Shown here: positions 1 to 64,000 of the stretch, piece by piece
Layout of the letters: every line of letters begins with the position of its first letter
How positions within the stretch are numbered: the stretch's first letter is position 1
From: an uncultured Gammaproteobacteria bacterium
Lineage (GTDB): Bacteria; Patescibacteriota; Patescibacteriia; UBA1558; GWA2-36-10
Length of the DNA: 64,000 nucleotides
Direction of reading: 5' to 3'
NCBI GenBank assembly: GCA_964638415.1
Contig: CAZWYP010000004.1
Coordinates: 8,498-72,497, forward strand
Program-made: the position numbers and the translations under genes
Notes under the pieces: generated by a model
What the model saw: the letters and a program-made list of their open reading frames with translations, nothing else
What the model was told of the DNA's origin: nothing
Databases searched by the model: none

Positions 1-814
1 GGTCAAATAAAATTAAACTATTATTATGACGATTAATACCATACAAAATTCCGTCATCAGAAGTGAGCTCACTGGAGACAAAAGGAAAACTGGAGGCAAT
101 CGGCGAACTATTCATATTGGTAGAAATCGTCAGCTCATCATTACCCAATGGCAAGGTGGAGTTAAAACCCTGTTCAGTCTGGAATAATGCCTGCCTGGTA
201 TAAATCAGCTGTGCTCCTAGTAAATTTTCTACCCGGGAAGAAGATAATTCTAATTCCTCTTTAGTCTTAGCGTAAATGGTAATATATAACCCGAATTGGA
301 AAAACTTTTCCGTGCCCTGGCTTAAGCGGTCCCGCAAGTCTTCAATGTCACGTAAAGCGGTTTCAGCAATTGGATCCCTGGGTGCTCCCTTTTCATTATC
401 TGCAATAATTTGCGCCTGCATAGTACCAACTTTATTGCGCAATTGCTTAAGCACAATGGTAATATCCATGGGATAAAAGAACATCGCCATATCCAATACT
501 AATGATTCATTAATAATGGGGGCAAACCAGCCAACGGTCACATAACGGGGATAAGTAATAACAAATAGCGTCTTAACAAAAACATTATTAAGCTGCAAAG
601 AATTGCTTTCTACTTTAAAAGCCGCTGGAGCAATAACATCTCTAACTGATACCACGCCCTCTCGAAATACTTTTTCCGCTTCCAATAGAGAGCGGTCTTT
701 TTGCTCTTTGGCCTGCTCTTTGACTTTAGCTAATTTCTTATCTGGAGCAACTGTGGCTTCTTCGGAAAGACCTGGCTGAGCAGTAGCTTTTTTTAGCTTA
801 TTAAACTCAAACAT
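1..814 (-). CDS. VirB4/TrbE/CagE-family type IV secretion ATPase, N-terminal part (partial; continues past the window start, before the Walker A region)
   Basis: Own translation of the minus strand from ATG at 814..812, open to position 1. Motifs DVIAP..F.....L.LNNVFVKTLFVITYPRYVTVGWF...LDMAMFFYPMD and GILYGINRHNNSLILFD match the conserved N-terminal and central region of Gram-positive VirB4 homologs (PrgJ/TcpF/Orf16-like) just upstream of the P-loop. Not in the ORF track because it runs off the edge. Its ATG overlaps the stop of the upstream gene (ATGTTTGA). Confidence 0.7.
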   Translation of the reverse strand, partial: MFEFNKLKKATAQPGLSEEATVAPDKKLAKVKEQAKEQKDRSLLEAEKVFREGVVSVRDVIAPAAFKVESNSLQLNNVFVKTLFVITYPRYVTVGWFAPIINESLVLDMAMFFYPMDITIVLKQLRNKVGTMQAQIIADNEKGAPRDPIAETALRDIEDLRDRLSQGTEKFFQFGLYITIYAKTKEELELSSSRVENLLGAQLIYTRQALFQTEQGFNSTLPLGNDELTISTNMNSSPIASSFPFVSSELTSDDGILYGINRHNNSLILFD

Positions 815-1493
815 CTGTTTCCACTCTTAATTTTCTTATATCATCCAATGGTTCGCGTTGGAATAAATCGGGATTATAACTATTGTAGTACAATTCAATC
901 AAAGCCTGCGTATTTAGACGCTGCGAACTCAACCCTAGACTGGTTAGACCGGCGGCAATAAAACTGCAACGTTTATCCAGCTCCGCGCTCATTTCTGCAA
1001 AACGTTTGCGAGATAATTTAACTACTTTGGCCGTGGAAAAAACCGCACTCATCCGGCTGGTAAATTTTTTCTTACTATCACCAGCTTCGCTGTAAGGCAC
1101 TACTACAAAAAACTTCTTGCTCATAATTTTCTCCAAAGTCAGTAATTCACTGATAAAAGAACGATACTCACTAATTTGCATGCGCAATAATTCATTGGTG
1201 TGTTCTCTTTCCACTTTCTTCAACTTATTAAGATAATCATCAATATTCAAAGGACGAGATTGTACTACAATCTGCAAAGGGTAATTCAAAGTATTCAAAA
1301 ACCCGACATAAGAGTTAATCATCGCGGCCTGCTCATCTTCAGATTTTAAATCAAAATTAATGGAGGAAACCAATAACACTCCCCTCACTGAAGCGTCATT
1401 TAAAATAACCAAATCCTCCTTAATGGCGGCAATATCCAAATACTTTTGTGTCGAGGTCTGCAATTTATTCCCAGCTATTTTTTTATTTTTCAT
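807..1493 (-). CDS. Hypothetical T4SS-associated protein (pattern resembles the extreme N-terminal domain of Gram-positive VirB4-like ATPases)
   Basis: 228-aa ORF between the PrgI-like gene and virB4-like gene. Segment DIAAIKEDLVILNDASVRGVLLVSSINFDLKSEDEQAAMINSYVGFLNTLNYPLQIVVQS resembles the start of VirB4 family proteins. The 8-nt overlap with the next gene suggests translational coupling. The homology call is from memory only. Confidence 0.35.
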   Translation of the reverse strand: MKNKKIAGNKLQTSTQKYLDIAAIKEDLVILNDASVRGVLLVSSINFDLKSEDEQAAMINSYVGFLNTLNYPLQIVVQSRPLNIDDYLNKLKKVEREHTNELLRMQISEYRSFISELLTLEKIMSKKFFVVVPYSEAGDSKKKFTSRMSAVFSTAKVVKLSRKRFAEMSAELDKRCSFIAAGLTSLGLSSQRLNTQALIELYYNSYNPDLFQREPLDDIRKLRVETDV

Positions 1494-1956
1494 AATTCAC
1501 GCTGTTAAAAGGTGATTTATTGGCCCGATTGGCTTCCAATTCTCCCTTATATATTCCTCCCGTATCAACAATTAAAGACAGTTCCGACAACTTACTCGTT
1601 GGCAAAAAAGCCTTGGGTTTAACCAATTGATTATTATCCTCACTTTCCACCTGACGCTCCTCAAATTTAATTTCCTGTTTTAACCAAATTCTCAATTTGG
1701 GCTTTTTAGAAGTCTGAATGACATTAAGCAAGAAAACATGAAACGGCGCTCCGTTTATTTTGATAAAAGCGAATAAAATAGTCAGAAAAGCAAAAATAAT
1801 AAGCTGAACGATAAACAAAGCAAAGTCCGACAATTTGTAAGCAGCAAAAACAAATAAACCGCCGATGATCATAATAATAAACTGCCGGACGGTCACTGGT
1901 CCAATAATCTTATCTTCTGCATCAATAAATTGGGGAACAATAAAACGATCCTGCAT
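1483..1956 (-). CDS. PrgI/VirB3-like small two-TM membrane protein of type IV secretion systems
   Basis: 157 aa. N-terminal VPQFIDAEDKIIGPVTVRQFIIMIIGG followed by two hydrophobic helices, typical of the PrgI family (PF12666-like). Sits immediately upstream of and overlapping the virB4-like genes. Confidence 0.5.
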   Translation of the reverse strand: MQDRFIVPQFIDAEDKIIGPVTVRQFIIMIIGGLFVFAAYKLSDFALFIVQLIIFAFLTILFAFIKINGAPFHVFLLNVIQTSKKPKLRIWLKQEIKFEERQVESEDNNQLVKPKAFLPTSKLSELSLIVDTGGIYKGELEANRANKSPFNSVNYEK

Positions 1957-1957
1957 A

Positions 1958-3322
1958 TTAGAATCTCAATAATTTATTTAAATCGGAAATAGAAGCGAAT
2001 TCTTCAATTGTTAAAGTATTCTCTTTATTATTCAGCTTCTCCCTAATAATATTCTCCACGTCTTTGCCCTGGCTTAAGCTTTCTTCGCCCAAAGACAGAT
2101 ACAGCTGGTAAACCGGGCTACGGCGCCAACCTTCAATACCTTGGGCTTTCTTAGTGATTGAGTCTTTTTCCAAAACATTAATCTTCTGCAATAATTTATC
2201 TATTTGCTGACGGGAAGAACTGCCTAAACGACGGAACTTATCTAAATCTAAAGACTGCAATTCTTCAATCGGACCGGTTAAAGTTGCCTTGGGAGCGGCG
2301 ACGCTAGAAGAGTAAATAGGTTGGGAAAAAACTTCCTTTTCCTTAGTGACTTTCACATCACTTACTGGCTTTTTATCGCCAGCGCCAACGCGGAAAACTT
2401 TAGGCAAGGCTGCTTTAATTTCATCTTCTGGCTTTTTAACTGGAGCTGGAGAAACTTTAACCTCTGCTTTTGGCTTAGGTTTTAAAGTTTCCAACTTCTG
2501 AACAGTTTTCAAGATAGGCTTTAAATCAGCATCATTCTCATCAGCGTCCGCCAATTCATTACCAGCAGCTTTTGCAAGTTCATCTGTTGATAAAGCAGAT
2601 AATAATTTTTCTACCTCTGCTTGAGTTTTTTCCTGTGGCTTACTTGGCGGTAATTCCTTGTTTAAATCCGCTTCCAATTCTGCCACTTCATTAGGCAGAG
2701 CCTTCGCTTTACTGACCACTGGATGATTTGCCTGCTTAACAGCTAACTCTGCCATTTTAACCACTAATCCGCCGCCGACTTCAATCTTAGCTTTAATGCT
2801 TTTGACAATCCCTACGATATTATTAACCTGCTCTTCGGTTAAAATCTTGCCATTAGACTCTATCCTTTCCGACAACAGCTCTCTAATAATAATGGCATTG
2901 CGCCGATTACGGAAAAAATCAAATAAGATATCCGTAAACTTATTCTTAGTGTCTGCAGAAAATTTTAGTTTTTCCTGATCAATCAATTTATCTACTATCT
3001 TTTCAATGCTATATTTGCGGGAATTATCCTGGGGAATATCCTTAACTAAACTAGCCACCTCCTCTTCATCATCAGGGTGAAAACCGAACTTAGCCTTATC
3101 TTGGCTATTGCCCAATTTGGGCAAATCCAAAAAATGCTCATTGTCTGGAGCTAAAGCCGGCGCCATGATTTTTAAAGATAAATCAGTGTGTTGAGTCAAG
3201 GCTGTACTTTTTGTTGGTCCGCTTTTATAACGATGCAGCTGGCCGCTTTGCTCTTTAACCAAAATATTATCTGTCCAATTATCAGATAATGGGTGGGAAT
3301 TGGCTTGATTATTATTTGGCAT
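1958..3322 (-). CDS. Hypothetical protein (low-complexity, K/E/A-rich, no TM)
   Basis: 454-aa ORF abutting the PrgI-like gene (2-nt gap). No recognizable motif. Confidence 0.4.
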   Translation of the reverse strand: MPNNNQANSHPLSDNWTDNILVKEQSGQLHRYKSGPTKSTALTQHTDLSLKIMAPALAPDNEHFLDLPKLGNSQDKAKFGFHPDDEEEVASLVKDIPQDNSRKYSIEKIVDKLIDQEKLKFSADTKNKFTDILFDFFRNRRNAIIIRELLSERIESNGKILTEEQVNNIVGIVKSIKAKIEVGGGLVVKMAELAVKQANHPVVSKAKALPNEVAELEADLNKELPPSKPQEKTQAEVEKLLSALSTDELAKAAGNELADADENDADLKPILKTVQKLETLKPKPKAEVKVSPAPVKKPEDEIKAALPKVFRVGAGDKKPVSDVKVTKEKEVFSQPIYSSSVAAPKATLTGPIEELQSLDLDKFRRLGSSSRQQIDKLLQKINVLEKDSITKKAQGIEGWRRSPVYQLYLSLGEESLSQGKDVENIIREKLNNKENTLTIEEFASISDLNKLLRF

Positions 3323-3440
3323 TGAATTTTTTTGTTTTTGATTAAATCAACTCCTTAAACAGGGCTAAATCGCTACTGAACTTTGTGTATATTATAACAT
3401 ATTTTAGCAACCGCAACAAATATTTACAGGATAAATAAAA

Positions 3441-3488
3441 AACATCCCTAAACCATTGTTTATTTACCCTGATTTAAGGATGTTTTTA
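3441..3488 (-). terminator. Candidate intrinsic terminator / structured element downstream of efp
   Basis: 10-bp perfect stem AAAAACATCC/GGATGTTTTT with a large (~30 nt) loop, followed by a T-run on the minus strand, 8 nt after the efp stop. Confidence 0.35.
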
Positions 3489-3495
3489 AAATTAC

Positions 3496-4053
3496 CTAGG
3501 CTCGAGAAACGTATTCTCCAGTCTCAGTATTAACGATTATCTGGTCTCCGGCCTTAACAAACATCGGTGTTCGAATTTCCGCGCCGGTTTTCAAAGTAAC
3601 AGTTTTAGTAACCGCGCCAGAGCTGTTGCCTTTGACGCCCTCGGGGGCAGAATCAACTTCACAAACTATCTTAGTCGGCAAACTAACAGAGACTGGATTA
3701 TCATTAAAAATGAGCACATCCACTTCCTGGCCATCAGCCAGAAACTTGGCCGCTTCGCCAATAGCTTCCTGGCTGAATTGAAATTGCTCAAAATTAGTAT
3801 TATCCATAAAAAAGAAATCATCTCCTTCACGGTATAAAAAATTAGCTTGGCGATGCGCTAAATCAGCTTCTTCCGCTGAATCAGAAGCAGAAAAAGTCTT
3901 TTCCAGAGTAGCGCCGGTAATTAAATTCTTCAGCTTGGTTTTCAATACTGCTCCACCCCGGGCTACTTTAATATGCTGGGTAAAAACAATCTGATAAGGA
4001 TTGTTTTCCAAAACAATTACCCTACCCAGCTTTAATTCGCTCATTGACAGCAT
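3496..4053 (-). CDS. efp: Elongation factor P
   Basis: Translation LKLGRVIVLENNPYQIVFTQHIKVARGGAVLKTKLKNLITG...GEYVSRA matches EF-P over its whole length. Probable start is ATG 4053 or 4044; the track start at 4098 is likely too long. Confidence 0.85.
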   Translation of the reverse strand: MLSMSELKLGRVIVLENNPYQIVFTQHIKVARGGAVLKTKLKNLITGATLEKTFSASDSAEEADLAHRQANFLYREGDDFFFMDNTNFEQFQFSQEAIGEAAKFLADGQEVDVLIFNDNPVSVSLPTKIVCEVDSAPEGVKGNSSGAVTKTVTLKTGAEIRTPMFVKAGDQIIVNTETGEYVSRA

Positions 4054-4057
4054 AAAT

Positions 4058-4276
4058 CTATTTGTTGCCAAAAGGCAATAAAGCCATATGACGAGCACGT
4101 TTAATGGCTTGGGCTAATTTTTTCTGGTGCTTAGAACAAACTCCACTACGTCTCTTGGGAACAATCTTGCCATAAGAGGAAGTGAATTTTTGCAATTGTT
4201 GCCAATTCTTGTAATCTATCTCTTCCATGCTGTTAACACAAAAATGGCAATATCTAGAATTAATTTTCTGATGCAT
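4058..4276 (-). CDS. rpsR: 30S ribosomal protein S18
   Basis: CHFC..EIDYKN...[35 protein letters not shown] is a typical bS18. Last gene of an rpsF-ssb-rpsR order. Confidence 0.8.
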
Positions 4277-4296
4277 TTTATTATATTTATAGTTTT

Positions 4297-4743
4297 TTAA
4301 AATGGGATATCTTCCACGCTAATTTCTTCCTCCGCCGCATTATTATTGACAGGAGCTGGATTAACCGGCTCCGGCTGACTGTAATCTGAACTGGTAGTAT
4401 TCCCGCTGTTTTGGTTCTGACGATCAAGCATGATTAGGTTTTCAGCGATAATCTCCGTACGATAACGCTTAATGCCATTAGGATCATCCCAAGATCTGGT
4501 TTGCAAACGGCCCTCCACATAAACCTTACTGCCTTTTTTTAGATACTGGCCGGTAATTTCCGCCAACTTTCGCCAGGCAACAATATTATGGTATTCTACT
4601 TTTTCCTGACGCTGCCCATTCTGATCATTCCAAACCAAATTGGTAGCTACAGAAAAAGAGGTGACATTTTGACCGCCGGGAGTGCTCCGCATTTCTGGAT
4701 CGCGGACCACATTACCGATGACCATTGCTTTATTTAAATTCAT
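4297..4743 (-). CDS. ssb: Single-stranded DNA-binding protein
   Basis: OB-fold motif [28 protein letters not shown]...[13 protein letters not shown]...[12 protein letters not shown] and the acidic C-terminal tail ending DIPF. Confidence 0.9.
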
Positions 4744-4780
4744 AGGATTATTGGCGGAAAAATTCCTTTCCGCTATTAAT

Positions 4781-5245
4781 TTATTGCTCCTCTGCTAAAA
4801 TTTTATCTAATTTCTTGTCCAAATCTTCCAGATTAATGGCAACTGGCTCTGCTTTAGTAACAGGCTTAACCGGCTTAGGTTGGCTTTTTTGCTCTTTCAT
4901 AGCCAATTGCACTCGCTTGTCTGCCGGCTGTCGGCGAACTTTTTTTACTGCTGGTTCTGGTCTAATATTGATAATTAGATGACGCAAAATATTGTGATTG
5001 TGGCTTAAAAAAGTGTCCAATTCGCGCAAAAATTTCTTATCTTCCAAGGCAAATTCCACGGCAGTATAAAATCCGTGTTTTTGCTTCTTGATAGCATAAG
5101 CCAGTTTGCGCCGGCCCAAAGAATAAGGCGCTTTAATAATTTGCGCTTGGTATTTTTCCAGCTGAGACATGATCTCGCTGGTCAAAGCTGGGTGCTCCGT
5201 TTCCGGTACCACAGCAGAAATAATGAAGGTTAACTCATAATGCAT
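4781..5245 (-). CDS. rpsF: 30S ribosomal protein S6 (with C-terminal extension)
   Basis: MHYELTFIISAVVPETEH...GRRKLAYAIKKQKHGFY matches bS6. First gene of rpsF-ssb-rpsR. Confidence 0.85.
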   Translation of the reverse strand: MHYELTFIISAVVPETEHPALTSEIMSQLEKYQAQIIKAPYSLGRRKLAYAIKKQKHGFYTAVEFALEDKKFLRELDTFLSHNHNILRHLIINIRPEPAVKKVRRQPADKRVQLAMKEQKSQPKPVKPVTKAEPVAINLEDLDKKLDKILAEEQ

Positions 5246-5291
5246 GAGCTGTTTTCCTTTCTAAAAACCCTGAAAAAATAGTGTTTCAAGG

Positions 5292-5315
5292 ACTAAGATT
5301 AAAATTAATCTTAGT
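5292..5315. promoter_or_regulatory. Perfect 24-bp palindrome (ACTAAGATTAA-AA-TTAATCTTAGT) in the divergent rpsF / methyltransferase intergenic region
   Basis: Read directly: 11-bp arms with a 2-nt spacer. Two copies of GGCTATTTAAAT lie nearby at about 5318 and 5381. Candidate operator or terminator. Confidence 0.3.
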
Positions 5316-5458
5316 GTGGCTATTTAAATAAGGAACGAAACTTTGCTTAATTTAACATAAATATATAAACTAGTCAACTGGGCTATTTAAATGCTTGATT
5401 TATTCACTAAATATCTGCTTAATTGATAAAATTACCATTTAGCTTTATTATTAAGTCT

Positions 5459-6610
5459 ATGAAATACTTATTTATCTTGGGACAGTCCCCGTCTCTAGCC
5501 AAACAGGAGATAATCTCCCTGCTGCCAGAAGCTAAAATAGAATTATCTGGAGATAATTTTGTGGTACTAGATACCAAGGAATCTGCGGAATCATTAATGT
5601 CAGTTTTAGGCGGCACAATTAAAATTGCTTCTTATATAAATATTGTAAAAGATCTTAGCAAGATAACAGTAGAAGATTGGAGCAAGTGGCTTGATAAAAA
5701 CCAAGGGCAGAAAATAAATTTCGGCTTCAGCCTTTATGGCGGCAGCAAAAAAAACCAGCAGCAGCTGAATAAACTAGCTCTGCAAGTAAAAGGAGCTTTA
5801 AAAAGCGAAGGATATAAAGTCCGCTTAGTAGTCAGCAAAGAGTTAATTTTGTCTTCAGTAATTGTCAGTAAAAATAAATTACTGAAAAATGAGCTGTTGC
5901 TTATTCACACTGCCCAAGGCTGGGTCATGGGTTTAACCCAAGCAGTGCAGGACTTTGTTAATTTCGGTTTTAGAGACATCGGCCGTCCAGAACGGGATGA
6001 TCAAAGCGGCATGCTGCCACCTAAGGTAGCCAGAATGATGATTAACCTAGGCGGAGCTGATCGCCAAAAAACTATACTAGACCCTTTTTGCGGTTCCGGT
6101 ACAGTTTTGCAGGAAGCAGCTCTCTTGGGCTTTCCTCAAATCTATGGCAGCGACAAAAGCCATGAAGCTGTTCATGATGCTCAAGCTAATCTAGAATGGC
6201 TTAAACAAAAATTTAACATCAATAGTGAGATAACTATTAAAAAAATAAATGTAGTTAATCTAAATCAACATTTTAATGCTAATTCTGTGGACTTAATTGT
6301 CACCGAACCGTTTATGGGACCAGCCCGGCAGATCCAAAAACAATTTAAACTGGAGTATTTCCTACAATTAAAAAATGAGCTTAGTGACCTTTACCTTACG
6401 GCTTGGCAACAGTTTAATAAAATACTAAAACCAGGTGGCTTAGTGGTTTTTATCTTTCCGGTGTTTAACTTAAAAACCGGGGACATCCACACTTTAGACG
6501 AAAAAAATATTACCAAGCTTGGTTTCTCCTTAAAAAATAAAATAGTCTACTCCCGTCCTCAACAAAAAGTAAGAAGAGAAATAACTTACTGGCAAAAAAA
6601 CCGCGACTAG
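5459..6610 (+). CDS. SAM-dependent RNA (guanine-N2) methyltransferase of the UPF0020 / THUMP-associated family (RlmL/Trm11-like)
   Basis: Motif I LDPFCGSGTVLQEAALLG preceded by MLPPKVARMMINLGGA. Motif IV variant VTEPFMG. ATG at 5459; the track start at 5423 is TTG. Confidence 0.65.
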   Translation: MKYLFILGQSPSLAKQEIISLLPEAKIELSGDNFVVLDTKESAESLMSVLGGTIKIASYINIVKDLSKITVEDWSKWLDKNQGQKINFGFSLYGGSKKNQQQLNKLALQVKGALKSEGYKVRLVVSKELILSSVIVSKNKLLKNELLLIHTAQGWVMGLTQAVQDFVNFGFRDIGRPERDDQSGMLPPKVARMMINLGGADRQKTILDPFCGSGTVLQEAALLGFPQIYGSDKSHEAVHDAQANLEWLKQKFNINSEITIKKINVVNLNQHFNANSVDLIVTEPFMGPARQIQKQFKLEYFLQLKNELSDLYLTAWQQFNKILKPGGLVVFIFPVFNLKTGDIHTLDEKNITKLGFSLKNKIVYSRPQQKVRREITYWQKNRD

Positions 6611-6618
6611 TCGCGGTT

Positions 6619-7869
6619 TTAATTTACTGGCTGAACCCAGGCTAATTGATTATTGATATTGCTAATCTCCCGCCATTTTAAGGTATTATCCGTTAAATCC
6701 AGATAAACAACCTGGCCTTCTCCCCCTTGAATATTAGATAAGTAAAACCCTAATAAGGCTGCTTCCGCCTGCGGCAAACGCAATTTATCATTAAGAATAA
6801 GCTCAAAAAACAAACGGCGCCTAATTAATTTGTCAGTAATTTCTACTAAACTTAATTTTTCTCCAAAGCGCACACTAATAAAACGTCTCATAATTCCTTG
6901 AAATCTCTTATCTTCCTGCAGCATTAAGTCTAAGGCTTTCTTTTCAATTAACAACTTAAGGCAGGCCAACGTTTTATCCTGATCTTGAATACCGACTGCT
7001 TGCCATAAAACATCGCGCAATTTATGCAAACTGCCTCCGGCTTCAGATAAAATCAAATCCTCCCCTACTATTTTCTTCTGCCAAACAACCAAACGCTGAT
7101 TAATCTGCTCTAGTATTTCTTCTGTCTTTGGTTGTTCCGACTTTTCTTTGCCTACAACGGTTTTTTCTGGCAACTCTCTGACTTTAACAATAACATCGGA
7201 ATTATCTATTTCTATTGGAGAATCATCATCGTAAGAAATAAAAAAGTTGCGGATACTGCCCTTTTCCTCTTCTGTTAAATCTAAAATATTACGGTCACTG
7301 GATAAATACTTAGCGCGCTGCAATGAGCTATGATAGCCAGCTCCCATCTGTTTAAAATAATCGTTAAGCCAGTTATCTACCGTCGGACTTAATAAATTAC
7401 CTTCCCGGTCAATTATTTTTTTGGAGCTTAAACGCAGATCCTTAAAATCCGGATACTGCTTCAATAATTGTTTGACTGTTCCGGAAATATAATTTGGTAA
7501 AGTGGGGTTTTGCATAGTCCGCTTATGCAGATGCTTCAAATGCGGAACCTTGCCTCCTAAACGTAAAATTAAGCGGTCAACATCTTTTAAATAATCCTGC
7601 AGCGGCCAAAGGATTTTATAGGCAATTTCCAGACATATTTCCCGTAAGTCATAATATTGCGCCCGTTCCATGTTCTCCAATTCGTTAGGCAGATCCAGGC
7701 TAGAAATTTTTTGTAAAAACAACTTTTCTTCCAAGTCTAAAATAAAATCCAACTGATTTCTATTCAACGAAAAACGATCAGCCAGCTGCTGATTGTAATC
7801 CGAAAGCTCGGTACTAAATACCACCTCTTTCACTTCTGGAGGTAAATTTTGTAAACTCTCAATTGGCAT
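6619..7869 (-). CDS. Hypothetical protein (416 aa, soluble) immediately downstream of the VirB6-like gene
   Basis: ORF only. 11-nt gap to the upstream gene. No recognizable motif. Confidence 0.4.
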   Translation of the reverse strand: MPIESLQNLPPEVKEVVFSTELSDYNQQLADRFSLNRNQLDFILDLEEKLFLQKISSLDLPNELENMERAQYYDLREICLEIAYKILWPLQDYLKDVDRLILRLGGKVPHLKHLHKRTMQNPTLPNYISGTVKQLLKQYPDFKDLRLSSKKIIDREGNLLSPTVDNWLNDYFKQMGAGYHSSLQRAKYLSSDRNILDLTEEEKGSIRNFFISYDDDSPIEIDNSDVIVKVRELPEKTVVGKEKSEQPKTEEILEQINQRLVVWQKKIVGEDLILSEAGGSLHKLRDVLWQAVGIQDQDKTLACLKLLIEKKALDLMLQEDKRFQGIMRRFISVRFGEKLSLVEITDKLIRRRLFFELILNDKLRLPQAEAALLGFYLSNIQGGEGQVVYLDLTDNTLKWREISNINNQLAWVQPVN

Positions 7870-7880
7870 TTATTTTTGTT

Positions 7881-10646
7881 TTAACTGGACTGTCCTCTAC
7901 TCCTCTGACTATTCCTGTTTTGATTGGCAGTTGCATTTCTAAAAGCTTCATCAGTACCAGCGACTATTCGGCCGCCCTGCGCTTGCCCGCCAATTCCGGA
8001 AACCTTCAAGCTGTTCTGCATTGTTTCTGACAAATCACTAAAGACTGCTTCCAAATCGCTTTTATCAATCTTTAAAGCTTGGGTGCTGCTTAAAGTATTA
8101 ACGAATTGAGCGAATTCTCTCTTGGCATCATTATTGGCAAATAATCTGACCTGATTACCATTAGCATCGCTTCCATTAATTTTACCAAAGGCTTCTCCGG
8201 CAAATTGCAAATTATTCTTAGCCAGCTGATTACGACGATTCTTCTGCTCTAATTTAATTTTTTCTTCATCAATTGAAGCATCACCGCCATTAGCTTGAAT
8301 GCTTTTAACCCTGGCTTCTTCTTCAATTTTAACCATATTTATCTGATTCTTAAAGCTGGCCGCCACATCTTCTGCTTTAACATACTGACGAGTAGCAACA
8401 TTAGTAGCTAGGGCTTCAATATTATTACCAGCTTTCACCTGGGCTTCAATTACCATCTTAGTGCGCTCTTCATTACCACCTCTTTCAGCAACAGCATTAA
8501 CTTTAGACAAAGGCAAGTAAGGAGCAATGGCCTGAATAACCCGCTGATCTTCCGGGGAATCTTTCATTTCCAATAAATCATCATCTTTAATATTGCGAGC
8601 CAGCTGCGGAGCAAACTGTTTTAGTGTCGCTTCCCGGCGATTAGCAATAATTTCTTTCTCTTCAACGCTCTTACCATTGTTCATCTCGTGATCCGGATTT
8701 AAATCCTCTCTCTTATTTACTTCTTCCAAAACACTGCTCATGGCTTTAGAATTAACTGAGGATAGTTTGTAAGCTTGATGATCTTGATTTACTTCATAAC
8801 TACCATCATTATTCCTAACCAACAAAGATCGGTCTGCTTTTTCTTTGCCGGTATTTTCTTCAGCTGTACCAAATAAGTTCTTATTAGCATGGGCAATTAG
8901 CGCCTGATTCCACCTATCTTGAGTAGTGCGAGTTTTCGCAGACAAAAACTTCTGCTGTTCACCAGCTTTGAAATTTTTAAACTGCTCAACAACCAAGCGG
9001 CCGCCTTCATTTAAATTGCCCTCGTGATCAAATAATGTTTCCGGATCAATATTATTAAATGCCGCCAAGCCTTGTTCTTTAGCCGCTGCTTCCGCTGAAT
9101 TCTTGCCATCACTGCTAATAGAGTGGGCCATGGCATTAGTGCTACGCACTTTTTTGATCATTTCCCCATCACCTACGCGCTGTGCCTCTTTAATAACATC
9201 ATTAACCATGTCTAGGTTATCTTGATGTCCTTGAATAGTTGTATTTTTATCTTTATCAAAAACATTATTATTATCCACCCTGGTCTTGTATTCATTATAA
9301 CGATAACCCGGTCTGCCTTCATAAAATTTCTGACGATCCTCTGGATTGCTAATATTCTTCTCTGCCCACTTTGTGGTAAATTTACCGGCTTCGTGCCTTT
9401 TAGCTCTTTCAGTTTCTGCCGCCTTAAACGCTATGCCTGCAGAAACCAAAGGCTTAATGCCTGTTTTTTGCAAACTAGCACCCAAGCCAGCTCCTGCTTT
9501 GCCGGCTAAAGCCACTGCTCCGCCATAGCCGCTGGAACCGGCCACCATGGTTTTACCTACCCGGCGGTACCCAGCGCTGACCTTTGACTTCATGCCAGAG
9601 GCTAATTTGGAGCCAACCGCGCCGGCCGCTGCGCCAAAAGTCTGAGTAACTTTCAAAGAACCCACCAGCATGGCAATGCCGACAATATATTTAAGAATAT
9701 TTTCCCAACCACCAGAACCGGTAATACCTATTTGGCCAATAGCATCTGCTTCTTCTTTTGTCTGGTCGCCAATTACCAGGTTTCCTTGAACAAAATCCTC
9801 ATTAACCTTACCAGATCCGACAATCATAAAAGTAAGCCACAGGAAGAAAGCCAGCATTGGCCCGACTAGTAATTCCTTGGTCAGCATATCTACCCAGCGC
9901 TGGAAATAACTCTCTCCTCTAGGCAAGGTATTAGCCAAGAAAGCAATCGGTGAAATAACAATAATAATCCAGAGCATTACTATTCTAGCTACCAAAATTA
10001 CAATAAAAGCCATTAGGACAATACTGGCTATTACCACCATAATGCCGCCTAATAAATAACCTAAAACAATCTGGCCAACTACGTCTCCGCCGCTTTCATT
10101 AGGACCGCTGCCGGCTATTTTAACTAATTCATCTAAGCCTAGTGCCGCCGTAACATTGCCATAAACCACATCTTTCCAAGCACTAACCATGGTTAACATT
10201 ATGACCTGGAACAAATCAATAACCACTCCGACTAAGGTGCGGCTAAAATTAACCAGAATAGCCATGATAATCAACCGCCTCAGCATCTGCCGATAACCAT
10301 AATTCTGGATTTTCAGAATAGTGCCGAATGCCATTACCAACAAGACTACGATAAACAGCATATTCACTAAATCACGAGCTGCGATCCAGCCGGCCTGCAC
10401 TCCCGCCTGATTAGTAAAATTATTATACTGGGCAACAATCGGTAAAAGCAGCATTTCTACTTTTAACAGTAAGATGAAAGGCCAGAAAAACAAATAAAAC
10501 AAAGTGCGACCGATTGCCTGGCCAATCCAAGAGCTAATTGTTCCCCCATCATCAGCGGCTTGAATAATATTGGGGACAAAGAAAGCAACTAAGGCAATGG
10601 CAATAAAGATTAACCAGAACTTATTTTGAATTTTTATAGTTCTCAT
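7881..10646 (-). CDS. VirB6/TrbL/TcpH-like polytopic membrane protein with a long hydrophilic C-terminal extension
   Basis: 921 aa. N-terminal signal-like segment, at least 6 hydrophobic helices in the first ~300 aa, then a ~600-aa charged/coiled tail ending in a Gly/Gln/Ser/Arg-rich tip. This architecture is typical of T4SS VirB6-family channel proteins. Sits 4 bp downstream of the giant secreted protein gene. Confidence 0.5.
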   Translation of the reverse strand: MRTIKIQNKFWLIFIAIALVAFFVPNIIQAADDGGTISSWIGQAIGRTLFYLFFWPFILLLKVEMLLLPIVAQYNNFTNQAGVQAGWIAARDLVNMLFIVVLLVMAFGTILKIQNYGYRQMLRRLIIMAILVNFSRTLVGVVIDLFQVIMLTMVSAWKDVVYGNVTAALGLDELVKIAGSGPNESGGDVVGQIVLGYLLGGIMVVIASIVLMAFIVILVARIVMLWIIIVISPIAFLANTLPRGESYFQRWVDMLTKELLVGPMLAFFLWLTFMIVGSGKVNEDFVQGNLVIGDQTKEEADAIGQIGITGSGGWENILKYIVGIAMLVGSLKVTQTFGAAAGAVGSKLASGMKSKVSAGYRRVGKTMVAGSSGYGGAVALAGKAGAGLGASLQKTGIKPLVSAGIAFKAAETERAKRHEAGKFTTKWAEKNISNPEDRQKFYEGRPGYRYNEYKTRVDNNNVFDKDKNTTIQGHQDNLDMVNDVIKEAQRVGDGEMIKKVRSTNAMAHSISSDGKNSAEAAAKEQGLAAFNNIDPETLFDHEGNLNEGGRLVVEQFKNFKAGEQQKFLSAKTRTTQDRWNQALIAHANKNLFGTAEENTGKEKADRSLLVRNNDGSYEVNQDHQAYKLSSVNSKAMSSVLEEVNKREDLNPDHEMNNGKSVEEKEIIANRREATLKQFAPQLARNIKDDDLLEMKDSPEDQRVIQAIAPYLPLSKVNAVAERGGNEERTKMVIEAQVKAGNNIEALATNVATRQYVKAEDVAASFKNQINMVKIEEEARVKSIQANGGDASIDEEKIKLEQKNRRNQLAKNNLQFAGEAFGKINGSDANGNQVRLFANNDAKREFAQFVNTLSSTQALKIDKSDLEAVFSDLSETMQNSLKVSGIGGQAQGGRIVAGTDEAFRNATANQNRNSQRSRGQSS

Positions 10647-10650
10647 ATTT

Positions 10651-13600
10651 TTATTCTTCCGGCTCGTAAATAACTATCCAGCCAGCATATGGCCAATTAG
10701 CTGACTGATTCCAATTATCTGTCACTGTTAATACCGGCTTATAGCACTGGGCATTGAAAATATTAGGCGCGGTAGGATCTGAAGCGTGTATGGCTGAACA
10801 AATATTACTTTCATTATCCTCATCCCAAACATAGAAATGGAAAAATGATTTATACCCTTCATGGCAGGCGCCGGTAGTGCCGGCAAAACCCATCAGCCTA
10901 GTACCGCTTAAACCTGGAGCATTCTGATTGGGGTCGCAGTCAAATAAATTATTCTTATACTTGCTATTCGGCAAACCGCCGCTAATGTCTCCATCTCCCC
11001 AATTAACCCGCAAATCGGTGATCGGCATATGATCGGGATGAGCGTGGTAATAGAATTTAATGGCCGCAAATAAATTACCTTCATCGCCGACAATTTCAGA
11101 GTCGTCATTCTTATTATTTACCGTAATACCCTGTGCTGGAGCAATTAAACCATTATTGTCGCAATAACGGCTGCCACAGACCTTGAATACTCTAGGTAAA
11201 TAATCTGGGCCAGCAAAAGAATTAGTGTAGCCAGAAGAAAGATCGGTAATTGTATTATTAGTATACTGTGACCCATTCCAATTTAAATTATATAATCGGG
11301 CAAACAATTGTCTTAATTGGGCATCTGCCTGGCCAGGATTAGAATTATCAGCAAAGAAAATAGAGGATGCTCGAGGTTCAAAATATCTTTGATTTAAAGG
11401 TGCTTCTACCACAATTATTTCTTCATTGGCCAATCCTTGATCACCGCCAAAGAATGGACCAACTGTAGTTGATTCAACCCGACTAAAACCAATATTAGTA
11501 TCATTAGGATAACAACAACCTTCACGAAGATAATATGCTCGCCATGTTCCCATGTGGTCATCATCTGCTTGTGGCGTAGTCGCATTATTAGCTGCTCGCC
11601 ACCAAATATCTGTACGTAACCAAGACTTGCTATGATCGCCTTCAGCATCTATAACATTAATTGTGCTACATTGTTTATAACAACCATCATCACCACCTGG
11701 ACAGCTAAAAGTCCCATTTACTCCAGAAGTGTATATCCCCCCGGGAGCAACGCAGTTAAGGTCTCTGGTGGGATTACCCATACAACCGGAGACATTCCTA
11801 TAAATAAAATCGCCATCGCTAATACCGTATGCTTCTAAGCGCATTTGCGGAGTAATTAAATCATAATACTGCTGGCTACAACCAGCGCCGCCAACTACCA
11901 CCGGATTTCTATGCAATAAATAATCCCAATAACTTACATAATACTCTGTGGAAGTGTTATGGTAAGATTCACAATAATTAGTATTAAAACCATATCCATC
12001 ATTATTAATAATGGCACCAGCATGTAAAACACAGTGTGCAAACTTGCAGTCATTATCCTCACCACAACCTGAATTATCTTCAGGATCCATGCTAGCTATA
12101 TTGTAATTTGTAGCAACCTGATTGAATCTACCGCCTAAATTAGTCAAGCAGGAAGCAACTGATGCGCCACAATTAGTAATCTGGCAAATCTGTCCAGGAT
12201 TATATTCTCTACTAATATAATAATTATAAGTCCGGGGGTTACAAACTACAGTACAGTCATCATAACGACGGCCACCACAAATATCACCGCTACGGCAATA
12301 CCATGATGCCAAGTGCATATTTCTTGCCCCGGAAGAACAGCGAGAACCGGTGCCTAAAACAATATCTTGAGCACAATCAGCATTACCACACAATCCCTCT
12401 CTACAATCACCGCCAGTTAAATTTATACCCCTTGGACTATCCGCAAAACCTTCCCTGGCTTGACCATGTAAGACCGTTGGTATGCTTCCTCCATTACTAT
12501 TACCGTCTGGAGATACTCCTGAATCAAAGAAGTAAACCTTCAATTGTTGACTACTGTGAGAAAATAAACTTTGAATATCCTCAAGATAATTTGCAGTTAA
12601 ATTGGCGTTAGAGTAGTTAAAATCAGCAGCCGAATATCTCTGATTACTCGGTGGATTACCATAGATTATTGGATTACCCACATCCGCAGGAGCGGCCTCA
12701 AAAACATACTCACCTGTTAATTTCCAATGTCGCCCAGTGCCATCTGATGGACTATCGTCTACCAAGTTACTATAATATCCTGCGCCATGAGCAAAAATAT
12801 TTGAACCAGCAGGAATTTGGACTAAAACATTACAAAAACCATCTCGCCAAGTAGCACAATATAATCTATCCTCAGTTAATAAATATGGTTCGGTTAATTT
12901 ACAAATATTAACATCCTGCCCAGCTGGATTATAGAAACCAGCTTCCACAAAATGATTGAAGCGGCTTTGCGAACCGATTATCTGCTCGCTAGGATACCAC
13001 TGATTGCAATAATAGCTCTGTTTAAAATCACTCTGAATTAAAGTGGAAGTATCCGGTTGTAGGCAAATTCCGCTCCAGTTAATAAAATCTTCTACTTTAG
13101 TGATTGATTCACAGCGGCCATTTACACCGCAACTGTCATTATCTATAGCATTATCATTATCTCCAATATCTTCAGGGTTACAGGAGTCTCCTTCTTTTTT
13201 ATCCAACTGCAGTTGCTCATCTACCACGCTACAAACACCAGCCGCATAATTGCCGGCGTTAAAATCTTTATATCCGTAATAACGCACTAAGCTGCCTAAG
13301 CCATAAGTCACTTTCTTATAGCGAGGTTCACAACCATTTTCTCCATCCTGACAAACATTCGCCTGATTATACTTGCTCTTTAAGACAAAAACATCTCCTT
13401 CTCCACCTTTAATACTCTTGGGGAAAGGCGCTTGCTGAGCAGCATAACCGCGAGTAGCTAAGCCATATTCGCTCTGATTAATCGTGGGACTGCCTGTCGG
13501 ATTAAGCCAACAAACCGAATCCTTGCAAATACCGGCATAGCCAGATACGCTGCAAGTTAAATTATCCCGTCCATCGCAAATACCTTCCGGCTGAATATCT

Positions 13601-16600
13601 GAAGCATCATAAACTAAGCGTGGATCATTATATTCAGTAGTAGTCGCAAAGTCATAAACCTGCAAGCTACGCAGAGGGAATAAATCTGGAACTGAATATC
13701 CAATATATTCCTTGTCTGACCATTGAATATGTTCATTGATACCACTCACTCTATCTTGGTATTCCGTCACTGTTAGAGGACTATCTGGAGTATAAGTCGC
13801 CCACTTGCGGCATTGGGTAATATTACTGGTTGAAGAATATTCCACGCAGCTGTCTAAAGCGTCACAAATCATCTCATATTGAGAAGTATCTTCGTTAAAA
13901 ACTGCAGTTAATGACTTACAAGCCAGCCATTCCGCACACTGGCGATCCTTGTTAACCTTCACAATGCGGTTAGCATCAAGAATTGCTCCGCCGCCGCCAG
14001 TATCCGGATTCACCGGCTTATTGAGCGCTACATTATTATTGTAAGTTACTTCCGTATCATAAAGCTTGATTACTTCCGTGTGATCAGCATTCCAATTATT
14101 GGCATCATAAACCAGAATACAGCCGGTTTGCTGATCAACCTGCCCATTGCAGCTTCCGGCTTCTATTTTTTCATTATCATAATAATAATATGACTGGCAG
14201 TCCGGCACATCAGGATCACTGTTGCTATTGTCAAAATCACAATTCAAAGGATCAGCTGGATCTACAAAAGTAGTGCAGAGATTCTTATTTTCCGGACACA
14301 TGGCCGACCAGCCAAACGGCATTTCCGGCTCCCGACCAGAAGCGCATAATTCCGGCGTGCCGCTGGTTAAGCTATCTGTTTCAAACCAGCCATCAATTAA
14401 ATCTCCGTCAATATTAACATCTTCCTGGTAACTGCAAGTCTTATTGCCCGGATCGCGGAAATAATAAATCCCCTTGCTAGAACTAAATGCTTCGCAATAC
14501 AAATCTTCAGAACGGCATAAAGTATTTTCATACTGATCAGGATTATTAAGCTTATATACTGTATCAAAACCAGTAACTACATTCTCTACCCGATCAATTT
14601 CTGGCAAGCCTAAAGCCATACATCCCTTATAGGCAGAAGCGCAATATTTATCTACATCTGGCACTAAATAAGTGACGCTATCTGCTGCTACTGCCAATTG
14701 AGAATAATCTCCCGTATTAAAAGTCTGAGCAAAAGGATTGGTAGAATTATGAGTTGCAATTACCGCCTGACAGCCGATCGCTTCCTGACGGCATAAGCTG
14801 GTAAATGATTTTAGATTATAGTTTTCGCCATTAGTATCCCGGTAAGCTTGGCAACCTAAGTAAGCACCGGCAAACGGATTATCGCAAGAAGCCGGAGTCT
14901 GCCAAGAATTACGGACATAAGACAAACTGTCTACTAATTCTTTAAGGATAAAATTATCTAAATAAATTGACCCCGTGCCATTGGTACCAAATCGCAAAGT
15001 AACATTGCCGGTTAAATTAGTTAGCGGATTAGATGTTATTTCATAACGATTCCACTGGCCGCCGGAGATGGTATTAATATTGCCAACTAAAGCGGAGTGG
15101 GTGCCGTCAGTAAAGGAAACCACTATGGAATCAATAGTGCCTTCATTCTTCATCCAGAAAGACAATTGGTAACTCTTATTATTCTGGATATTAGCAACCG
15201 GGCGGCTAATGCCGGTAAATCCGCTGGGCGATGAAACCCGCATAGAGTGGCCGCCATTGGCTAATGACTCATTGGACAAATCAATAGCAGTACCACCTTC
15301 GGCATACCAAGGATCATAACTGCCGTTTTCAAAATTATCCGTAAATAAACGCCGCTGGTTATTGGCTGCTGCTCCGGTATAAGCCCGGCAACCGGCAAAT
15401 TGAGCTTGGCAAGTCTGACTTAAATCGGGAATTGCCTGATACTCCTGCCCAGTAAAGGTGCGGCGGTAAGGATGACAATTGTTATCGGCAAAAATTACCC
15501 TATCACTCAAACGGTAATGATCTTCACCGTTAATGTCAAAATATTGGCGACAATTAATATCAAATTCCGGATCATCAAAAGGATCTTCAGTTTCTGGACC
15601 GCAAGCAGCCGTAGCATGAGCGTTTTCTCCCAATGGATCATAAGGCTCATCCACGCAAGTATTACCGCCGGGGTCTACATTAGTACAAGGCGCATCATTA
15701 AGATTGCTTTCTAGGAAATTAACTGTCTGCAACTGGTAACCGGCCACATCCGATCCCTGCCAAGTATAATAAGTGGTGCCGTAGCTTGCCGGCACGCATT
15801 GGCGCAAATAAGTGTAGTATTCCTTGCCTTCCCCGCCTTGCTCTACCTCGTCCAAATTAGTAAACTCCTCGCAACCAATTTCCTGACTAGGGCAGCTCAA
15901 AGCAGTGGTAGGAATAAAATTATAATAATCCGGAAGATTATCTCCCTCAAAGACATCAAAAATATTGGGCTGTTCAGCAAAAGTAGCATAACCAACGCAT
16001 TCTGCCGGACAAATGTCATTGGCGGTAATAATACCAGGCACTAGTGGATCGCCATTAAGAGGCACATAACCACGACAACCTACCTCCTCCTCCACACACA
16101 TAAAGCGATCATTGTCCATTAGAATCCTGCCGCCATCACCGTAAGCGCTGAAGTTTGACGGACCAATATCGTCAACTCGGCGCTCATAACTGAAAGTGCT
16201 AACTTCTTCCACTTTAATATTATCCAAAGTAAATATATTAGCGCCAGAAATCTTGACTTCAATCCGCTGACCTTCAGCATCTTCGCCAAAAGTGCCATGA
16301 ACGACCTGCCGGCTGCCGGCTGGATCTAATTCTCTAAGATAAGCTATACCCCTACTCAAAGGATCACGCTGGTTAATACTGGCATCAATTGTTCCAGTGC
16401 CAGTAGCATCAAAACTCAAGATAAATGAGCGGTTTTTAATATCATAACCAGTATCAATAATTGCCGTAATATCTTCATCAACCTGCACAGTATATTCCAT
16501 ACCGCCACTCCGGCGAGCCGAGCTTACTACTTCCAAATTACCCGTAGTAGTAAAACCCATTATCTGATCGGAATCTCCGTCGTCAGGATCACCTTTAAAC

Positions 16601-18654
16601 ATAGTAATATCGCCATTGGGCAAAAGATTAATTCCTCGATCAGCGGCCATGACAATAAATTCGCTGCAACCATCTTTGTCTGGTGGACAATTATTAGCTT
16701 GGCTGTTTAAAAATAAATCATTCTCGTTAAAAGGATGGGTGGCGGGATCTAAAGTCATATCTGCTTCCAGTAGCCAATTTCCTTCACTGTCTCTCTCCTG
16801 AGCATAGCGCTGACAACCCACCTGATCTGCATCGCAATAATCCAGAGTCCCTTCAATATAAGAATTATTGCCTAAACGATCGTTAGCGAAAGTCAAACAG
16901 CCGGAATAGATATCACCATCTTCGCATAAATCACCGTTGAAGCGCCAAATATTTTCCGAACGAGTGCAGTAGCCGTATTGTCCATCCAAACAATTACCAT
17001 TTCCGTCTTCCCGCAGGCAAGTCTGTACATCAGCGCAATACTGCTGACGGGCATTTGATTCAGAAGATTCCAATACCGGCCCGTAAACTAAGGCATTACA
17101 GCGTGCGGCCGGAGCTTTTAACACCCAATTAGGATCTACTAAGTGATAGTAAGGATTATGGTTATCATAGGCAGGGTCGATTCCAAAAGGACAGCCGACG
17201 TCCTCAAAACATTCAATAACTTTCTCAAGAGAAACAGAGGTTCCTACTGGCGCCCGCAAAGCTGCCATTTCCCAACCAACCGGAACTACGCCAGCTTTCC
17301 TCAATTTAACCATATTGTGATAGCAAAATCCTTCTAAATAACAGGTATCGCTATTATTACGCGGATCACCAGGACCAATAAAAGGCAAGTCTCCATTTAA
17401 AGATCCGTCTAGAATCGCTTGAGCCACTGTTTTGCGCTGAGGTAATAGCTGTAAAAATTCTACGCTGATCGTACAATTATCCGGACTGCGAAAATCTTCC
17501 TGGTTAGGACAAATGGCGAAGTCCTCCATTAAGGTATAATTTTCTACTTGCCTAATGTCGATAGTCTTGAGATCGCGGAAAATATCCACTCCTCTGGGAG
17601 CGCGTAAATCAGCGCCGCCGCGTAATAAGGTTAATAAATCATCACGGAAACTCTGGTCATCGTTACCCAAAAGCTGAGTTAAAGACCACATGCCGCGGCG
17701 AATATAATGTTCCATTAACTTACCAGACAGAGTTCTAGTAAACATACTAAATCCCTGACGCAATACTCCGCCGATATTAACCACGGTCTTGCCGTCTTTT
17801 TCACTAATTAGTTTCTGTACATCTGCTTGAGCTGCTTGCTCTAGAGGGGTGATGGCTATTTTATGAACCACCTGACAATGAGTGCGCACTTCTTCAGTAA
17901 TAACCGTTTTCTGATCCTTAAATCCCTGACATTCTGCTTGCGTAATCTTAGCTACCTCTTCCGCTCTTTGCTTACGAGCCTCCTGTTCCGCATACAAGCG
18001 GCTCAAGGTTCCTAAATCACTATTAGATTCGTCAAACTGATTGAAGAAATCAGCAATGCCTTCAACTCCGCTCTGGCGGGGATCAAGTTGGAATTTAATA
18101 AAATCAGTCCAACCGCCGCCAGACAATGAATCGCTAAACTGCCGCCAGTTCTGCTGAACTTCCCGCCAATTACACTTCGGGGCCGGCGGAGCAGCGCTGT
18201 CAATTAATTTTAAAGTTAAAGTAAGCTTTACATCCAGTGAGGGATCACAGAGATTGATTCCTAAATCCTTAAAATGTTTAGAAGTTAATTCTCCGATAAA
18301 ATCGCCGACGGCCGCTTCACCTGCTTTATTTAATACCGTACCGATATCTTCGGTGCGAAACAAGGGTTTGCCGCCAATTGCTCCCTGAGCAATATAATTC
18401 GCCATTTCATAAGACAAGTTGCTAATAAATGTATTAACCGCGTTATTAATTAATTCCTTGGCGATAAAAGTATAAGATCGATCAACGATATCAGTGACCC
18501 TCTCCCAAACCCACTTAGCAACATTAACCGCTACCACATCAGGAGCAAAAGCTTGGGATTTTACAGGAGTAAAAACAGCCGGTGAAAGCACCAATAAAAA
18601 CATAAAAACTGACAAAATCAGTGTTTTTATTCCTTTATTTTTTATTTTTTGCAT
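10651..18654 (-). CDS. Giant (2667 aa) secreted cysteine-rich protein with a CBM4/9/22-like carbohydrate-binding module. Putative extracellular adhesin or host-interaction protein.
   Basis: Single uninterrupted ORF. N-terminal signal peptide (KTLILSVFMFLLVLSPAVFTPVKSQA). Many Cys in a recurring [VIL]GC[QRES]x[YF] context. Segment FENGSYDPWYAEGGTAIDLSNESLANGGHSMRVS...IYLDNFILKEL has the hallmarks of a CBM_4_9 beta-sandwich. Confidence 0.75.
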   Translation of the reverse strand: MQKIKNKGIKTLILSVFMFLLVLSPAVFTPVKSQAFAPDVVAVNVAKWVWERVTDIVDRSYTFIAKELINNAVNTFISNLSYEMANYIAQGAIGGKPLFRTEDIGTVLNKAGEAAVGDFIGELTSKHFKDLGINLCDPSLDVKLTLTLKLIDSAAPPAPKCNWREVQQNWRQFSDSLSGGGWTDFIKFQLDPRQSGVEGIADFFNQFDESNSDLGTLSRLYAEQEARKQRAEEVAKITQAECQGFKDQKTVITEEVRTHCQVVHKIAITPLEQAAQADVQKLISEKDGKTVVNIGGVLRQGFSMFTRTLSGKLMEHYIRRGMWSLTQLLGNDDQSFRDDLLTLLRGGADLRAPRGVDIFRDLKTIDIRQVENYTLMEDFAICPNQEDFRSPDNCTISVEFLQLLPQRKTVAQAILDGSLNGDLPFIGPGDPRNNSDTCYLEGFCYHNMVKLRKAGVVPVGWEMAALRAPVGTSVSLEKVIECFEDVGCPFGIDPAYDNHNPYYHLVDPNWVLKAPAARCNALVYGPVLESSESNARQQYCADVQTCLREDGNGNCLDGQYGYCTRSENIWRFNGDLCEDGDIYSGCLTFANDRLGNNSYIEGTLDYCDADQVGCQRYAQERDSEGNWLLEADMTLDPATHPFNENDLFLNSQANNCPPDKDGCSEFIVMAADRGINLLPNGDITMFKGDPDDGDSDQIMGFTTTGNLEVVSSARRSGGMEYTVQVDEDITAIIDTGYDIKNRSFILSFDATGTGTIDASINQRDPLSRGIAYLRELDPAGSRQVVHGTFGEDAEGQRIEVKISGANIFTLDNIKVEEVSTFSYERRVDDIGPSNFSAYGDGGRILMDNDRFMCVEEEVGCRGYVPLNGDPLVPGIITANDICPAECVGYATFAEQPNIFDVFEGDNLPDYYNFIPTTALSCPSQEIGCEEFTNLDEVEQGGEGKEYYTYLRQCVPASYGTTYYTWQGSDVAGYQLQTVNFLESNLNDAPCTNVDPGGNTCVDEPYDPLGENAHATAACGPETEDPFDDPEFDINCRQYFDINGEDHYRLSDRVIFADNNCHPYRRTFTGQEYQAIPDLSQTCQAQFAGCRAYTGAAANNQRRLFTDNFENGSYDPWYAEGGTAIDLSNESLANGGHSMRVSSPSGFTGISRPVANIQNNKSYQLSFWMKNEGTIDSIVVSFTDGTHSALVGNINTISGGQWNRYEITSNPLTNLTGNVTLRFGTNGTGSIYLDNFILKELVDSLSYVRNSWQTPASCDNPFAGAYLGCQAYRDTNGENYNLKSFTSLCRQEAIGCQAVIATHNSTNPFAQTFNTGDYSQLAVAADSVTYLVPDVDKYCASAYKGCMALGLPEIDRVENVVTGFDTVYKLNNPDQYENTLCRSEDLYCEAFSSSKGIYYFRDPGNKTCSYQEDVNIDGDLIDGWFETDSLTSGTPELCASGREPEMPFGWSAMCPENKNLCTTFVDPADPLNCDFDNSNSDPDVPDCQSYYYYDNEKIEAGSCNGQVDQQTGCILVYDANNWNADHTEVIKLYDTEVTYNNNVALNKPVNPDTGGGGAILDANRIVKVNKDRQCAEWLACKSLTAVFNEDTSQYEMICDALDSCVEYSSTSNITQCRKWATYTPDSPLTVTEYQDRVSGINEHIQWSDKEYIGYSVPDLFPLRSLQVYDFATTTEYNDPRLVYDASDIQPEGICDGRDNLTCSVSGYAGICKDSVCWLNPTGSPTINQSEYGLATRGYAAQQAPFPKSIKGGEGDVFVLKSKYNQANVCQDGENGCEPRYKKVTYGLGSLVRYYGYKDFNAGNYAAGVCSVVDEQLQLDKKEGDSCNPEDIGDNDNAIDNDSCGVNGRCESITKVEDFINWSGICLQPDTSTLIQSDFKQSYYCNQWYPSEQIIGSQSRFNHFVEAGFYNPAGQDVNICKLTEPYLLTEDRLYCATWRDGFCNVLVQIPAGSNIFAHGAGYYSNLVDDSPSDGTGRHWKLTGEYVFEAAPADVGNPIIYGNPPSNQRYSAADFNYSNANLTANYLEDIQSLFSHSSQQLKVYFFDSGVSPDGNSNGGSIPTVLHGQAREGFADSPRGINLTGGDCREGLCGNADCAQDIVLGTGSRCSSGARNMHLASWYCRSGDICGGRRYDDCTVVCNPRTYNYYISREYNPGQICQITNCGASVASCLTNLGGRFNQVATNYNIASMDPEDNSGCGEDNDCKFAHCVLHAGAIINNDGYGFNTNYCESYHNTSTEYYVSYWDYLLHRNPVVVGGAGCSQQYYDLITPQMRLEAYGISDGDFIYRNVSGCMGNPTRDLNCVAPGGIYTSGVNGTFSCPGGDDGCYKQCSTINVIDAEGDHSKSWLRTDIWWRAANNATTPQADDDHMGTWRAYYLREGCCYPNDTNIGFSRVESTTVGPFFGGDQGLANEEIIVVEAPLNQRYFEPRASSIFFADNSNPGQADAQLRQLFARLYNLNWNGSQYTNNTITDLSSGYTNSFAGPDYLPRVFKVCGSRYCDNNGLIAPAQGITVNNKNDDSEIVGDEGNLFAAIKFYYHAHPDHMPITDLRVNWGDGDISGGLPNSKYKNNLFDCDPNQNAPGLSGTRLMGFAGTTGACHEGYKSFFHFYVWDEDNESNICSAIHASDPTAPNIFNAQCYKPVLTVTDNWNQSANWPYAGWIVIYEPEE

Positions 18655-18662
18655 GGCTTTTA

Positions 18663-19457
18663 TTAACTAGCTAAACGATTACGAATGTCTATTAACTCTT
18701 GTTCACTTAAACGATTGATGGCTTCCTTATCTGCCTCTGGCTGATTAAGTAAGAATGTCCGAACTTCTTCCGGGCTTAATTCGGCAAAATCAACTTCTTC
18801 TGAACTTTGATTTTCTTCAGCCCAAGCGGAAACAATAATAATTAACTCTTCATCGGTTAGAGCATCAATTTCCGCTTGCGGCAAACCATTCTCCACCAAA
18901 AAACTTCTTAGTTGATTTAACGTGGCCTGCTGTAAAGTTAAATTGGGATCCAGCGCTACATCCTCTACGACTTCTGCCAATTTAGTATTTGGTGTAATTA
19001 AACGCAAAATATTACAATCCTCTCCCGTTGGACATAAGGGATCGTTGCCGGAATTCGCTTCCTGGTAATCGCTGAAACCATCACTATCAGTATCCGGCAA
19101 AAACATGCTGGTATGGAATTGGTAAACTTCCTGATAATCATTAAGTCCATCTTGATCAGTATCTTTTGACTTCAAATCAGCAATAATTTCCTCCTGGCTT
19201 TGGCCGGAATTGGCAAATTGAGCGGCAATTTCCGGCGGCAACTCATTATCCAAAGGCGCTTGTAATACTTGATACTTAAAATACCAGCCACTTAAAAAAA
19301 TCACACCGGCGCCAAGCAATAAAAATAGCCAAGCGGTTTTCCTTTTCCAAATCAAAGAGCCTTGGCTTGAAGAATAATCACCGGTTAAATAACCGGCAGT
19401 CAAATTCGATTTTTCCGCAAATGAATTTCTTTTATTTTGTGACAAATCTTTGGCCAT
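18663..19457 (-). CDS. Single-pass membrane protein with thrombospondin-type-3 / dockerin-like Ca-binding repeats
   Basis: TM helice WLFLLLGAGVIFLSGWYF. Repeats DTDQDGLNDYQE and DTDSDGFSDYQE. 8 bp upstream of the giant gene. Confidence 0.5.
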   Translation of the reverse strand: MAKDLSQNKRNSFAEKSNLTAGYLTGDYSSSQGSLIWKRKTAWLFLLLGAGVIFLSGWYFKYQVLQAPLDNELPPEIAAQFANSGQSQEEIIADLKSKDTDQDGLNDYQEVYQFHTSMFLPDTDSDGFSDYQEANSGNDPLCPTGEDCNILRLITPNTKLAEVVEDVALDPNLTLQQATLNQLRSFLVENGLPQAEIDALTDEELIIIVSAWAEENQSSEEVDFAELSPEEVRTFLLNQPEADKEAINRLSEQELIDIRNRLAS

Positions 19458-19555
19458 TAAGCCTAAATTAACTAGGCTAATTATAACATAAAATCAAAAC
19501 ATTTCAAAGATTTATTCTTTAACAATGCCGCTGTGAGTAAAAATTTATTAGCGGA

Positions 19556-20389
19556 TTATAAAATACCTGCCAAATCCAGCCAATTTTTAGTAGTCATATC
19601 CTCAGCTCGGATATTTAAATCCAAAGATAGTTGTTGAAAAACTTCTTTCAACTTAGCCTTATCAATATCCGGCAAAGCTGCTAAATTATTAAGTAATTTC
19701 TTTCTTTTGCTAGCAAAGCCTAGGTGAATAAGCTGCCAGACCCGTTTTTCCTCTGCTTTATAACTCCATGGTTTAATGTTTTTTATTCTCACAATAGCCG
19801 ACTCCACTTCTGGTTCAGGATAAAAACTAGCAGCTGGCACCAAATTTATTATCTCTGCCTGTCCGTAAAAATCCACCGCCAGTGACAACAAACTTTGTTT
19901 ATTATTTTTCTTGGCTATTCTTTCAGCCACTTCCCGCTGTAGTAATAAAACCATCATTTGTGGAGGAAACTGGGCGTTGATAAATTGAGGAATAATCTTC
20001 CCCGTTAAATAATAAGGGATATTAGCTACCACTTTATAGCTATTGATCTGGTAATCCAATCTAAGCTGCTGCCATTGAGCATCTGTTAAAGACAAGATAT
20101 CCTGCCAAAATATTTTTAAATTACCATTAACTGCCGCTAGATTATCTAAAATTGGACGAAAATTATTATCTACTTCAAAACTAATTATCTGCTTAGCTCG
20201 TTTTACTAATTCGCTGGTCAAAGCGCCCAAACCCGGTCCAACTTCCACTACTGTATCCTCTTGGTTAAGGGCGGCGGCGGCGACAATCTCTTGCAAAACT
20301 CCCTCATCTATTAAAAAATTCTGGCCCCGCAATTTATTGGGAGTCAGCTGGTATTTATTCAATAAAAATTTCAATTGAACTAAATCCAT
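19556..20389 (-). CDS. rsmA: 16S rRNA (adenine1518/1519-N6)-dimethyltransferase
   Basis: LRGQNFLIDEGVL, VVEVGPGLGALT, VVANIPYY motifs of KsgA/RsmA. Confidence 0.85.
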   Translation of the reverse strand: MDLVQLKFLLNKYQLTPNKLRGQNFLIDEGVLQEIVAAAALNQEDTVVEVGPGLGALTSELVKRAKQIISFEVDNNFRPILDNLAAVNGNLKIFWQDILSLTDAQWQQLRLDYQINSYKVVANIPYYLTGKIIPQFINAQFPPQMMVLLLQREVAERIAKKNNKQSLLSLAVDFYGQAEIINLVPAASFYPEPEVESAIVRIKNIKPWSYKAEEKRVWQLIHLGFASKRKKLLNNLAALPDIDKAKLKEVFQQLSLDLNIRAEDMTTKNWLDLAGIL

Positions 20390-20392
20390 AAT

Positions 20393-21556
20393 CTACAATA
20401 AAAGATAAAGCAAGGAGATAGCTCCAGCAAAAATGAAAATCAGTTTCATAGCAAAAATATCTCCGACCACAAATGTTAATAATAAATAAATAGCCAACAT
20501 GGTAAGAATTTTGCCAACTACTAAACTCATTTCAAACAGCACTATCTTATGCATAGTATGGTGGCGCCGGGATTCCTCATAAATAATTGCCATCATCGGC
20601 ACACCAATGACATTTCTAGCTAATTGAGCAAAAGAATTAACGAAAAATACACCAAACTGACTGGTAATAAACATTCGGAAAAACCAGGAAAAAGCGTAAA
20701 AACTTGCTCCCCAGCCTAAAATTTTGCGACGGTTAGCAAAATCAGATAATCGACCTATATATAAAGTAATCAATGAAGTAATTAAAATAGACAGGCCGAC
20801 AATTAAACCTAAGTCAAAAACATTTTCAATAATCACATAGATAAAAATCGGCCAAATAACCATTGAGACGAATTCTTCGCCAAAACCTAAGAAAGATAAA
20901 GCCACTCGGCGATTTTTTTTATCCAATAAATACTGGTAAGCTCCTGTATAGCTAAAAAACTTCTTTACTACTTTCTCCTTAGTAATCAAAGTGGGGACGT
21001 TGGACAATAAAAAAATCAAGGAAACAGTAATAAACAGGGCGCCATAACCCCAGATGGAAATAATAAAACCAGCCAGTATCGGTCCTAAAATATAAGCTAA
21101 GGAGGTTAAGATGGTAATACTACTTACTTCTCTGCCTTCTTCCTGATCATCGGAAAAATCGGCAAAGTCAGCATGATACGCCGGCCAATAAAACATCTTC
21201 TGCACGGCAAAAATTATCGGTGCAACATAGAATAGCCAAGGATATAAGTCAATTAAAAACAAGCTGGTATAAAAAACCATAAATAAGGCTGTTCCGAAAA
21301 ATATTCCTAATTCATAACCCTTACTATGGGCAAATTTCGCACCCAGCGGCATGATGAAAAAATAAACCACATAAGTCAATAAATAAAAAACCATGATTTC
21401 TTTTAGCGAATAACCGATCTGATACAAATAAATCGGCTCAAAGATTAAAACCATGGCTAAAGCGAAATTGACCAAAATGGTGGAAGCAAATAATTCTTTT
21501 ACTTCCCGCTTAATTCGATACGGCAATAAATTGTAAATAAAATTCTTATAGCTCAT
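20393..21556 (-). CDS. Polytopic membrane transporter, MFS-like (about 12 TM)
   Basis: Hydrophobicity pattern and length. No specific substrate signature. Confidence 0.45.
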   Translation of the reverse strand: MSYKNFIYNLLPYRIKREVKELFASTILVNFALAMVLIFEPIYLYQIGYSLKEIMVFYLLTYVVYFFIMPLGAKFAHSKGYELGIFFGTALFMVFYTSLFLIDLYPWLFYVAPIIFAVQKMFYWPAYHADFADFSDDQEEGREVSSITILTSLAYILGPILAGFIISIWGYGALFITVSLIFLLSNVPTLITKEKVVKKFFSYTGAYQYLLDKKNRRVALSFLGFGEEFVSMVIWPIFIYVIIENVFDLGLIVGLSILITSLITLYIGRLSDFANRRKILGWGASFYAFSWFFRMFITSQFGVFFVNSFAQLARNVIGVPMMAIIYEESRRHHTMHKIVLFEMSLVVGKILTMLAIYLLLTFVVGDIFAMKLIFIFAGAISLLYLLL

Positions 21557-22167
21557 TTTATTTTTATTTTCAAGCCGCCTTGGCGCAAAAGCTCTAATTT
21601 ATTATCATGCGTGCATTTAATAATAGTGGTCGGCTGGCGATGCGGTAGTTCTCCGGCATTGATAAATAAATCGGGCTGCATTGGAGCATGAATAAATTGT
21701 TCGTAAATCTCTCGGGGAGAATAGCAATTCGGCTGACCAGATAAATTAGCGGAAGTAGCTACTAATACCTTGCCATAATTGCTAATTAAAGATTGCACAA
21801 ACTTATGGTTGGATACTCTTAGAGCCAGATAATCATCATAACAGATGCCCCAATTGCAATAGCGATAAGGTAAAACTAAAGTTAGAGGTCCGGGCCAATA
21901 CTGCATAGCTAGCCTTAAACCTTTTTCTGGAAATTCCACCAAGGTAGAAGCAGTCACAATATTAGGCACAATTACCGGCAATGGTTTTTTTCTTTCCCTG
22001 GTTTTAATATCGTAAATTTTCTTCAAGGCTTTGCGGTTAAAATACTCACAGCCTAAGCCATAAGAAGTCTCCGTCGGATAAATTATTACCCCACCAGCAT
22101 TTAAGCAGGCAATTGCCTCCTGCAACACTTCTATCTTGTTATCTTTGGTTAATTTTATTTCCTTCAT
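21553..22167 (-). CDS. tsaC: L-threonylcarbamoyladenylate synthase (YrdC/TsaC/Sua5 family)
   Basis: IYPTETSYGLGCEY, KPLPVIV, WPGPLTLVLP resemble the YrdC fold. Confidence 0.7.
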   Translation of the reverse strand: MKEIKLTKDNKIEVLQEAIACLNAGGVIIYPTETSYGLGCEYFNRKALKKIYDIKTRERKKPLPVIVPNIVTASTLVEFPEKGLRLAMQYWPGPLTLVLPYRYCNWGICYDDYLALRVSNHKFVQSLISNYGKVLVATSANLSGQPNCYSPREIYEQFIHAPMQPDLFINAGELPHRQPTTIIKCTHDNKLELLRQGGLKIKIK

Positions 22168-22184
22168 TCAATTTTATTTTTGTT

Positions 22185-24683
22185 TTAAATCACAATACTA
22201 ATAATCTTATTCTTAATATGAATATATTTTTTAATTGCCTGATCTTTAATAAAAGACTGTACGCGCGGCAAGGATAACACTTGCTGTCGGATGCTTTCAC
22301 TATCTTCGGCGTCATGCGGCAGATTTATTTCTTCGCGAACTTTGCCGTTGATTTGAATAGCTAAAACCACCGTCTGTGCTTGTGCTAATCGCTTATCATA
22401 TTCAGGCCAAGTAGCTTTGGCTAAGCTTTGTTTATTGCCGGCTTGCTCATAAAGCTCTTCCGCTAAGTGAGGAGCAAATACTGATAACATCAAAACAAAT
22501 TTTAACCAGATTTCTTGGCTAACCTTGGGCAACTTATCTAAATAATTAGCTAAAATCATCAATTGGGAAATAGCAGTATTGAATTTCATCTGCTCAATAT
22601 CATCAGTTACTTTCTTGATAGTCTGATGCAATAGTGACGTTAATTCTGAATTATCCTCTGACTTATTTTCTTTAACAACCTTAAACTGCAATTCCCAAAC
22701 TTTATTCAAGAAGCGATAAACACCAATCACTCCCTTGTCATCCCAGGGAATAGCTTGATCAAATGGGCCCATGAACATTTCATAAACACGCAAAGTATCT
22801 GCTCCGTATTTATTGACATAATCATCGGGGTTAATAACATTGCCTTTGGACTTGGACATTTTGACTCCGCCTTCGCCTAAAATCAGGCCATGGGCAGTGC
22901 GCTTAGCATAAGGCTCGTCCCCCACTTCTTTGGGAATTACTTTAATATCATACAAAAATTTAAAAATAAAACGAGAGTACAGTAAGTGCAAAGTGGTGTG
23001 CTCCATGCCGCCATTATACCAATCTACCGGCAGCCAGTATTTCATATTTTCTGCTGATGCTAAAGCCTGGTTGTTCTTAGGATCAGTGTAGCGGATAAAA
23101 TACCAATTAGAGCCTGCCCAATTAGGCATGACATCAGTTTCCCGGCGAGCAGGTTTATTGCATTGCGGACATTTAGTTTTAATCCAATTCTCAACTTTAG
23201 CTAATGGAGAATCGCCATTTTCCGTCGGCAGAAAATCTTTCACCTTAGGCAGTTTAACCGGCAATTCTTTTTCCGGCACTGGCTGCCAACCGCAAGCTGA
23301 ACAATGAACCATGGGAATCGGCTCTCCCCAATATCTTTGGCGAGAAAAAATCCAATCTCGCAGCTTGTAATTTACTTTTTTACTACCAAATTCTTTAGTG
23401 ATTTTAATAGCTGCCTCAGCTGAAGCCAGGCCATTATATTTACCGGAGTTTATTAAGCTGCCGTCGGCAATATAAACTCTTTGGCCAGCATGGATATCAT
23501 CTAAAATCTGCTGCGGGTTTTCATTGGGGTTTACTCCGACTAATTTCAGCAATTCATTGCTAACCTTATCAACGGGAGAAATAACGCATTTAACTGGTAA
23601 TTGGTATTTTTGCGCAAAAGCAAAATCCCGCTCATCATGAGCTGGTACCGCCATAATTGCTCCCGTGCCGTAAGAGCCTAGAACATAATCTGCCAGCCAA
23701 ACCGGAATACTCTCACCATTAGCCGGATTGATTGCCTTAATCTCAGTATCCACCCCTGTCTTTTCTTTAGCTATATCTTGCCTTTCTACATCTGATTTCT
23801 TCCTAGCCTTTTCTAAATAAGCCAAAACTTGCTTATTAGCTTGCCAACCCAAAGCAATCCACTGCTGAGCTAATTCAGGAGAAATAACCAAAAAAGTGGC
23901 GCCAAATAAAGTATCCGGCCGGGAAGTAAAAACTTCCACTTGATGCTTATTATCTGCCTGGCCGTCAATATTCTGCAAACTGAATTTAATCAGCGCTCCT
24001 TCTGAGCGGCCAATCCAATTAACTTGCTGCTGCTTAATCTGCGGCAGAAAATCCACTTTATCCAAACCACTAATCAGGCGATCAGCATACTTGGTAATCT
24101 TCAGCATCCACTGCTCTTTTTCTTTTTTAATCACCTGTCCGCCACAGCGTTCGCAAACGCCGTTAACCACCTCTTCATTGGCTAAACCGATTTTACAAGA
24201 AGTACACCAGTTAATATTTTCTTTAGCTTTATACGCCAAACCCTGTTTGAACAGCTGAATGAAAATCCACTGCGTCCACTGATAATAATCCTCATCAGTA
24301 GTGGAAAAAGACCGCGACCAGTCAAAACTAAAACCAGAGCTTTTCAATTGGCGAGTAAAATTCTTAATATTAGCCTTGGTGGTTAATTGGGGAGCAATGC
24401 CTTTTTTGACGGCATAATTTTCTGCCGGCAAGCCGAAAGAGTCAAAACCAATTGGATACAGCACTTCATAACCAGCCAAACGCCGTTGGCGGGCAATAAT
24501 ATCCATAGCGGTATTGGATCGTAAATGCCCGGTATGCAAGCCTTCGCCTGACGGATAAGGAAATTCAATTAAAGCATAAAATTTCCGCTGACGCGGATTT
24601 ACTTTAGCGGCAAATACTTTTTTCTCTTCCCAAATCTTCTGCCACTTCTTTTCTATTTTTTTCGGTTGGTATTTTATTGGCAT
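22185..24683 (-). CDS. leuS: Leucine--tRNA ligase
   Basis: KYQPKKIEKKWQKIWEE N-terminus, HTGHLRSNTAMD (HIGH-type) motif, KMSKSKGN motif. Start probably at ATG 24683 rather than 24704. Confidence 0.9.
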   Translation of the reverse strand: MPIKYQPKKIEKKWQKIWEEKKVFAAKVNPRQRKFYALIEFPYPSGEGLHTGHLRSNTAMDIIARQRRLAGYEVLYPIGFDSFGLPAENYAVKKGIAPQLTTKANIKNFTRQLKSSGFSFDWSRSFSTTDEDYYQWTQWIFIQLFKQGLAYKAKENINWCTSCKIGLANEEVVNGVCERCGGQVIKKEKEQWMLKITKYADRLISGLDKVDFLPQIKQQQVNWIGRSEGALIKFSLQNIDGQADNKHQVEVFTSRPDTLFGATFLVISPELAQQWIALGWQANKQVLAYLEKARKKSDVERQDIAKEKTGVDTEIKAINPANGESIPVWLADYVLGSYGTGAIMAVPAHDERDFAFAQKYQLPVKCVISPVDKVSNELLKLVGVNPNENPQQILDDIHAGQRVYIADGSLINSGKYNGLASAEAAIKITKEFGSKKVNYKLRDWIFSRQRYWGEPIPMVHCSACGWQPVPEKELPVKLPKVKDFLPTENGDSPLAKVENWIKTKCPQCNKPARRETDVMPNWAGSNWYFIRYTDPKNNQALASAENMKYWLPVDWYNGGMEHTTLHLLYSRFIFKFLYDIKVIPKEVGDEPYAKRTAHGLILGEGGVKMSKSKGNVINPDDYVNKYGADTLRVYEMFMGPFDQAIPWDDKGVIGVYRFLNKVWELQFKVVKENKSEDNSELTSLLHQTIKKVTDDIEQMKFNTAISQLMILANYLDKLPKVSQEIWLKFVLMLSVFAPHLAEELYEQAGNKQSLAKATWPEYDKRLAQAQTVVLAIQINGKVREEINLPHDAEDSESIRQQVLSLPRVQSFIKDQAIKKYIHIKNKIISIVI

Positions 24684-24972
24684 TAAAACAATGATTATAG
24701 GCAAATTTTAGCACTAAAACCTTAAAAAATCAAATAAAAAAGATTTATGCTTAATTGACATTTTGGCCAAATTTTGCTATTTTATCTTTTACTTATATGT
24801 TAAAATTAATAAGCTTTAAGTTATAAAACTTATTAGTAATAATCTGAAAAAAATATTAGCCAGAATTGCCCTCAAGACTCTTGATGGCGTAATTAAGCTG
24901 CGCGGTCCGTTAAAAACCTTAGGCGCCAAGCTTTGGTTTCTGCTCAAGCCCTTAGCTAAGCTTATTTTCATC

Positions 24973-26184
24973 TTGCTGATTCTGCCTAGCTACCAATTGT
25001 TTACCCGCCTTAAAAAGAAAGTAAAAATTGTTAAAAAAACAGAAATAAAGTATCTGCTGTTTATTAAAAAATACGCTGCCCGCATTCTAATCTTCCTGAT
25101 TGTCTTAATCGTCACTACCAATAATATCTTCGCCAAAGGCTATAGCCCGGATGAAATTACCAATAAAAGTCTGTTGATAAAAATAGTCTCTCCGCCGGAA
25201 GAAAGATTCAATGAATTGATTGAAGAGGAAAGTAGCAGTGCCAGCGCTCCTTTAGCTATAAACTATGCTACTGAGCAGGGTAACTTGCAGGAAAATGTCA
25301 TTACCACTCCTTTTCCGGAAGATCCGGTTATTGCCGAGAATAATAATGTTTCTCCGGATGCTTCCAGCTTGGTGATGAATGAGCCTCTAGAAGAAGGCAG
25401 CGGCGACGCAGTAATTACCGACCGGACAGAAACTGTTGAATATACCGTGCAGGAAGGCGATGTTTTAGGCGCTATTGCCGAAAGATTTGAAATCAGCGTT
25501 AACACCATCCTCTGGGAAAACAATCTGACCTGGAACAGCACTATCCGTCCCGGCCAAAAACTGCGCATTCCGCCCGGCACCGGTATCAGTTATACCGTGG
25601 CCTCTGGCGATACAGTTTTGGGCATTGCTAAAAAATACCAAGCTGATGCCGACCAGATTATTAATATCAATAAATTAGCCAGCGCTACCGACATTAAAGC
25701 GGGACAAAAGCTTTTTATTCCTAATGGTATTAAACCGACGCAAGTCACTTCTTCTTACAAGCCACGTACTGCACCTACTTATGAGCCAAGACCAACTGTT
25801 ACGGAAACACCAGTGGATAGTGGTGCTAAATTGCTATGGCCAACTGACAGCCAGCGCATTACCCAGTATTTCAGTTTGCGCCATACTGGCTTAGATATTG
25901 GCAATAAAACCGGCAATCCAATTTACGCAGCGGAAAGCGGCAAGGTGGAAAAAGCCGGCTGGAATAGTGGCGGTTATGGCAACTATGTGATTATTAACCA
26001 TGGCAATGGCTTAACCACTCTTTATGCTCATGCCAGTAAATTATATGTCTCCGCTGGTGATACTGTAGCCAGAGGCGATCTAATTGCCGCCGTCGGTAAC
26101 ACTGGACGCTCTACCGGTCCCCATTTGCACTTTGAGGTTAGATCTAATGATAGTCGGACCAATCCGTTAAACTATGTGAAATAA
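24973..26184 (+). CDS. Membrane-anchored peptidoglycan hydrolase: 2x LysM + M23 (LytM-type) metallopeptidase
   Basis: Two LysM repeats (YTVQEGDVLGAIAERF..., YTVASGDTVLGIAKKY...). C-terminal M23 motifs HTGLDIG, YGNYVIINHGNG, GNTGRSTGPHLHFEV. The frame has no upstream ATG before the TM helix, so the start is TTG 24973 or another non-ATG codon. Confidence 0.8.
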   Translation: MLILPSYQLFTRLKKKVKIVKKTEIKYLLFIKKYAARILIFLIVLIVTTNNIFAKGYSPDEITNKSLLIKIVSPPEERFNELIEEESSSASAPLAINYATEQGNLQENVITTPFPEDPVIAENNNVSPDASSLVMNEPLEEGSGDAVITDRTETVEYTVQEGDVLGAIAERFEISVNTILWENNLTWNSTIRPGQKLRIPPGTGISYTVASGDTVLGIAKKYQADADQIININKLASATDIKAGQKLFIPNGIKPTQVTSSYKPRTAPTYEPRPTVTETPVDSGAKLLWPTDSQRITQYFSLRHTGLDIGNKTGNPIYAAESGKVEKAGWNSGGYGNYVIINHGNGLTTLYAHASKLYVSAGDTVARGDLIAAVGNTGRSTGPHLHFEVRSNDSRTNPLNYVK

Positions 26185-26214
26185 AAAAACACCCTTCTAA
26201 TAAGGGTGTTTTTA
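26182..26214. terminator. Bidirectional intrinsic terminator between convergent genes
   Basis: AAAAAAACACCCTT-CTAATA-AGGGTGTTTTTATTT: stem flanked by an A-run and a T-run. Confidence 0.6.
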
Positions 26215-26215
26215 T

Positions 26216-27109
26216 TTACTGTAATATTTTCCACTCATTATCTATCTTTTCCAGTCTAGTGCTACCCTCCTGGTACAACTGGTCATCGGTATATACTTTA
26301 GTGGCAATAGTGATGGTGTCTGGATATTCTTCGGGGGTTTCGGTGACTACTTCAATCTTCACTTTCTTGAATTCAAAAGCATATTGGTATAAGGCTAAGA
26401 AACTGGCCGGATCAGCAATAATTTCTGCATAAGATGGATTATTAGGAGAAATAATTCTAACTAATAAATCTGTATCATTATTGTTAATGGCATAAGCCAT
26501 CGCATCGGCGGTATTCTGGGCAGTGGCTAAATTAAATTCCGTGGTGTTAGAAGAATTATTTTCTGTTGGTGGTGTAGTAATGGGATTTAATAACCCAGAT
26601 CCCAAAGGATTGTAGCCATTAGCCACTTCCTGTCCGTCTAGATAAGTATCGTCATCGGAATCTGAATCTGCTGGATCGGTATTGTATAAAACTTCATCTT
26701 TATCACTCAAACCATCCTGATCACTGTCTATAGTATCTTCTGGTAAAACTGGAGACTCATCGCTGATAATAGGATTAGACTGATCTTCTGCTGGTAAATT
26801 ATTTTCCTCCTGGACTGTGTTGTCTGTATTATTAGAAACTACCGGAGTCTGGATGGAGTTGGACAGCCAGTTATCATAATACCACCAGCCGCCCCAGGCT
26901 CCGCCAATTACTATTAAAGCGATCAACAAAGAAAATAACATTTTCTTCTGGCTGGCTTTTTTCTCTTCACTTAATACCCTAGCTGGCTTGTCTTTAATAA
27001 TTTCAGATTGTGTGGGATCAAATTGCTGGCCAAAAGGCTTGCCGGGCTCGCTTTGCTGGGAAGGTGGCAAGGTGCTATTTACTTCTTTCTCTATTTTATT
27101 AAATTCCAT
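26216..27109 (-). CDS. Single-pass membrane protein with thrombospondin-type-3 / dockerin-like Ca-binding repeats (paralog-like of 18663..19457)
   Basis: TM LFSLLIALIVIGGAWGGWWYY. Repeats DSDQDGLSDKDE and DSDSDDDTYLDGQE. Confidence 0.5.
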   Translation of the reverse strand: MEFNKIEKEVNSTLPPSQQSEPGKPFGQQFDPTQSEIIKDKPARVLSEEKKASQKKMLFSLLIALIVIGGAWGGWWYYDNWLSNSIQTPVVSNNTDNTVQEENNLPAEDQSNPIISDESPVLPEDTIDSDQDGLSDKDEVLYNTDPADSDSDDDTYLDGQEVANGYNPLGSGLLNPITTPPTENNSSNTTEFNLATAQNTADAMAYAINNNDTDLLVRIISPNNPSYAEIIADPASFLALYQYAFEFKKVKIEVVTETPEEYPDTITIATKVYTDDQLYQEGSTRLEKIDNEWKILQ

Positions 27110-27163
27110 AAAACAATAACTATTGATTAACTATCAGTAATTTTAACATAAATCACTGATATA

Positions 27164-27196
27164 GAAAAACAACCCTGGATTAATTCTCAGGGTTGT
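27164..27196 (-). terminator. Intrinsic terminator downstream of the antiporter gene
   Basis: CAACCCTGG-loop-CAGGGTTG followed by a T-run on the minus strand. Confidence 0.55.
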
Positions 27197-27207
27197 TTCT
27201 AGAAAAT

Positions 27208-28512
27208 CTAAGCGGCCGGCAGCTTAGCTTGGCGCTCAATCTCCCGTTCAAAGGTAATAGCGCCAACAACAGTAACTAGGATAACCGCCAATAAGGCAGC
27301 GGCGGCAAAGGTTTCATCCAAAGCATGGTAAGTTAAAGCTACTGCTACGAAGACAAGTCCGACTTCACCGCGAATAGCCATAGCCAAACCGACTAATTTG
27401 CCATCCAGAGGCTTCTTTGGGAAAAGATATTTAACGGCATACTTGCCAAAGAAAGCAATCACCGTGAACAGCAAGGCCCATAGCCAAACTTTCCAGTCAA
27501 TCACTGCAGAGCGCGGCAGCATGGTGCCAATGCTGACCAAAAATCCGCCGACAAAAATATGCATATAACCCTCGATCTTCTCCCAGGCTTCATGCTTTAA
27601 TTTATTGTCAACTTTGGACAGCACTACGCCGATACCAAAAGCTCCCAAAACCGGTTCTAAACCGATCATTGCTGCTAAGGCGCCGCCCAATACCAGCATG
27701 CCGAAAAAGAATCTGGTACCAATGCCGGTGCTGTTGGCAGCATACTGGCGATTGAGGTAACTGGCAATTTTGTCGCCAATTCCCCATTGCCATAATAGAT
27801 AAGTACCGATCAAAAAAGCCAATACGGCAATGGTCAAGGCTACAAAAGGATTAAGCCCGCCAGCAGCATGAGCAGCGTCAGCAGCCGACATTTTAGCCAG
27901 CACTGTCAAAATAATAACGCCCAAAATGTCGTCGATAACAGCGGCACCGACTATCTGATTGCCTAAGTTAGTTTCCAAACGGCCAGCGCGCTTCAAAGCC
28001 TCTACCGACAAACCAACTGAGGTGGCAGTGAATACGCCGCCTAAGAAAATGCTGGAAATCAAACTAATATCCAGCAGATAATAACCCAATAGGGTAAAGG
28101 TTATTAGGGGAACCAAAACGCCGACAAAGGCCACTACGGTGGAAATAACGAAATTCTTTTTCAAGAGTTCCATGTCAAAATGCAAGCCGGCTTCAAAAAG
28201 GATAAACAGCACGCCGGTCAAACGCGCCAATTCCACTCCTAAAGCATCAGGCTGCAACACATTCATCACCGCCGGACCCGCTAACACACCCATAACTATC
28301 TTGCCGGCCATTGGCGCAATGCCAAAAGCCTTAGCTAGCTTGCCGCCAAACGTGGCAAAAAGAGCTAAGCCGGCAACATCTACCAGCATTACCATGATCT
28401 CACTAATTTCATGGTGTTCGCTCAAGCCTAAGCGCTCTTTAACGTAATACAAAATTACGCTTAAGATTGCCACTTCCAAAATGAAAGCGATGAATGATTT
28501 GATTTTCCCCAT
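27208..28512 (-). CDS. Monovalent cation:proton antiporter (CPA1/CPA2, NhaP/Kef-type)
   Basis: 434 aa, about 12 TM, Gly-rich helices typical of the Na_H_Exchanger fold. Confidence 0.6.
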   Translation of the reverse strand: MGKIKSFIAFILEVAILSVILYYVKERLGLSEHHEISEIMVMLVDVAGLALFATFGGKLAKAFGIAPMAGKIVMGVLAGPAVMNVLQPDALGVELARLTGVLFILFEAGLHFDMELLKKNFVISTVVAFVGVLVPLITFTLLGYYLLDISLISSIFLGGVFTATSVGLSVEALKRAGRLETNLGNQIVGAAVIDDILGVIILTVLAKMSAADAAHAAGGLNPFVALTIAVLAFLIGTYLLWQWGIGDKIASYLNRQYAANSTGIGTRFFFGMLVLGGALAAMIGLEPVLGAFGIGVVLSKVDNKLKHEAWEKIEGYMHIFVGGFLVSIGTMLPRSAVIDWKVWLWALLFTVIAFFGKYAVKYLFPKKPLDGKLVGLAMAIRGEVGLVFVAVALTYHALDETFAAAALLAVILVTVVGAITFEREIERQAKLPAA

Positions 28513-28604
28513 AAATTGTCCTCAGTTAATGATTAAGAACGCGTGAGCTAAAAACAAGCAACACGGCGAAGAATATTATAGAGGAAAAAATAAAAAAATC
28601 AAGA

Positions 28605-28642
28605 GCAAAAATAATCCCGTAGTTAAAGACGGGATTATTTTT
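28605..28642 (-). terminator. Intrinsic terminator-like hairpin downstream of the DUF378 gene
   Basis: AATCCCGT-AGTTAAAG-ACGGGATT with flanking A-run and T-run. Confidence 0.45.
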
Positions 28643-28663
28643 ATGACTTAAAGCTAATTTTTC

Positions 28664-36523: not shown

Positions 36524-37489
36524 ATGGAAAACTTCAAGCAAATCAGCCAAAATATTAAAGATCATATTGATGAAGCAGAAAAGATTCTGTTGATTTGCCA
36601 TTACAACCCTGATGGCGATGCTTTAGGTGCTATTTTAGCCATGGCTAATTACCTGACTGAACAGGAAAAGCAATTAACGGCTTGGTGTTTTGATCCCCTA
36701 CCAGCCAATTTTAGCTGGCTGCCTAATAGCCAATTATTAACCGACAGCCACTTAATCTTTACCAAAAGCTATGACTTGGTTATTATCTTGGACTGCGGCA
36801 ATTATTCCCGCACCAAAGCCGAAGACTTGCTGGCGGTTTTACCACCGCATATTAAAATTAATATTGACCATCATCCTTCTAACGATAATTTCGGAGATAT
36901 TAACTTAGTCTTGCCGCAAGCGTCTTCTACTACGGAAATCCTCCATCGCTTGTTAAAAGATTGGAATGAAGATGTCAGTCAGAATGTTGCTACCTGCCTA
37001 GCTTGCGGCTTAGTTACCGATACTGGTGGCTTTGTTAATGCTGCTACCAATTATTTAACCTTAGAAACTGCCGGGGATTTAATTAAAGCTGGTGTCAGTT
37101 TAAACAGGATAATCTCTATTACTTCCGGCTCCCAAAGCATTAATAATCTTAAGCTGTGGGGAGTAGCTTTAGCGCGCTTAAAGAAAAATAATAAGTATGG
37201 CTTAATTTACACCTGGCTGACTAGAGAAGATTTTACTAATTGCGAATTAACTGGGGACCGGACTGAAGGCTTAGCTAATTTCTTGCAAACCATTAAAGAG
37301 GCTAGGATAATTTTGGTGCTAGCAGAAACTGAAGATGGCTTTATTAAAGGCTCGCTGCGCACTACAGAAAACAATATTGACCTCAATAAGTTAGCTGGCT
37401 TATTAGGTGGTGGCGGTCATCAGAAAGCAGCCGGCTTCCGCTTGCCAGGACGACTTCATTATGATAATAATAAACTAAAGATTGTTTAA
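36524..37489 (+). CDS. nrnA: NrnA-like DHH/DHHA1 phosphoesterase (bifunctional oligoribonuclease / pAp phosphatase)
   Basis: [27 protein letters not shown] motif in [20 protein letters not shown] (DHHA1 GGGH). Confidence 0.75.
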
Positions 37490-37493
37490 ATTT

Positions 37494-38066
37494 ATGTTAA
37501 TTCCAACTGTCATTGAAAAAACTCATGCTGGCGAACGCGCTTATGATATTTACTCCCGCCTGCTTAAGGATCGCATTATTTTTTTAGGCGAATCCATTGA
37601 TAAGCCAATTGCCAATGCTGTTATTGCTCAGCTGTTATTTTTGGAAGCCCAGGATCAGGAAAAGCCTATTAAAATGTATATCAACTCTCCTGGCGGCTAT
37701 GTGACTGACGGCCTAGCTATTTATGACACTATGCATCATATCAAGGCTCCCGTCTCCACTATCTGCGTGGGGTTAGCCGCTTCCATGGCAGCGGTATTAC
37801 TTGCCGGCGGACAACCTGGCCAGCGCTTTGCTCTGCCTAACTCAGAAATTATGATCCACCAGATTATGGGCGGTGCGCAAGGACAAGCAACGGATATTAA
37901 AATAACCGCTGACCAGATTCTGAAGCTGAAAGAAAGAATTAATAAAATATTACAGAAGCATACTAAGCAATCCTTGAATCGCATTGAAAAAGATACTGAC
38001 CGTGACTACTATATGACTGCTGAAGAAGCGGTACAGTACGGACTGATCGACAAAATAATTAAGTAA
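37494..38066 (+). CDS. clpP: ATP-dependent Clp protease proteolytic subunit
   Basis: [32 protein letters not shown]. Catalytic triad context GLAASMAA / MIHQ / DTDRD. Confidence 0.9.
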
Positions 38067-38069
38067 TTT

Positions 38070-38103
38070 AATTCTCTCAATTGTAAGTTGAGAGAATTTT
38101 AAA
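38070..38103 (+). terminator. Hairpin terminator after clpP (weak U-tail)
   Basis: AATTCTCTCAA-TTGTAAG-TTGAGAGAATT followed by TT then an A-run. Confidence 0.45.
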
Positions 38104-38550
38104 AAATCTCTTGGCAGTTTTTCCAAAATGTGTTAATATTTTTGACAAGACGGTTTTGGGTTTTTAAACTCGCTTTGCTTGCCGTCATGGACCATCGGTG
38201 TCCAACGTTTCTTGAAGCCGAAAGACTTCCCAAAAAACGTCGGACAATAGCCGGTGGTCTTTTTATTGTTAAAAATCCCCCAATTGACAACTAGCGTTTT
38301 TTCTGGTAAATTATGCTTGCAGTTATTACTGCTTTTATCTAAATTATTTTAATTTACTGTTTTGAGGGTTTTGACAGATTCAGCTTAACAGCTTAAGCAA
38401 AATTACCGCTGAGCAACATCTTTTCCTAAACTTTTTACTTAATGACTCTGCAAATTAATCATCATATTATTCTGTCCAGTCTAATGTTCTAGACTGCTTT
38501 TGCTTGTCTTTAAAAGCTCCCCAATTCAGTAAACCAGAAAGATCTAACAC

Positions 38551-40065
38551 ATGGAATTCATTTTAATATTTGGCGCCTTGTTATTAGGAGCTATTTTGGG
38601 TTTTGTTTTGAGGAAAATCTTAGCTAGCCGCTCAGTAAATTCTGCTGAACGCAAAGCCGAGAATATCCTGGAAGATGCCCGCACCAAGTCTAAAAAATTG
38701 CAGCTGGAGGCTAAAGACAAAGCCCTGCAGATCATTGAAGAAGGCAAGCAGGAAGAGAAAGAAAGGCGCCAGCGCTTAACAGAATTAGAAAACCGTTTAA
38801 ATAAACGGGAGAGTCTTTTTGACCAGAAACTGCTGGAGTTTGAAGACAATAAACAGAGATTGGATAATATCAAACAAGGTTTGGAATTGGAAAAAGAAGA
38901 AGTTAAAAAAATAAAAGAGCAGCAATTAGCTAAGTTAGAAAAAATTGCGGAATTAACCCAGAATGAGGCTAAGGAAGTCTTGCTGAAAAACACCGAATCG
39001 CGGATGAAGGATGAATTATTAAACCGCATCCGCAAATTGGAAAAGCAGGCTACTGACGAGCTGGAAGAAAAAGCCAAAAATATCCTAAGTAATGTTATTG
39101 AGCGCTGTGCAGCTCCGCATACTGCTGAAACTACTACCACTAATGTAAGCTTACCCAATGAAGAGATGAAGGGTAGGATTATTGGTAAGGAAGGACGCAA
39201 TATTAAGACCATTGAACAATTAACTGGCATTGAGATTATTATTGATGATACTCCTGACTCTATTATGATTTCGGGCTTCAATCCTATTCGCCGCCACTTG
39301 GCTAAAAGATCTTTAGAGAAATTAATGGCCGATGGACGCATTCATCCCGGACGCATTGAAGAAGTAGTGCAACAGAGTAAGAAAGATCTGGCTTTAGATA
39401 TTAAGAAAGCCGGTGAAGAAGCTGCTTACCAAGCCGGAGTGGTTGGTTTAGACAGCAAATTCCTACAAATCTTAGGTCGCTTAAAGTATCGTACTAGTTA
39501 CGGACAAAACCAATTACAACATGCTTTGGAAGTTTCCCAATTAAGCGCTCTATTGGCAGCAGAATTAGGCGCTGATGTTAATGTCTGTAAAAAAGGCGGC
39601 CTCTTGCATGATATCGGCAAAGCCTTGGATCATGAAATCCAGGGATCTCATCCGGAAATCGGCTATGACTTGATGAAAAAATTCGGTATTGCCGAAGAGA
39701 TTGCCTACATGTCCTTGGCGCATCACGAAGACCGGCCGAAAAACCTGGAAGGGGTTATTGTTAAAATCGCCGATGCTATTTCCGGCTCCCGCCCGGGTGC
39801 CCGCCGCGACACTTTTGAAAATTATATCCAGCGCTTAACAGAATTGGAAAACACTGCTAAGACTTTTGGCGGCGTAGAAAAGGTTTATGCCATCCAAGCA
39901 GGCCGGGAGATCAGAGTCTTTGTCACGCCAGATGCAGTGGACGATTTCGGTGCAACCAAACTGGCCCGCGATATCGCCGACAAAATAGAAAGCGAATTAA
40001 AATATCCTGGAGAAATCCGTGTGACGGTCATCCGGGAAAAAAGAGTAACTGAATATGCCAAATAA
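38551..40065 (+). CDS. rny: Ribonuclease Y
   Basis: N-terminal TM, coiled-coil, KH domain (GKEGRNIKTIEQLTG) and HD domain (LLHDIGKA). Confidence 0.85.
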   Translation: MEFILIFGALLLGAILGFVLRKILASRSVNSAERKAENILEDARTKSKKLQLEAKDKALQIIEEGKQEEKERRQRLTELENRLNKRESLFDQKLLEFEDNKQRLDNIKQGLELEKEEVKKIKEQQLAKLEKIAELTQNEAKEVLLKNTESRMKDELLNRIRKLEKQATDELEEKAKNILSNVIERCAAPHTAETTTTNVSLPNEEMKGRIIGKEGRNIKTIEQLTGIEIIIDDTPDSIMISGFNPIRRHLAKRSLEKLMADGRIHPGRIEEVVQQSKKDLALDIKKAGEEAAYQAGVVGLDSKFLQILGRLKYRTSYGQNQLQHALEVSQLSALLAAELGADVNVCKKGGLLHDIGKALDHEIQGSHPEIGYDLMKKFGIAEEIAYMSLAHHEDRPKNLEGVIVKIADAISGSRPGARRDTFENYIQRLTELENTAKTFGGVEKVYAIQAGREIRVFVTPDAVDDFGATKLARDIADKIESELKYPGEIRVTVIREKRVTEYAK

Positions 40066-40858
40066 ATCACTTAAAATTATTTTCTTGGGAGACGTGGTTG
40101 GTTCTTTAGGTAGAAAAGCCGTGCAGAAAATTCTGCCGGTTTGGCGCAATCAATACCAGCCGGATTTAATCATTGCCAATATTGAAAATTTAGCTCACGG
40201 CAAAGGAATCACTGTCAAAACTTTAAGAGAAATTAAAAAAACCGGCATTGATCTGTTTACCGGTGGTAATCATATCTGGGCTAAAGAAGCTATTGAAGAT
40301 ATTGAAAAAGAAGAAACTATACCCCTGGCTTTCCCCGCTAATGATTCGCGCAGTTTAGACCGTTACCGCTGGCAGAGTAAAAAAATAAACGGACAAAATA
40401 TTGTAATTGTCAGCTTAAGCGGCCGGACTTTCATGAAAGACGATACTGTTAGCAATCCTTTTTTGTATTTTGACCAGCTATTACTACAACTCCCTCCTGA
40501 TTCTATTATCATCATTGACTTTCATGCAGAAGCTACTTCAGAAAAAAGAGCTTTTGGTCTTTATGTTGATGGGCAAGTATCTGCAGTTATTGGTACCCAC
40601 ACCCATGTGCCGACTAATGATGCCCAAATTTTAGCCAAAGGCACTGGTTATTTAACTGATGTCGGTATGATCGGTCCTTATCCTTCAGTTATTGGAGTTA
40701 AACCTGAAATTATCATCCATAAATTCCTTACGGATAACAATCTCCGCCATGATTATGCTGACTCTGGTCAAATTGAGGTAAATGCAGTAATATTAGAAGT
40801 AGATAGCCAGACTAAAAAAACCTTAGCTATCAATAATTTAAGAGTAATTTTAGATTAA
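40055..40858 (+). CDS. ymdB: YmdB-family metallophosphoesterase (2',3'-cyclic nucleotide phosphodiesterase)
   Basis: LKIIFLGDVVG, NIENLAHGKGIT and GGNHIW motifs. Overlaps the rny stop. Confidence 0.8.
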   Translation: MPNKSLKIIFLGDVVGSLGRKAVQKILPVWRNQYQPDLIIANIENLAHGKGITVKTLREIKKTGIDLFTGGNHIWAKEAIEDIEKEETIPLAFPANDSRSLDRYRWQSKKINGQNIVIVSLSGRTFMKDDTVSNPFLYFDQLLLQLPPDSIIIIDFHAEATSEKRAFGLYVDGQVSAVIGTHTHVPTNDAQILAKGTGYLTDVGMIGPYPSVIGVKPEIIIHKFLTDNNLRHDYADSGQIEVNAVILEVDSQTKKTLAINNLRVILD

Positions 40859-40873
40859 TTTAACAATACGCCT

Positions 40874-41152
40874 ATGCATAAAGCAGATCTTATTGAAGCC
40901 GTCGCCCAAAAAGCCGGGGTGGGCAAAAAAGAAGCAGAAGCAGTTTTGCAAGCTTTGGAAGATTTGGTAATTGCCAATTTGCGGGAAGGCAAGGAAGTAA
41001 CCTTAACCGGCTTTGGCACTTTTTCTGCCCGTACCCGTAACGAGCGAATGGGCGTTAATCCGCAAAACCCGCAAGAGAGGATTAAGATTCCGACTGTCGT
41101 GGTCCCTAAATTCAAAGCTGGCAAGACTTTAAAAGACGCTCTCAAAAAATAA
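40874..41152 (+). CDS. hup: DNA-binding protein HU
   Basis: MHKADLIEAVAQKAGVGKKEAEAVLQAL...GFGTFSARTRNERMGVNPQNPQERIKIP matches the HU/IHF fold. Confidence 0.85.
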   Translation: MHKADLIEAVAQKAGVGKKEAEAVLQALEDLVIANLREGKEVTLTGFGTFSARTRNERMGVNPQNPQERIKIPTVVVPKFKAGKTLKDALKK

Positions 41153-41163
41153 TTAACGGCTAT

Positions 41164-41196
41164 AAAACCCTGTGTAAATAACACAGGGTTTTTGTT
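41164..41196. terminator. Bidirectional intrinsic terminator after hup
   Basis: AACCCTGTGT-AAATAA-CACAGGGTT followed by TTTTGTTT. Confidence 0.6.
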
Positions 41197-41948
41197 TAGG
41201 GTTTAATTATCAATCCGTATTGTGGTCCTGAAGCAGCAGCTTTATCCGGTAGCCAATCTGCTAAGGCTGAGAACAGCTTATCAGCAGTATAGACATAGTC
41301 GGCGCCATTTCTAGTGCCAGGATCGTTGGTAATAAATTTATCACCAACATAACCTTTTACTACCAGCATATGGTAATCCGGGCCATCACCGGTAAAATTA
41401 GGGTTATCCAGCTTATGACCGTCAGCCGGAATAATTACTGGCTGGCCGGTAGCTAATAACTCCTTTAGCTTGGCTGAGGTCAACTCTATTATTTCTACTT
41501 GGTAGTCAGATACTGTTTCAATATATTTTTTTACTTCTGCCACTGGCAAATTCTTATGCTCTCCCCAATTGGTTATTTGCCAATCTACCATCTCTGCTAA
41601 AGTCTTTTCTACAACTGATGATTCTGGTAAAGACTTATTCTGGTAATAATAGTCTACCATTAAGAAGCTGGCTTCTTCGCAGGCATCCTGCCAGGGCTGC
41701 TCCCAATTGCCGGTAGGCGCCTGAGAAGTAAAAGGCACAGCTAAATTAATACTCTTACTCTCCACTATTTCCTCCTCTGTTGTAGTAGCTATTTCTTCTC
41801 CGCTTTCCGTGGAAGATGAGTTAATAAACTGGTCATAGCTAATTGGTGCTGGCAGCGCAATAGATAAAATCTCCTGCCTTTGCTTCAAATAAAACCAAAA
41901 TAAAATTACACTTAGAGAAATTAATACCAATAAAGAGACTTTTTTCAT
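41196..41948 (-). CDS. Membrane-anchored C39-like (Peptidase_C39_2 / YvpB-like) cysteine peptidase domain protein
   Basis: N-terminal TM. VPFTSQAPTGNWEQPWQDACEEAS segment (Gln...Cys) typical of C39-like domains. Confidence 0.45.
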   Translation of the reverse strand: MKKVSLLVLISLSVILFWFYLKQRQEILSIALPAPISYDQFINSSSTESGEEIATTTEEEIVESKSINLAVPFTSQAPTGNWEQPWQDACEEASFLMVDYYYQNKSLPESSVVEKTLAEMVDWQITNWGEHKNLPVAEVKKYIETVSDYQVEIIELTSAKLKELLATGQPVIIPADGHKLDNPNFTGDGPDYHMLVVKGYVGDKFITNDPGTRNGADYVYTADKLFSALADWLPDKAAASGPQYGLIIKP

Positions 41949-41950
41949 GC

Positions 41951-42835
41951 TTACTCTTCCAGTAACTCTACTAAATTCTTCTTGGGTTTTTTGCCATGAA
42001 TGACATGATGGACCTCCGAGGCAATAGGCAGATAGATTTTTTTCTTCTTAGCTATCTTCATTACCGCTTCTACGGTATATACTCCCTCGGCTACCTCACC
42101 CAATTCCTTAACAATGGTTTTAATAGATTTTAATTTAGCTAAATTTAAACCAACCCGGTAATTTCTAGACAGACTGCTGCTGGCAGTTAAGAATAAATCA
42201 CCAGCCCCCGGCAGGCCGAAAAAAGTTTCTGCCTTAGCACCGAATTTCTCTCCAAACCTGGCCATTTCTACCAAGCCACGTGACAGTAAAGCAGCTCGGG
42301 CATTATTTCCTAAACGCAGACCGTCAGAAATACCGGAAGCAATAGCAATGATATTCTTATATGCTCCGCAGACCTGCGAGCCGATAACATCCGTTGACGG
42401 GTAGGTTTTAATAAACTGCGGGAAAAAACCGCAGAACTTCTCCGCTAATTTAATATTGCTGGAGCTAATGGTTACTGCCGTAGGTAGACCTTTACTTACT
42501 TCAGCGGCAAAGGACGGGCCAGATAAATATGCCAGATTATTCTTAGGCAGGTGGTGGGAGAAAATCTCACTCATAAACTGGCTGGTTTTAATATCTATTC
42601 CTTTAGACACTACTAGTATTTTCTGTCCCTTAAACTTAAATCTCTGCTTTAACCATTCCCTGGCAACTTGTGCCGGTAAGGCAAAGACTAAATATTCGCA
42701 GGCTAAAACTTCATTCAAAGGACATTGGTTCTTTAATCTAGTCTTTTCTCGCGAATACACAATAGTTTTATTTTTCCGGCTGAGAGCGAAGTTTAAAGCC
42801 TGCCCCCATTTACCGGCTCCAATAATACCGATCAT
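41951..42835 (-). CDS. gpsA: Glycerol-3-phosphate dehydrogenase [NAD(P)+]
   Basis: MIGIIGAGKWGQALNFAL Rossmann motif and GpsA-like body. Confidence 0.8.
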   Translation of the reverse strand: MIGIIGAGKWGQALNFALSRKNKTIVYSREKTRLKNQCPLNEVLACEYLVFALPAQVAREWLKQRFKFKGQKILVVSKGIDIKTSQFMSEIFSHHLPKNNLAYLSGPSFAAEVSKGLPTAVTISSSNIKLAEKFCGFFPQFIKTYPSTDVIGSQVCGAYKNIIAIASGISDGLRLGNNARAALLSRGLVEMARFGEKFGAKAETFFGLPGAGDLFLTASSSLSRNYRVGLNLAKLKSIKTIVKELGEVAEGVYTVEAVMKIAKKKKIYLPIASEVHHVIHGKKPKKNLVELLEE

Positions 42836-42889
42836 AATTAAAAGTTAACTCTTTAATACTATATATTTTACCAAATTGTTAAGAAAAAA

Positions 42890-43315
42890 TTAAGCAGCAA
42901 ACTTTCTCTTCTTAAACTCTGTAAATAACAGCCAAACAACACCCATGGTAATATACACATCACTTAAATTAAAAACCGTAAAGTTAGGCAGGTCAATTAA
43001 ATCAATTACTCCCCCATAGCTTACCCTATCCAGTAGATTACTGACTGCACCAATGGTAATTAAGCCTACCGGCCACTGCTTAATGTCTTTATTCCTAATT
43101 AATCTTTTCAACCAGACTAATAATACTGCTAAAATGACCAAAGTCAGGAAAATAATCAGCCAATTGGGAACTGGCAGGGAAAAAGCTAAATTTTTATTGA
43201 GATAAAAATTCAAAAAACCATCTCCAATCGCGCTTGAAGACGGTCTGTTGACAATATAAACTTTGGTTAAGCGATCAATAACGAATAAGGAAATTAAGCT
43301 TAACCAATATAGCAT
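42890..43315 (-). CDS. lspA: Lipoprotein signal peptidase (signal peptidase II)
   Basis: Four TM. NKNLAFSLPVP and FNLSDVYITMG motifs. Confidence 0.75.
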   Translation of the reverse strand: MLYWLSLISLFVIDRLTKVYIVNRPSSSAIGDGFLNFYLNKNLAFSLPVPNWLIIFLTLVILAVLLVWLKRLIRNKDIKQWPVGLITIGAVSNLLDRVSYGGVIDLIDLPNFTVFNLSDVYITMGVVWLLFTEFKKRKFAA

Positions 43316-43317
43316 AG

Positions 43318-43680
43318 CTACAATGAATTTTTCTTACAATCCATGCAGGAAGTGGCGGAAGGAAAGGCTACTAGTCGCTGAGGATCAATCGGTTTGCCGC
43401 ATTTTTCACATAAACCATAGTTTCCTTCATCAATTTTTTTCAAAGCTTTGTTAACATTAAATAAGGAAACTTCCAAAGTCTTTTCTAAAGACAAATTCTT
43501 TTCAAAAGTAGCTACTTCCGCAGCAGCTTCATCCTCTTTGTCGCCAAAATCCTGAAACTTGGCATCATAATCATTCTCATTAATCTGCACCGCGTCAATA
43601 TTGAGTTCTTTTAACAACTCATCGCGTCTGCTCTTAAGCTGTTCCTGTCTTTCTTTTATAAATTTTGCATCCATTTTCAT
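43318..43680 (-). CDS. DksA/TraR-family C4 zinc-finger protein
   Basis: C-terminal CEKCGKPIDPQRLVAFPSATSCMDCK. Confidence 0.65.
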   Translation of the reverse strand: MKMDAKFIKERQEQLKSRRDELLKELNIDAVQINENDYDAKFQDFGDKEDEAAAEVATFEKNLSLEKTLEVSLFNVNKALKKIDEGNYGLCEKCGKPIDPQRLVAFPSATSCMDCKKNSL

Positions 43681-44300
43681 ATGCTTATGCTAACAATAAA
43701 TATGGTTAATCTTATCAGATTTTTTAGGATAAATCAAGGCTATAAATACCCACTTAATCAATGATCTAGAGGCCAAAAAATTAACAAAATGAAAAGAGCG
43801 CAGTCTGAGCCCCTTATATATATAAATATTATGTGGGTGACGTGCGCTCCTTGTTGTTGCGCACCACTTGTTTTCGACTTCTTTAGTCGAGTTGGCAAGA
43901 TTTTGTTGCACCACAACAAATTATATATTCTTCTCCCTAACTCGGAAGAATGCCATTTCACCTTTAAGTGGCTTAACCTCTGTTTTTTTATGTGAACAAG
44001 GGCTGACCTTTTTATTTTTTATTTTTGTTTTTTTTGGTGAGGCAGTTAGGTTACCTCTAGATGTATAAAATAAAAGTGAAGTGGAAAGAATTAGCCACAA
44101 AAGCCAAAATTTTATGGGCAATTCCTTAAATAATATATTAAAGTGCTATTATTATACATTAAGTATATCAAATAATTCAAACATTGTCAATGATAAATAT
44201 TAGCTAATTTTAGCTAAAAAACTAAATTGTGGAAAATTTTTTTGACAAAACTTGTGGAAATAGTCAGAGTTTATAAACAAGTTATCCACAATAGATTAAA

Positions 44301-45614
44301 TTAATAGCAAAGTTTAAGCCCGGAAACTTGTAAATTATGATAGGAATATAAGCCTACTTGCTGTACTTTACCATTAAATACCTGTTTTAAACCTATTTTA
44401 TCCGCTAATTTAGCCTTCACAAACATAAAGCTGTCTATTTTTATATCTTCAGATAAACAATTCTGCCATAAGCCATCGCTTAATTGCCTACCCACGATAG
44501 TTTCCTGGATAAATTCCTCACTATTACTTAAATAATGGCGATCAGCTAAAGACGTTCCAAAAAATTCACCGGCCTGCCAGTATTTACTGCCCACGAATTC
44601 CTTATTAGCTACAATAAAATCTTCTTTGCGCACCAATTCTATATACCTAGTCCTGTCTGGTAGTAATTTTTCTTGCTCTTCAACACCAAAAGTATTGGCA
44701 TAATCATTAACAAGCTGCTGCCAATCGGTAGTACTAGCCACTAACCATCTCTGATCATCTACTACTAATAAACTATTAGCTAGCTGTGAGGAGAATTCCT
44801 CAAAATAATAGCTAGGAAAGTCGGTTAACAACACTGGCCAGAGCTGGTGTTTAACAAAATCATCAGGCGCATCATCGCCAAAGGCCATTACTGCTTCAAA
44901 ATCATTGGGCAATTGCCAGTGCTGCCAGTCCTTATCTTGGGAAGTGGTAGTAGCTGACTGGAAAATATCAATTTGGTCATGATTAAAATCTAAATTGACA
45001 AAAGTGTCATTAGACTGAAAACGATTTTGTAAGAATTCACCGAAAAATGAAAGCCAGGCTGGTGTTTGAGAAAGATTAAAGTAAATATTTATCCCCTCTC
45101 GGCCAGAAGCCAGACTAAATTTATTAACAATTTGCTTGGGCAATTGATTAATTAAACTATCTGTCGGACTTAATAGATAAACATCATGCTTAATCTGCCA
45201 AACTTTTTGTGTTTCATCTTTGTTATTTATCTGCTCTACCTGTTTTTTACGCAAAGGGTTATTAAATTTAAGCAAATAATAGTCCTGTTCATCGCCTTCT
45301 AATTTAAACCAAACTATCTCCTGTAATTGTTGGAAATTATCCTCCAAAATATCCTGCAATTTTATTAAATTCTGCTCCGGGCCTTGTAATAATACGTCCT
45401 TGAAAGGCCAAATATCTGCCCTGGTCCAAGCGCGGCTGTCTGACCACTCAAAATAAAATGAAGTATTGTCGGGCAAAAAATCTCTAGCCTTAATATTGGG
45501 CTGTAAGGAGAACCAAAAAACCAATAATCCCGCCACCACGATTACTGCTAATAAGTAAACCCATGGTGACTTGTTTATTGGTTTTTTATTTGCTAATAAA
45601 TTAAGCCAATTCAC
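44301..45614 (-). CDS. Hypothetical N-terminally membrane-anchored protein (437 aa)
   Basis: ORF with one N-terminal TM. No recognizable motif. Confidence 0.4.
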   Translation of the reverse strand: MNWLNLLANKKPINKSPWVYLLAVIVVAGLLVFWFSLQPNIKARDFLPDNTSFYFEWSDSRAWTRADIWPFKDVLLQGPEQNLIKLQDILEDNFQQLQEIVWFKLEGDEQDYYLLKFNNPLRKKQVEQINNKDETQKVWQIKHDVYLLSPTDSLINQLPKQIVNKFSLASGREGINIYFNLSQTPAWLSFFGEFLQNRFQSNDTFVNLDFNHDQIDIFQSATTTSQDKDWQHWQLPNDFEAVMAFGDDAPDDFVKHQLWPVLLTDFPSYYFEEFSSQLANSLLVVDDQRWLVASTTDWQQLVNDYANTFGVEEQEKLLPDRTRYIELVRKEDFIVANKEFVGSKYWQAGEFFGTSLADRHYLSNSEEFIQETIVGRQLSDGLWQNCLSEDIKIDSFMFVKAKLADKIGLKQVFNGKVQQVGLYSYHNLQVSGLKLCY

Positions 45615-45640
45615 TGCTTATTTTATGCTATTTGCTAAAA

Positions 45641-47860
45641 TTATTTATCGTGTCTATTAAATTTATTCTTAAAGAATGGTTTTCTTTCCCGACGCTCACT
45701 ATGATGTTCTACAAAACCTTCCGGTTTAGGCAATAGTTCCCTAATAGACAAGCTGACACGATTTTTTTCCTTATCAATAGCAACTACTTTAACTTTAACC
45801 ATATCTCCCAGCTTATATTTATCCGTAATCTTATTGACTCGCTCATAAGCTACTTGGGAAATATGCACCATACCGTCTTTGCCGGGCAATAATTCCACAA
45901 TCGCGCCAATTTCTCCGCCGGTATTCTTATCCGTCACGATTTTAATGATCGGACCTTCGTAAATCTCACCAACTTCCAATTCTTTAACGATGTTTTCAAT
46001 CCAAGTTTTAGCCTTAGCCGAGCCTTCAGCACTAGTGGAAGTAATCATTACCAAGCCGCTTTGCTCAATATCAATCTGCACGCCGCATTTATCAATAATC
46101 TCGTTAATAACTTTACCACCAGTACCAATAACTTCCCGGATTTTTTCCGGATCAATCATTAAAGTGGTGATTCGAGGAGCATAAGGAGAAAGATCAGGAC
46201 GTGGTTTAATAATTGTCTTATCCATTACGTCTAAGATTTTATTTCTAGCTTCCCGAGCGCCGGCTAAAGTCTCTCCAACAATCTGGTAGCTAATGCCTCC
46301 TAATTTAATATCTAGCTGAATAGCGGTAATACCCTCTCTGGTGCCGGCAATTTTAAAATCCATATGGCCAGAATGATCTTCAATACCCTGGATATCCGTC
46401 AGTAATTGGTAATTGTTCTTATTGTCATCATCCAAAACCAAACCCATGGCAATACCGGCTACGGCTGCTTTAATCGGCACGCCCGCATCCATTAAAGATA
46501 GACTGGAACCGCAAATTGAAGCTTGGGAAGAAGAGCCATTAGATCCTAGGACTTCTGACACTACGCGAATGGTGTAAGGAAAATCTCCGTTATCTGGCAA
46601 AACTGGCACTAGAGCTTTTTCCGCTAAAGCACCGTGACCGATTTCTCGTCGTCCCGGTCCGCGTAAGGGCTTAACTTCACCAACAGAAAAGCCGGGGAAG
46701 TTGTAGTGATGCATATATTTCTTGGTACCAGCCTCTTCCATGGTGTCTAAAGTCTGTTCGTCTCCTGGCGCGCCCAAAGTAACAATGGATAACACCTGAG
46801 TTTCACCGCGGGCAAACAAACCGCTGCCGTGAGTGCGTGGCAAAACACCAACTTCGGCAGATAACGGACGAATTTCATCAAATTTCCTGCCGTCTGGTCT
46901 AACTTTTTTCTTCAAGACTAAATCTTTAAAAGCTTTTTCTAAAGCAGCGTCAAACATCGCTACACCCATTGCCCGCATATCCTTACTCACTTCATTGTCT
47001 GCCTTTAGCTCTGCATCCAACTGGGCTTTAATCTCTTCAATAGCCGACTTGGTTTGGCTTTTATCTGGATGAAAGCATTTAGTCAAATCCTGATTAGCCA
47101 AAAAATTATCTACCTTGGTCCGCACTGTCTTAAACAACACTTCTTTTTCTTCATCTACTGCTGGTTCATGTTTAGGCGTACCCACTTCTTTAATGATGTC
47201 TAAAATAAAAGGAATGATTTTCTTAATGTGCTTAGCGGCAAAATTAATCGCTTCCAGCATTTCCTGTTCTGGAATCTGTTTGCCTTCTGCTTCAATCATA
47301 ATTGCTTCGTCTTGCGAACCAGCTAGCAATAAATCAAAATCGCTTTTAACAGCCGCTTCCACCGTGGGGTTCAAAACCAACTCTCCATTAATGCGTCCGA
47401 CTTTAACTGCTGCTAAAGGACCAGACCAAGGAATTGGAGAAATGCCTAAGGCAATGGAAGAAGCAATTAGAGAAGGAACATCCGGATTATTGACTCCGTC
47501 ATAAGACAGAACCGTTACTACCACCTGCACATCATTTCTTTCCGCTTCCCTAAATAAAGGACGGATAGAACGGTCAATTAAACGAGCAGTTAAAATTGCT
47601 TCGTCGGTTGCCCGTCCTTCGCGCTTAATAAACCTAGAGCCTTTAATCTTGCCAGCGGCATATAAACGCTCTTCATAATCTACCATCAAAGGAAAAAAGT
47701 CTACTCCTTCTCTGGGCGCCGGCGACTCTACAGCGGTTGCTAAAACCACCGTTTCGCCATAAGCAACGGTGCAGGAACCATGAGCTTGCTTGGCCAATTT
47801 CCCGATTTCTACGGTCAAAGGCCGTCCCGCTAACTCAGTACTGAATTTTTTTGTTGACAT
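45641..47860 (-). CDS. pnp: Polyribonucleotide nucleotidyltransferase (PNPase)
   Basis: Two RNase PH domains, KH (GPGGKVINEI) and C-terminal S1 domain. Confidence 0.9.
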   Translation of the reverse strand: MSTKKFSTELAGRPLTVEIGKLAKQAHGSCTVAYGETVVLATAVESPAPREGVDFFPLMVDYEERLYAAGKIKGSRFIKREGRATDEAILTARLIDRSIRPLFREAERNDVQVVVTVLSYDGVNNPDVPSLIASSIALGISPIPWSGPLAAVKVGRINGELVLNPTVEAAVKSDFDLLLAGSQDEAIMIEAEGKQIPEQEMLEAINFAAKHIKKIIPFILDIIKEVGTPKHEPAVDEEKEVLFKTVRTKVDNFLANQDLTKCFHPDKSQTKSAIEEIKAQLDAELKADNEVSKDMRAMGVAMFDAALEKAFKDLVLKKKVRPDGRKFDEIRPLSAEVGVLPRTHGSGLFARGETQVLSIVTLGAPGDEQTLDTMEEAGTKKYMHHYNFPGFSVGEVKPLRGPGRREIGHGALAEKALVPVLPDNGDFPYTIRVVSEVLGSNGSSSQASICGSSLSLMDAGVPIKAAVAGIAMGLVLDDDNKNNYQLLTDIQGIEDHSGHMDFKIAGTREGITAIQLDIKLGGISYQIVGETLAGAREARNKILDVMDKTIIKPRPDLSPYAPRITTLMIDPEKIREVIGTGGKVINEIIDKCGVQIDIEQSGLVMITSTSAEGSAKAKTWIENIVKELEVGEIYEGPIIKIVTDKNTGGEIGAIVELLPGKDGMVHISQVAYERVNKITDKYKLGDMVKVKVVAIDKEKNRVSLSIRELLPKPEGFVEHHSERRERKPFFKNKFNRHDK

Positions 47861-47990
47861 ATTTTTCTTGAGCCGAATTTACTGCGGCTGAAAGCAGGCT
47901 CTAGACTTTTAATTAAGGTTTTGCTTAACCAAAGCCTAACGGTCTGCCTTCAACGGAAATAATCGGCAATTACTTATTAATTAACGATAA

Positions 47991-48023
47991 CAGCCCTACT
48001 GCCTTAAAGCGGCCGCAGGGCTG
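47991..48023 (-). terminator. rpsO-pnp intergenic hairpin (terminator/attenuator or RNase III processing stem)
   Basis: CAGCCCT...GCGGCCGC...AGGGCTG, 8 nt after the rpsO stop. Confidence 0.35.
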
Positions 48024-48031
48024 ATTAATCT

Positions 48032-48391
48032 TTATTCAATCTCTTCTTCTATTTCTTCCTCTTCGCTTTCTTCAGCTGGCTCCGGCTCGGTCAAATACTC
48101 GTCCAGATTTTTGCGCTGCTTCTTAGGAAACTTCAGCTTCAAGGCTTTAATTAATTTGTTAAAAGCCTTTTCATCTTCTCGCTCCAAATAGGTAAGCAAT
48201 TTGTGGCGCAAAGCTACTTTCGCCAATAAGCCACGGCGGGAAGAAAAATCTTTTTTGTTCTCCTTCAAGTGTTTGGTAAGCTCTTTGATCTCTTCGGTCA
48301 AAATTGCTACCTGCACTTCAGTGGAACCGGTATCATTTTTATGAGTCTGGAACTTCTCAATGATCCGCTGTTTCTTTTTCTTGTCTAACAT
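48032..48391 (-). CDS. rpsO: 30S ribosomal protein S15 (with acidic C-terminal extension)
   Basis: NDTGSTEVQVAILTEEIKELTKHLKENKKDFSSRRGLL. ATG 48391 is preceded by AAGGA. The track start at 48427 is too long. Confidence 0.85.
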   Translation of the reverse strand: MLDKKKKQRIIEKFQTHKNDTGSTEVQVAILTEEIKELTKHLKENKKDFSSRRGLLAKVALRHKLLTYLEREDEKAFNKLIKALKLKFPKKQRKNLDEYLTEPEPAEESEEEEIEEEIE

Positions 48392-48540
48392 ATTTTCCCT
48401 TTGTCCTTTAGCCGAGCTCAACCTCAAAGTTAGACTCTGTCAGGTTAAACCAAGTTAAAGGCAGTTAATAATAAAGTAGGTTAAAACTAACACTTTTAAG
48501 GAAAAAAGTCAAGATTGATAATCTATGCTAAAATATATAC

Positions 48541-49323
48541 ATGGCTAATCTAATCAACTACCAAAATTACCTAAAGCAGCAGAAGCTTAAACCAGGGACA
48601 ATAAGAATATACCTCTGGCATTTAAGCCACTTTTTAAATTGGTTAGATAGTAAAAAACTGCAACCAGATATTTTAAAAGAATACTATAATTTCCTGCTTA
48701 AGCGCTATAAAAAAATTGCCAGTATCAATTTACGCTTGGTAATTATTAATAGCTACTTGCAATTTAATAAAAACAAATTCCAATTTACCCTACTCTCTCC
48801 AGAAAAATCAAATATTAAAGTATTAAACAAAAAACAATTAATGGATTTTCTAGACTTACCGACTAAAACTAATAACCTTTTGCATCTGCGGGATAAAATA
48901 ATCCTGGAATTACTTTACCAGCTTGGCGCTAAACCCGGCGAGTTAATCAGTATCTTGCGCCAAGACATCAATCTTGCTAAAAACCAGATATCCTGGGAAA
49001 AGAAAAAAATATCTCTGCCAGAAACTACTAAATTCTACCTGGCAAAATATTTAAACAAGAGAATAGACTCTTCTCCTTGGCTATTAATTAATTTAGACCG
49101 GGCCAATAGATACAACGAGCAGCCTTTAACTATTCGCTCAATAGAAAGAATCGTAGAAAAATACGCTAGACAGTTAGAACCAATCCTTAATATCACTCCA
49201 CAAACCCTGCGCCATACTCGCGCTTATCATTTGAAACATGACGGTGGCACTGCTGCCACTATCCAAACGGAACTGCAATTTAAAACCAAGGCTGCAGCGG
49301 AAAATTATTATAAAAAACTATAA
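48541..49323 (+). CDS. Tyrosine recombinase (XerC/XerD-like / phage-integrase family)
   Basis: N-terminal core-binding domain. LRHTRAYHL (HxxR) and C-terminal Y in AENYYKKL. Confidence 0.7.
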   Translation: MANLINYQNYLKQQKLKPGTIRIYLWHLSHFLNWLDSKKLQPDILKEYYNFLLKRYKKIASINLRLVIINSYLQFNKNKFQFTLLSPEKSNIKVLNKKQLMDFLDLPTKTNNLLHLRDKIILELLYQLGAKPGELISILRQDINLAKNQISWEKKKISLPETTKFYLAKYLNKRIDSSPWLLINLDRANRYNEQPLTIRSIERIVEKYARQLEPILNITPQTLRHTRAYHLKHDGGTAATIQTELQFKTKAAAENYYKKL

Positions 49324-49362
49324 AAAACCCCAGACACAATCCATGTATCTGGGGCTCTATTT
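49321..49362. terminator. Bidirectional terminator between convergent xer-like and prs-like genes
   Basis: TAAAAAA-CCCCAGA-loop-TCTGGGG-CTCTATTT. Confidence 0.5.
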
Positions 49363-50420
49363 CATTCCATGTCGGTGATCATTTGGAAAAGGGTTTCGGC
49401 AATAGCCGGGGACAAATCGACGGTCAATACTTCGCCGCCGGTGGATTTTTCATAACCGCGGTAACCGGTATTGCCAAAAAGAATCCGGTCAAATAACCCG
49501 CTATCCACTAAAACGCGCTTCCAGCCCGGCACGCAAACTGGGTGGGAAAAACAGCCGAACAACTGATGAACTCCTAATTCTGTTTTCAGCCTGGCAGCTG
49601 TCTTAGTCGCCGTATTACCGGTAGTAATCTCATCGTCTCTGGTACAGACATCTGCCTGTCGCAAGCTATCGTCGGCTAAAAACAGCAAATCACCATACTC
49701 TTGCTGCAGTTTCTCCCAAACAGTCTGATCTTCAACCATTGTGATTTCACCGCTATGCGCCCGACTCTTAAACGATACAGCTACCTTTACCCCTAAAGCC
49801 TTACCTAGGGCCGTAGCTCGGGCTACGGAACCGCCGTCGGGAGCAAAAACAAAAAATTGCCGCTGCTCCCGATGCGCATTAGCCACAAACGGCCTCAACT
49901 GAGCAGCAAACAAAGCGGTCGGGTCAGCGTTCCAAACTGGCAAGCCAATTTGCTCGCAATTCCTGATCGTCTGCTGCGAATGGATATCGCAGAGAATTAA
50001 ACGATCTGCTCCGGCAAATTTCAGCATCTGCAAAAACATCAAATTGCGATGAATCTCCTCCTCTTTTTCCGGATGATCCTGACGCCGGTAAAGCATGAAG
50101 GGAACTACCGCTGTCACTGATTTGGCATGATACTGCTGCTTAAGCGCCCAGATCATCTGCAAGAACTCCCAGCCATAATGCTCGCCAGAATGCTCAGTGT
50201 CGGTTAGCATACTCTGGAAGCAGATAACATGGCGGCCTGGCAACTTTTTGCGCCAGCCAAGAAAACGGAAATCCGACTCCTGATCGGGGAAGATGTCAAT
50301 GTTCAAATGGCTAAAACCTAGCTTGGTATTTAACAAGCCATTTAAAGCACTAATAATCCCCCGGTCCAAATCATGATGACCGTTGCCGCCGACAATGATT
50401 AACTGCGCGGGATCCAACAT
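49362..50420 (-). CDS. Ribose-phosphate pyrophosphokinase (PRPP synthetase) family protein, divergent
   Basis: KSVTAVVPFMLYRRQD (like ITAVIPYFGYARQDRK), VFAPDGGSVARATALGKAL and DDEITTGNTA (PRPP-binding-loop-like). About 50% GC, richer than flanks. Confidence 0.55.
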   Translation of the reverse strand: MLDPAQLIIVGGNGHHDLDRGIISALNGLLNTKLGFSHLNIDIFPDQESDFRFLGWRKKLPGRHVICFQSMLTDTEHSGEHYGWEFLQMIWALKQQYHAKSVTAVVPFMLYRRQDHPEKEEEIHRNLMFLQMLKFAGADRLILCDIHSQQTIRNCEQIGLPVWNADPTALFAAQLRPFVANAHREQRQFFVFAPDGGSVARATALGKALGVKVAVSFKSRAHSGEITMVEDQTVWEKLQQEYGDLLFLADDSLRQADVCTRDDEITTGNTATKTAARLKTELGVHQLFGCFSHPVCVPGWKRVLVDSGLFDRILFGNTGYRGYEKSTGGEVLTVDLSPAIAETLFQMITDME

Positions 50421-50561
50421 GGCTGACCTTCCTTTCCCAAAGATAATGTAAAGAACCTGCTTTTGTTTCCAGTTTAAGCTGGTCTTGCCTGCTTGTCAAA
50501 TATAAAAATAAAAAACCATTTCTAGTGGTTTTTTAATATGCAATATGGCTAATATTAATAA

Positions 50562-50957
50562 TTATTGCTGGCTGCTATAGATACTATTATTGTCATTGGC
50601 TGGTAAATTAACATCGGGATTAACACCTTGGGAGTTATCATCTATTGCTCCGCTGCTATTGTCGGCACTATATATACTGTCACTAGCTACTGAATTATTA
50701 TTAACATCGTCTGGATTGGGGTTTTCCTTTGGCTCTTCTGCTAATACCTCCTCCTTTAACTGATAAATAGATCCCTGATTTTCTGCCTGACTTTCGGAAT
50801 TTAGATTCTGCTGATCAGCCTGATTATCATCTCCATTTTTATTCTTATTGCTCTGGTATAAAACCAGACCAATAACTAAGACCAAAACCATACTGACCAC
50901 TAAAAAAATATTTCTCTTAAACATATTATTATACATTTTACTAAATAATTGTAGCAT
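50562..50957 (-). CDS. Small N-terminally anchored low-complexity (N/Q/S/D-rich) protein
   Basis: ORF with one TM and a compositionally biased tail. Weak call. Confidence 0.35.
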   Translation of the reverse strand: MLQLFSKMYNNMFKRNIFLVVSMVLVLVIGLVLYQSNKNKNGDDNQADQQNLNSESQAENQGSIYQLKEEVLAEEPKENPNPDDVNNNSVASDSIYSADNSSGAIDDNSQGVNPDVNLPANDNNSIYSSQQ

Positions 50958-50991
50958 GAAGAAATCAATAAAAAAAGCCCCGCTGAAAATA

Positions 50992-51816
50992 TCAGCAGGG
51001 CAACAAAGGCAGTCTCTCTCGCAACTTCAATACGGTATCCCGAACTCTCTGGCCAATGATTTGGCGCTTGGCTTTTTCCGGTAAAGCGCCATTGGCTTGA
51101 TGAACATCTTGGAAATCAATTGGCTCGCCAATCACCACCCAGACTTTTTGTCCGGACTTAATGTTGTTCCAAGAAAAATCCTGGTGCAGATTATCATCAC
51201 GGATTGGCATAACCTTGGAAACATCATGCAGTAGTATTGGCACAACTTTCTCTGGCTGCACATTAGCAATAACATCGCCAACGCCGCTGACACATTCACC
51301 AATTTCTCCAGTTCTACTACGCGTGCCTTCAAAAAACAGCAGCAAGCTGCTTTGCTGCAAAGCATTTCGTAAATTTTCTTTCTGTCGGTTAATAACTTCC
51401 CTTTCAAGCGTTTTCCTCTTAATGGGAATGTTCTTCAGCAGGCTGAAAACATGGCGAAATAGCGGCCGACTAAGGTAATTCTTGGCATCCGGCGCATTCC
51501 AAGGAATACGCGAAGGATATAAGACCGCTTCCCAGAAATCAATAACAGTCAATCCTACTAGGAAACTGTCAATTAGTGTCTGGTGGTTGGACAAATACAA
51601 CACCCGTGATGAATGCGGTAAATTTTCCTTGCCCACAACAGTGAGGCGATTGCGCAACTTAAAGGTATAACCGGCCCAGAGCCAAGCTACTACCAAAAAA
51701 ATACGTTGCAGAATTTGATGAATTAGCTGGAATTGCAAAAACCAGCCAACTATTGCATCAGCTGACAGCAATAACTGCCGTCGCCAACTTTTGCGACCGA
51801 ATTTTGCTTCTTCCAT
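50992..51816 (-). CDS. plsC: 1-acyl-sn-glycerol-3-phosphate acyltransferase (PlsC/LPLAT family)
   Basis: NHQTLID (HX4D) and FFEGTRSRTG motifs. Confidence 0.75.
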   Translation of the reverse strand: MEEAKFGRKSWRRQLLLSADAIVGWFLQFQLIHQILQRIFLVVAWLWAGYTFKLRNRLTVVGKENLPHSSRVLYLSNHQTLIDSFLVGLTVIDFWEAVLYPSRIPWNAPDAKNYLSRPLFRHVFSLLKNIPIKRKTLEREVINRQKENLRNALQQSSLLLFFEGTRSRTGEIGECVSGVGDVIANVQPEKVVPILLHDVSKVMPIRDDNLHQDFSWNNIKSGQKVWVVIGEPIDFQDVHQANGALPEKAKRQIIGQRVRDTVLKLRERLPLLPC

Positions 51817-51867
51817 GACTGCTCCTTAAATTGATAAAATGAACTTTTTTCTAAAAAATAAGGATAC

Positions 51868-51895
51868 AAAAAAATACCGATTTTGTCAACCGGTA
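51868..51895 (-). terminator. Intrinsic terminator at the end of the pilin-LamG operon
   Basis: TACCG-loop-CGGTA followed by T7 on the minus strand. Confidence 0.45.
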
Positions 51896-51904
51896 CCTTC
51901 TAAT

Positions 51905-52345
51905 CTACTCTACGGTAATTAAGCTAGCTTGGCAGATTCCCTGATCGGAATTAATTTCTTCTTCTCCGGTTAATAAATTCTTACGGTATTCAATACTGCA
52001 CTGAGCGGTCTGTAAAACCAGGACTCCGGTATCCAGATAATAAAACTTAGCAATAGTATCTTGGCATAATCTTAATTTGGCAATTTTTTTTCCAGCTGGG
52101 TATTCGTTTTCAAAGACATAAACTAATTGGCAATCTCCATCGGGATAAGTTTTGTAAGCATATAAGGTATCGTCAGTAATGCGGTCTGGCTTACGCCAAA
52201 CAATGTAATCCTTCTTATTAACCACCACCTCGACTTCATTCTCACCATAACTGCGGGTTAAAGTAACTATTTTTTGTTTGGGCCAAAAATACCAAATCCC
52301 AGCGACGATGATTAAAACAACAATAATACTTAATATAATCTTCAT
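51905..52345 (-). CDS. Small membrane-anchored protein, 4th gene of the pilin-LamG operon
   Basis: Probable start MKIILSIIVVLIIVAGIWYF at 52345, 1 nt after the upstream stop. The track start is too long. Four Cys in the soluble part. Confidence 0.4.
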   Translation of the reverse strand: MKIILSIIVVLIIVAGIWYFWPKQKIVTLTRSYGENEVEVVVNKKDYIVWRKPDRITDDTLYAYKTYPDGDCQLVYVFENEYPAGKKIAKLRLCQDTIAKFYYLDTGVLVLQTAQCSIEYRKNLLTGEEEINSDQGICQASLITVE

Positions 52346-52346
52346 T

Positions 52347-53438
52347 TTATTTCTGCAAATTATAAAGATAAGCAGCTTCAGCTTGAGACAAAGCTCTGTT
52401 CCATAAGGATACTTCATCAAGATTACCTATTATCCCTTCCCCTAGTCCTGAAGTATTGCCAATATATAAAGCATCGGAAGCGGAAATAGTTATGGCTATA
52501 CTACCACTATACTCTTCTACTCCATCTACATAAAGCTTGAGAGTAGTGCCATTATATGTCCAGACATAATAATGCCATTCATTGGGGTCAGCATCATAAG
52601 TAGTGTCTATCCAAGCGCCATAATAAAAATATATACTGACATTATCCGCGGCACCATAACTGTTAGCTACCGCTGTTTCAAAATGATTACCAGTTCTACT
52701 CGTAATCCTCGGCACCGAACCTACTGTCTGATCACTGCTATTCTTAAACCAATATCCCAAAGAAAAATTACTGGGATTAATAGTAGCGCTGGCTCCCACA
52801 GTAATTAAACCATTATTAAAAAATCCACCATAAGCGCCCAACTTGGCATCTGGTGTGGTGCTGGCTGTACCAGACTTTACGCCATGCTGTGAGTTTTCCC
52901 AATCTTTGACTTCTCCCGCCGCTCCGCTCCAAGCGCTTTCATCAAAATGCCACAAGGAAACCAAACCATTATTAATATCCAAACTATTAGCATAAGTGCT
53001 GCAGGGCGCCACCGTTATCTCTTGTGGATGACGAATTAGATAATAATAATCCCCTTCCGGATCAGTGGGTAAAGAAGCTAAATAATTGGGCACTAGGCTC
53101 AAAGCCACCGTACTGGTAACAGTGCCTAGTAAGTCGTCACAATCAATGGTTCCTGGTGCTGACGCTCCTGCTGGTCTAATACCATAAGGTGTGGACGTTG
53201 CTAAAGCAGATATTTCTGTCGGCCAACTTTGATTATCTAAAACATATTCATTAATCGCCTGCTTAATAATAGACGCATCATTAAGCCGACGAGCATCTTT
53301 GGTATCTCCTAATTTTTTAGCTGGATCAATCACCACCCAGACAAAAGCTGCTAGTAAACTAATTACCACTATAGTTAGGGTAATTTCAATTAAAGTAAAT
53401 CCCTGATGTTTCAAAGAAAAAATTTTCATGCTAATCAC
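52347..53438 (-). CDS. Type IV pilin-like protein fused to a LamG/concanavalin-A-like lectin domain
   Basis: Prepilin leader ...KHQG then FTLIEITLTIVV (E+5). C-terminal LamG_3-like GLVSLWHFDES...LKLYVDGVEEYSG...DEVSLWNRALSQAE. Confidence 0.7.
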   Translation of the reverse strand: MISMKIFSLKHQGFTLIEITLTIVVISLLAAFVWVVIDPAKKLGDTKDARRLNDASIIKQAINEYVLDNQSWPTEISALATSTPYGIRPAGASAPGTIDCDDLLGTVTSTVALSLVPNYLASLPTDPEGDYYYLIRHPQEITVAPCSTYANSLDINNGLVSLWHFDESAWSGAAGEVKDWENSQHGVKSGTASTTPDAKLGAYGGFFNNGLITVGASATINPSNFSLGYWFKNSSDQTVGSVPRITSRTGNHFETAVANSYGAADNVSIYFYYGAWIDTTYDADPNEWHYYVWTYNGTTLKLYVDGVEEYSGSIAITISASDALYIGNTSGLGEGIIGNLDEVSLWNRALSQAEAAYLYNLQK

Positions 53439-54526
53439 AATTCCAAATTATATATTGCTTTAATTTCTGCATCAGACAAAGCTCTGCTCCAAATAGAAAA
53501 TTCATCAATCTGACCCTGAAATTTTCTGGTATTTTTATCTATTTCATTACCTAAAACAATATAGGTTGGGGAAGTATTCCAGGCATAACTATTAGTAGAA
53601 GCTTGCATTACGCCATCAATATAAAACTTAGTCGTAGGCGGACTATAAGTGAGGGCAAAATGATGCCAGTTCTCCCGATAATTAGCAGTAGCTACCCCGG
53701 TGCCCCAGTCATAACCACCTCCCCAGCCATAAACAATAAAATTAGCACTATTAAACGCCATCTGGAAATTCTGGCCGTTAACTATATTGCCAAAACCGCC
53801 AATTACACAAGAGGTACTAGCACAAGCACTGGAGGCCTTAGCCCAAGCCATTATGGTTTTAGCCACATCGCCTGATGGCAAGCCTGTTGGTGAATTTTTG
53901 TAAATATATGCATCGCCAGACACATTAAAATCGCCGGAATAGTCTCCTATCTTAGGATCTGTATTAGTTGGAACGGGACTATTGGTAGCAGCTAAATTAT
54001 TAGTACCAAGAGCGTCTACAACCGTTCCCCATGAGCTTTCATCCATATGCCATAAAGCTACTAAACCGTTATCAAAATCATAATCCCCAAAGCAAGAGCC
54101 TACTCTAATTTCCGATCCCTTGCGCATCACATAATATCCGCTGCCCTCGTCTCCCGGATCAGAAACACTGTCATGAACCGGCACGGTAGCTAAATAACCG
54201 GGAATTAAACTGCTAATAGTGGTGGTATTAATATCTCCCACTACTTGATTGCAATCCATAGGAGAATTATAAGTGCCAGCACCATTAACTATTAAATAAG
54301 GCTGATTATTACTCAAAGCCAAAATCTCCGGCGCTTGATTCTTATTATCTAAAGCATAGTGCTCAAAAGCCTGATCTAAGGCTTTTAAATTATTATCTTG
54401 TCTGGAAGTATTGATTAAATTAAATATTTCGCTAGGGTTAAGCGCTGCCCAAACAATACCGGCTAGAATACCGATAATCATTATCATTAAAACTACTTCC
54501 ACTAAAGTAAATCCTTTTTTCATCAT
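53435..54526 (-). CDS. Type IV pilin-like protein fused to a LamG/concanavalin-A-like lectin domain
   Basis: MMKKG then FTLVEVVLMI (E+5). GLVALWHMDESSW...KFYIDGVMQ...DEFSIWSRALSDAE. 4-nt overlap (ATGA) with the previous gene. Confidence 0.7.
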   Translation of the reverse strand: MMKKGFTLVEVVLMIMIIGILAGIVWAALNPSEIFNLINTSRQDNNLKALDQAFEHYALDNKNQAPEILALSNNQPYLIVNGAGTYNSPMDCNQVVGDINTTTISSLIPGYLATVPVHDSVSDPGDEGSGYYVMRKGSEIRVGSCFGDYDFDNGLVALWHMDESSWGTVVDALGTNNLAATNSPVPTNTDPKIGDYSGDFNVSGDAYIYKNSPTGLPSGDVAKTIMAWAKASSACASTSCVIGGFGNIVNGQNFQMAFNSANFIVYGWGGGYDWGTGVATANYRENWHHFALTYSPPTTKFYIDGVMQASTNSYAWNTSPTYIVLGNEIDKNTRKFQGQIDEFSIWSRALSDAEIKAIYNLEL

Positions 54527-55671
54527 GGTTTTAAAAATGAATTAGCCTGCAAATTATAAACTGTGGCAATTTCATTATCAGATAAGACGCGATTCCAAAT
54601 AGCCAGCTCATCCAAACCGCCATTCCATTGCCAGCTGGCGTGGCCCCAATAAATGCCGATTTCCCCCGAGCCACTGGTTACGCTATGCAAGGCTAAAGCT
54701 GGCACGCAATTACCGTAATCTGCGCAGCCGGTATCGGTCCTAGTTACTTTCAAAACACCATTAACATAAAACTTAACTACTCCCGGCTGGAAAGTAGCTG
54801 CTACATGCTGCCATTGGTTAGTGGTTAACCCGACATTAGAAGAACATTGAACATAACGATCGCCGGCACCATCGCCAACACCTCTTTTTAAATATAAACC
54901 TAAAGCGGTGTTATTAGTATAAAGCTCCCAGGCATAACCGCGACCCATTACTACCATGCGAGTAGTCACCGCCGGGTAAATCCAGCCAGCCATAGTAAAA
55001 GCGGAAGTTAAATTAAGGCTGGCATCATAAGGGAATGATACATATTTAGTTGTGCCGTTACCAGAATAGGCTTTACTACCTACTTTAAAATTGGCACTGC
55101 TATTAGTCACACCGCCAACTGCCTGTCCGTCATTATGATAATTAGTCCAATCTTTAACTTCATCAACCGTGCCATTCCATGAACTTTCATCGAATTTCCA
55201 ATGCGCCACTAAGCCGTTATTTAAATCATACTGCTGGTAACAAGAACCGGTATACACTACATCATTAATCGTGGCTAAATAATACCCGCTGCCGTAAGTA
55301 GCAAGATCACTAACTGAAGGATCAGTCGGCAAAGCAGATAAATTAGCACTAAAGTCACTAATGGTAGTAGTACTTAAATAACCTAGAATACTATTGCAAG
55401 ACACTAAGTTAGTATAAGAGCTGCCATCTGGAACCAAAACATAGGCCTGACGATTAGTTAAGTTATCTACGGAAGTAGGTAGGCCTTTATTAATAAACGC
55501 ATAACGGTTAATTGCTTCTTTGATGCTGTCTGCTTGCACTAATCTTTTGGCGGCATTCAAATCCGCTAATCTTTCTGCCGGATTAATCGCCAGATAGGCA
55601 AAAGTAGCCAGAACGCCAATCAGGGCAACAGCCACCATTAAAGCAATTAAATTAAATCCTCCTTTTGACAT
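54523..55671 (-). CDS. Type IV pilin-like protein fused to a LamG/concanavalin-A-like lectin domain (lacks Glu+5)
   Basis: MSKGG then FNLIALMVAVALIG (Ala at +5). GLVAHWKFDESSW...KFYVNGVLK...DELAIWNRVLSDNE. 4-nt overlap with the next gene. Confidence 0.65.
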   Translation of the reverse strand: MSKGGFNLIALMVAVALIGVLATFAYLAINPAERLADLNAAKRLVQADSIKEAINRYAFINKGLPTSVDNLTNRQAYVLVPDGSSYTNLVSCNSILGYLSTTTISDFSANLSALPTDPSVSDLATYGSGYYLATINDVVYTGSCYQQYDLNNGLVAHWKFDESSWNGTVDEVKDWTNYHNDGQAVGGVTNSSANFKVGSKAYSGNGTTKYVSFPYDASLNLTSAFTMAGWIYPAVTTRMVVMGRGYAWELYTNNTALGLYLKRGVGDGAGDRYVQCSSNVGLTTNQWQHVAATFQPGVVKFYVNGVLKVTRTDTGCADYGNCVPALALHSVTSGSGEIGIYWGHASWQWNGGLDELAIWNRVLSDNEIATVYNLQANSFLKP

Positions 55672-55703
55672 AACTATATTATAATATTATTTCTAATTTT
55701 TAG

Positions 55704-55736
55704 CCAAGAAAAAAGACGAATGAGCTCATTCGTCTT
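55704..55736 (-). terminator. Intrinsic terminator downstream of the pgsA-like gene
   Basis: Perfect palindrome AAGACGAATGAGCTCATTCGTCTT followed by a T-run on the minus strand. Confidence 0.6.
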
Positions 55737-56348
55737 TTATGTTTCCGGTTGCTCAACAACCCCTACCCTGATATGTAAGCCAATTTTGCCATAGACTCGT
55801 TTGGTCAAGGAGCAAATAGCTAGAACAGCAGCCACTAAAAGTATAATATTGGCAAGCTGGAAGCCAAAGTTCCACTGGCTAAGCTGAGCCAAGAAAAAAA
55901 TACTGGTCGCCACCACTTGAACAAATAGTTTCCATTTGCCAAACCAGTTGGCTCCATGAATTTCTCCAGCCTTAACCCAAGTTTCTCTTTCAATGGTGGA
56001 AACAATATCCAAAATCAGCAAAGACCAGAAAACCCAATGAACCAGCTGAGGCCAGAAAACAAGCAGCGTCAAAAAAATAATCATCTTATCGGCAAAAGGA
56101 TCAAATCTTTTACCGATATTACTGACTGCTAGCGTCAATCTGGCTACTGCACCATCGACGTGATCAAAATACCAAAAGGCTGACCACAAAATCGCAGCTG
56201 ACCACTGACTAAACAAACTGGGACCAAACTGCCAAAGCAGCATGATAGGAATAGTAGCAATTAACCGAAACAAGGTTACTTGATTAGCCGATAAAAACCG
56301 ACTAAACCAAATAATAATGGCTTCGTCGATTTTTTTCCAGACTGTCAT
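55737..56348 (-). CDS. CDP-alcohol phosphatidyltransferase (PgsA-like)
   Basis: DHVDGAVARLTLAVSNIGKRFDPFADK = D-x2-DG-x2-AR...G-x3-D-x3-D signature. Confidence 0.7.
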   Translation of the reverse strand: MTVWKKIDEAIIIWFSRFLSANQVTLFRLIATIPIMLLWQFGPSLFSQWSAAILWSAFWYFDHVDGAVARLTLAVSNIGKRFDPFADKMIIFLTLLVFWPQLVHWVFWSLLILDIVSTIERETWVKAGEIHGANWFGKWKLFVQVVATSIFFLAQLSQWNFGFQLANIILLVAAVLAICSLTKRVYGKIGLHIRVGVVEQPET

Positions 56349-56463
56349 CTTTCACCTCAAAATTAATGTAGAAGAACTTTTTGCCCACTCTTTATAGTAT
56401 AATCAGCAGAAAAAGTCAATCTGTTAAATTACTCGTAATAAAAAATAACCTCCGTTTGTAAGG

Positions 56464-56835
56464 TTACTTTTTATTTTTTAATTTTTTGAGTTCCGCTTTA
56501 ATTTCTTTAATATGCAATAAAATATTTTCACTGGCTTTTACAGAACGCAAATCCGCTTCGTAATCAGCGTCATCGCGAATATCATCTTTGGCGTTCTGCC
56601 TATTCTGTGCCATCAATAATAAGATCATCAACATAATCGCCTCCAAAGAAACAATCATGGTTAATAAATTAATATCTATTCTCCATAATAACCAGGCGCC
56701 AAACCAAAAAATATGAATAACAAAAAAAGTCCAAGACCCCACCCAATTATTCATTGAGTCCAACATGGTAATTAAATAAGACTCTTCTTCTCTAATATCT
56801 TTTATTTTTCTTTTAGTCATGAGCTCATAAACCAT
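56464..56835 (-). CDS. Small two-TM membrane protein (DUF1003-like?)
   Basis: ORF with two hydrophobic helices and a charged C-terminal coiled region. Confidence 0.35.
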   Translation of the reverse strand: MVYELMTKRKIKDIREEESYLITMLDSMNNWVGSWTFFVIHIFWFGAWLLWRIDINLLTMIVSLEAIMLMILLLMAQNRQNAKDDIRDDADYEADLRSVKASENILLHIKEIKAELKKLKNKK

Positions 56836-56910
56836 ATCTTTTATTATAACAAAAAATAGCCGGTAAAAGAAGTTATTTAACTTTTATCGGATTTTGGGTA
56901 AAATAGTAAT

Positions 56911-58377
56911 ATGCTAAAAAACATTTTACATCCCAAACATTATCTGCTGTTAATGATTATTATCAGTTGTTTGCTTTACGCCTGGCAGCTCAACTTACTC
57001 CCTTTAACTGCTTATGACGAAGCGGTTTATGCTCAGGTGGCTAGAGAAACATTAGCTTCTGACAATATCCTGACATTGAAATATTTCGGTCAGTCTTGGT
57101 TTGAAAAACCACCTTTATATTTCTGGCTAACCATGGGTTTAAATAACTGGCTGGGAGAAGCAGAATATATCTATCGCCTACTTTCCGTTTTAGCGGCAAT
57201 TCTTACTATTGCCTTAACTTATTTAATTTCAGAAAAACTAACAAATAATAAAACAATAGCTGCTTTAGCTTCTCTGGTTTTATTATTCATGCCATATTAT
57301 TACCTGACAGCCAGACAAGTGCGTTTGGACTTTCCAGTGCTAGCTGTTATCCTGTTAGGAATACTAATAATCATTACCGGCAAAAACCAATCGAAGAAAC
57401 TGTTTTGGCTTTGGCCTATTATTGCCATCGGCTTTATGTTTAAAAGCGTTATTGCGCTATTAGCCTTCCCGCTACTATTAATTTTCAGTTTCTTCTACCA
57501 GAACTGGTCATGGATAAAAGAAAAATATTTATGGTATGGCTTGCCGCTTAGCTTAATTATTGTCTTACCTTGGCATTGGCAGCAACATTTAACTTGGGGC
57601 AGTGCTTTTTGGTCTTCTTATTTAGGTAACCACGTAATTGGCAGATTTGAAAAAGGCTTTGGTTTACAGCCGATAAACTACCTTGACTATCTGCCTAAGC
57701 TCTGGGAATATGCTCAGCCATGGTGGCAGATATTTTTACTAATGGTACTAATAATGGTTTGGTGGAAGATAAAAAACCATCAGCATAAAATAAATCCTTT
57801 TTTCTTATCTTCTGCTGCTTCTGCTTTTTTCATTATTGTCTTATTCTCTATGGCTAAAACCCATATACCGACTTACCTGCTGCCTGCTTATCCTTTCATG
57901 GCTATGGTTATTGCTTATGGAGGCTGGCAATTATTCAACAACTGGTCAAATAAATTTATAAAAATAATACTAATTATCATTTTACTGGCCAGCTTGCTCT
58001 ATTCTGCTACTTTTATTTTTGGTTTTAATAATAAAATTTTAAATCAGCTCCAATTTCCCTTTGATTATAATTTAAAAACCATGGGACTCTTGGTCAAAGC
58101 TGACAAAGATTACCAAAACCTCTACCAATTTAATTGGCCAACTGGGGAGACCATTAGTTTTTATGCCAACAAAAGAATAATCACTATCCAACAGCCTACT
58201 GAGCATAATATTGAATTAATTGGTCCATTTTATTTAATGACTACCCAAGAAAACCTACCATTCTTTTTCCAGAATAATGGGGAAATTAAGCCGGAATACA
58301 GCAGTTTGCGCATTCGTTATTATGAAAATAATTTCTTCCTATTATATAACGCTGACAATCTAGTCTTGACAAAATAG
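56911..58377 (+). CDS. GT39/GT83-type (ArnT/PMT-like) polyprenyl-phosphate-sugar-dependent glycosyltransferase
   Basis: LPLTAYDEAVYAQVARETLASDNILTLKYFGQSWFEKPPLYFWL is the signature N-terminal loop. At least 10 TM. Confidence 0.7.
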   Translation: MLKNILHPKHYLLLMIIISCLLYAWQLNLLPLTAYDEAVYAQVARETLASDNILTLKYFGQSWFEKPPLYFWLTMGLNNWLGEAEYIYRLLSVLAAILTIALTYLISEKLTNNKTIAALASLVLLFMPYYYLTARQVRLDFPVLAVILLGILIIITGKNQSKKLFWLWPIIAIGFMFKSVIALLAFPLLLIFSFFYQNWSWIKEKYLWYGLPLSLIIVLPWHWQQHLTWGSAFWSSYLGNHVIGRFEKGFGLQPINYLDYLPKLWEYAQPWWQIFLLMVLIMVWWKIKNHQHKINPFFLSSAASAFFIIVLFSMAKTHIPTYLLPAYPFMAMVIAYGGWQLFNNWSNKFIKIILIIILLASLLYSATFIFGFNNKILNQLQFPFDYNLKTMGLLVKADKDYQNLYQFNWPTGETISFYANKRIITIQQPTEHNIELIGPFYLMTTQENLPFFFQNNGEIKPEYSSLRIRYYENNFFLLYNADNLVLTK

Positions 58378-58451
58378 AAATAATATGATACATTCACATA
58401 TTACTTTGTTCCTCCCATAGTTAAACTGCCTTCAGCGAAAGGAAAACTAAC

Positions 58452-58748
58452 ATGTGCACCTTTGATGAAACCATGGAAAACGAAAGGATTTTCCTGACTT
58501 ACAGCTTGGCTATGACCATACTTGGCAAGTCAGCACAAATCCTAGCTGAGCGTGGTGCCGACACTAAAGCCATGAGCTTTGTGACCACCGGCATTGAACT
58601 GCTGGCCAAGCAACTCCGCGATTATGCGGATAAGAAAGACCAGCAGCAAAAGGTTGATGAAGAGCAAGAAAAGCTTCTGGATGAAGCCGATAAAGCTCTT
58701 GATGCCATCGCTAAAATGCTTGACATCGACCGCGCATCGAAATCCTAA
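58452..58748 (+). CDS. Hypothetical small protein (98 aa), somewhat GC-richer
   Basis: ORF followed by a clear terminator. No motif. Confidence 0.4.
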   Translation: MCTFDETMENERIFLTYSLAMTILGKSAQILAERGADTKAMSFVTTGIELLAKQLRDYADKKDQQQKVDEEQEKLLDEADKALDAIAKMLDIDRASKS

Positions 58749-58774
58749 TTCCTACGCCGTTTCTCTCCTTTCAA

Positions 58775-58808
58775 TAAACCATTCGTACCCCCTACGGATG
58801 GTTTTTTC
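58775..58808 (+). terminator. Intrinsic terminator
   Basis: AAACCATTCGTA-CCCCC-TACGGATGGTT followed by TTTTTTC. Confidence 0.5.
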
Positions 58809-58898
58809 TTTAAATTTAATCTTGTTTTTAAAGACGTTTTATATTATAATATACTTAACATTAACCTTAATCCTAATAAATAAAAATTCTAACTGCTC

Positions 58899-61800
58899 AT
58901 GAAAAAAAGTAAAATATTTATACTCTTTTTTTTAGCCCTGCTTTTTACTATTAACTTCAATAATTATCCTGCGGTTGTTGCTGTAGAGATCTTAGTAGAC
59001 AGTGATTTTTCTACAGCGACCGACAGTGCGGATTTGCGCACTAATGGTTCCGGGCAGGATTGGTATGAAAGTCGGGCCGACAGCTCTCCTAATGGACCCA
59101 ATCAATTAACGCTGGATGAAACTGACGTAGCTGGTAATGCTACCAAAAAAGCAAAGTTTACCGGCAGCTCTAGTTATAATACCTATTTATCCCAAGCTTT
59201 TCCGTCTGGCTTAACCAGCGGCACCTTTACTGCCCAATGGGATATTTACGTTGATTCTATTACTGACAGCACTAATGACAACAGTGCTTATATGTTCATC
59301 GGTGATGACTCCGGCGGCACTCAAGGACCGCATTCCACCAATAATGAGCGGTGGATGTACATGGCTTTCCATAAATCCGGAGGCGGCACAACCGGCAATG
59401 TTGATTTGGTTTATCGTACTGCGGCCAATGTTAACCAAGCAGCTCTGGATGTAGCCAGTTCAACCCTGCTTTTTGACCAATGGTACACAATTAAAGTAGT
59501 GGGCAACTTAACCACTGATACTTACGATATCTATGTTGATGACATGCTGCAAGTTTCCGGTGCCACTGCCCGTTATGCCGCAGCTACTCCCTCATATATT
59601 GGCTTTGCCACTTGGAATGATGGTCCAGCTACTTTTTACGTTGATAATGTCACTCTAGATGATGGCACGGGAACAGCTAACTTAACTCAAAATAACTATC
59701 GTTGGTATGCCAATACTGATGATATTACTCCGACTGATCCTTGGCCGGCCGGTGGCACCGACACTGCTGAAAATACCGCTGTGTCTTCTGCTAATGCGCC
59801 AGCTGATGAAGCCGTGCTGCGCCTGAGAATGACTTTACAGGATGCAGATACTCAGCTAAATGCGGGCGCGCAAGACTTTAAACTGCAATATGGCACCGGC
59901 GCAAGCTGCGCTTCGGTGAGTAATTGGGCAGACGTTGGTTCCGCCAGCGCTTCTACTGCTTGGCGCGGCTACCTTAACGGATCGGTAGCTGACGGTGCCA
60001 CTATTAGCTCTTTGGTTTTAACCGGTTCTGATGTTGGTGGATCATATGAAGAAGAAAATAATTCTGTTGCTAATCCTAATGCTGTTGCTGTTGGCCAGGA
60101 TGTAGAATACGACTGGGTCTTACAAGCCCATGATTTGCTTAGCGACGCCAACTACTGCTTCCGCATGGTTAAAGCCGACGGCACCACGCTTAGCGCTTAT
60201 ACCCGTTATCCGACGATCAGCGTGGCCAATACTACTTTTAATGTTTCTTTTGAGGGAGGTAATGGTGAAAATTTTGTCCGCAATGGCGACGCGGTAAGTT
60301 TTGACGGTGAGCTAGATATTGGCACTGGAACTTATCTGCGTACTACTTGGTTTTATTTCTCCATGAATAATGTTAATGGTAAAACTATTGCCTTCACCAT
60401 GAACAATGCCACCGGCGCTAATACCGAAACCAATGTCTGGACTGGTAAACGGCCTTTTTATTCTTATGATCAGGAAAATTGGTATCCGGTCACCAATGAT
60501 GGCACTCACTCTAGCCCCAGTTATACTTGGAATGCTCCGGGAAATGCTGAAACTTTCACCCAGGATACGGTATATATCGCCTACAATCCACCCTATACTT
60601 ATACCGATGCTTTGGATGATATCACCCGCTGGGAAGCTTCTACTTTCGCCTCCTCTACGGAAGTCATTGGCCAGAGCGTGCAAAGCAGAGATATGCATTT
60701 GCTGACTTTTGAAAATGTCACTTCCTCCATTCCCTATGCCAATAAAAAAGTGATGTGGGTGGGCTCTCGACAACACCCGATGGAAGTATGCGGCAGCTGG
60801 TCAGCACAAGGAGTGGTAGATTTTTACATTGACCAGAATGACCCGGAAGCTAAGGTGTTTCAAGACGGCTGGATTTTAAAAATGGTACCGGATGATAACC
60901 CCGACGGCATGTACTTAGGACAAACTCGCAGCAATGCCAATGGCTGGGACTTAAACCGCGAATGGAATAATGGCGCGCCAAATATTGACACTGAAGAAAT
61001 AGAAGTATATAACATCCACAGTGCCATTCATGATTGGGTTACCACCCAAGGCAATAGCATAGATATTTTCCTAGACATGCACTCACAATCTTCCGCTTCT
61101 CCCAGCGCTTTTTATGCCAACACTTCTTTTAGCCATGAAATCATGGAAGACAATTTGGGTTTTTTAGCAAACCAGCCCTTCAATGCTTTCTCCGCCGGCT
61201 CATACGCTATTGATGTTGTGTATGACCAGTACGGCGCACCGGCTTATACCGTAGAAGGACCGGATGTGCGCTGGGATGCCAATAACCACCCCACCGCAGC
61301 CAATTGCCGGGCTTGGGGCCGAGCTTGGGCTAAAGCGGCTATTTCTGAATTTGAAACCAATGCTAAGGTTTTCTCTTTCCATGAAGAGCTAGAGGGTAGC
61401 GGATCTTCCGACAATTTACTAGTTACTGCTCCGGGTAAATTCCGGGCAGTCTTTGACGAAGCTAAGGGTGGTGCTATGACTTACTGGTATGATATTGAAA
61501 ACCAATCGGATCACACGGCGCAATTAGGCGATACCACTAACGGTATCGATCGCCTAGAATGGAATGATGGCACTAACCGCGTCTTGGCTGACTCTACTTC
61601 GGTTGCCACCTCCTCGGTTTATCTAGCTGGACCAGTCATCAGTAAAATTACCTACAGTGGAAATTTTGACGGTCAAGCCAATTATCCCTATACCCTGACT
61701 AAAACTATCTGGGAAGACGGCAGAATCTGGAATACTTTTTCTTTAACCAATAATACCGGCGCTACTGTCGATTGGTCAGACATCAGCCTATACAATTCCT

Positions 61801-64000
61801 TAACCAATACCAACTTTACCCGCGACCGGGATAATGATGATGATACTCCTACTCCCGGTACTGACAATTGGTGGTCGCAAATCGGCAATGGCACCGGTGG
61901 CATTAAAGCAACGCTAACTCAATATTTTGCTGATCAGACTGGCGGCTGGGTTTATGATGCTTACGCTTCGGCCGGTGGACCGCCCGGTACAACTTATTAC
62001 CGCGATAGCGATGGACCAAGCCAGGCTAACGGAGAAACAATTACCATCCATTATGTCACTCAAATTTCTCCAGACAATGACTTAGCGGGCAATGAAGCGC
62101 AGATTGATGTCTGGCGCAACGATATTGCCAATCCGGATGATCCCACTATGACCTTAGGGACCTTTACCGGCTTTGCTACCTCTACTGGCTCCTTAAGCTT
62201 TACTCTGGTTAATAACCAAGTGGCCTTTACCTATACCAATGCCGATACTTACACCAAAAAGAAGCCGACCTTTGTCCTTAACAGCTACACAGCCAACACT
62301 GCGCCGGTCTTAAAAGTAAACGGATCATTTTTAGACAGCGAAAGCGGGGCTGCTCATGCCACTTCTACTCATATTAGTGCCAGCTATACTTCTTTTGTGG
62401 ATACAGATAACGACACCGCTTATGTCCAATACTTAAGCGACATCTCTACTAATGTTCCGCTGCAGCTAGGCGCCAGCCTACCCACTGCGTTACCCGATGA
62501 CGTTACTAATGTGTCTGCTACTTACAATAACGATACGCAAATCACTGTCAGCTGGACAGATAATTCAGATGATGAGAGCGGCTTTAAGATCTACCGGCGG
62601 GACGATACTGGCTCAGGCTGGGGAAGCTATACACAAATTGGCACTGCTGTTGCTAATGCTGTAAGTTTTGTAGATAACTCTACCAACAATGCGGGCAATC
62701 CTCCAGCAGCCAATGAAAAATACCAATACCAAGTCCTGTCTTACAATTTGGTCGGCAATGGCAATGCGGTTACTGACAGCGGAAGCATAATTACTACGCC
62801 GGCGGCTCCGACTATTGACGTGCCGACTGTTAATTCTTCCACTTCCATCACTTGGACTTGGACAGACAATGCCAATTTTGAAGACTCCTACCGAGTAGAC
62901 TATGTTACCGGATCTGCTTCGGCTACTGATGCTGACGGCTTAAGCGCTGATTCAGAGTCATGGACCGATGCTGATCTTACACCTAATACCCAGTACGCCG
63001 TAGAAGTGCATGCTTACCAAACCAATCGGGGCGAAAGCGCTGCTTCAGCCAATTCAACTGCGGTATATACTCTGGCTAATATCCCAACCAGCTTAAGCTT
63101 AACTGCCAACTCCGGCACGCAAATTACCGCCAGTTGGAATGCTAACAGTAATCCGGGAAGTACGGAGTATTACGTGGAAAATGTCACCGCTAGCACTAAC
63201 TCCGGCTGGATTACCTCCACCTCCTGGGCGTCCACCAGTCTTACTTGCAACACCTCTTATTCCTTTAAGGTTAAATCCCGTAATGCTAATAATACCGAGA
63301 CTAGTTACACCGCTGAAGAATCCATAACCACTGCTGCCTGTGGTAATAATAACAATAACAGCAATAACAATAGCGGGGGCAGCTCACAACCCGCAGTGTC
63401 CGAAGGCCAGGGAAATCTTGGTAGTGCCAATGGAAATGTTATCAGCCAGAATATTTCAGAAAATAACGATGCTCAAGCTTATTTCCCAGCTTTAAATACC
63501 GGCGGAGATAGCATCCAAGTTCGTTTATTTGCCCAAGACAGCCTTAACCACCAACTTAGCCCACTGCCGGCCAGCCACGGTTTTAGCGGAGCCGGCTTGG
63601 AAGTAGAGGTATTGCGAAATAATCAGCCAGTAACTTCTTTGGGCGTGCCGGTTACTCTTACCTTTACTTATACCGATGAGCAAATAAATTCATTGAGCTT
63701 AAAAGAAAATACCTTGCGCATTTATCGCTGGGATGAGGATAGTAATGCTTGGGTAATACTGACTAATCATAATATTGACTTGGCTAATAATCGTATCAGC
63801 GGGCAGACCAACCATTTCAGCCTATTTGCCCTCTTAGGACAGCAAGGTCCCGTTATCCCACAGGCAAAGCAGCAATTAATAAAACTGGCTAATGATCCTA
63901 AGGTGTATGTTATTACCGGAAATTACAAACGCCACTTGCCAACTGAAGAAATTTTCTTAAGCTACCGATATAATTGGCAAGATATTGAGACTGTTGCCGC
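58899..64000 (+). CDS. Giant secreted protein (more than 1700 aa, runs off the window end). Signal peptide, ConA/LamG-like lectin domain, M14 zinc-carboxypeptidase-like domain, at least 3 fibronectin-III-like repeats, Asn/Ser-rich linker.
   Basis: Own translation from ATG 58899, open to 64000; checked at 58899-59800, 60780-60840 and 63300-64000. It is absent from the track because it runs off the window end. Signal peptide MKKSKIFILFFLALLFTINF. M14 motifs SRQHPMEVCGS (HxxE), GWDLNREW, FLDMHSQS. Fn3-like SWTDNSDDESGFKIYRR..., TWTWTDNANFEDSYRVDY..., SWNANSNPGSTEYYVENV.... Confidence 0.7.
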   Translation, partial: MKKSKIFILFFLALLFTINFNNYPAVVAVEILVDSDFSTATDSADLRTNGSGQDWYESRADSSPNGPNQLTLDETDVAGNATKKAKFTGSSSYNTYLSQAFPSGLTSGTFTAQWDIYVDSITDSTNDNSAYMFIGDDSGGTQGPHSTNNERWMYMAFHKSGGGTTGNVDLVYRTAANVNQAALDVASSTLLFDQWYTIKVVGNLTTDTYDIYVDDMLQVSGATARYAAATPSYIGFATWNDGPATFYVDNVTLDDGTGTANLTQNNYRWYANTDDITPTDPWPAGGTDTAENTAVSSANAPADEAVLRLRMTLQDADTQLNAGAQDFKLQYGTGASCASVSNWADVGSASASTAWRGYLNGSVADGATISSLVLTGSDVGGSYEEENNSVANPNAVAVGQDVEYDWVLQAHDLLSDANYCFRMVKADGTTLSAYTRYPTISVANTTFNVSFEGGNGENFVRNGDAVSFDGELDIGTGTYLRTTWFYFSMNNVNGKTIAFTMNNATGANTETNVWTGKRPFYSYDQENWYPVTNDGTHSSPSYTWNAPGNAETFTQDTVYIAYNPPYTYTDALDDITRWEASTFASSTEVIGQSVQSRDMHLLTFENVTSSIPYANKKVMWVGSRQHPMEVCGSWSAQGVVDFYIDQNDPEAKVFQDGWILKMVPDDNPDGMYLGQTRSNANGWDLNREWNNGAPNIDTEEIEVYNIHSAIHDWVTTQGNSIDIFLDMHSQSSASPSAFYANTSFSHEIMEDNLGFLANQPFNAFSAGSYAIDVVYDQYGAPAYTVEGPDVRWDANNHPTAANCRAWGRAWAKAAISEFETNAKVFSFHEELEGSGSSDNLLVTAPGKFRAVFDEAKGGAMTYWYDIENQSDHTAQLGDTTNGIDRLEWNDGTNRVLADSTSVATSSVYLAGPVISKITYSGNFDGQANYPYTLTKTIWEDGRIWNTFSLTNNTGATVDWSDISLYNSLTNTNFTRDRDNDDDTPTPGTDNWWSQIGNGTGGIKATLTQYFADQTGGWVYDAYASAGGPPGTTYYRDSDGPSQANGETITIHYVTQISPDNDLAGNEAQIDVWRNDIANPDDPTMTLGTFTGFATSTGSLSFTLVNNQVAFTYTNADTYTKKKPTFVLNSYTANTAPVLKVNGSFLDSESGAAHATSTHISASYTSFVDTDNDTAYVQYLSDISTNVPLQLGASLPTALPDDVTNVSATYNNDTQITVSWTDNSDDESGFKIYRRDDTGSGWGSYTQIGTAVANAVSFVDNSTNNAGNPPAANEKYQYQVLSYNLVGNGNAVTDSGSIITTPAAPTIDVPTVNSSTSITWTWTDNANFEDSYRVDYVTGSASATDADGLSADSESWTDADLTPNTQYAVEVHAYQTNRGESAASANSTAVYTLANIPTSLSLTANSGTQITASWNANSNPGSTEYYVENVTASTNSGWITSTSWASTSLTCNTSYSFKVKSRNANNTETSYTAEESITTAACGNNNNNSNNNSGGSSQPAVSEGQGNLGSANGNVISQNISENNDAQAYFPALNTGGDSIQVRLFAQDSLNHQLSPLPASHGFSGAGLEVEVLRNNQPVTSLGVPVTLTFTYTDEQINSLSLKENTLRIYRWDEDSNAWVILTNHNIDLANNRISGQTNHFSLFALLGQQGPVIPQAKQQLIKLANDPKVYVITGNYKRHLPTEEIFLSYRYNWQDIETVA

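Follow-up and report, generated by a model that had tools for sequence, protein, structure and literature searches.

A Patescibacteria-type chromosomal type IV secretion locus in which VirB4 appears to be divided between two overlapping genes

The stretch of DNA analysed here, 64 kb in length, is referred to as the window. On its minus strand, positions 1..1956 are taken up by three tightly packed genes encoding a PrgI/VirB3-type protein, a 228-aa TrsD-like protein and a VirB4-family ATPase. The ORF list placed the first two, and the frame open from 814, exactly where the preliminary description had put them (Table 1), and it contained no plus-strand ORF longer than 66 aa in the same region. 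The ATPase frame runs from its ATG at 814 to base 2 and then off the edge of the window; the remainder was taken from a public contig, L001 (1101..3005), which is identical to window positions 1..1914 with 0 mismatches and extends the sequence covered by 7 kb, to about 71 kb of the genome. The overlap claimed earlier between the 228-aa gene and the ATPase gene is present as ATGTTTGA, in which the ATPase ATG occupies 814-812 and the TGA of the TrsD-like gene 809-807. We infer from the geometry of the genes that this is a site of translational coupling. The PrgI-like and TrsD-like genes overlap in turn, through ATGAAAAATAA, and the genes called in L004, a related locus, overlap there by 11 nt as well. 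A gene for a 454-aa protein stops one base short of the PrgI-like ATG. Promoter and terminator counts in 1..4200 equalled the shuffled expectation and were uninformative on operon boundaries.

Table 1. Features of the locus, in window coordinates
Feature	Position	Strand	Length	Basis
VirB4-family ATPase, first 271 codons	1..814	-	634 aa (full protein)	profile matches, L001 continuation
Start/stop overlap ATGTTTGA, TrsD-like and ATPase genes	807..814	-	8 nt	sequence
TrsD-like ("TraC-like", PF26593) soluble protein	807..1493	-	228 aa	NCBIfam, homologues, Foldseek
Gene overlap ATGAAAAATAA, PrgI-like and TrsD-like genes	1483..1493	-	11 nt	ORF coordinates and sequence
PrgI/VirB3-like membrane protein	1483..1956	-	157 aa	PF12666 match and hydropathy
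Conserved protein of unknown family, first operon gene	1958..3322	-	454 aa	L002-L004 homologues
Conserved protein of unknown family, after the VirB6-like gene	6619..7869	-	416 aa	position in L002-L004
Polytopic membrane protein, candidate VirB6/TrbL-like channel component	7881..10646	-	921 aa	sub-threshold TrbL match
Secreted giant protein with carbohydrate-binding module	10651..18654	-	2667 aa	CBM_4_9 match

The first of the three products had been described as a PrgI-type protein with two transmembrane segments, and it matched Pfam PrgI (PF12666) over profile positions 3-90 of 91 with 40.2 bits against a cutoff of 27 (4.9e-10). A hydropathy scan showed two hydrophobic helices at residues ~21-45 and 47-65, followed by a C-terminal tail of ~65 aa. 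With a score above the gathering threshold, two transmembrane helices and a virB4 neighbourhood, the protein belongs to the PrgI/VirB3 family. It was matched by tblastn in 76 of 84 loci, and in each of the three loci inspected with coordinates (L002-L004) the PrgI gene lies immediately upstream of the TrsD-like gene.

The 228-aa protein matched several profiles of VirB4 type or of TrsD type: VirB4_plasma at positions 90-254 (1.1e-10), CD1110 at 27-137, PRK13853 at 9-140 and TrsD/TraD at 5-143 (6.2e-9). The likeness to the first domain of VirB4 proposed earlier was thus borne out, except that it had been confined to the N-terminus and the matches cover essentially the whole protein. The score against NF041427 (TrsD/TraD) was 36 bits with a cutoff of 200, indicating that homology to the staphylococcal TrsD is remote. 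PF26593 is the precomputed domain of exactly this protein and of all 120 homologues listed. Altogether 2066 and 2178 homologues were found; the closest 120 listed are all standalone proteins of 197-234 aa, the 150 cluster representatives listed are nearly all standalone, and the listed homologues are mostly 200-450 aa long. Those closest to the 228-aa protein come, among the taxonomically named records, from Patescibacteria MAGs; many other records bear the label uncultured Gammaproteobacteria or no name. Ten longer homologues were inspected (the 300-480 aa range and P0242) for a PrgI-TrsD fusion, which was rejected: nine of the ten carried either Gln/Pro/Ala/Thr-rich low-complexity extensions or, in one case (P0242), a fused ATPase. 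P0261, a longer homologue, has an N-terminal hydrophobic region.

Structural comparison of the 228-aa protein with the VirB4 N-terminal domain, recommended in the preliminary description, gave a weak match in the predicted direction. The AlphaFold model is of low confidence (mean pLDDT 58), and the best 11 PDB matches in Foldseek were all TrwK/VirB4, the top one with a probability of 0.99 and a TM-score of 0.46 over 191 columns, at E-values of only ~1e-2. The family profile of the protein, run against PDB sequences, had no match even at E = 10. Judged from its sequence, the 228-aa protein appears to be a free-standing first half of the VirB4 N-terminal domain, corresponding to its first ~200 residues.

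The part of the ATPase inside the window corresponds to the second half of the N-terminal domain, and the P-loop domain lies outside it. This fragment scored 25.7 bits against CagE_TrbE_VirB (PF03135, cutoff 21) and matched NCBIfam conju_CD1110 at profile positions 159-409 (3.9e-30). The two motifs quoted as diagnostic, VIAPAAFKVESNSLQLNNVFVKTLFVITYPRYVTVGW and GILYGINRHNNSLILFD, were both found in the fragment, although the dot spacing given for the first is only approximate. Recovery of the Walker motifs from the upstream continuation had been set beforehand as a test that could refute the assignment; L001 supplied both, Walker A as SGAGKS (in ATSGAGKSY) and Walker B as ILVVDEAW (in RILVVDEAW). 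The full 634-aa protein scored 350.5 bits against NF045971 (conju_CD1110; curated cutoff 325, profile 160-730 of 752), but only 117 bits against the proteobacterial-type TIGR00929 (cutoff 643). In Pfam it matched P-loop_TraG (1.1e-28) and AAA_10 (1.2e-10), and the closest solved structure was the C-terminal domain of a VirB4 (PDB 4AG5, 1e-47). With a score above the family cutoff and a C-terminal P-loop domain bearing the Walker motifs, the protein is a predicted ATPase of the VirB4 family, as claimed. The polypeptide does not hold a complete N-terminal domain, the CD1110 alignment beginning at position 160. Its homologues in related loci are 46-86% identical and belong to Patescibacteria MAGs where they are taxonomically named.

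The matches of the two proteins to the CD1110 profile are complementary, that of the 228-aa protein covering 27-137 and that of the ATPase starting at 159-160. The 228-aa protein is a standalone VirB4-N-terminus homologue lying just upstream of a VirB4 that lacks this part, which is the arrangement by which TrsD-like proteins are recognised, and taken together the two sequences would make up one complete VirB4. One could envisage that such a pair is simply a single virB4 gene freshly broken by a frameshift, as a pseudogene or an assembly error: the two ORFs overlap in different frames and jointly amount to a whole VirB4, and other lineages have fused forms. Fused single ORFs of 794-811 codons were found in 3 of 77 loci (L066, L074 and L079), and P0242 (898 aa) is a further fused protein. 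The fused L074 protein matched TIGR00929 VirB4 from profile position 4 to 725 in a single stretch, and P0242 matched VirB4_plasma from 92 to 893, likewise uninterrupted. The comparative data nevertheless leave the frameshift next to no chance of being correct. The two-ORF arrangement is kept in 74 of the 77 related loci, from independent assemblies, and in L001, assembled independently, the sequence of window positions 1..1914 is the same. Among the 74 two-ORF loci, the junction lies between -8 and +10 nt in 65, and it takes at least five geometries: -8 in 20 related loci, with TGA, TAA or TAG as the stop codon, -1 (TAATG) in 19 loci, -4 in 4 and 0 in 2, besides small gaps. Start and stop codons are intact in each geometry, and both ORFs remain intact across the loci. 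In more than 100 clusters the standalone protein has an unchanged length and an identity of 60-89%, and before its ATG the ATPase frame stays open for no more than 4 codons. The split pair also carries ~80 extra residues at the junction relative to the profile, which points to a long independent evolution of the split version. The frameshift pseudogene was therefore rejected and the earlier reading as two separate proteins upheld, the standalone form of the listed homologues agreeing with it; from these sequence comparisons the split appears to be stable and under selection.

The three genes belong to a longer series whose order is conserved: p454, PrgI, TrsD-like, VirB4, p192, p151, p408 and pilin, followed by recG or radA. 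The 454-aa product of the first gene has no transmembrane segment, a centre rich in Lys, Glu, Pro and Ala, and no family match in Pfam or NCBIfam. Positional homologues 31-42% identical to it lie upstream of PrgI in L002-L004, and tblastn matches were obtained in 58 of 84 loci. The 192-, 151- and 408-aa products are bitopic and polytopic membrane proteins, that of 192 aa having a single transmembrane segment and a weak NTF2-like match, and the 241-aa VirB2-like pilin matched PF18895 with 29.5 bits (cutoff 26.6). In L001-L003 the pilin gene is followed directly by recG, which lies on the opposite strand; in L004 it is followed by the gene for a RadA-like ATPase. Elsewhere in the window, the 921-aa protein has ~6-7 hydrophobic segments within residues 10-277 and a long hydrophilic C-terminal half. 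It scored 18.6 bits against Pfam TrbL, below the cutoff of 25.9, and its positional homologue in L002 has a weak precomputed TrbL match; of the HMM checks proposed earlier, PF12666 and PF03135 were thus passed above cutoff and TrbL was not. The 416-aa protein matched no family profile, and its position is kept in L002-L004 (34-55% identity). Other parts of the window encode a transposase of the IS110 type and a tyrosine recombinase.

We scanned 36 ORFs of the window and L001, mostly of at least ~250 aa, against Pfam, and none was a relaxase, coupling protein or VirB11; PF02534, PF10412, the relaxase families and the T2SSE family had no match among them. This agrees with what the preliminary description had noted for the window. 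No ORF of at least 480 aa in the window and L001 was left unexplained. The flanks of the locus are housekeeping genes (rpsF-ssb-rpsR-efp, leuS, infB, pnp, recG), and their synteny is kept across relatives at 60-80% identity. These observations bear on whether the genes serve an integrated conjugative element or a plasmid as its mating-pair-formation module and export DNA to recipients. The ATPase indeed has its best family matches among the ATPases with which ICEs and plasmids are transferred by conjugation (CD1110, Mbov_0397, TraC), PrgI and TrsD belong to families of conjugation systems, and the transposase and recombinase mentioned above would fit a mobile element. The associated relaxase and T4CP that mark a conjugative MPF-FATA system are, however, absent from the 64-kb window and its 7-kb extension, as is VirB11, and the conserved synteny of the housekeeping flanks is unexpected for a mobile element. 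In a phylum-wide survey, relaxases were found near virB4 in just 15 of ~2,400 genomes (PMC12102498). On these grounds the mobile-element reading was rejected as very unlikely.

We conclude that positions 1..1956 are, very probably, the start of the energising core of a chromosomal T4SS of Patescibacteria (CPR), derived from the conjugation machinery of monoderm MPF-FATA systems. The companions of such a system are present, the TrsD-like protein, PrgI and the pilin above cutoff and the VirB6-like protein as a sub-threshold match only, and the setting is chromosomal, with no relaxase or coupling protein nearby in the ~71 kb covered. The non-conjugative reading with a role in host interaction, offered in the preliminary description, is also the published view (PMC12102498, PMC12857230).

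This system is already known. Its gene set was described across the phylum by Quinonero-Coronel et al. in 2025 (PMC12102498), and the locus examined here is one more instance of it, the 228-aa protein being the published "TrsD homologue". In that survey a T4SS was present in ~80% of the Patescibacteria genomes (2,417 of 3,035), TrsD was the most abundant component, with 1,664 copies adjoining virB4, VirD4-like genes lay far from virB4 in many genomes, and T4SS loci of the ABY1 class sat with recG, radA and comF (PMC12102498). The T4SS has a central place in the host-bound life of a large proportion of uncultivated bacteria. Genes of the T4SS, among them those for the TrsD and PrgI homologues, are reported in PMC12102498 and PMC12857230, after Wang et al. 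[quoted passage not shown] Like the systems of the survey and the S. epibionticum ML1 locus, the present locus combines PrgI/VirB3, a VirB6-like protein and a VirB2-like pilin with a TrsD homologue encoded directly before virB4; it shares with the surveyed systems the chromosomal position without a nearby relaxase or T4CP, and with those of ABY1 the adjacency to recG. Nothing essential differs, although the locus has just one pilin gene, whose product bears a Cys-rich extension at its C-terminus, instead of a pilin array. Our additions are modest and consist of the orthologues in which the two parts are fused, the counts of junction types and the weak resemblance in fold to the N-terminal domain of VirB4. 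The fused TrsD-VirB4 forms and the start/stop overlap documented here are not discussed in PMC12102498. The locus is a clean example of a split VirB4 and not a new kind of system; together with the fused orthologues it supports, at the level of sequence, the view that the "TrsD homologue" may be a detached piece of VirB4.

A small homologue of the VirB4 N-terminus upstream of a shortened VirB4 is also found in the staphylococcal plasmids pGO1 and pSK41 (TrsD/TraD with TrsE/TraE, MPF-FATA, NF041427). In these the system is plasmid-borne and conjugative, with a relaxase and a T4CP, whereas the present locus is chromosomal and has neither within the sequence covered; the likeness to the staphylococcal TrsD is, as the scores above indicate, distant. 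The full-length VirB4 proteins of monoderms (CD1110 of a C. difficile CTn, PrgJ of pCF10) have the same Walker motifs and a PrgI partner, but the ATPase described here is without the first ~160 profile positions, which a separate gene supplies. The third comparison is with TrwM/VirB3-TrwK/VirB4 of R388 (PDB 7O41, 8RTB), since TrwK gave the best PDB matches of the 228-aa model. The R388 system is of diderm type and has an outer-membrane core as well as VirB11 and VirD4; its TrwK is a single polypeptide, which resembles the present ATPase in sequence over the P-loop domain only (2e-7).

[quoted passage not shown] By analogy, PrgI would bind the TrsD-like module and tether it to the membrane, and the module would dock on the truncated ATPase, restoring a full N-terminal domain. 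The start/stop overlaps would favour coupled co-synthesis of the PrgI-like protein, the TrsD-like protein and the ATPase. Once assembled, the hexameric ATPase would power the assembly of a translocon and a pilus from the products of the other genes of the locus, namely the VirB6-like protein (921 aa), the membrane proteins of 192, 151 and 408 aa and the VirB2-like pilin (241 aa). According to the literature, such a machine would serve the epibiotic lifestyle, in host-cell contact or macromolecule exchange, and not plasmid or ICE conjugation.

The position of recG directly after the pilin gene in L001-L003, and of the RadA-like ATPase in L004, raises the question of whether the system is a dedicated nucleic-acid importer resembling the archaeal Ced/Ted systems, which would draw DNA or RNA from the host as a source of nucleotides or for repair and be linked in function to the neighbouring recG and radA. 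The authors of PMC12102498, who note the co-localisation with recG, radA and comF in ABY1, propose that DNA or other macromolecules are imported, and a 2026 preprint (10.64898/2026.06.21.733656) describes tubular structures, possibly T4SS pili, where a cultivated relative that takes up host RNA meets its host. There were also weak matches to CedB and CedD, yet their scores were far under the cutoffs (55 versus 700) and reflect no more than the shared P-loop fold. Furthermore, recG is on the opposite strand and may adjoin the operon through a coincidence of synteny, none of the operon's products was identified as a nuclease or as binding DNA, and sequence does not tell in which direction transport runs. 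A dedicated importer thus seems rather unlikely. A more specific proposal, that fission of VirB4 made its VirB3-binding half a separate adaptor, and that the T4SS with its VirB2-like pilus is a conduit importing host nucleic acids to feed RecG/RadA and not an exporter, we regard as distinctly doubtful.

Beyond the secretion genes, a search of the whole window against Rfam returned two tRNAs only, and the higher-GC far end of the window, considered as a possible rRNA operon, proved to be a giant ORF. The 2667-aa giant protein is encoded immediately upstream of the VirB6-like gene and scored 30.9 bits against CBM_4_9 (cutoff 25.9); giants of 2548-3198 aa occupy the same place in L002 and L004, and the protein is possibly a surface or adhesin partner of the secretion system.

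ORF calling on positions 1..1956 found the three minus-strand genes where the preliminary description had placed them, encoding proteins of 157 and 228 aa and the start of an ATPase, and the plus-strand ORFs around this interval were all of 66 aa or less. The gene for a 454-aa protein (p454) ends one base before the ATG of the first of these genes, the first and second genes overlap by 11 nt, and the second overlaps the ATPase gene by 8 nt (ATGTTTGA at 814..807). In HMM searches the 157-aa protein, which has two hydrophobic helices, scored 40.2 bits against the PrgI family (gathering score 27) with the whole profile covered, and is a PrgI-family (VirB3-like) protein as had been proposed. The ATPase fragment within the window matched CagE_TrbE_VirB above threshold and the CD1110 VirB4 family at 3.9e-30, in agreement with its earlier assignment. 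Both ATPase motifs quoted in the preliminary description occur in the translation, although the dot spacing of the first was just approximate.

Exact look-up of the 228-aa protein retrieved L001, a public contig of 8.9 kb that matches window 1..1914 with 0 mismatches and runs 7 kb further past position 1. The complete ATPase read from this extension is 634 aa long and carries the Walker A (SGAGKS) and Walker B (ILVVDEAW) motifs. It exceeded the cutoff of the CD1110 VirB4 equivalog (350.5 bits, cutoff 325), aligning over profile positions 160-730 only, and matched P-loop_TraG, AAA_10 and DUF87; among solved structures the closest was 4AG5, a VirB4 C-terminal domain (1e-47). Because the Walker motifs and the VirB4 and PrgI family matches were found, the preliminary reading was not refuted.

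In the local Pfam copy nothing matched the 228-aa protein significantly. Several VirB4 profiles aligned with it over their N-terminal portions, namely VirB4_plasma (90-254, 1.1e-10), CD1110 (27-137) and PRK13853 (9-140), as expected from its supposed resemblance to the VirB4 N-terminus, and so did the TrsD/TraD family (5-143, 6.2e-9); we refer to the protein as TrsD-like. The TrsD-like protein and the 634-aa protein are complementary parts of one VirB4. Three loci (L066, L074 and L079) encode both parts in a single ORF that runs for 794-811 codons without interruption or ambiguous bases, and a further representative, the database protein P0242, is an 898-aa fusion in which the parts are joined via a Pro/Ala-rich linker. 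The fused L074 protein aligned to the general VirB4 profile TIGR00929 (4-725) and P0242 to VirB4_plasma (92-893), each in a single stretch. No discussion of such fused forms was found in the accessible text of a 2025 survey (PMC12102498). AlphaFold2 modelled the 228-aa protein with low confidence (mean pLDDT 58); when the model was compared with the PDB by Foldseek, the top eleven matches were without exception TrwK/VirB4 chains from the R388 T4SS, the best being weak (probability 0.99, E 1.1e-2, TM 0.46, 191 columns). This comparison with the VirB4 N-terminal domain, which had been suggested earlier, is supportive, not decisive. The N-terminal domain of R388 VirB4 comprises residues 15-400 and is wrapped by VirB3 (PMC9259494); therefore the 228-aa protein corresponds to about its first half, and the 634-aa protein retains the second half together with the ATPase domain.

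Does the split reflect one gene broken by a frameshift, or two genes? We surveyed 80 loci from GTDB species representatives together with L001 and three related loci (L002-L004). Both genes were found in 77 loci, of which 74 retained two ORFs. The junction was a -8 overlap in 20 loci, reading ATGTTT and then GA, AA or AG, so that the stop codon itself varies; it was -1 (TAATG) in 19, -4 in 4 and 0 in 2, and the remaining two-ORF junctions were mostly gaps of +1 to +10 nt. In the two loci counted (the window and L002), the ATPase frame is open for just four codons 5' of its ATG. A frameshift artefact is ruled out, since the junctions vary but stay intact across independent assemblies. Standalone homologues point the same way: the 90%-clustered database held 2066, the best 120 of which were all 197-234 aa long, 60-100% identical and, where named, from Patescibacteria MAGs. 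An exhaustive HMMER search against 50%-identity representatives gave 2178 matches, the best 150 of which were standalone in all but one case; among the matches listed, the extra length of longer standalone homologues was almost always low-complexity sequence. The claim of two separate proteins rather than a frameshifted pseudogene was thus upheld, and the varied, intact junctions are compatible with a putative translational coupling. The fused orthologues, junction statistics and weak fold match support viewing the TrsD homologue as a module detached from VirB4. Four Peribacteria-labelled MAGs (L065, L068, L069 and L080) had a TrsD-like gene without a VirB4 homologue in the 2-4 kb of downstream sequence examined, in agreement with published TrsD genes unassociated with virB4 in Gracilibacteria.

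The gene order p454, PrgI, TrsD-like, VirB4, p192, p151, p408, pilin(s), then recG or radA, is kept in relatives at 64-80% identity. The topology of p192 makes it a candidate VirB8/PrgL-like component; a single TM helix lies at its N-terminus, and an NTF2-like family matched it weakly (TcaA_5th, E = 0.03). A second conserved T4SS block, encoding a giant secreted protein, a 921-aa protein and a 416-aa protein, lies a few kb upstream. The giant protein gene is directly upstream of the 921-aa gene, a pair kept in L002 and L004, and its product is a possible surface or adhesin partner for this T4SS. L002 and L003 keep the stretch between the blocks; L004 has it inverted. The 454-aa and 416-aa proteins are soluble, lack a family match and keep their position in the T4SS locus of relatives; tblastn matched the former in 58 of 84 loci. 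Both are candidates for lineage-specific T4SS components.

Among the fetched loci, the closest named relatives were Komeilibacteria, Kerfeldbacteria and Parcubacteria MAGs, which we take to belong to GTDB class ABY1, a placement that would fit the recG adjacency. T4SS loci of class ABY1 sit with recG, radA and comF, according to Quinonero-Coronel et al. 2025 (PMC12102498). That survey reports VirB4 in 2,417 of 3,035 Patescibacteria genomes, as a monophyletic clade nested in MPF-FATA; PrgI/VirB3, VirB6 and VirB2-like pilins are widespread and relaxases almost absent. The TrsD homologue is the most abundant companion (1,664 copies adjoin virB4) and is described there as a remote homologue of the VirB4 N-terminus, without an assigned function. 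The window locus agrees with this system feature by feature. In the Tn-seq study of Wang et al. 2023, as cited in PMC12102498 and PMC12857230, S. epibionticum could not grow epibiotically without its T4SS cluster, including the TrsD and PrgI homologues, and the competence gene comEC was non-essential. The observation on 1..1956 is confirmed and its interpretation overall supported; the locus is one more example of a system already known across the phylum, to which we add, modestly, fused TrsD-VirB4 orthologues in Patescibacteria, coupled-junction statistics and a weak VirB4 N-terminal fold match.

We propose that PrgI tethers the TrsD-like module at the membrane, where the module would dock onto the truncated ATPase and rebuild the full VirB4 N-terminal domain. 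Translational coupling of the overlapping genes would help the three proteins to be made together, and the ATPase would drive the assembly of a channel based on VirB6 and of a VirB2-like pilus contacting the host cell. For Patescibacteria T4SS, the literature currently favours the hypothesis that host macromolecules are imported.

Features of the window and of fetched loci (window coordinates unless a locus is named)
Feature	Position	Strand	Size	Remarks
VirB4 ATPase gene, start	ATG at 814, open to beyond window edge	-	271 codons in window	
TrsD-like gene	1493..807	-	228 aa	ORF call
PrgI-family gene	1956..1483	-	157 aa	ORF call
p454 gene	3322..1958	-	454 aa	upstream of PrgI-family gene
UPF0020-type methyltransferase, rpsF-ssb-rpsR-efp	3496..6610			between both T4SS blocks
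416-aa protein	6619..7869	-	416 aa	
VirB6/TrbL-like candidate	7881..10646	-	921 aa	polytopic; TrbL/VirB6 18.6 bits, sub-threshold (cutoff 25.9)
Giant secreted protein	10651..18654	-	2667 aa	CBM_4_9/CBM_6 modules
TSP3-repeat (bacterial thrombospondin type-3) protein	18663..19457	-		immediately upstream of giant protein gene
M23 peptidase	24973..26184	+		two LysM domains; ~24 kb from virB4
TSP3-repeat protein	26216..27109	-		
tRNA-Val (CAC)	29494..29570	-		
tRNA-Ile (UAU)	29580..29655	-		
IS110-family transposase	34336..35541	-		
Tyrosine recombinase	48541..49323	+		Phage_integrase and SAM-like domains
Three tandem Laminin_G_3 (ConA-like lectin) genes	52347..55671	-	363-382 aa	two also match prepilin N-methylation motif
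Long ORF	58893..64000, off far end	+	>1700 codons	signal-peptide-like start
p192	L001 2995..3573	+	192 aa	bitopic; directly after virB4
p151	L001		151 aa	membrane protein; downstream of ATPase
p408	L001		408 aa	TM-anchored beta-propeller (PD40); downstream of ATPase
T4SS pilin	L001		241 aa	PF18895, 29.5 bits (cutoff 26.6); downstream of ATPase
recG	L001	opposite		after pilin gene
Fused TrsD-VirB4	L066 3992..6424			MAG labelled Saccharibacteria
Fused TrsD-VirB4	L074 3971..6382			Wolfebacteria
Fused TrsD-VirB4	L079 3953..6334			Harrisonbacteria

A Pfam scan of 36 ORFs from the window and L001 found neither a coupling protein nor a relaxase nor a VirB11-type ATPase, as previously noted from the window, and left no ORF of at least 480 aa unexplained. 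The remaining window genes have housekeeping roles, among them ksgA, an MFS transporter gene, tsaC, leuS, infB, rny, pnp, gpsA and prs. Just two genes seen in the window resemble those of mobile elements, namely those for the IS110 transposase and the tyrosine recombinase, the latter possibly XerC/D. PMC12102498 notes domains of the M23/LysM type in the VirB1-like cell-wall hydrolases that Patescibacteria T4SS loci encode. The tandem lectin-domain proteins are probably adhesins or minor pilins associated with type IV pili. At its far end the window is ORF-poor and higher in GC because the long ORF occupies that end; Rfam found no rRNA there. The tRNA-Ile and tRNA-Val genes are neighbours; in most bacteria AUA is read by a CAU tRNA carrying lysidine, and a UAU tRNA-Ile would be uncommon.

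Follow-up and report, generated by a model that had tools for sequence, protein, structure and literature searches.

A giant cysteine-rich protein encoded next to a VirB6-like gene in a Patescibacteria type IV secretion locus

[quoted passage not shown] In Southlakia epibionticum, the T4SS locus comprises SEML1_0006-0019 (Wang et al. 2023, PMC10633639). A 2025 survey (Quinonero-Coronel et al., PMC12102498) noted KsgA near virB4, detected no adhesin, found the coupling protein and relaxase to be mostly absent or distant in the phylum, and left many of the genes neighboring the T4SS unannotated. Here, we describe a T4SS locus from a 64,000-nucleotide stretch of Patescibacteriota DNA (referred to below as the window), in which a VirB6-like gene directly follows a gene for a 2,667-aa secreted protein. 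The features of this locus are listed in Table 1. We favor, with a probability of roughly 0.55, the view that the four-gene block around these two genes is one transcription unit, encoding the membrane and surface module of a Patescibacteria chromosomal T4SS of the MPF-FATA-like kind, with the giant protein as its host-contact element.

Layout of the T4SS locus

The block consists of four ORFs on the minus strand, of 264, 2,667, 921, and 416 aa, which in the ORF listing of the window are spaced 8, 4, and 11 bp apart, in gene order from the 264-aa ORF. The four co-directional genes with 4- to 11-bp gaps reported in the first-pass annotation are thereby borne out. A promoter-like site lies between ksgA and the gene for the 264-aa (TSP3) protein, which are 98 bp apart. 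It has the top score (11 of 12) among the sites in a promoter scan of positions 3000 to 21000, and its predicted promoter function is based on this consensus match. At the other end, a hairpin with a perfect stem and a T-run overlaps the stop codon of the 416-aa ORF (U416) as well as the 3' end of the methyltransferase gene, which is convergent with it, and is therefore probably bidirectional; it was identified by direct reading and is missing from the output of the consensus scan. No terminator-like hairpin with a strong stem is seen at the junction of the giant and VirB6 genes in the window, the only clear terminator being the one past U416. Positions 19507..6594 of the minus strand may thus be read as a single transcription unit.

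Table 1. Features of the T4SS locus in the window
Feature	Positions	Strand	Basis
Promoter-like site TTGAAA-16 nt-TATAAT with extended -10 TG	19480..19507	-	Consensus match, 11/12
Single-pass membrane protein of 264 aa carrying bacterial TSP3 repeats (calcium-binding)	18663..19457	-	Pfam TSP3_bac
2,667-aa cysteine-rich giant, predicted Sec-exported	10651..18654	-	100 Cys, family alignment
Predicted N-terminal signal peptide (giant aa 1-36), cleavage motif AFA/PD (cut at the slash)	18547..18654	-	Read from sequence
Core of the giant with conserved cysteine loops, aa ~540-1610	13825..17037	-	Motif count, alignment
First CBM-like beta-sandwich module of the giant, aa ~669-839	16138..16650	-	AF2, PDB profile, Foldseek
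CBM_4_9 carbohydrate-binding module of the giant (predicted), aa 1104-1235	14950..15345	-	Pfam, PDB profile, Foldseek
Hypervariable region of the giant, aa ~1950-2400	11455..12807	-	Family alignment
Polytopic VirB6/TrbL-like membrane domain, aa 1-345 of the 921-aa protein	9612..10646	-	Hydrophobicity, sub-threshold Pfam
Hydrophilic C-terminal extension of the VirB6-like protein, aa 346-921	7881..9611	-	"Extended VirB6" architecture
U416, conserved soluble 416-aa protein, last gene of the unit	6619..7869	-	Homologues, AF2
Intrinsic-terminator hairpin AAAACCGCGA-CTAG-TCGCGGTTTT, then more T residues	6594..6620	-	Read from sequence
U454, 454-aa conserved protein directly upstream of PrgI/VirB3	1958..3322	-	Homologue gene order
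PrgI/VirB3-like two-TM protein	1483..1956	-	Pfam PrgI
TrsD-like 228-aa protein resembling the VirB4 N-terminal domain	807..1493	-	NCBIfam
VirB4 ATPase, N-terminal 271 aa, cut by the window edge	1..814	-	Translation, Pfam

The genes for PrgI, TrsD, and VirB4 follow in this order about 6 kb downstream of the VirB6-like gene, those for TrsD and VirB4 overlapping by 8 nt. The first-pass annotation had a methyltransferase gene and a housekeeping block separating two halves of a T4SS; we find there the methyltransferase gene (plus strand, 5423-6610), rpsF, ssb, an S18-like ORF, and efp, with the 72-aa S18-like (rpsR) ORF recognized by eye only. The PrgI protein has two TM segments and matches its Pfam model with an E value of 4.9e-10 (40.2 bits, cut-off 27). 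The TrsD-like protein matches the NCBIfam TrsD model with an E value of 6.2e-9, which is under the 200-bit cut-off of that model, as well as the N-terminal region of VirB4_plasma (1.1e-10), and has a precomputed assignment to the TraC-like family PF26593. The VirB4 fragment scores 25.7 bits against Pfam CagE_TrbE_VirB (cut-off 21). The locus thus has a VirB4-family ATPase with PrgI/VirB3 and TrsD adjoining it, the composition of an MPF-FATA-type system. U454, whose homologues are found upstream of PrgI-TrsD-VirB4 in 53 of 80 loci and which has no match in a Pfam search, is part of the same T4SS locus, outside the four-gene block.

A contig from the same sample (L158) carries a complete 634-aa VirB4 gene with a P-loop_TraG match, followed by genes for a 192-aa bitopic, a 156-aa membrane, a 408-aa bitopic, and a T4SS_pilin-like protein. 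A role of the giant as a substitute for a VirB2 pilus was discarded because this organism has the T4SS_pilin-like gene downstream of its VirB4 gene. No coupling protein (VirD4/TcpA) or relaxase was detected among the 35 window ORFs scanned with Pfam or on L158. The 192-aa bitopic protein is a candidate VirB8-like component, and a LysM-M23 peptidase recognized by Pfam and encoded near the block by a separate gene (24973-26184) is a candidate VirB1-like one. In at least two related lineages (L021 and L022), a membrane-anchored DsbA-like thioredoxin detected with Pfam is encoded two genes past VirB4, and similar CxxC ORFs were seen by eye in L033 and L053. A DsbA-like thioredoxin near VirB4 fits a locus that needs extracytoplasmic disulfide formation.

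Proteins encoded in the block

The giant contains 100 Cys residues (3.7%), 55 of which are conserved in at least 80% of 28 aligned full-length homologues. Its family comprises 1133 clusters (50% identity clusters, E≤1e-30) with sizes of 2,000 to 3,700 aa, and every database match is named "hypothetical". The N-terminus has a hydrophobic segment at aa 11-29, and the family consensus retains a P-A-x-A motif; the signal peptide is called by sequence reading and hydrophobicity, without a dedicated predictor. The C-terminus (...WIVIYEPEE) has neither a hydrophobic tail nor a TM segment, LPXTG is not apparent there by eye, and the protein shows no visible anchor motif. The cysteine-loop core is the stretch of highest identity in the family alignment (~0.3-0.56) and holds 10 of the 11 copies of a C-x5-8-C-x2-[YFV] motif, compared to 2.2±1.5 copies in shuffled sequences (n=2000). 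In the hypervariable region, column identity drops to 0.06-0.23 among the 28 homologues, with gap fractions of 0.29-0.78.

Two modules of the giant resemble carbohydrate-binding modules (CBMs). The first was modeled by AF2 with a pLDDT of about 70-88 and has Foldseek matches to CBMs; the family profile of this region matches CBM16 and a porphyran-binding CBM in the PDB with E values of 1e-4 to 3e-3. The second matches CBM_4_9 (Pfam ID PF02018) at aa 1104-1207 with an E value of 4.1e-7 and a score of 30.9 bits (cut-off 25.9). PDB profile searches link it to CBM22 (5.4e-8) and to a hyaluronan-binding module (2.2e-6), and Foldseek links it to CBM4, CBM16, CBM22, and CBM61 (E values of 6e-8 to 4e-6, with TM-scores normalized to the target of 0.54-0.76). 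With a score above the gathering threshold and a modeled beta-jelly-roll fold, this module is assigned to CBM_4_9, and sugar binding by it is predicted. The AF2 model of the N-terminal half of the giant is poor overall (pLDDT 61, with the first ~340 residues below 50), and about 2,000 residues of the protein have no assigned fold. Pfam searches with nine segments at E≤1 returned chance-level matches only and no Pfam adhesin domains were matched, while an NCBIfam search of the block proteins gave a weak match to a spike-fibre domain overlapping the CBM and otherwise nothing useful.

The TSP3 protein matches TSP3_bac (Pfam ID PF18884) at aa 122-141 with an E value of 1.3e-8 (35 bits, cut-off 25), and a further DxDxDG-type copy was noted by eye at aa 99-110. 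Its sole hydrophobic segment, aa 42-60, is preceded by KRK. Of the 89 testable loci, 88 encode a homologue of this protein immediately ahead of the giant, and we propose the TSP3 protein as a membrane anchor or partner of the giant.

The 921-aa protein (7881-10646, minus strand) had been taken for a member of the VirB6 family. It has at least six hydrophobic segments by the Kyte-Doolittle scale, with a peak near aa 192-245 that could hold two helices, compared to the five or more transmembrane helices expected of VirB6. Its own match to TrbL/VirB6 (Pfam ID PF04610; aa 99-275) is at 18.6-19.4 bits, below the cut-off of 25.9, with E values of 0.0017-0.0009. The family as a whole includes 218 matches from across Patescibacteria, many with precomputed PF04610 or PF19590 (TrbL_3) assignments and some named "type IV secretion system protein" by NCBI; Pfam TrbL is matched at E≤1e-3 by 9 of 30 aligned homologues (best E value, 4.8e-8); and 21 columns are invariant across the 30 sequences. 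A PDB search with the profile of these homologues retrieved no solved VirB6, only a chance GPCR match (E value of 0.11). Judging from these sequence matches, the 921-aa protein belongs to a divergent, Patescibacteria-wide VirB6/TrbL family; the original assignment is supported, and the check for an unrelated transporter did not overturn it. The C-terminal extension is conserved among close relatives only, as judged by the query coverage of homologues, and its Pfam matches at E≤1 are at chance level.

U416 has 87 homologues (38-72% identity), none of which carries a name, and no Pfam or NCBIfam match. Its AF2 model is of high confidence (pLDDT 89.1), and no relative was found in the PDB by Foldseek (best E value of 1.1) or by profile search. 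The possibility that U416 and U454 are paralogues was rejected (profile-profile probability of 4.7%).

Gene order in related genomes and the role of the giant

The majority of related genomes have VirB3(PrgI)-TrsD-VirB4 about 2-4 kb or less after VirB6, with U454 and often U416 in between. Among the 58 related loci with enough flank, VirB3/TrsD/VirB4 are found on the same strand downstream of VirB6 in 52, and 39 have no rpsF-ssb-efp between them. The earlier view of the block as the second half of a T4SS is therefore supported. Because most relatives have VirB6 followed by VirB3-TrsD-VirB4 without it, the methyltransferase-rpsF-ssb-rpsR-efp block is, on this gene-order evidence, a lineage-specific insertion that split one T4SS locus.

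The synteny of the giant and VirB6, also part of the first-pass annotation, was checked in both directions and survived. Of 68 VirB6-centred genome loci, 52 encode a giant homologue upstream of VirB6, and of 45 giant-centred metagenome loci, 36 encode VirB6 downstream of the giant; the two genes are adjacent in 22 loci of each set. Judging by NCBI locus tags, the giant and U416 are separated by two gene positions in three MAGs. In 17 VirB6-centred loci, 1.5-8 kb separates the giant from VirB6 (with LeuRS located there in L021, L030, and L031), and other lineages encode between them a ~200-aa two-TM protein that is absent from the window. No giant was found in the available 3-10 kb upstream of VirB6 in 16 VirB6-centred loci, and no VirB6 within 3.6-5 kb in 9 giant-centred ones. 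Because of these intervening genes and of the loci lacking the giant or VirB6 within the flank, co-transcription of the two genes is not universal across lineages.

In the favored reading, the giant would be exported by Sec, braced by many disulfides, and held at the cell surface, probably by the single-pass TSP3 protein, encoded nearly always just ahead of it; outer loops of VirB6 may also contribute. Glycans of the host envelope would be bound by the CBM modules and the variable region of the giant, and this docking would let a VirB4-powered VirB6/VirB3 translocon exchange macromolecules with the host; U416 would be a conserved cytoplasmic accessory protein.

The order of the genes is what suggests that the giant and the T4SS work together. 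The housekeeping gene ksgA shows the same degree of conservation on the upstream side, adjoining the TSP3 gene in 56 of 64 loci, so that conserved order here is no proof of shared function. The TSP3 protein and the giant could accordingly form an independent surface module, either a general adhesin or an envelope or S-layer-like structure, with the VirB6 neighborhood merely an inherited order. This explanation, which we consider possible but doubtful, draws on the ksgA-TSP3 adjacency being about as conserved as that of the giant and VirB6, on the likewise conserved upstream position of the entire LeuRS..ksgA block in relatives (LeuRS-MFS-sua5-MFS-ksgA-TSP3-giant-VirB6), on the separated and giant-less loci listed above, and on the large Cys-rich extracellular proteins of CPR genomes, reported without reference to T4SS (PMC4736985). 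It is at odds with the 22+22 adjacent loci, in which the giant and VirB6 genes overlap or lie 4-8 bp apart, with the lack of a strong-stem hairpin at their junction in the window ahead of the terminator after U416, and with the giant remaining within 10 kb of VirB6 even in rearranged loci.

Alternatively, the giant might be a polysaccharide-acting enzyme, an analogue of VirB1 that opens the cell's own or the host wall for the channel, with the CBMs targeting an unrecognized catalytic domain. Modules of the CBM_4_9, CBM16, and CBM22 types, according to the PDB matches, are usually joined to glycoside hydrolases, large VirB1-like hydrolases are present in Gram-positive T4SS loci (PMC12102498), and the ~2,000 residues without an assigned fold leave room for such a domain. 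However, neither Pfam and NCBIfam, including the nine segments at E≤1, nor the PDB profile search revealed a hydrolase, lyase, or peptidase family in the giant, and a separate LysM-M23 peptidase is encoded nearby, making an enzymatic role quite improbable. Of the three roles that the first-pass annotation offered for the giant, namely, cargo, adhesin, or surface structure, the latter two are favored because of the Sec signal peptide, the conserved cysteines, the two CBM modules, and the hypervariable region. Export of the giant as an effector through the VirB4/VirB6 channel is hardly credible: although the giant is physically coupled to VirB6 and the locus has no relaxase or coupling protein, suggesting protein rather than DNA transport (PMC10633639, PMC12102498), its classical, family-conserved N-terminal Sec signal peptide would by itself put it outside a single-membrane cell, its ~100 cysteines are typical of proteins folding outside the cytoplasm, and with 2,667 residues and conserved structural domains it resembles a structural component.

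The favored reading of the giant as a host-contact element has an extension that we regard as unlikely in its full form. The giant family might be the missing extracellular part of the Patescibacteria T4SS in Paceibacteria/ABY1-type lineages, a disulfide-braced glycan-docking stalk or conduit anchored by TSP3 and VirB6 and serving macromolecule uptake or delivery. If true, this would explain how ultrasmall bacteria feed on their hosts.

Comparison with known systems

Several described proteins resemble the giant or its VirB6-like neighbor in part. The Cys-rich proteins of CPR Peregrinibacteria (Anantharaman et al. 2016, PMC4736985) are likewise large, bear signal peptides, and have a proposed role in attachment; the likeness is by description only, and those proteins are encoded in a multi-gene cluster, contain about 7% Cys, and have no T4SS link. 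Phage tail-fibre and host-specificity proteins share with the giant several CBM-like beta-sandwich (jelly-roll) modules and a variable region of a kind that would suit receptor recognition. Foldseek E values for these matches go down to 1e-10, but the likeness is confined to single domains (TM-score of about 0.1, rmsd of >20 Å over long alignments), and there is no phage context. The combination of a polytopic domain with a large hydrophilic C-terminal domain in the VirB6-like protein is that of the extended VirB6 proteins, such as the Rickettsiales Rvh paralogues and TraG of the F plasmid (PMC12857230). The extension in the window protein (aa ~346-921) has no detectable similarity to theirs and, as noted above, is conserved among close relatives only.

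With other Patescibacteria chromosomal T4SSs, the locus in the window shares VirB4 with the adjoining TrsD, PrgI/VirB3, VirB6, a chromosomal location near ksgA, the lack of a relaxase or coupling protein in the inspected locus, and a VirB2/T4SS_pilin-like gene downstream (L158). The Saccharibacteria locus was described with a pilin array, and the 2025 survey detected no adhesin, whereas in the window and many relatives a TSP3 protein and a 2,500- to 3,000-aa Cys-rich CBM protein precede VirB6, with U416 and U454 after it; the lineage of the window is also split by the housekeeping genes. The giant-coupled arrangement is found in MAGs of Parcubacteria, Nomurabacteria, and Falkow-, Komeili-, Uhr-, and Kerfeldbacteria. 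While the T4SS itself is already known, this form of it is not described in the literature that we found, and our search retrieved no report linking a giant or Cys-rich protein to the Patescibacteria T4SS. It adds to the locus four conserved unnamed families, the TSP3 anchor-like protein, the giant CBM protein, U416, and U454, which are defined targets for experiments. With a hypervariable segment and a family of over 1,100 clusters (50% identity), the giant is a concrete candidate for the host-recognition element, and its family could serve as a host-range marker in comparative genomics.

The conjugative MPF-FATA T4SSs of Gram-positive bacteria, exemplified by pCF10 Prg/Pcf and pIP501 Tra, are single-membrane systems that share with the locus in the window VirB4/PrgJ, VirB3/PrgI, VirB6/PrgH, and, in some subclasses, TrsD. 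Those conjugative systems differ from it in that no relaxase or T4CP is seen in the window locus, which is chromosomal and not on a mobile element. In both cases, a large surface protein is encoded in the same locus, and in the known systems such a protein, e.g., PrgB, mediates cell contact. The giant has no detected sequence similarity to PrgB and differs from it in its ~100 cysteines, its CBM modules, its threefold size, and the lack of an apparent LPXTG motif. By analogy, it may nevertheless work like a PrgB-type adhesin without being a member of that family.

Layout and transcription of the block

The first-pass annotation had placed four co-directional genes here, and the ORF list agrees with it in all particulars: the genes for a TSP3-repeat protein, the giant protein, a VirB6-like protein, and U416, a conserved protein without an assigned family, follow one another across gaps of 8, 4, and 11 bp. 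Upstream, 98 bp separate the block from ksgA/RsmA (Pfam RrnaAD, 5.7e-48), which is preceded by an MFS transporter, also recognized by Pfam, and by a 204-aa Sua5-like ORF and a LeuRS-like ORF, both assigned by eye. Beyond the convergent methyltransferase gene, the minus strand carries rpsF, ssb, a 72-aa S18-like ORF (by eye), efp, and then U454 (454 aa, likewise without an assigned family), a PrgI/VirB3-like protein, a 228-aa TrsD-like protein, and the first 271 residues of the VirB4 ATPase, which is cut by the window start. The methyltransferase and housekeeping genes said to part the VirB6 side from the VirB3/VirB4 side are thus present.

The top-scoring promoter-like site in a scan of positions 3000-21000 sits in the ksgA-TSP3 gap. 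The U416 stop codon is directly followed by AAAACCGCGA-CTAG-TCGCGGTTTT and more T residues, a predicted hairpin in the form of a textbook intrinsic terminator; it is probably bidirectional, overlapping the end of the methyltransferase gene. No comparable hairpin was seen at the internal junctions of the block. With these signals, a single transcript from ~19480 to ~6594 would be the most economical reading.

Elsewhere in the window, another single-pass protein carries a TSP3_bac repeat (E 2.7e-5) and weakly resembles the 264-aa TSP3 protein where the TM segment and repeat lie (BLASTP E 5e-4). The only two mobile-element-type genes seen in the window, encoding an IS110-family transposase and a tyrosine recombinase, do not adjoin the T4SS block. 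There are also adjacent tRNA-Val(CAC) and tRNA-Ile(TAT) genes; AUA decoding by an isoleucine tRNA with the UAU anticodon is uncommon.

Coordinates of features in the window and in comparison loci (L-numbers; L158 is a contig from the window's own sample, SRR10064596)
Feature	Sequence	Position	Strand	Remark
TSP3 gene, 264 aa	window	18663-19457	-	ORF list
Giant, 2667 aa	window	10651-18654	-	ORF list
VirB6-like, 921 aa	window	7881-10646	-	ORF list
U416, 416 aa	window	6619-7869	-	ORF list
Methyltransferase	window	5423-6610	+	converges on block, downstream side
Promoter-like site	window	19507..19480	-	TTGAAA-16-TATAAT, extended -10 TG
LysM x2 + Peptidase_M23 protein	window	24973-26184	+	
Second TSP3_bac protein	window	26216-27109	-	
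tRNA-Val(CAC), tRNA-Ile(TAT)	window	29494-29655	-	
IS110-family transposase	window	34336-35541	-	
Tyrosine recombinase	window	48541-49323	+	Phage_integrase
RNase Y, YmdB, PNPase	window	38551-40858, 45641-47860	+, -	
Lectin-domain paralogues	window	52347-55671	-	363, 363, 382 aa
Copy with pilin motif	window	52347-53438	-	
192-aa bitopic, 156-aa membrane, 408-aa bitopic, 241-aa T4SS_pilin-like, then recG	L158	3013-6026		after VirB4
~200-aa two-TM protein	L016	9291-9965		
~207-aa bitopic, DsbA-like, radA (after VirB4)	L021	18603-21320		

One T4SS locus and its components

A VirB6 membrane-domain profile retrieved 80 loci with 10-kb flanks from species-representative genomes, and their six-frame ORFs were compared with the window proteins by BLAST. 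PrgI-TrsD-VirB4 follow VirB6 on the same strand in 52 of the 58 loci with enough downstream sequence. In 39 of these 52, rpsF-ssb-efp are absent from the interval, where typically only U454, plus U416 where detected, intervene (~2 to 4 kb in most); the other 13, the closest relatives of the window, have the methyltransferase-rpsF-ssb-efp block inserted as in the window. This distribution points to a lineage-specific insertion into one ancestral T4SS locus and upholds the earlier view of the block as the second half of a T4SS.

The 921-aa protein has a signal-like N-terminus and at least 6 further hydrophobic segments, all within the first ~345 residues, followed by a hydrophilic C-terminal extension of 575 residues. 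Its VirB6/TrbL-like identity, proposed from the sequence, holds for the family but not for the window protein alone, whose Pfam TrbL/VirB6 match stays below threshold (18.6 versus 25.9 bits). Among its 218 database relatives, many carry precomputed PF04610 or PF19590, and NCBI labels some “type IV secretion system protein”; Pfam TrbL is found at E<=1e-3 in 9 of 30 aligned relatives (best 4.8e-8). A profile search of PDB sequences gave no solved structural relative. We file the protein as a putative divergent “extended” VirB6.

U416, in which no hydrophobic segments were detected, shows 38-72% identity and 20 invariant residues over 48 aligned homologues. Its AF2 model is confident (pLDDT 89), and a pTM of 0.45 suggests several domains; no PDB relative was found by fold or by profile. 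U454 equals U416 in synteny, and profile comparison rejected it as a U416 paralogue. In lineages with a 0.6-0.9-kb giant-VirB6 gap (L016, L034, L045, L047, L079, L080, L124, L129, and others), the gap is filled by a conserved ~200-aa two-TM protein whose N-terminus is hydrophilic; besides a second TM segment, it carries the motif SFGLTLxWINxHVFL...FCKLGEEW. Pfam does not match this protein, and the window lacks it.

L158 extends the locus past the window start, with a full-length VirB4 (634 aa, P-loop_TraG). Among the proteins that follow, the 192-aa one is a possible VirB8 analogue, the 408-aa one has faint PD40/beta-propeller matches, and the pilin-like one is Cys-rich in its C-terminal half. 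In at least 2 lineages other than that of the window, downstream of VirB4 come a ~207-aa bitopic protein (motif FAERFGSYSN), a membrane-anchored DsbA-like thioredoxin (Thioredoxin_4, 1.5e-21 in L021), and radA, as Pfam confirmed in L021 and L022; similar CxxC ORFs after VirB4 were noted by eye in L033 and L053. A disulfide-forming enzyme in the locus would fit the need to oxidize a giant with ~100 Cys. The window also encodes, as a separate observation, a candidate peptidoglycan hydrolase (LysM x2 and Peptidase_M23) that could fill a VirB1-like role; such domain combinations near virB4 were noted in a 2025 survey of Patescibacteria T4SS (PMC12102498).

The giant protein and its linkage to VirB6

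The giant has an N-terminal signal peptide (AFA|PD), no further hydrophobic segments, and 100 cysteines, 55 of which are conserved in at least 80% of aligned full-length sequences; the loop C-x5-8-C-x2-[YFV] occurs 11 times, versus 2.2+-1.5 in shuffles. The 27 full-length homologues from the loci span 2,527-2,940 aa with 88-118 Cys. An exhaustive HMMER search with residues 451-1650 retrieved 1,133 clusters (50% identity) at E<=1e-30, nearly all of 1,500-3,800 aa among the matches listed; the named database members of the family are all called “hypothetical” or “carbohydrate binding domain-containing.” The sole Pfam match is CBM_4_9 (aa 1104-1207, above threshold), and comparison of the family profile with PDB added only a second CBM-like module ~430 residues upstream. 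The AF2 model of residues 30-1229 is mediocre overall (pLDDT 61), with low-confidence long helices in the first ~340 residues; it is confident for the CBM and for domains spanning about aa 379-519, 669-839, and 899-1089. Foldseek matched it in PDB only to CBM-type jelly rolls (Cry protoxin domains, binary-toxin receptor-binding domains, and CBM4, 16, 22, and 61) and in a viral library, at the single-domain level only, to phage tail-fibre and host-specificity proteins. Within the family, residues ~1950-2400 form a hypervariable stretch.

Taken together, these features predict a Sec-exported, disulfide-stabilized, glycan-binding extracellular protein with a diversifying segment, and the combination of signal peptide, conserved cysteines, CBM modules, and hypervariable segment would be expected of a protein for host recognition or adhesion. 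Of the roles first suggested (cargo, adhesin, or surface structure), adhesin or surface structure is thus favored, whereas its signal peptide and many cysteines make it unlikely that the giant is T4SS cargo. A VirB1-like enzymatic activity hidden in the ~2,000 residues without an assigned fold is improbable, nothing positive speaking for it. Three tandem paralogues elsewhere in the window each match Pfam as Laminin_G_3/ConA-like lectins (E 5e-20 to 2.5e-22), and a type IV pilin N-methylation motif was recognized in one of them; the array resembles a row of pilins with lectin heads and may be a further host-binding system.

A giant homologue lies upstream of VirB6 on the same strand in 52 of the 68 VirB6-centred loci that extend 3 kb or more in that direction (22 adjacent, 13 with a 0.6-1.3-kb gap, and 17 with 1.5-8 kb). 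For the converse, a VirB6 HMM was run on 76 metagenome loci centred on the giant and found VirB6 downstream in 36 of the 45 with enough flank (22 adjacent) and none within 3.6-5 kb in the other 9. NCBI locus tags place the giant and U416 two genes apart in three MAGs. The giant and VirB6 genes are therefore syntenic in most of these loci. The TSP3 gene shows the tightest coupling in the block: it immediately precedes the giant gene in 88 of 89 testable loci, which suggests that the TSP3 protein and the giant work together.

They might do so as a surface module independent of the T4SS. In 56 of 64 loci, the gene directly upstream of TSP3 is ksgA, and conservation extends to the whole LeuRS-MFS-sua5-MFS-ksgA block, so gene order alone is no proof of shared function in these small genomes; moreover, other genes part the giant from VirB6 in some lineages (LeuRS in L021, L030, and L031), and no giant was seen within the available flank of 16 VirB6-centred loci. 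However, overlapping or 4-8-bp giant-VirB6 junctions recur across many lineages and the giant stays near VirB6 even where the order is reshuffled, both of which speak for a real link and leave such independence the less probable reading, though still a serious rival.

Proposed function and comparison with known systems

In T4SS cores, VirB4 with TrsD and VirB3 powers a VirB6-based translocon. In the proposed mechanism of a giant linked to the T4SS, these proteins would energize such a translocon in a single membrane, while the giant would be exported by Sec and oxidized outside the cell. The single-pass TSP3-repeat protein, predicted to bind calcium and to be oriented N-in by the KRK cluster ahead of its TM segment, would keep the giant near the channel, and VirB6 loops possibly also retain it. 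The CBM modules and variable region could then bind host envelope glycans, creating the contact across which the machine acts.

The window has a GC content of ~40%. Its own proteins turned up solely on short contigs of sequencing run SRR10064596, and homologues of the block proteins all come from Patescibacteria (CPR) assemblies, named as Parcubacteria, Nomurabacteria, and Komeili-, Falkow-, Uhr-, Magasanik-, and Kerfeldbacteria. Genes for the RNA-turnover proteins RNase Y, YmdB, and PNPase also occur in the window; a 2026 preprint linked PNPase and VirB4 to RNA-based parasitism in Patescibacteria (10.64898/2026.06.21.733656).

The Patescibacteria T4SS as a kind, with its core genes, is already published. 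The chromosomal systems of the phylum are related to Gram-positive (MPF-FATA) conjugation systems; they comprise VirB4, TrsD, PrgI/VirB3, and VirB6, and some classes add VirB2-like pilins. A relaxase and a coupling protein are usually missing, and ksgA and dnaA are often close by; adhesins were not detected in that survey (PMC12102498). Their function has been termed completely unknown (PMC11665869), and Southlakia epibionticum requires its T4SS to grow on the host (PMC10633639). Our literature search found no paper tying the giant Cys-rich CBM protein, the TSP3 anchor, or the U416 or U454 families to these systems. The giant-coupled locus described here, defined by comparative genomics, gives a useful lead, open to experiment, on the contacts and the role of this essential machine.

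What the first reader, a model, noticed from the sequence alone, without database searches (positions are those of the whole stretch)
10651..18654. 2667-aa cysteine-rich secreted giant protein with a CBM4/9-like module and a recurrent xGC[QRES]x[YF] motif
This is a single intact 8-kb ORF with a clear signal peptide, dozens of cysteines spaced in a repeated [VIL]GC[QRES]x[YF] context, and an internal ~140-aa segment with the hallmarks of a family 4/9/22 carbohydrate-binding beta-sandwich. The motifs include GCQRY, GCSEF, GCRGY, GCEEF, GCRAY, GCQAY, GCQAV and GCMAL. The module marker is FENGSYDPWYAEGG...IYLDNFILKEL. Giant extracellular disulfide-rich proteins are hallmark accessory genes of ultra-small symbiotic bacteria and remain largely uncharacterized. 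The glycan-binding module hints at host-surface polysaccharide recognition.
Basis: partly seen in the sequence, partly recalled or inferred. Interest (0 to 1): 0.7.

Follow-up and report, generated by a model that had tools for sequence, protein, structure and literature searches.

The report
Giant cysteine-rich protein in T4SS operon
This intact 2,667-residue secreted, disulfide-rich protein with two sugar-binding-type modules belongs to a large uncharacterised family of ultra-small (Patescibacteria) bacteria, and its gene sits in the operon of their type IV secretion-like machine, so it is probably that machine's outward-facing, host-touching part.

Summary

The gene is not an accessory oddity. 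It belongs to a collinear family with 1,358 representatives at 50% clustering, found in at least 586 stretches of GTDB species genomes, all titled Patescibacteria/Parcubacteria. 81 of the 100 Cys are at least 90% conserved.

The gene order is conserved: KsgA | small TSP3-like membrane protein | giant | VirB6/TrbL-like | 416-aa protein ... PrgI/VirB3 | TrsD | VirB4. In several distant lineages this cluster is contiguous.

Best reading (confidence about 0.5, inferred from synteny and anatomy): it is the extracellular adhesin or scaffold of the Patescibacteria T4SS-like apparatus. It would work like TraN or PrgB without being related to them. No curated family or accessible paper describes it.

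The parts
19480..19507 (-). Best sigma-70-like promoter match of the region (TTGAAA-16-TATAAT, TG-extended, 11/12), in the 98-bp KsgA/TSP3-like gap
   Evidence: a consensus match only
18663..19457 (-). 264-aa single-pass membrane protein with a bacterial TSP3 (Ca-binding) repeat in its ectodomain. It lies directly upstream of the giant gene, with an 8-bp gap.
   Evidence: PF18884 E 1.3e-8. One TM at aa 42-60. Present directly upstream of the giant gene in 70 of 72 loci.
10651..18654 (-). Giant 2,667-aa secreted cysteine-rich protein (whole ORF including stop)
18547..18654 (-). aa 1-36: Sec-type signal peptide or signal anchor
   Evidence: family consensus P.PA.A
17530..18546 (-). aa 37-375: conserved helical N-terminal region with 4 invariant Cys. 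No known relative.
   Evidence: AF2 predicts helices but at low pLDDT. PDB profile search found nothing. Conservation.
16636..17529 (-). aa 376-673: conserved Cys-rich core I. It includes the hairpins C607/C614 and C656/C663.
   Evidence: AF2 is confident only for aa ~375-514
16123..16635 (-). aa 674-844: first, sequence-variable CBM-like beta-sandwich
   Evidence: AF2 pLDDT 66-86. Foldseek aligns both sandwiches to the tandem CBM22-1/CBM22-2 structure 4xup. hhalign places aa 778-860 against 1199-1295 at prob 91%. Low conservation.
15358..16122 (-). aa 845-1099: conserved Cys-rich core II, beta-rich. It includes the hairpins 853/860, 921/928 and 1082/1089.
   Evidence: pLDDT 86-94 from aa ~894
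14935..15357 (-). aa 1100-1240: CBM_4_9 / CBM22-like carbohydrate-binding-type beta-sandwich
12775..14934 (-). aa 1241-1960: conserved Cys-rich core III, with further C-x5-6-C hairpins
   Evidence: AF2 is mostly low confidence
11695..12774 (-). aa 1961-2320: hypervariable, indel-rich, Cys-rich region
   Evidence: column conservation 0.20-0.40 and many insertions; pLDDT below 50
10654..11226 (-). aa 2477-2667: conserved C-terminal Ig/PKD-like beta domain with the motif YHAHPDHMP...WGDG
   Evidence: pLDDT 72-91. Only weak PKD hits (4xed E 6e-3). Motif invariant in 36 homologues.
7881..10646 (-). 921-aa VirB6/TrbL-like polytopic membrane protein with a ~600-aa hydrophilic C-terminal extension. 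A 4-bp gap separates it from the giant gene.
   Evidence: PF04610 E 5e-4 here. 9 of 38 orthologues match it, best 5e-8, and one other family (TrbL_4) matches a single member. At least 6 hydrophobic segments. Adjacent to the giant gene in 38 of 58 informative loci.
6619..7869 (-). 416-aa soluble protein of unknown function, last gene of the four-gene block (11-bp gap)
   Evidence: No Pfam or NCBIfam hit. Gene order conserved.
1958..3322 (-). 454-aa soluble protein preceding PrgI, conserved in order
1483..1956 (-). PrgI / VirB3-like protein (2 TM)
   Evidence: PF12666 E 4.9e-10
807..1493 (-). TrsD/TraC-like protein
   Evidence: NF041427 E 6e-9; PF26593 in orthologues
2..814 (-). N-terminal 271 aa of the VirB4-like ATPase, cut by the window edge
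   Evidence: NF045971 E 4e-30; 57% identity to the 631-aa VirB4 of L006

Best explanation
The giant protein is the extracellular, host-facing component of the Patescibacteria type IV secretion-like apparatus.

Shown: it has a Sec-type signal and no other membrane segment. It has about 50 potential disulfides built from almost invariant cysteines. It has two CBM-type beta-sandwiches and a hypervariable segment, set into a conserved Cys-rich scaffold. Its gene is packed at 4-11 bp spacing between a small TSP3-like membrane protein and a VirB6-like channel subunit. PrgI/VirB3, TrsD and VirB4 lie nearby, or directly contiguous in other lineages.

Inferred: after Sec export and oxidative folding it forms a rigid surface structure. 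This structure is held at the membrane through the TSP3-like partner and/or the VirB6-like protein. It binds glycans on a host (or its own) envelope through the CBM-type modules and the variable region. That binding would stabilise the cell-cell contact across which the VirB3/B4/B6(/B8) translocon works. The role is that of TraN or PrgB in conjugation, carried out by an unrelated protein.
For: Gene order. KsgA-TSP3-like-giant-VirB6-like-p416...p454-PrgI-TrsD-VirB4 is seen in the window and in close homologues. The cluster is contiguous in homologues of only 26-30% identity: L006, L057, L059, L060, L063, L077. There a ~190-aa ORF after VirB4 weakly matches VirB8.

Counts. The VirB6-like gene is directly downstream in 38 of 58 informative loci and within 8.5 kb in 13 more. 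The TSP3-like gene is directly upstream in 70 of 72. Intergenic gaps are 4-11 bp, and the best promoter-like site lies upstream of the TSP3-like gene.

Extracellular character. Signal peptide and 3.75% Cys against 0.61% in neighbours, with 81 of 100 Cys conserved.

Binding modules. The CBM is supported by Pfam and by fold, and there is a second CBM-like sandwich. Variable segments (aa 681-840, 1961-2320) are embedded in conserved scaffold.

Co-variation. Distances of giant and VirB6-like proteins correlate after controlling for KsgA (partial r 0.36). For giant and TSP3-like the partial r is 0.60. This is suggestive only.

Literature. The Patescibacteria T4SS is described as VirB4/TrsD/PrgI/VirB6 near KsgA, with 'no adhesins such as PrgB detected' (PMC12102498). 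It is essential in a Saccharibacterium, and its function is unknown (PMC10633639, PMC11665869).
Against: The link is purely genomic. The housekeeping gene KsgA is just as conserved in this position, so conserved order near the origin could be partly historical.

In Uhrbacteria-like loci the VirB6-like gene is 5-9 kb away, or not within 5-10 kb in 7 loci. Housekeeping or unrelated genes lie in between.

The experimentally studied Saccharibacteria T4SS cluster has no such giant gene.

No domain of the giant protein resembles any known T4SS component.

The AF2 models are low-confidence for more than half of the protein, so no overall shape is known.

The VirB6 assignment rests on sub-threshold to modest TrbL matches.
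Confidence: 0.5

Rival explanations
1. It is a stand-alone surface adhesin or envelope (S-layer-like) structural protein. With its TSP3-like partner it coats or decorates the cell. It merely shares an ancient, origin-proximal gene neighbourhood with T4SS genes and has no functional coupling to them.
For: The TSP3-like/giant pair is the most constant unit (70 of 72 loci). It co-varies more strongly (partial r 0.60) than giant with VirB6-like (0.36). KsgA, LeuRS, Sua5 and LysM-M23 are conserved in order too. In 7 loci no VirB6-like gene lies within 5-10 kb. The Saccharibacteria T4SS lacks it.
Against: The giant gene is 4 bp from the VirB6-like gene here, and adjacent in 38 of 58 informative loci across deep divergence. 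In several lineages it is the second gene of one uninterrupted TSP3-giant-VirB6-...-VirB3-TrsD-VirB4 string. No SLH, sortase or other wall-anchor motif was seen.
Confidence: 0.27
2. It is a giant secreted carbohydrate-active or cell-wall-attacking enzyme. The CBMs would target an unrecognised catalytic domain to host polysaccharide, as proposed for giant genes of predatory bacteria.
For: CBM22/CBM4-type modules normally accompany glycoside hydrolases. Large conserved regions have no assigned fold. An invariant HxHxDH-like motif occurs at aa 2537-2542.
Against: No catalytic family is detected by Pfam or NCBIfam, nor by the full-length PDB profile search. The His motif lies in a small Ig/PKD-like domain and is not conserved in the 25-30% identity members. 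The conserved regions are dominated by invariant Cys, Gly and aromatic residues, as in structural scaffolds.
Confidence: 0.08
3. It is a contact-dependent toxin or effector delivered to the host cell by, or together with, the T4SS.
For: It is encoded in the T4SS neighbourhood. It is very large and has a hypervariable segment.
Against: It carries a Sec signal rather than a T4SS substrate signal. The C-terminus is conserved rather than polymorphic. No toxin or immunity-type domains or adjacent immunity gene were seen. About 50 disulfides make translocation through a T4SS channel implausible (inference).
Confidence: 0.04

Closest known systems
TraN of F-like conjugative plasmids (mating-pair stabilisation adhesin)
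   Same: It is a T4SS-linked, Sec-exported surface protein. Its conserved cysteines (22) all form intramolecular disulfides. It has a conserved core and a variable beta-sandwich 'tip' that sets recipient specificity (PMC9246713). The giant protein likewise combines an invariant-Cys scaffold with variable beta-sandwich and hypervariable inserts.
   Different: No sequence relationship: no TraN Pfam hit at E<=1. The giant protein is about 4.4 times larger. Its organism is thought to have a single membrane, so there is no outer-membrane anchoring. Its modules are CBM-type, whereas TraN has protein-binding tips.
PrgB / aggregation substance and other adhesins of Gram-positive (MPF-FATA) conjugative T4SS
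   Same: They are large surface adhesins encoded with a VirB4/VirB6(PrgH)/VirB3(PrgI)-type monoderm T4SS, which lacks a pilus (PMC12102498).
   Different: PrgB homologues were searched for and not found in Patescibacteria (PMC12102498). The giant protein shows no PrgB-related Pfam domain and has no LPXTG-type anchor.
CBM22 / CBM4_9 / CBM16 carbohydrate-binding modules
   Different: Here the modules are embedded in a non-enzymatic Cys-rich giant protein. Ligand binding is untested.
Patescibacteria T4SS as described by Quinonero-Coronel et al. 2025 and Wang et al. 2023
   Same: The same component set (VirB4, TrsD, PrgI, VirB6-like) and the same KsgA/origin-proximal context.
   Different: Neither paper's text mentions this giant protein, and a search of the first paper's supplements for its Pfam domains (CBM_4_9, TSP3) found nothing. 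The Saccharibacteria cluster carries VirB2-like pilin arrays and no giant gene.
Giant surface proteins of other ultra-small or predatory prokaryotes (SPEARE of Nanohaloarchaeota; giant genes of Omnitrophota)
   Same: They are very large secreted proteins proposed to mediate host contact. This rests on my own knowledge; only a title-level hit was seen.
   Different: Those are multi-enzyme or repeat-rich and lineage-specific. This family is collinear, not repeat-built and Cys-scaffolded. Its position next to T4SS genes is conserved.

Membership tests
CBM_4_9 (PF02018) / CBM22-like module | Match to the family HMM above the curated gathering score | tested here: met
   30.9 bits against 25.9, aa 1104-1207
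CBM_4_9 (PF02018) / CBM22-like module | Beta-jelly-roll fold superposable on solved CBM4/9/22 structures | tested here: met
CBM_4_9 (PF02018) / CBM22-like module | Binds a carbohydrate ligand | not testable with these tools
   Needs glycan arrays or ITC on recombinant aa 1100-1240 and 674-844
Patescibacteria (MPF-FATA-like) T4SS gene cluster | VirB4 ATPase, with PrgI/VirB3 and TrsD in the same locus | tested here: met
   Window 2-814, 807-1493, 1483-1956
Patescibacteria (MPF-FATA-like) T4SS gene cluster | The neighbour of the giant gene is a VirB6/TrbL-family polytopic membrane protein | tested here: inconclusive
   PF04610 is sub-threshold here (18.6-20.3 bits against 25.9). However, 9 of 38 orthologues match it, best E 5e-8, and one other family (TrbL_4) matches a single member. 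At least 6 TM segments. No PDB sequence hit.
Patescibacteria (MPF-FATA-like) T4SS gene cluster | The giant gene is a conserved member of the cluster (conserved adjacency across distant lineages) | tested here: met
   Adjacent to the VirB6-like gene in 38 of 58 informative loci, near it in 13, absent within the flank in 7. Contiguous with VirB3-TrsD-VirB4 in at least 6 loci.
Patescibacteria (MPF-FATA-like) T4SS gene cluster | Physical or functional dependence between the giant protein and the T4SS | not testable with these tools
   Needs complex prediction, pull-downs, cryo-ET or genetics
TraN (PF06986) / PrgB adhesin families | Sequence homology to the family | tested here: not met
   Only CBM_4_9 and CBM_6 were reported at E<=1. 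NCBIfam gave only a weak CBM-like hit.
Tandem-repeat surface protein | Internal domain-length repeats detectable by self-alignment | tested here: not met
   Self-BLAST found none. hhalign found only the sandwich+hairpin duplication (aa 778-860 against 1199-1295, 91%) and 16-30-column hairpin matches.
PKD domain (C-terminal domain) | PKD HMM match or a confident fold match | tested here: inconclusive
   No Pfam PKD hit. Foldseek PKD hits have E 6e-3 to 0.09. A WGDG motif is present.
Polymorphic toxin / T4SS effector | Variable C-terminal toxin domain with an adjacent immunity gene | tested here: not met
   The C-terminus is conserved. No toxin domains. The downstream gene is VirB6-like.

The most novel reading that the evidence does not exclude
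In ABY1/Paceibacteria-type Patescibacteria the giant disulfide-knotted protein, together with its TSP3-like partner, is the actual extracellular conduit or docking tower of the T4SS. It would be a new kind of T4SS surface apparatus. It would take the place of the VirB2-like pilus arrays seen in Saccharibacteria, bridge the symbiont envelope to the host wall, and determine host range through its CBM-like and hypervariable inserts.
Probability: 0.15. Interest if true: 0.85.

Novelty: new variant of a known kind. Interest (0 to 1): 0.62.

Why it matters
The T4SS-like system is one of the few machines shared across Patescibacteria. It is essential in the one genetically tractable species, and reviews call its role 'completely unknown'. 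The published survey found no adhesin for it.

A large family of giant extracellular CBM-bearing proteins encoded in the same operon-like block supplies a concrete candidate for the host-contact element. The family has about 1,400 representatives at 50% clustering. It has defined conserved regions (scaffold) and variable regions (likely specificity).

This makes several things directly testable: host recognition, host range and the direction of transport. The tools would be glycan arrays, complex prediction, cryo-ET and metatranscriptomics. It also flags about 2,000 residues of conserved disulfide-rich sequence with no known fold.

Tried and rejected
- **Repeats.** Self-BLAST and windowed hhalign for a repeat period found no domain-length repeat.
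- **Profile search for more homologues.** A full-family alignment added no new proteins, because the word prefilter limits it. An N-terminal-domain profile returned only 5 fragments.
- **PDB sequence searches.** The full-length profile found only the CBM. The N-terminal profile found nothing credible. The VirB6-like protein found nothing, alone or as a profile.
- **First AF2 submission.** The work-around was to align the window segment to full-length database proteins.
- **AF2 limits.** The models left aa 45-375, 516-665 and most of 1468-2476 at low confidence. Fold searches of model 2 gave only weak Ig/PKD hits.
- **Mobile elements.** No matches in plasmid or phage collections.
- **Names.** No source names exist for the four operon proteins.
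- **Pilins.** Scans of the larger window ORFs found no VirB2-like pilin, but the scan is not exhaustive.
- **Metallo-beta-lactamase reading of HAHPDH.** Rejected: no Lactamase_B hit was reported, the motif lies in a small beta domain, and the His residues are not conserved in distant members.
Full report
**1. The observation**

Window 10651-18654 (-) is a single uninterrupted ORF of 2,667 aa with an ATG start. The identical protein is encoded on a separately assembled public contig.

The N-terminus is MQKIKNKGIK, then a hydrophobic stretch (aa 11-29), then ...KSQAFA. There is no other hydrophobic segment. The family consensus at this point is P.PA.A. This is the anatomy of a Sec signal peptide. 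No dedicated predictor was available, so cleavage versus signal anchor remains open.

The protein has 100 Cys (3.75%), against 0.61% for 42 other ORFs of the window. The patterns are far above shuffled expectation:
- GC[QRES].[YF]: 6 observed against 0.16.
- C.{4}[VILA]GC..[YFVL]: 5 against 0.01.
- C-x6-C: 12 against 3.6.

The motif is a short C-x5-6-C-x-x-aromatic hairpin, seen about 12 times. It is not a repeated domain. Self-BLAST finds nothing off the diagonal. Windowed profile-profile comparison finds only 16-30-column hairpin matches, plus one longer duplication.

**2. Anatomy of the protein**

Alignment of 36 full-length homologues and a conservation map divide the protein as follows.

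| Residues | Feature | Evidence |
|---|---|---|
| 1-36 | Signal peptide or anchor | |
| 37-375 | Conserved helical region, 4 invariant Cys, no detectable relative | |
| 376-673 | Conserved Cys-rich core I | |
| 674-844 | Sequence-variable beta-sandwich | |
| 845-1099 | Conserved, confidently modelled beta-rich Cys core II | |
| 1100-1240 | CBM | |
| 1241-1960 | Conserved Cys core III | |
| 1961-2320 | Hypervariable, indel-rich, Cys-rich segment | |
| 2321-2667 | Conserved C-terminal part ending in an Ig/PKD-like domain | |

The variable sandwich at aa 674-844 is a second CBM-like module. Three results support this. AF2 gives pLDDT 66-86. Foldseek aligns both sandwiches onto the tandem CBM22-1/CBM22-2 structure. 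hhalign places aa 778-860 against 1199-1295 at 91% probability.

The C-terminal domain (aa ~2477-2667, pLDDT 72-91) gives only weak PKD hits. It carries the motif YHAHPDHMP...WGDG.

74 Cys are invariant and 81 are at least 90% conserved.

More than half of the chain was modelled at low confidence, so the overall shape is unknown. Pfam and NCBIfam recognise nothing besides the CBM-type region, and a full-length profile search of PDB sequences likewise found only the CBM.

**3. The family**

The word-indexed search found 44 other clusters, 24-49% identical and collinear over the full length. All are 'hypothetical' proteins of Patescibacteria or Nomurabacteria.

An exhaustive HMMER search with aa 1-1100 found 1,358 representatives at 50% clustering (1,079 at E<=1e-30). 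Among the 150 best listed, most are 2,400-3,500 aa.

Their titles name Nomura-, Komeili-, Uhr-, Falkow- and Kerfeldbacteria and the Parcubacteria/Patescibacteria groups.

There are no matches in plasmid or phage collections. This is therefore a widespread family that was not found on plasmids or phages, not an accessory oddity.

**4. Genomic context (the main new point)**

On the minus strand the window reads as follows.
- LeuRS, Sua5, MFS, KsgA.
- A 98-bp gap holding the best promoter-like site of the region.
- A 264-aa single-pass TSP3-repeat membrane protein.
- An 8-bp gap, then the giant gene.
- A 4-bp gap, then a 921-aa VirB6/TrbL-like polytopic membrane protein.
- An 11-bp gap, then a 416-aa soluble protein.
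- An oppositely oriented methyltransferase, then rpsF-ssb-(rpsR)-efp.
- A 454-aa protein, PrgI/VirB3-like, TrsD-like, and a VirB4-like gene that is cut by the window edge.

The VirB6 assignment is modest but consistent. 9 of 38 orthologues hit PF04610 (best E 5e-8). One other family (TrbL_4) matches a single member. There are at least 6 TM segments.

The same order recurs in close relatives. In relatives of only 26-30% identity the housekeeping insert is missing. The string is then contiguous: KsgA, TSP3-like, giant, VirB6-like, 450-690-aa protein, PrgI, TrsD, VirB4 and a ~190-aa ORF. That last ORF weakly matches VirB8.

Counts over 82 distinct loci:
- The TSP3-like gene is directly upstream of the giant gene in 70 of 72 loci with enough flank.
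- The VirB6-like gene is directly downstream (under 300 bp) in 38 loci.
- It lies 0.6-8.5 kb downstream in 13 loci.
- It is not found within 5-10 kb in 7 loci, which are Uhrbacteria-like.

In the loci examined where the two genes are far apart, the intervening genes include SerRS, CysRS, IS200, an M23 peptidase and radical-SAM/YcaO genes.

Pairwise distances of giant and VirB6-like proteins stay correlated after controlling for KsgA (partial r 0.36, permutation p 0.001). For giant and TSP3-like the partial r is 0.60. I treat this as suggestive only, because phylogeny is not fully removed.

**5. What is known**

Quinonero-Coronel et al. 2025 (PMC12102498) describe the Patescibacteria T4SS as a monoderm, MPF-FATA-like system made of VirB4, TrsD, PrgI/VirB3, VirB6 and VirB2-like pilins. 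It mostly lacks a relaxase and is often near KsgA and the origin. They state that no adhesins such as PrgB were detected. A search of their supplements for this protein's Pfam domains (CBM_4_9, TSP3) found nothing.

Wang et al. 2023 (PMC10633639) showed that the T4SS cluster is essential in a Saccharibacterium. That cluster has pilin arrays and proteins of about 1,000 aa, but no giant Cys-rich gene.

A 2024 perspective (PMC11665869) calls the T4SS role 'completely unknown'.

I found no paper in the searchable library that describes this giant family.

**6. Most likely mechanism**

Shown: predicted export, a disulfide-type cysteine pattern, CBM folds, the conserved/variable mosaic, and operon-like linkage to T4SS membrane components.

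Inferred: the protein is the extracellular adhesin or scaffold of the T4SS-like machine.
- It would be tethered through the TSP3-like partner and/or the VirB6-like protein.
- It would bind envelope glycans through the CBM-type modules and the variable inserts.
- It would thereby stabilise the symbiont-host junction at which the translocon acts.

The nearest functional analogue is TraN of F-like plasmids. TraN has 22 conserved, disulfide-bonded Cys and a variable beta-sandwich tip that sets recipient specificity (PMC9246713). There is no homology to TraN or PrgB. I put confidence at about 0.5.

Rival readings:
- **Stand-alone adhesin or envelope protein (about 0.27).** It would only share an ancient neighbourhood with the T4SS genes. 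This is favoured by the tighter giant/TSP3-like pairing, by the Uhrbacteria exceptions and by KsgA's own conserved position.
- **Giant CBM-targeted enzyme (about 0.08).** No catalytic domain was found. The HxHxDH-like motif lies in a small beta domain and is not conserved in distant members.
- **Toxin or effector (about 0.04).** A Sec signal, a conserved C-terminus and the absence of an immunity gene argue against it.

**7. Verdict**

Patescibacteria origin, extracellular location, disulfide richness and the CBM all hold. The gene is not accessory, and its T4SS context was missed.

On novelty, this is a new variant of a known kind: a T4SS-linked surface adhesin or scaffold with an undescribed architecture and family. 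Interest is 0.62. It offers a concrete, testable candidate for the host-contact element of a system whose function is an open question. The functional link is so far only genomic.

Noticed in passing
window 52347-55671 (-): Three tandem paralogues of 363-382 aa carry a Laminin_G_3/ConA-like lectin domain (E 1e-20 to 1e-22). A type IV pilin N-methylation motif was detected in one of them. This looks like a lectin-tipped pilin array. A further pilin-like ORF lies at 33240-33752 (+).
   Followed up: no
window 29580-29655 (-): ARAGORN calls a tRNA-Ile with anticodon TAT (UAU) next to tRNA-Val(CAC). This anticodon is unusual for bacteria.
   Followed up: no
window 10654-11226 (-), aa 2536-2544: The motif Y-H-A-H-P-D-H-M-P (HxHxDH-like) lies just before WGDG in the C-terminal Ig/PKD-like domain. 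It is invariant in 36 close homologues and could be a metal site. The histidines are not conserved in the 25-30% identity members.
   Followed up: partly
L077 26568-27149; L006 26680-27279: A ~190-200-aa ORF directly after VirB4 in contiguous clusters weakly matches VirB8 (PF04335, E 2.5e-4, 21.4 bits against cut-off 23.2). It would complete a minimal VirB3/B4/B6/B8 set.
   Followed up: partly
L030, L035, L053, L074, L080, L038 (downstream of the giant gene): In Uhrbacteria-like loci, 5-9 kb lie between the giant and VirB6-like genes. The inserts examined include SerRS, IS200, a 668-689-aa M23-peptidase protein directly upstream of the VirB6-like gene, and radical-SAM/SPASM plus YcaO plus CysRS. 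The M23 protein could be the VirB1-like wall hydrolase.
   Followed up: partly
window 24973-27109: A LysM x2 + Peptidase_M23 gene (+ strand) and a second TSP3-repeat protein (297 aa, - strand) lie upstream of LeuRS. The same pair, with larger TSP3 proteins, occurs in L001 and L002.
   Followed up: no
window 34336-35541 (-) and 48541-49323 (+): An IS110-family transposase and a tyrosine recombinase/integrase.
   Followed up: no
L004 4354-5100 (-): A DsbA/thioredoxin-like gene lies about 5 kb upstream of the giant gene in one distant relative. No Dsb-like gene was seen among the window ORFs scanned, so the oxidative-folding partner of a 100-Cys protein remains unidentified.
   Followed up: no
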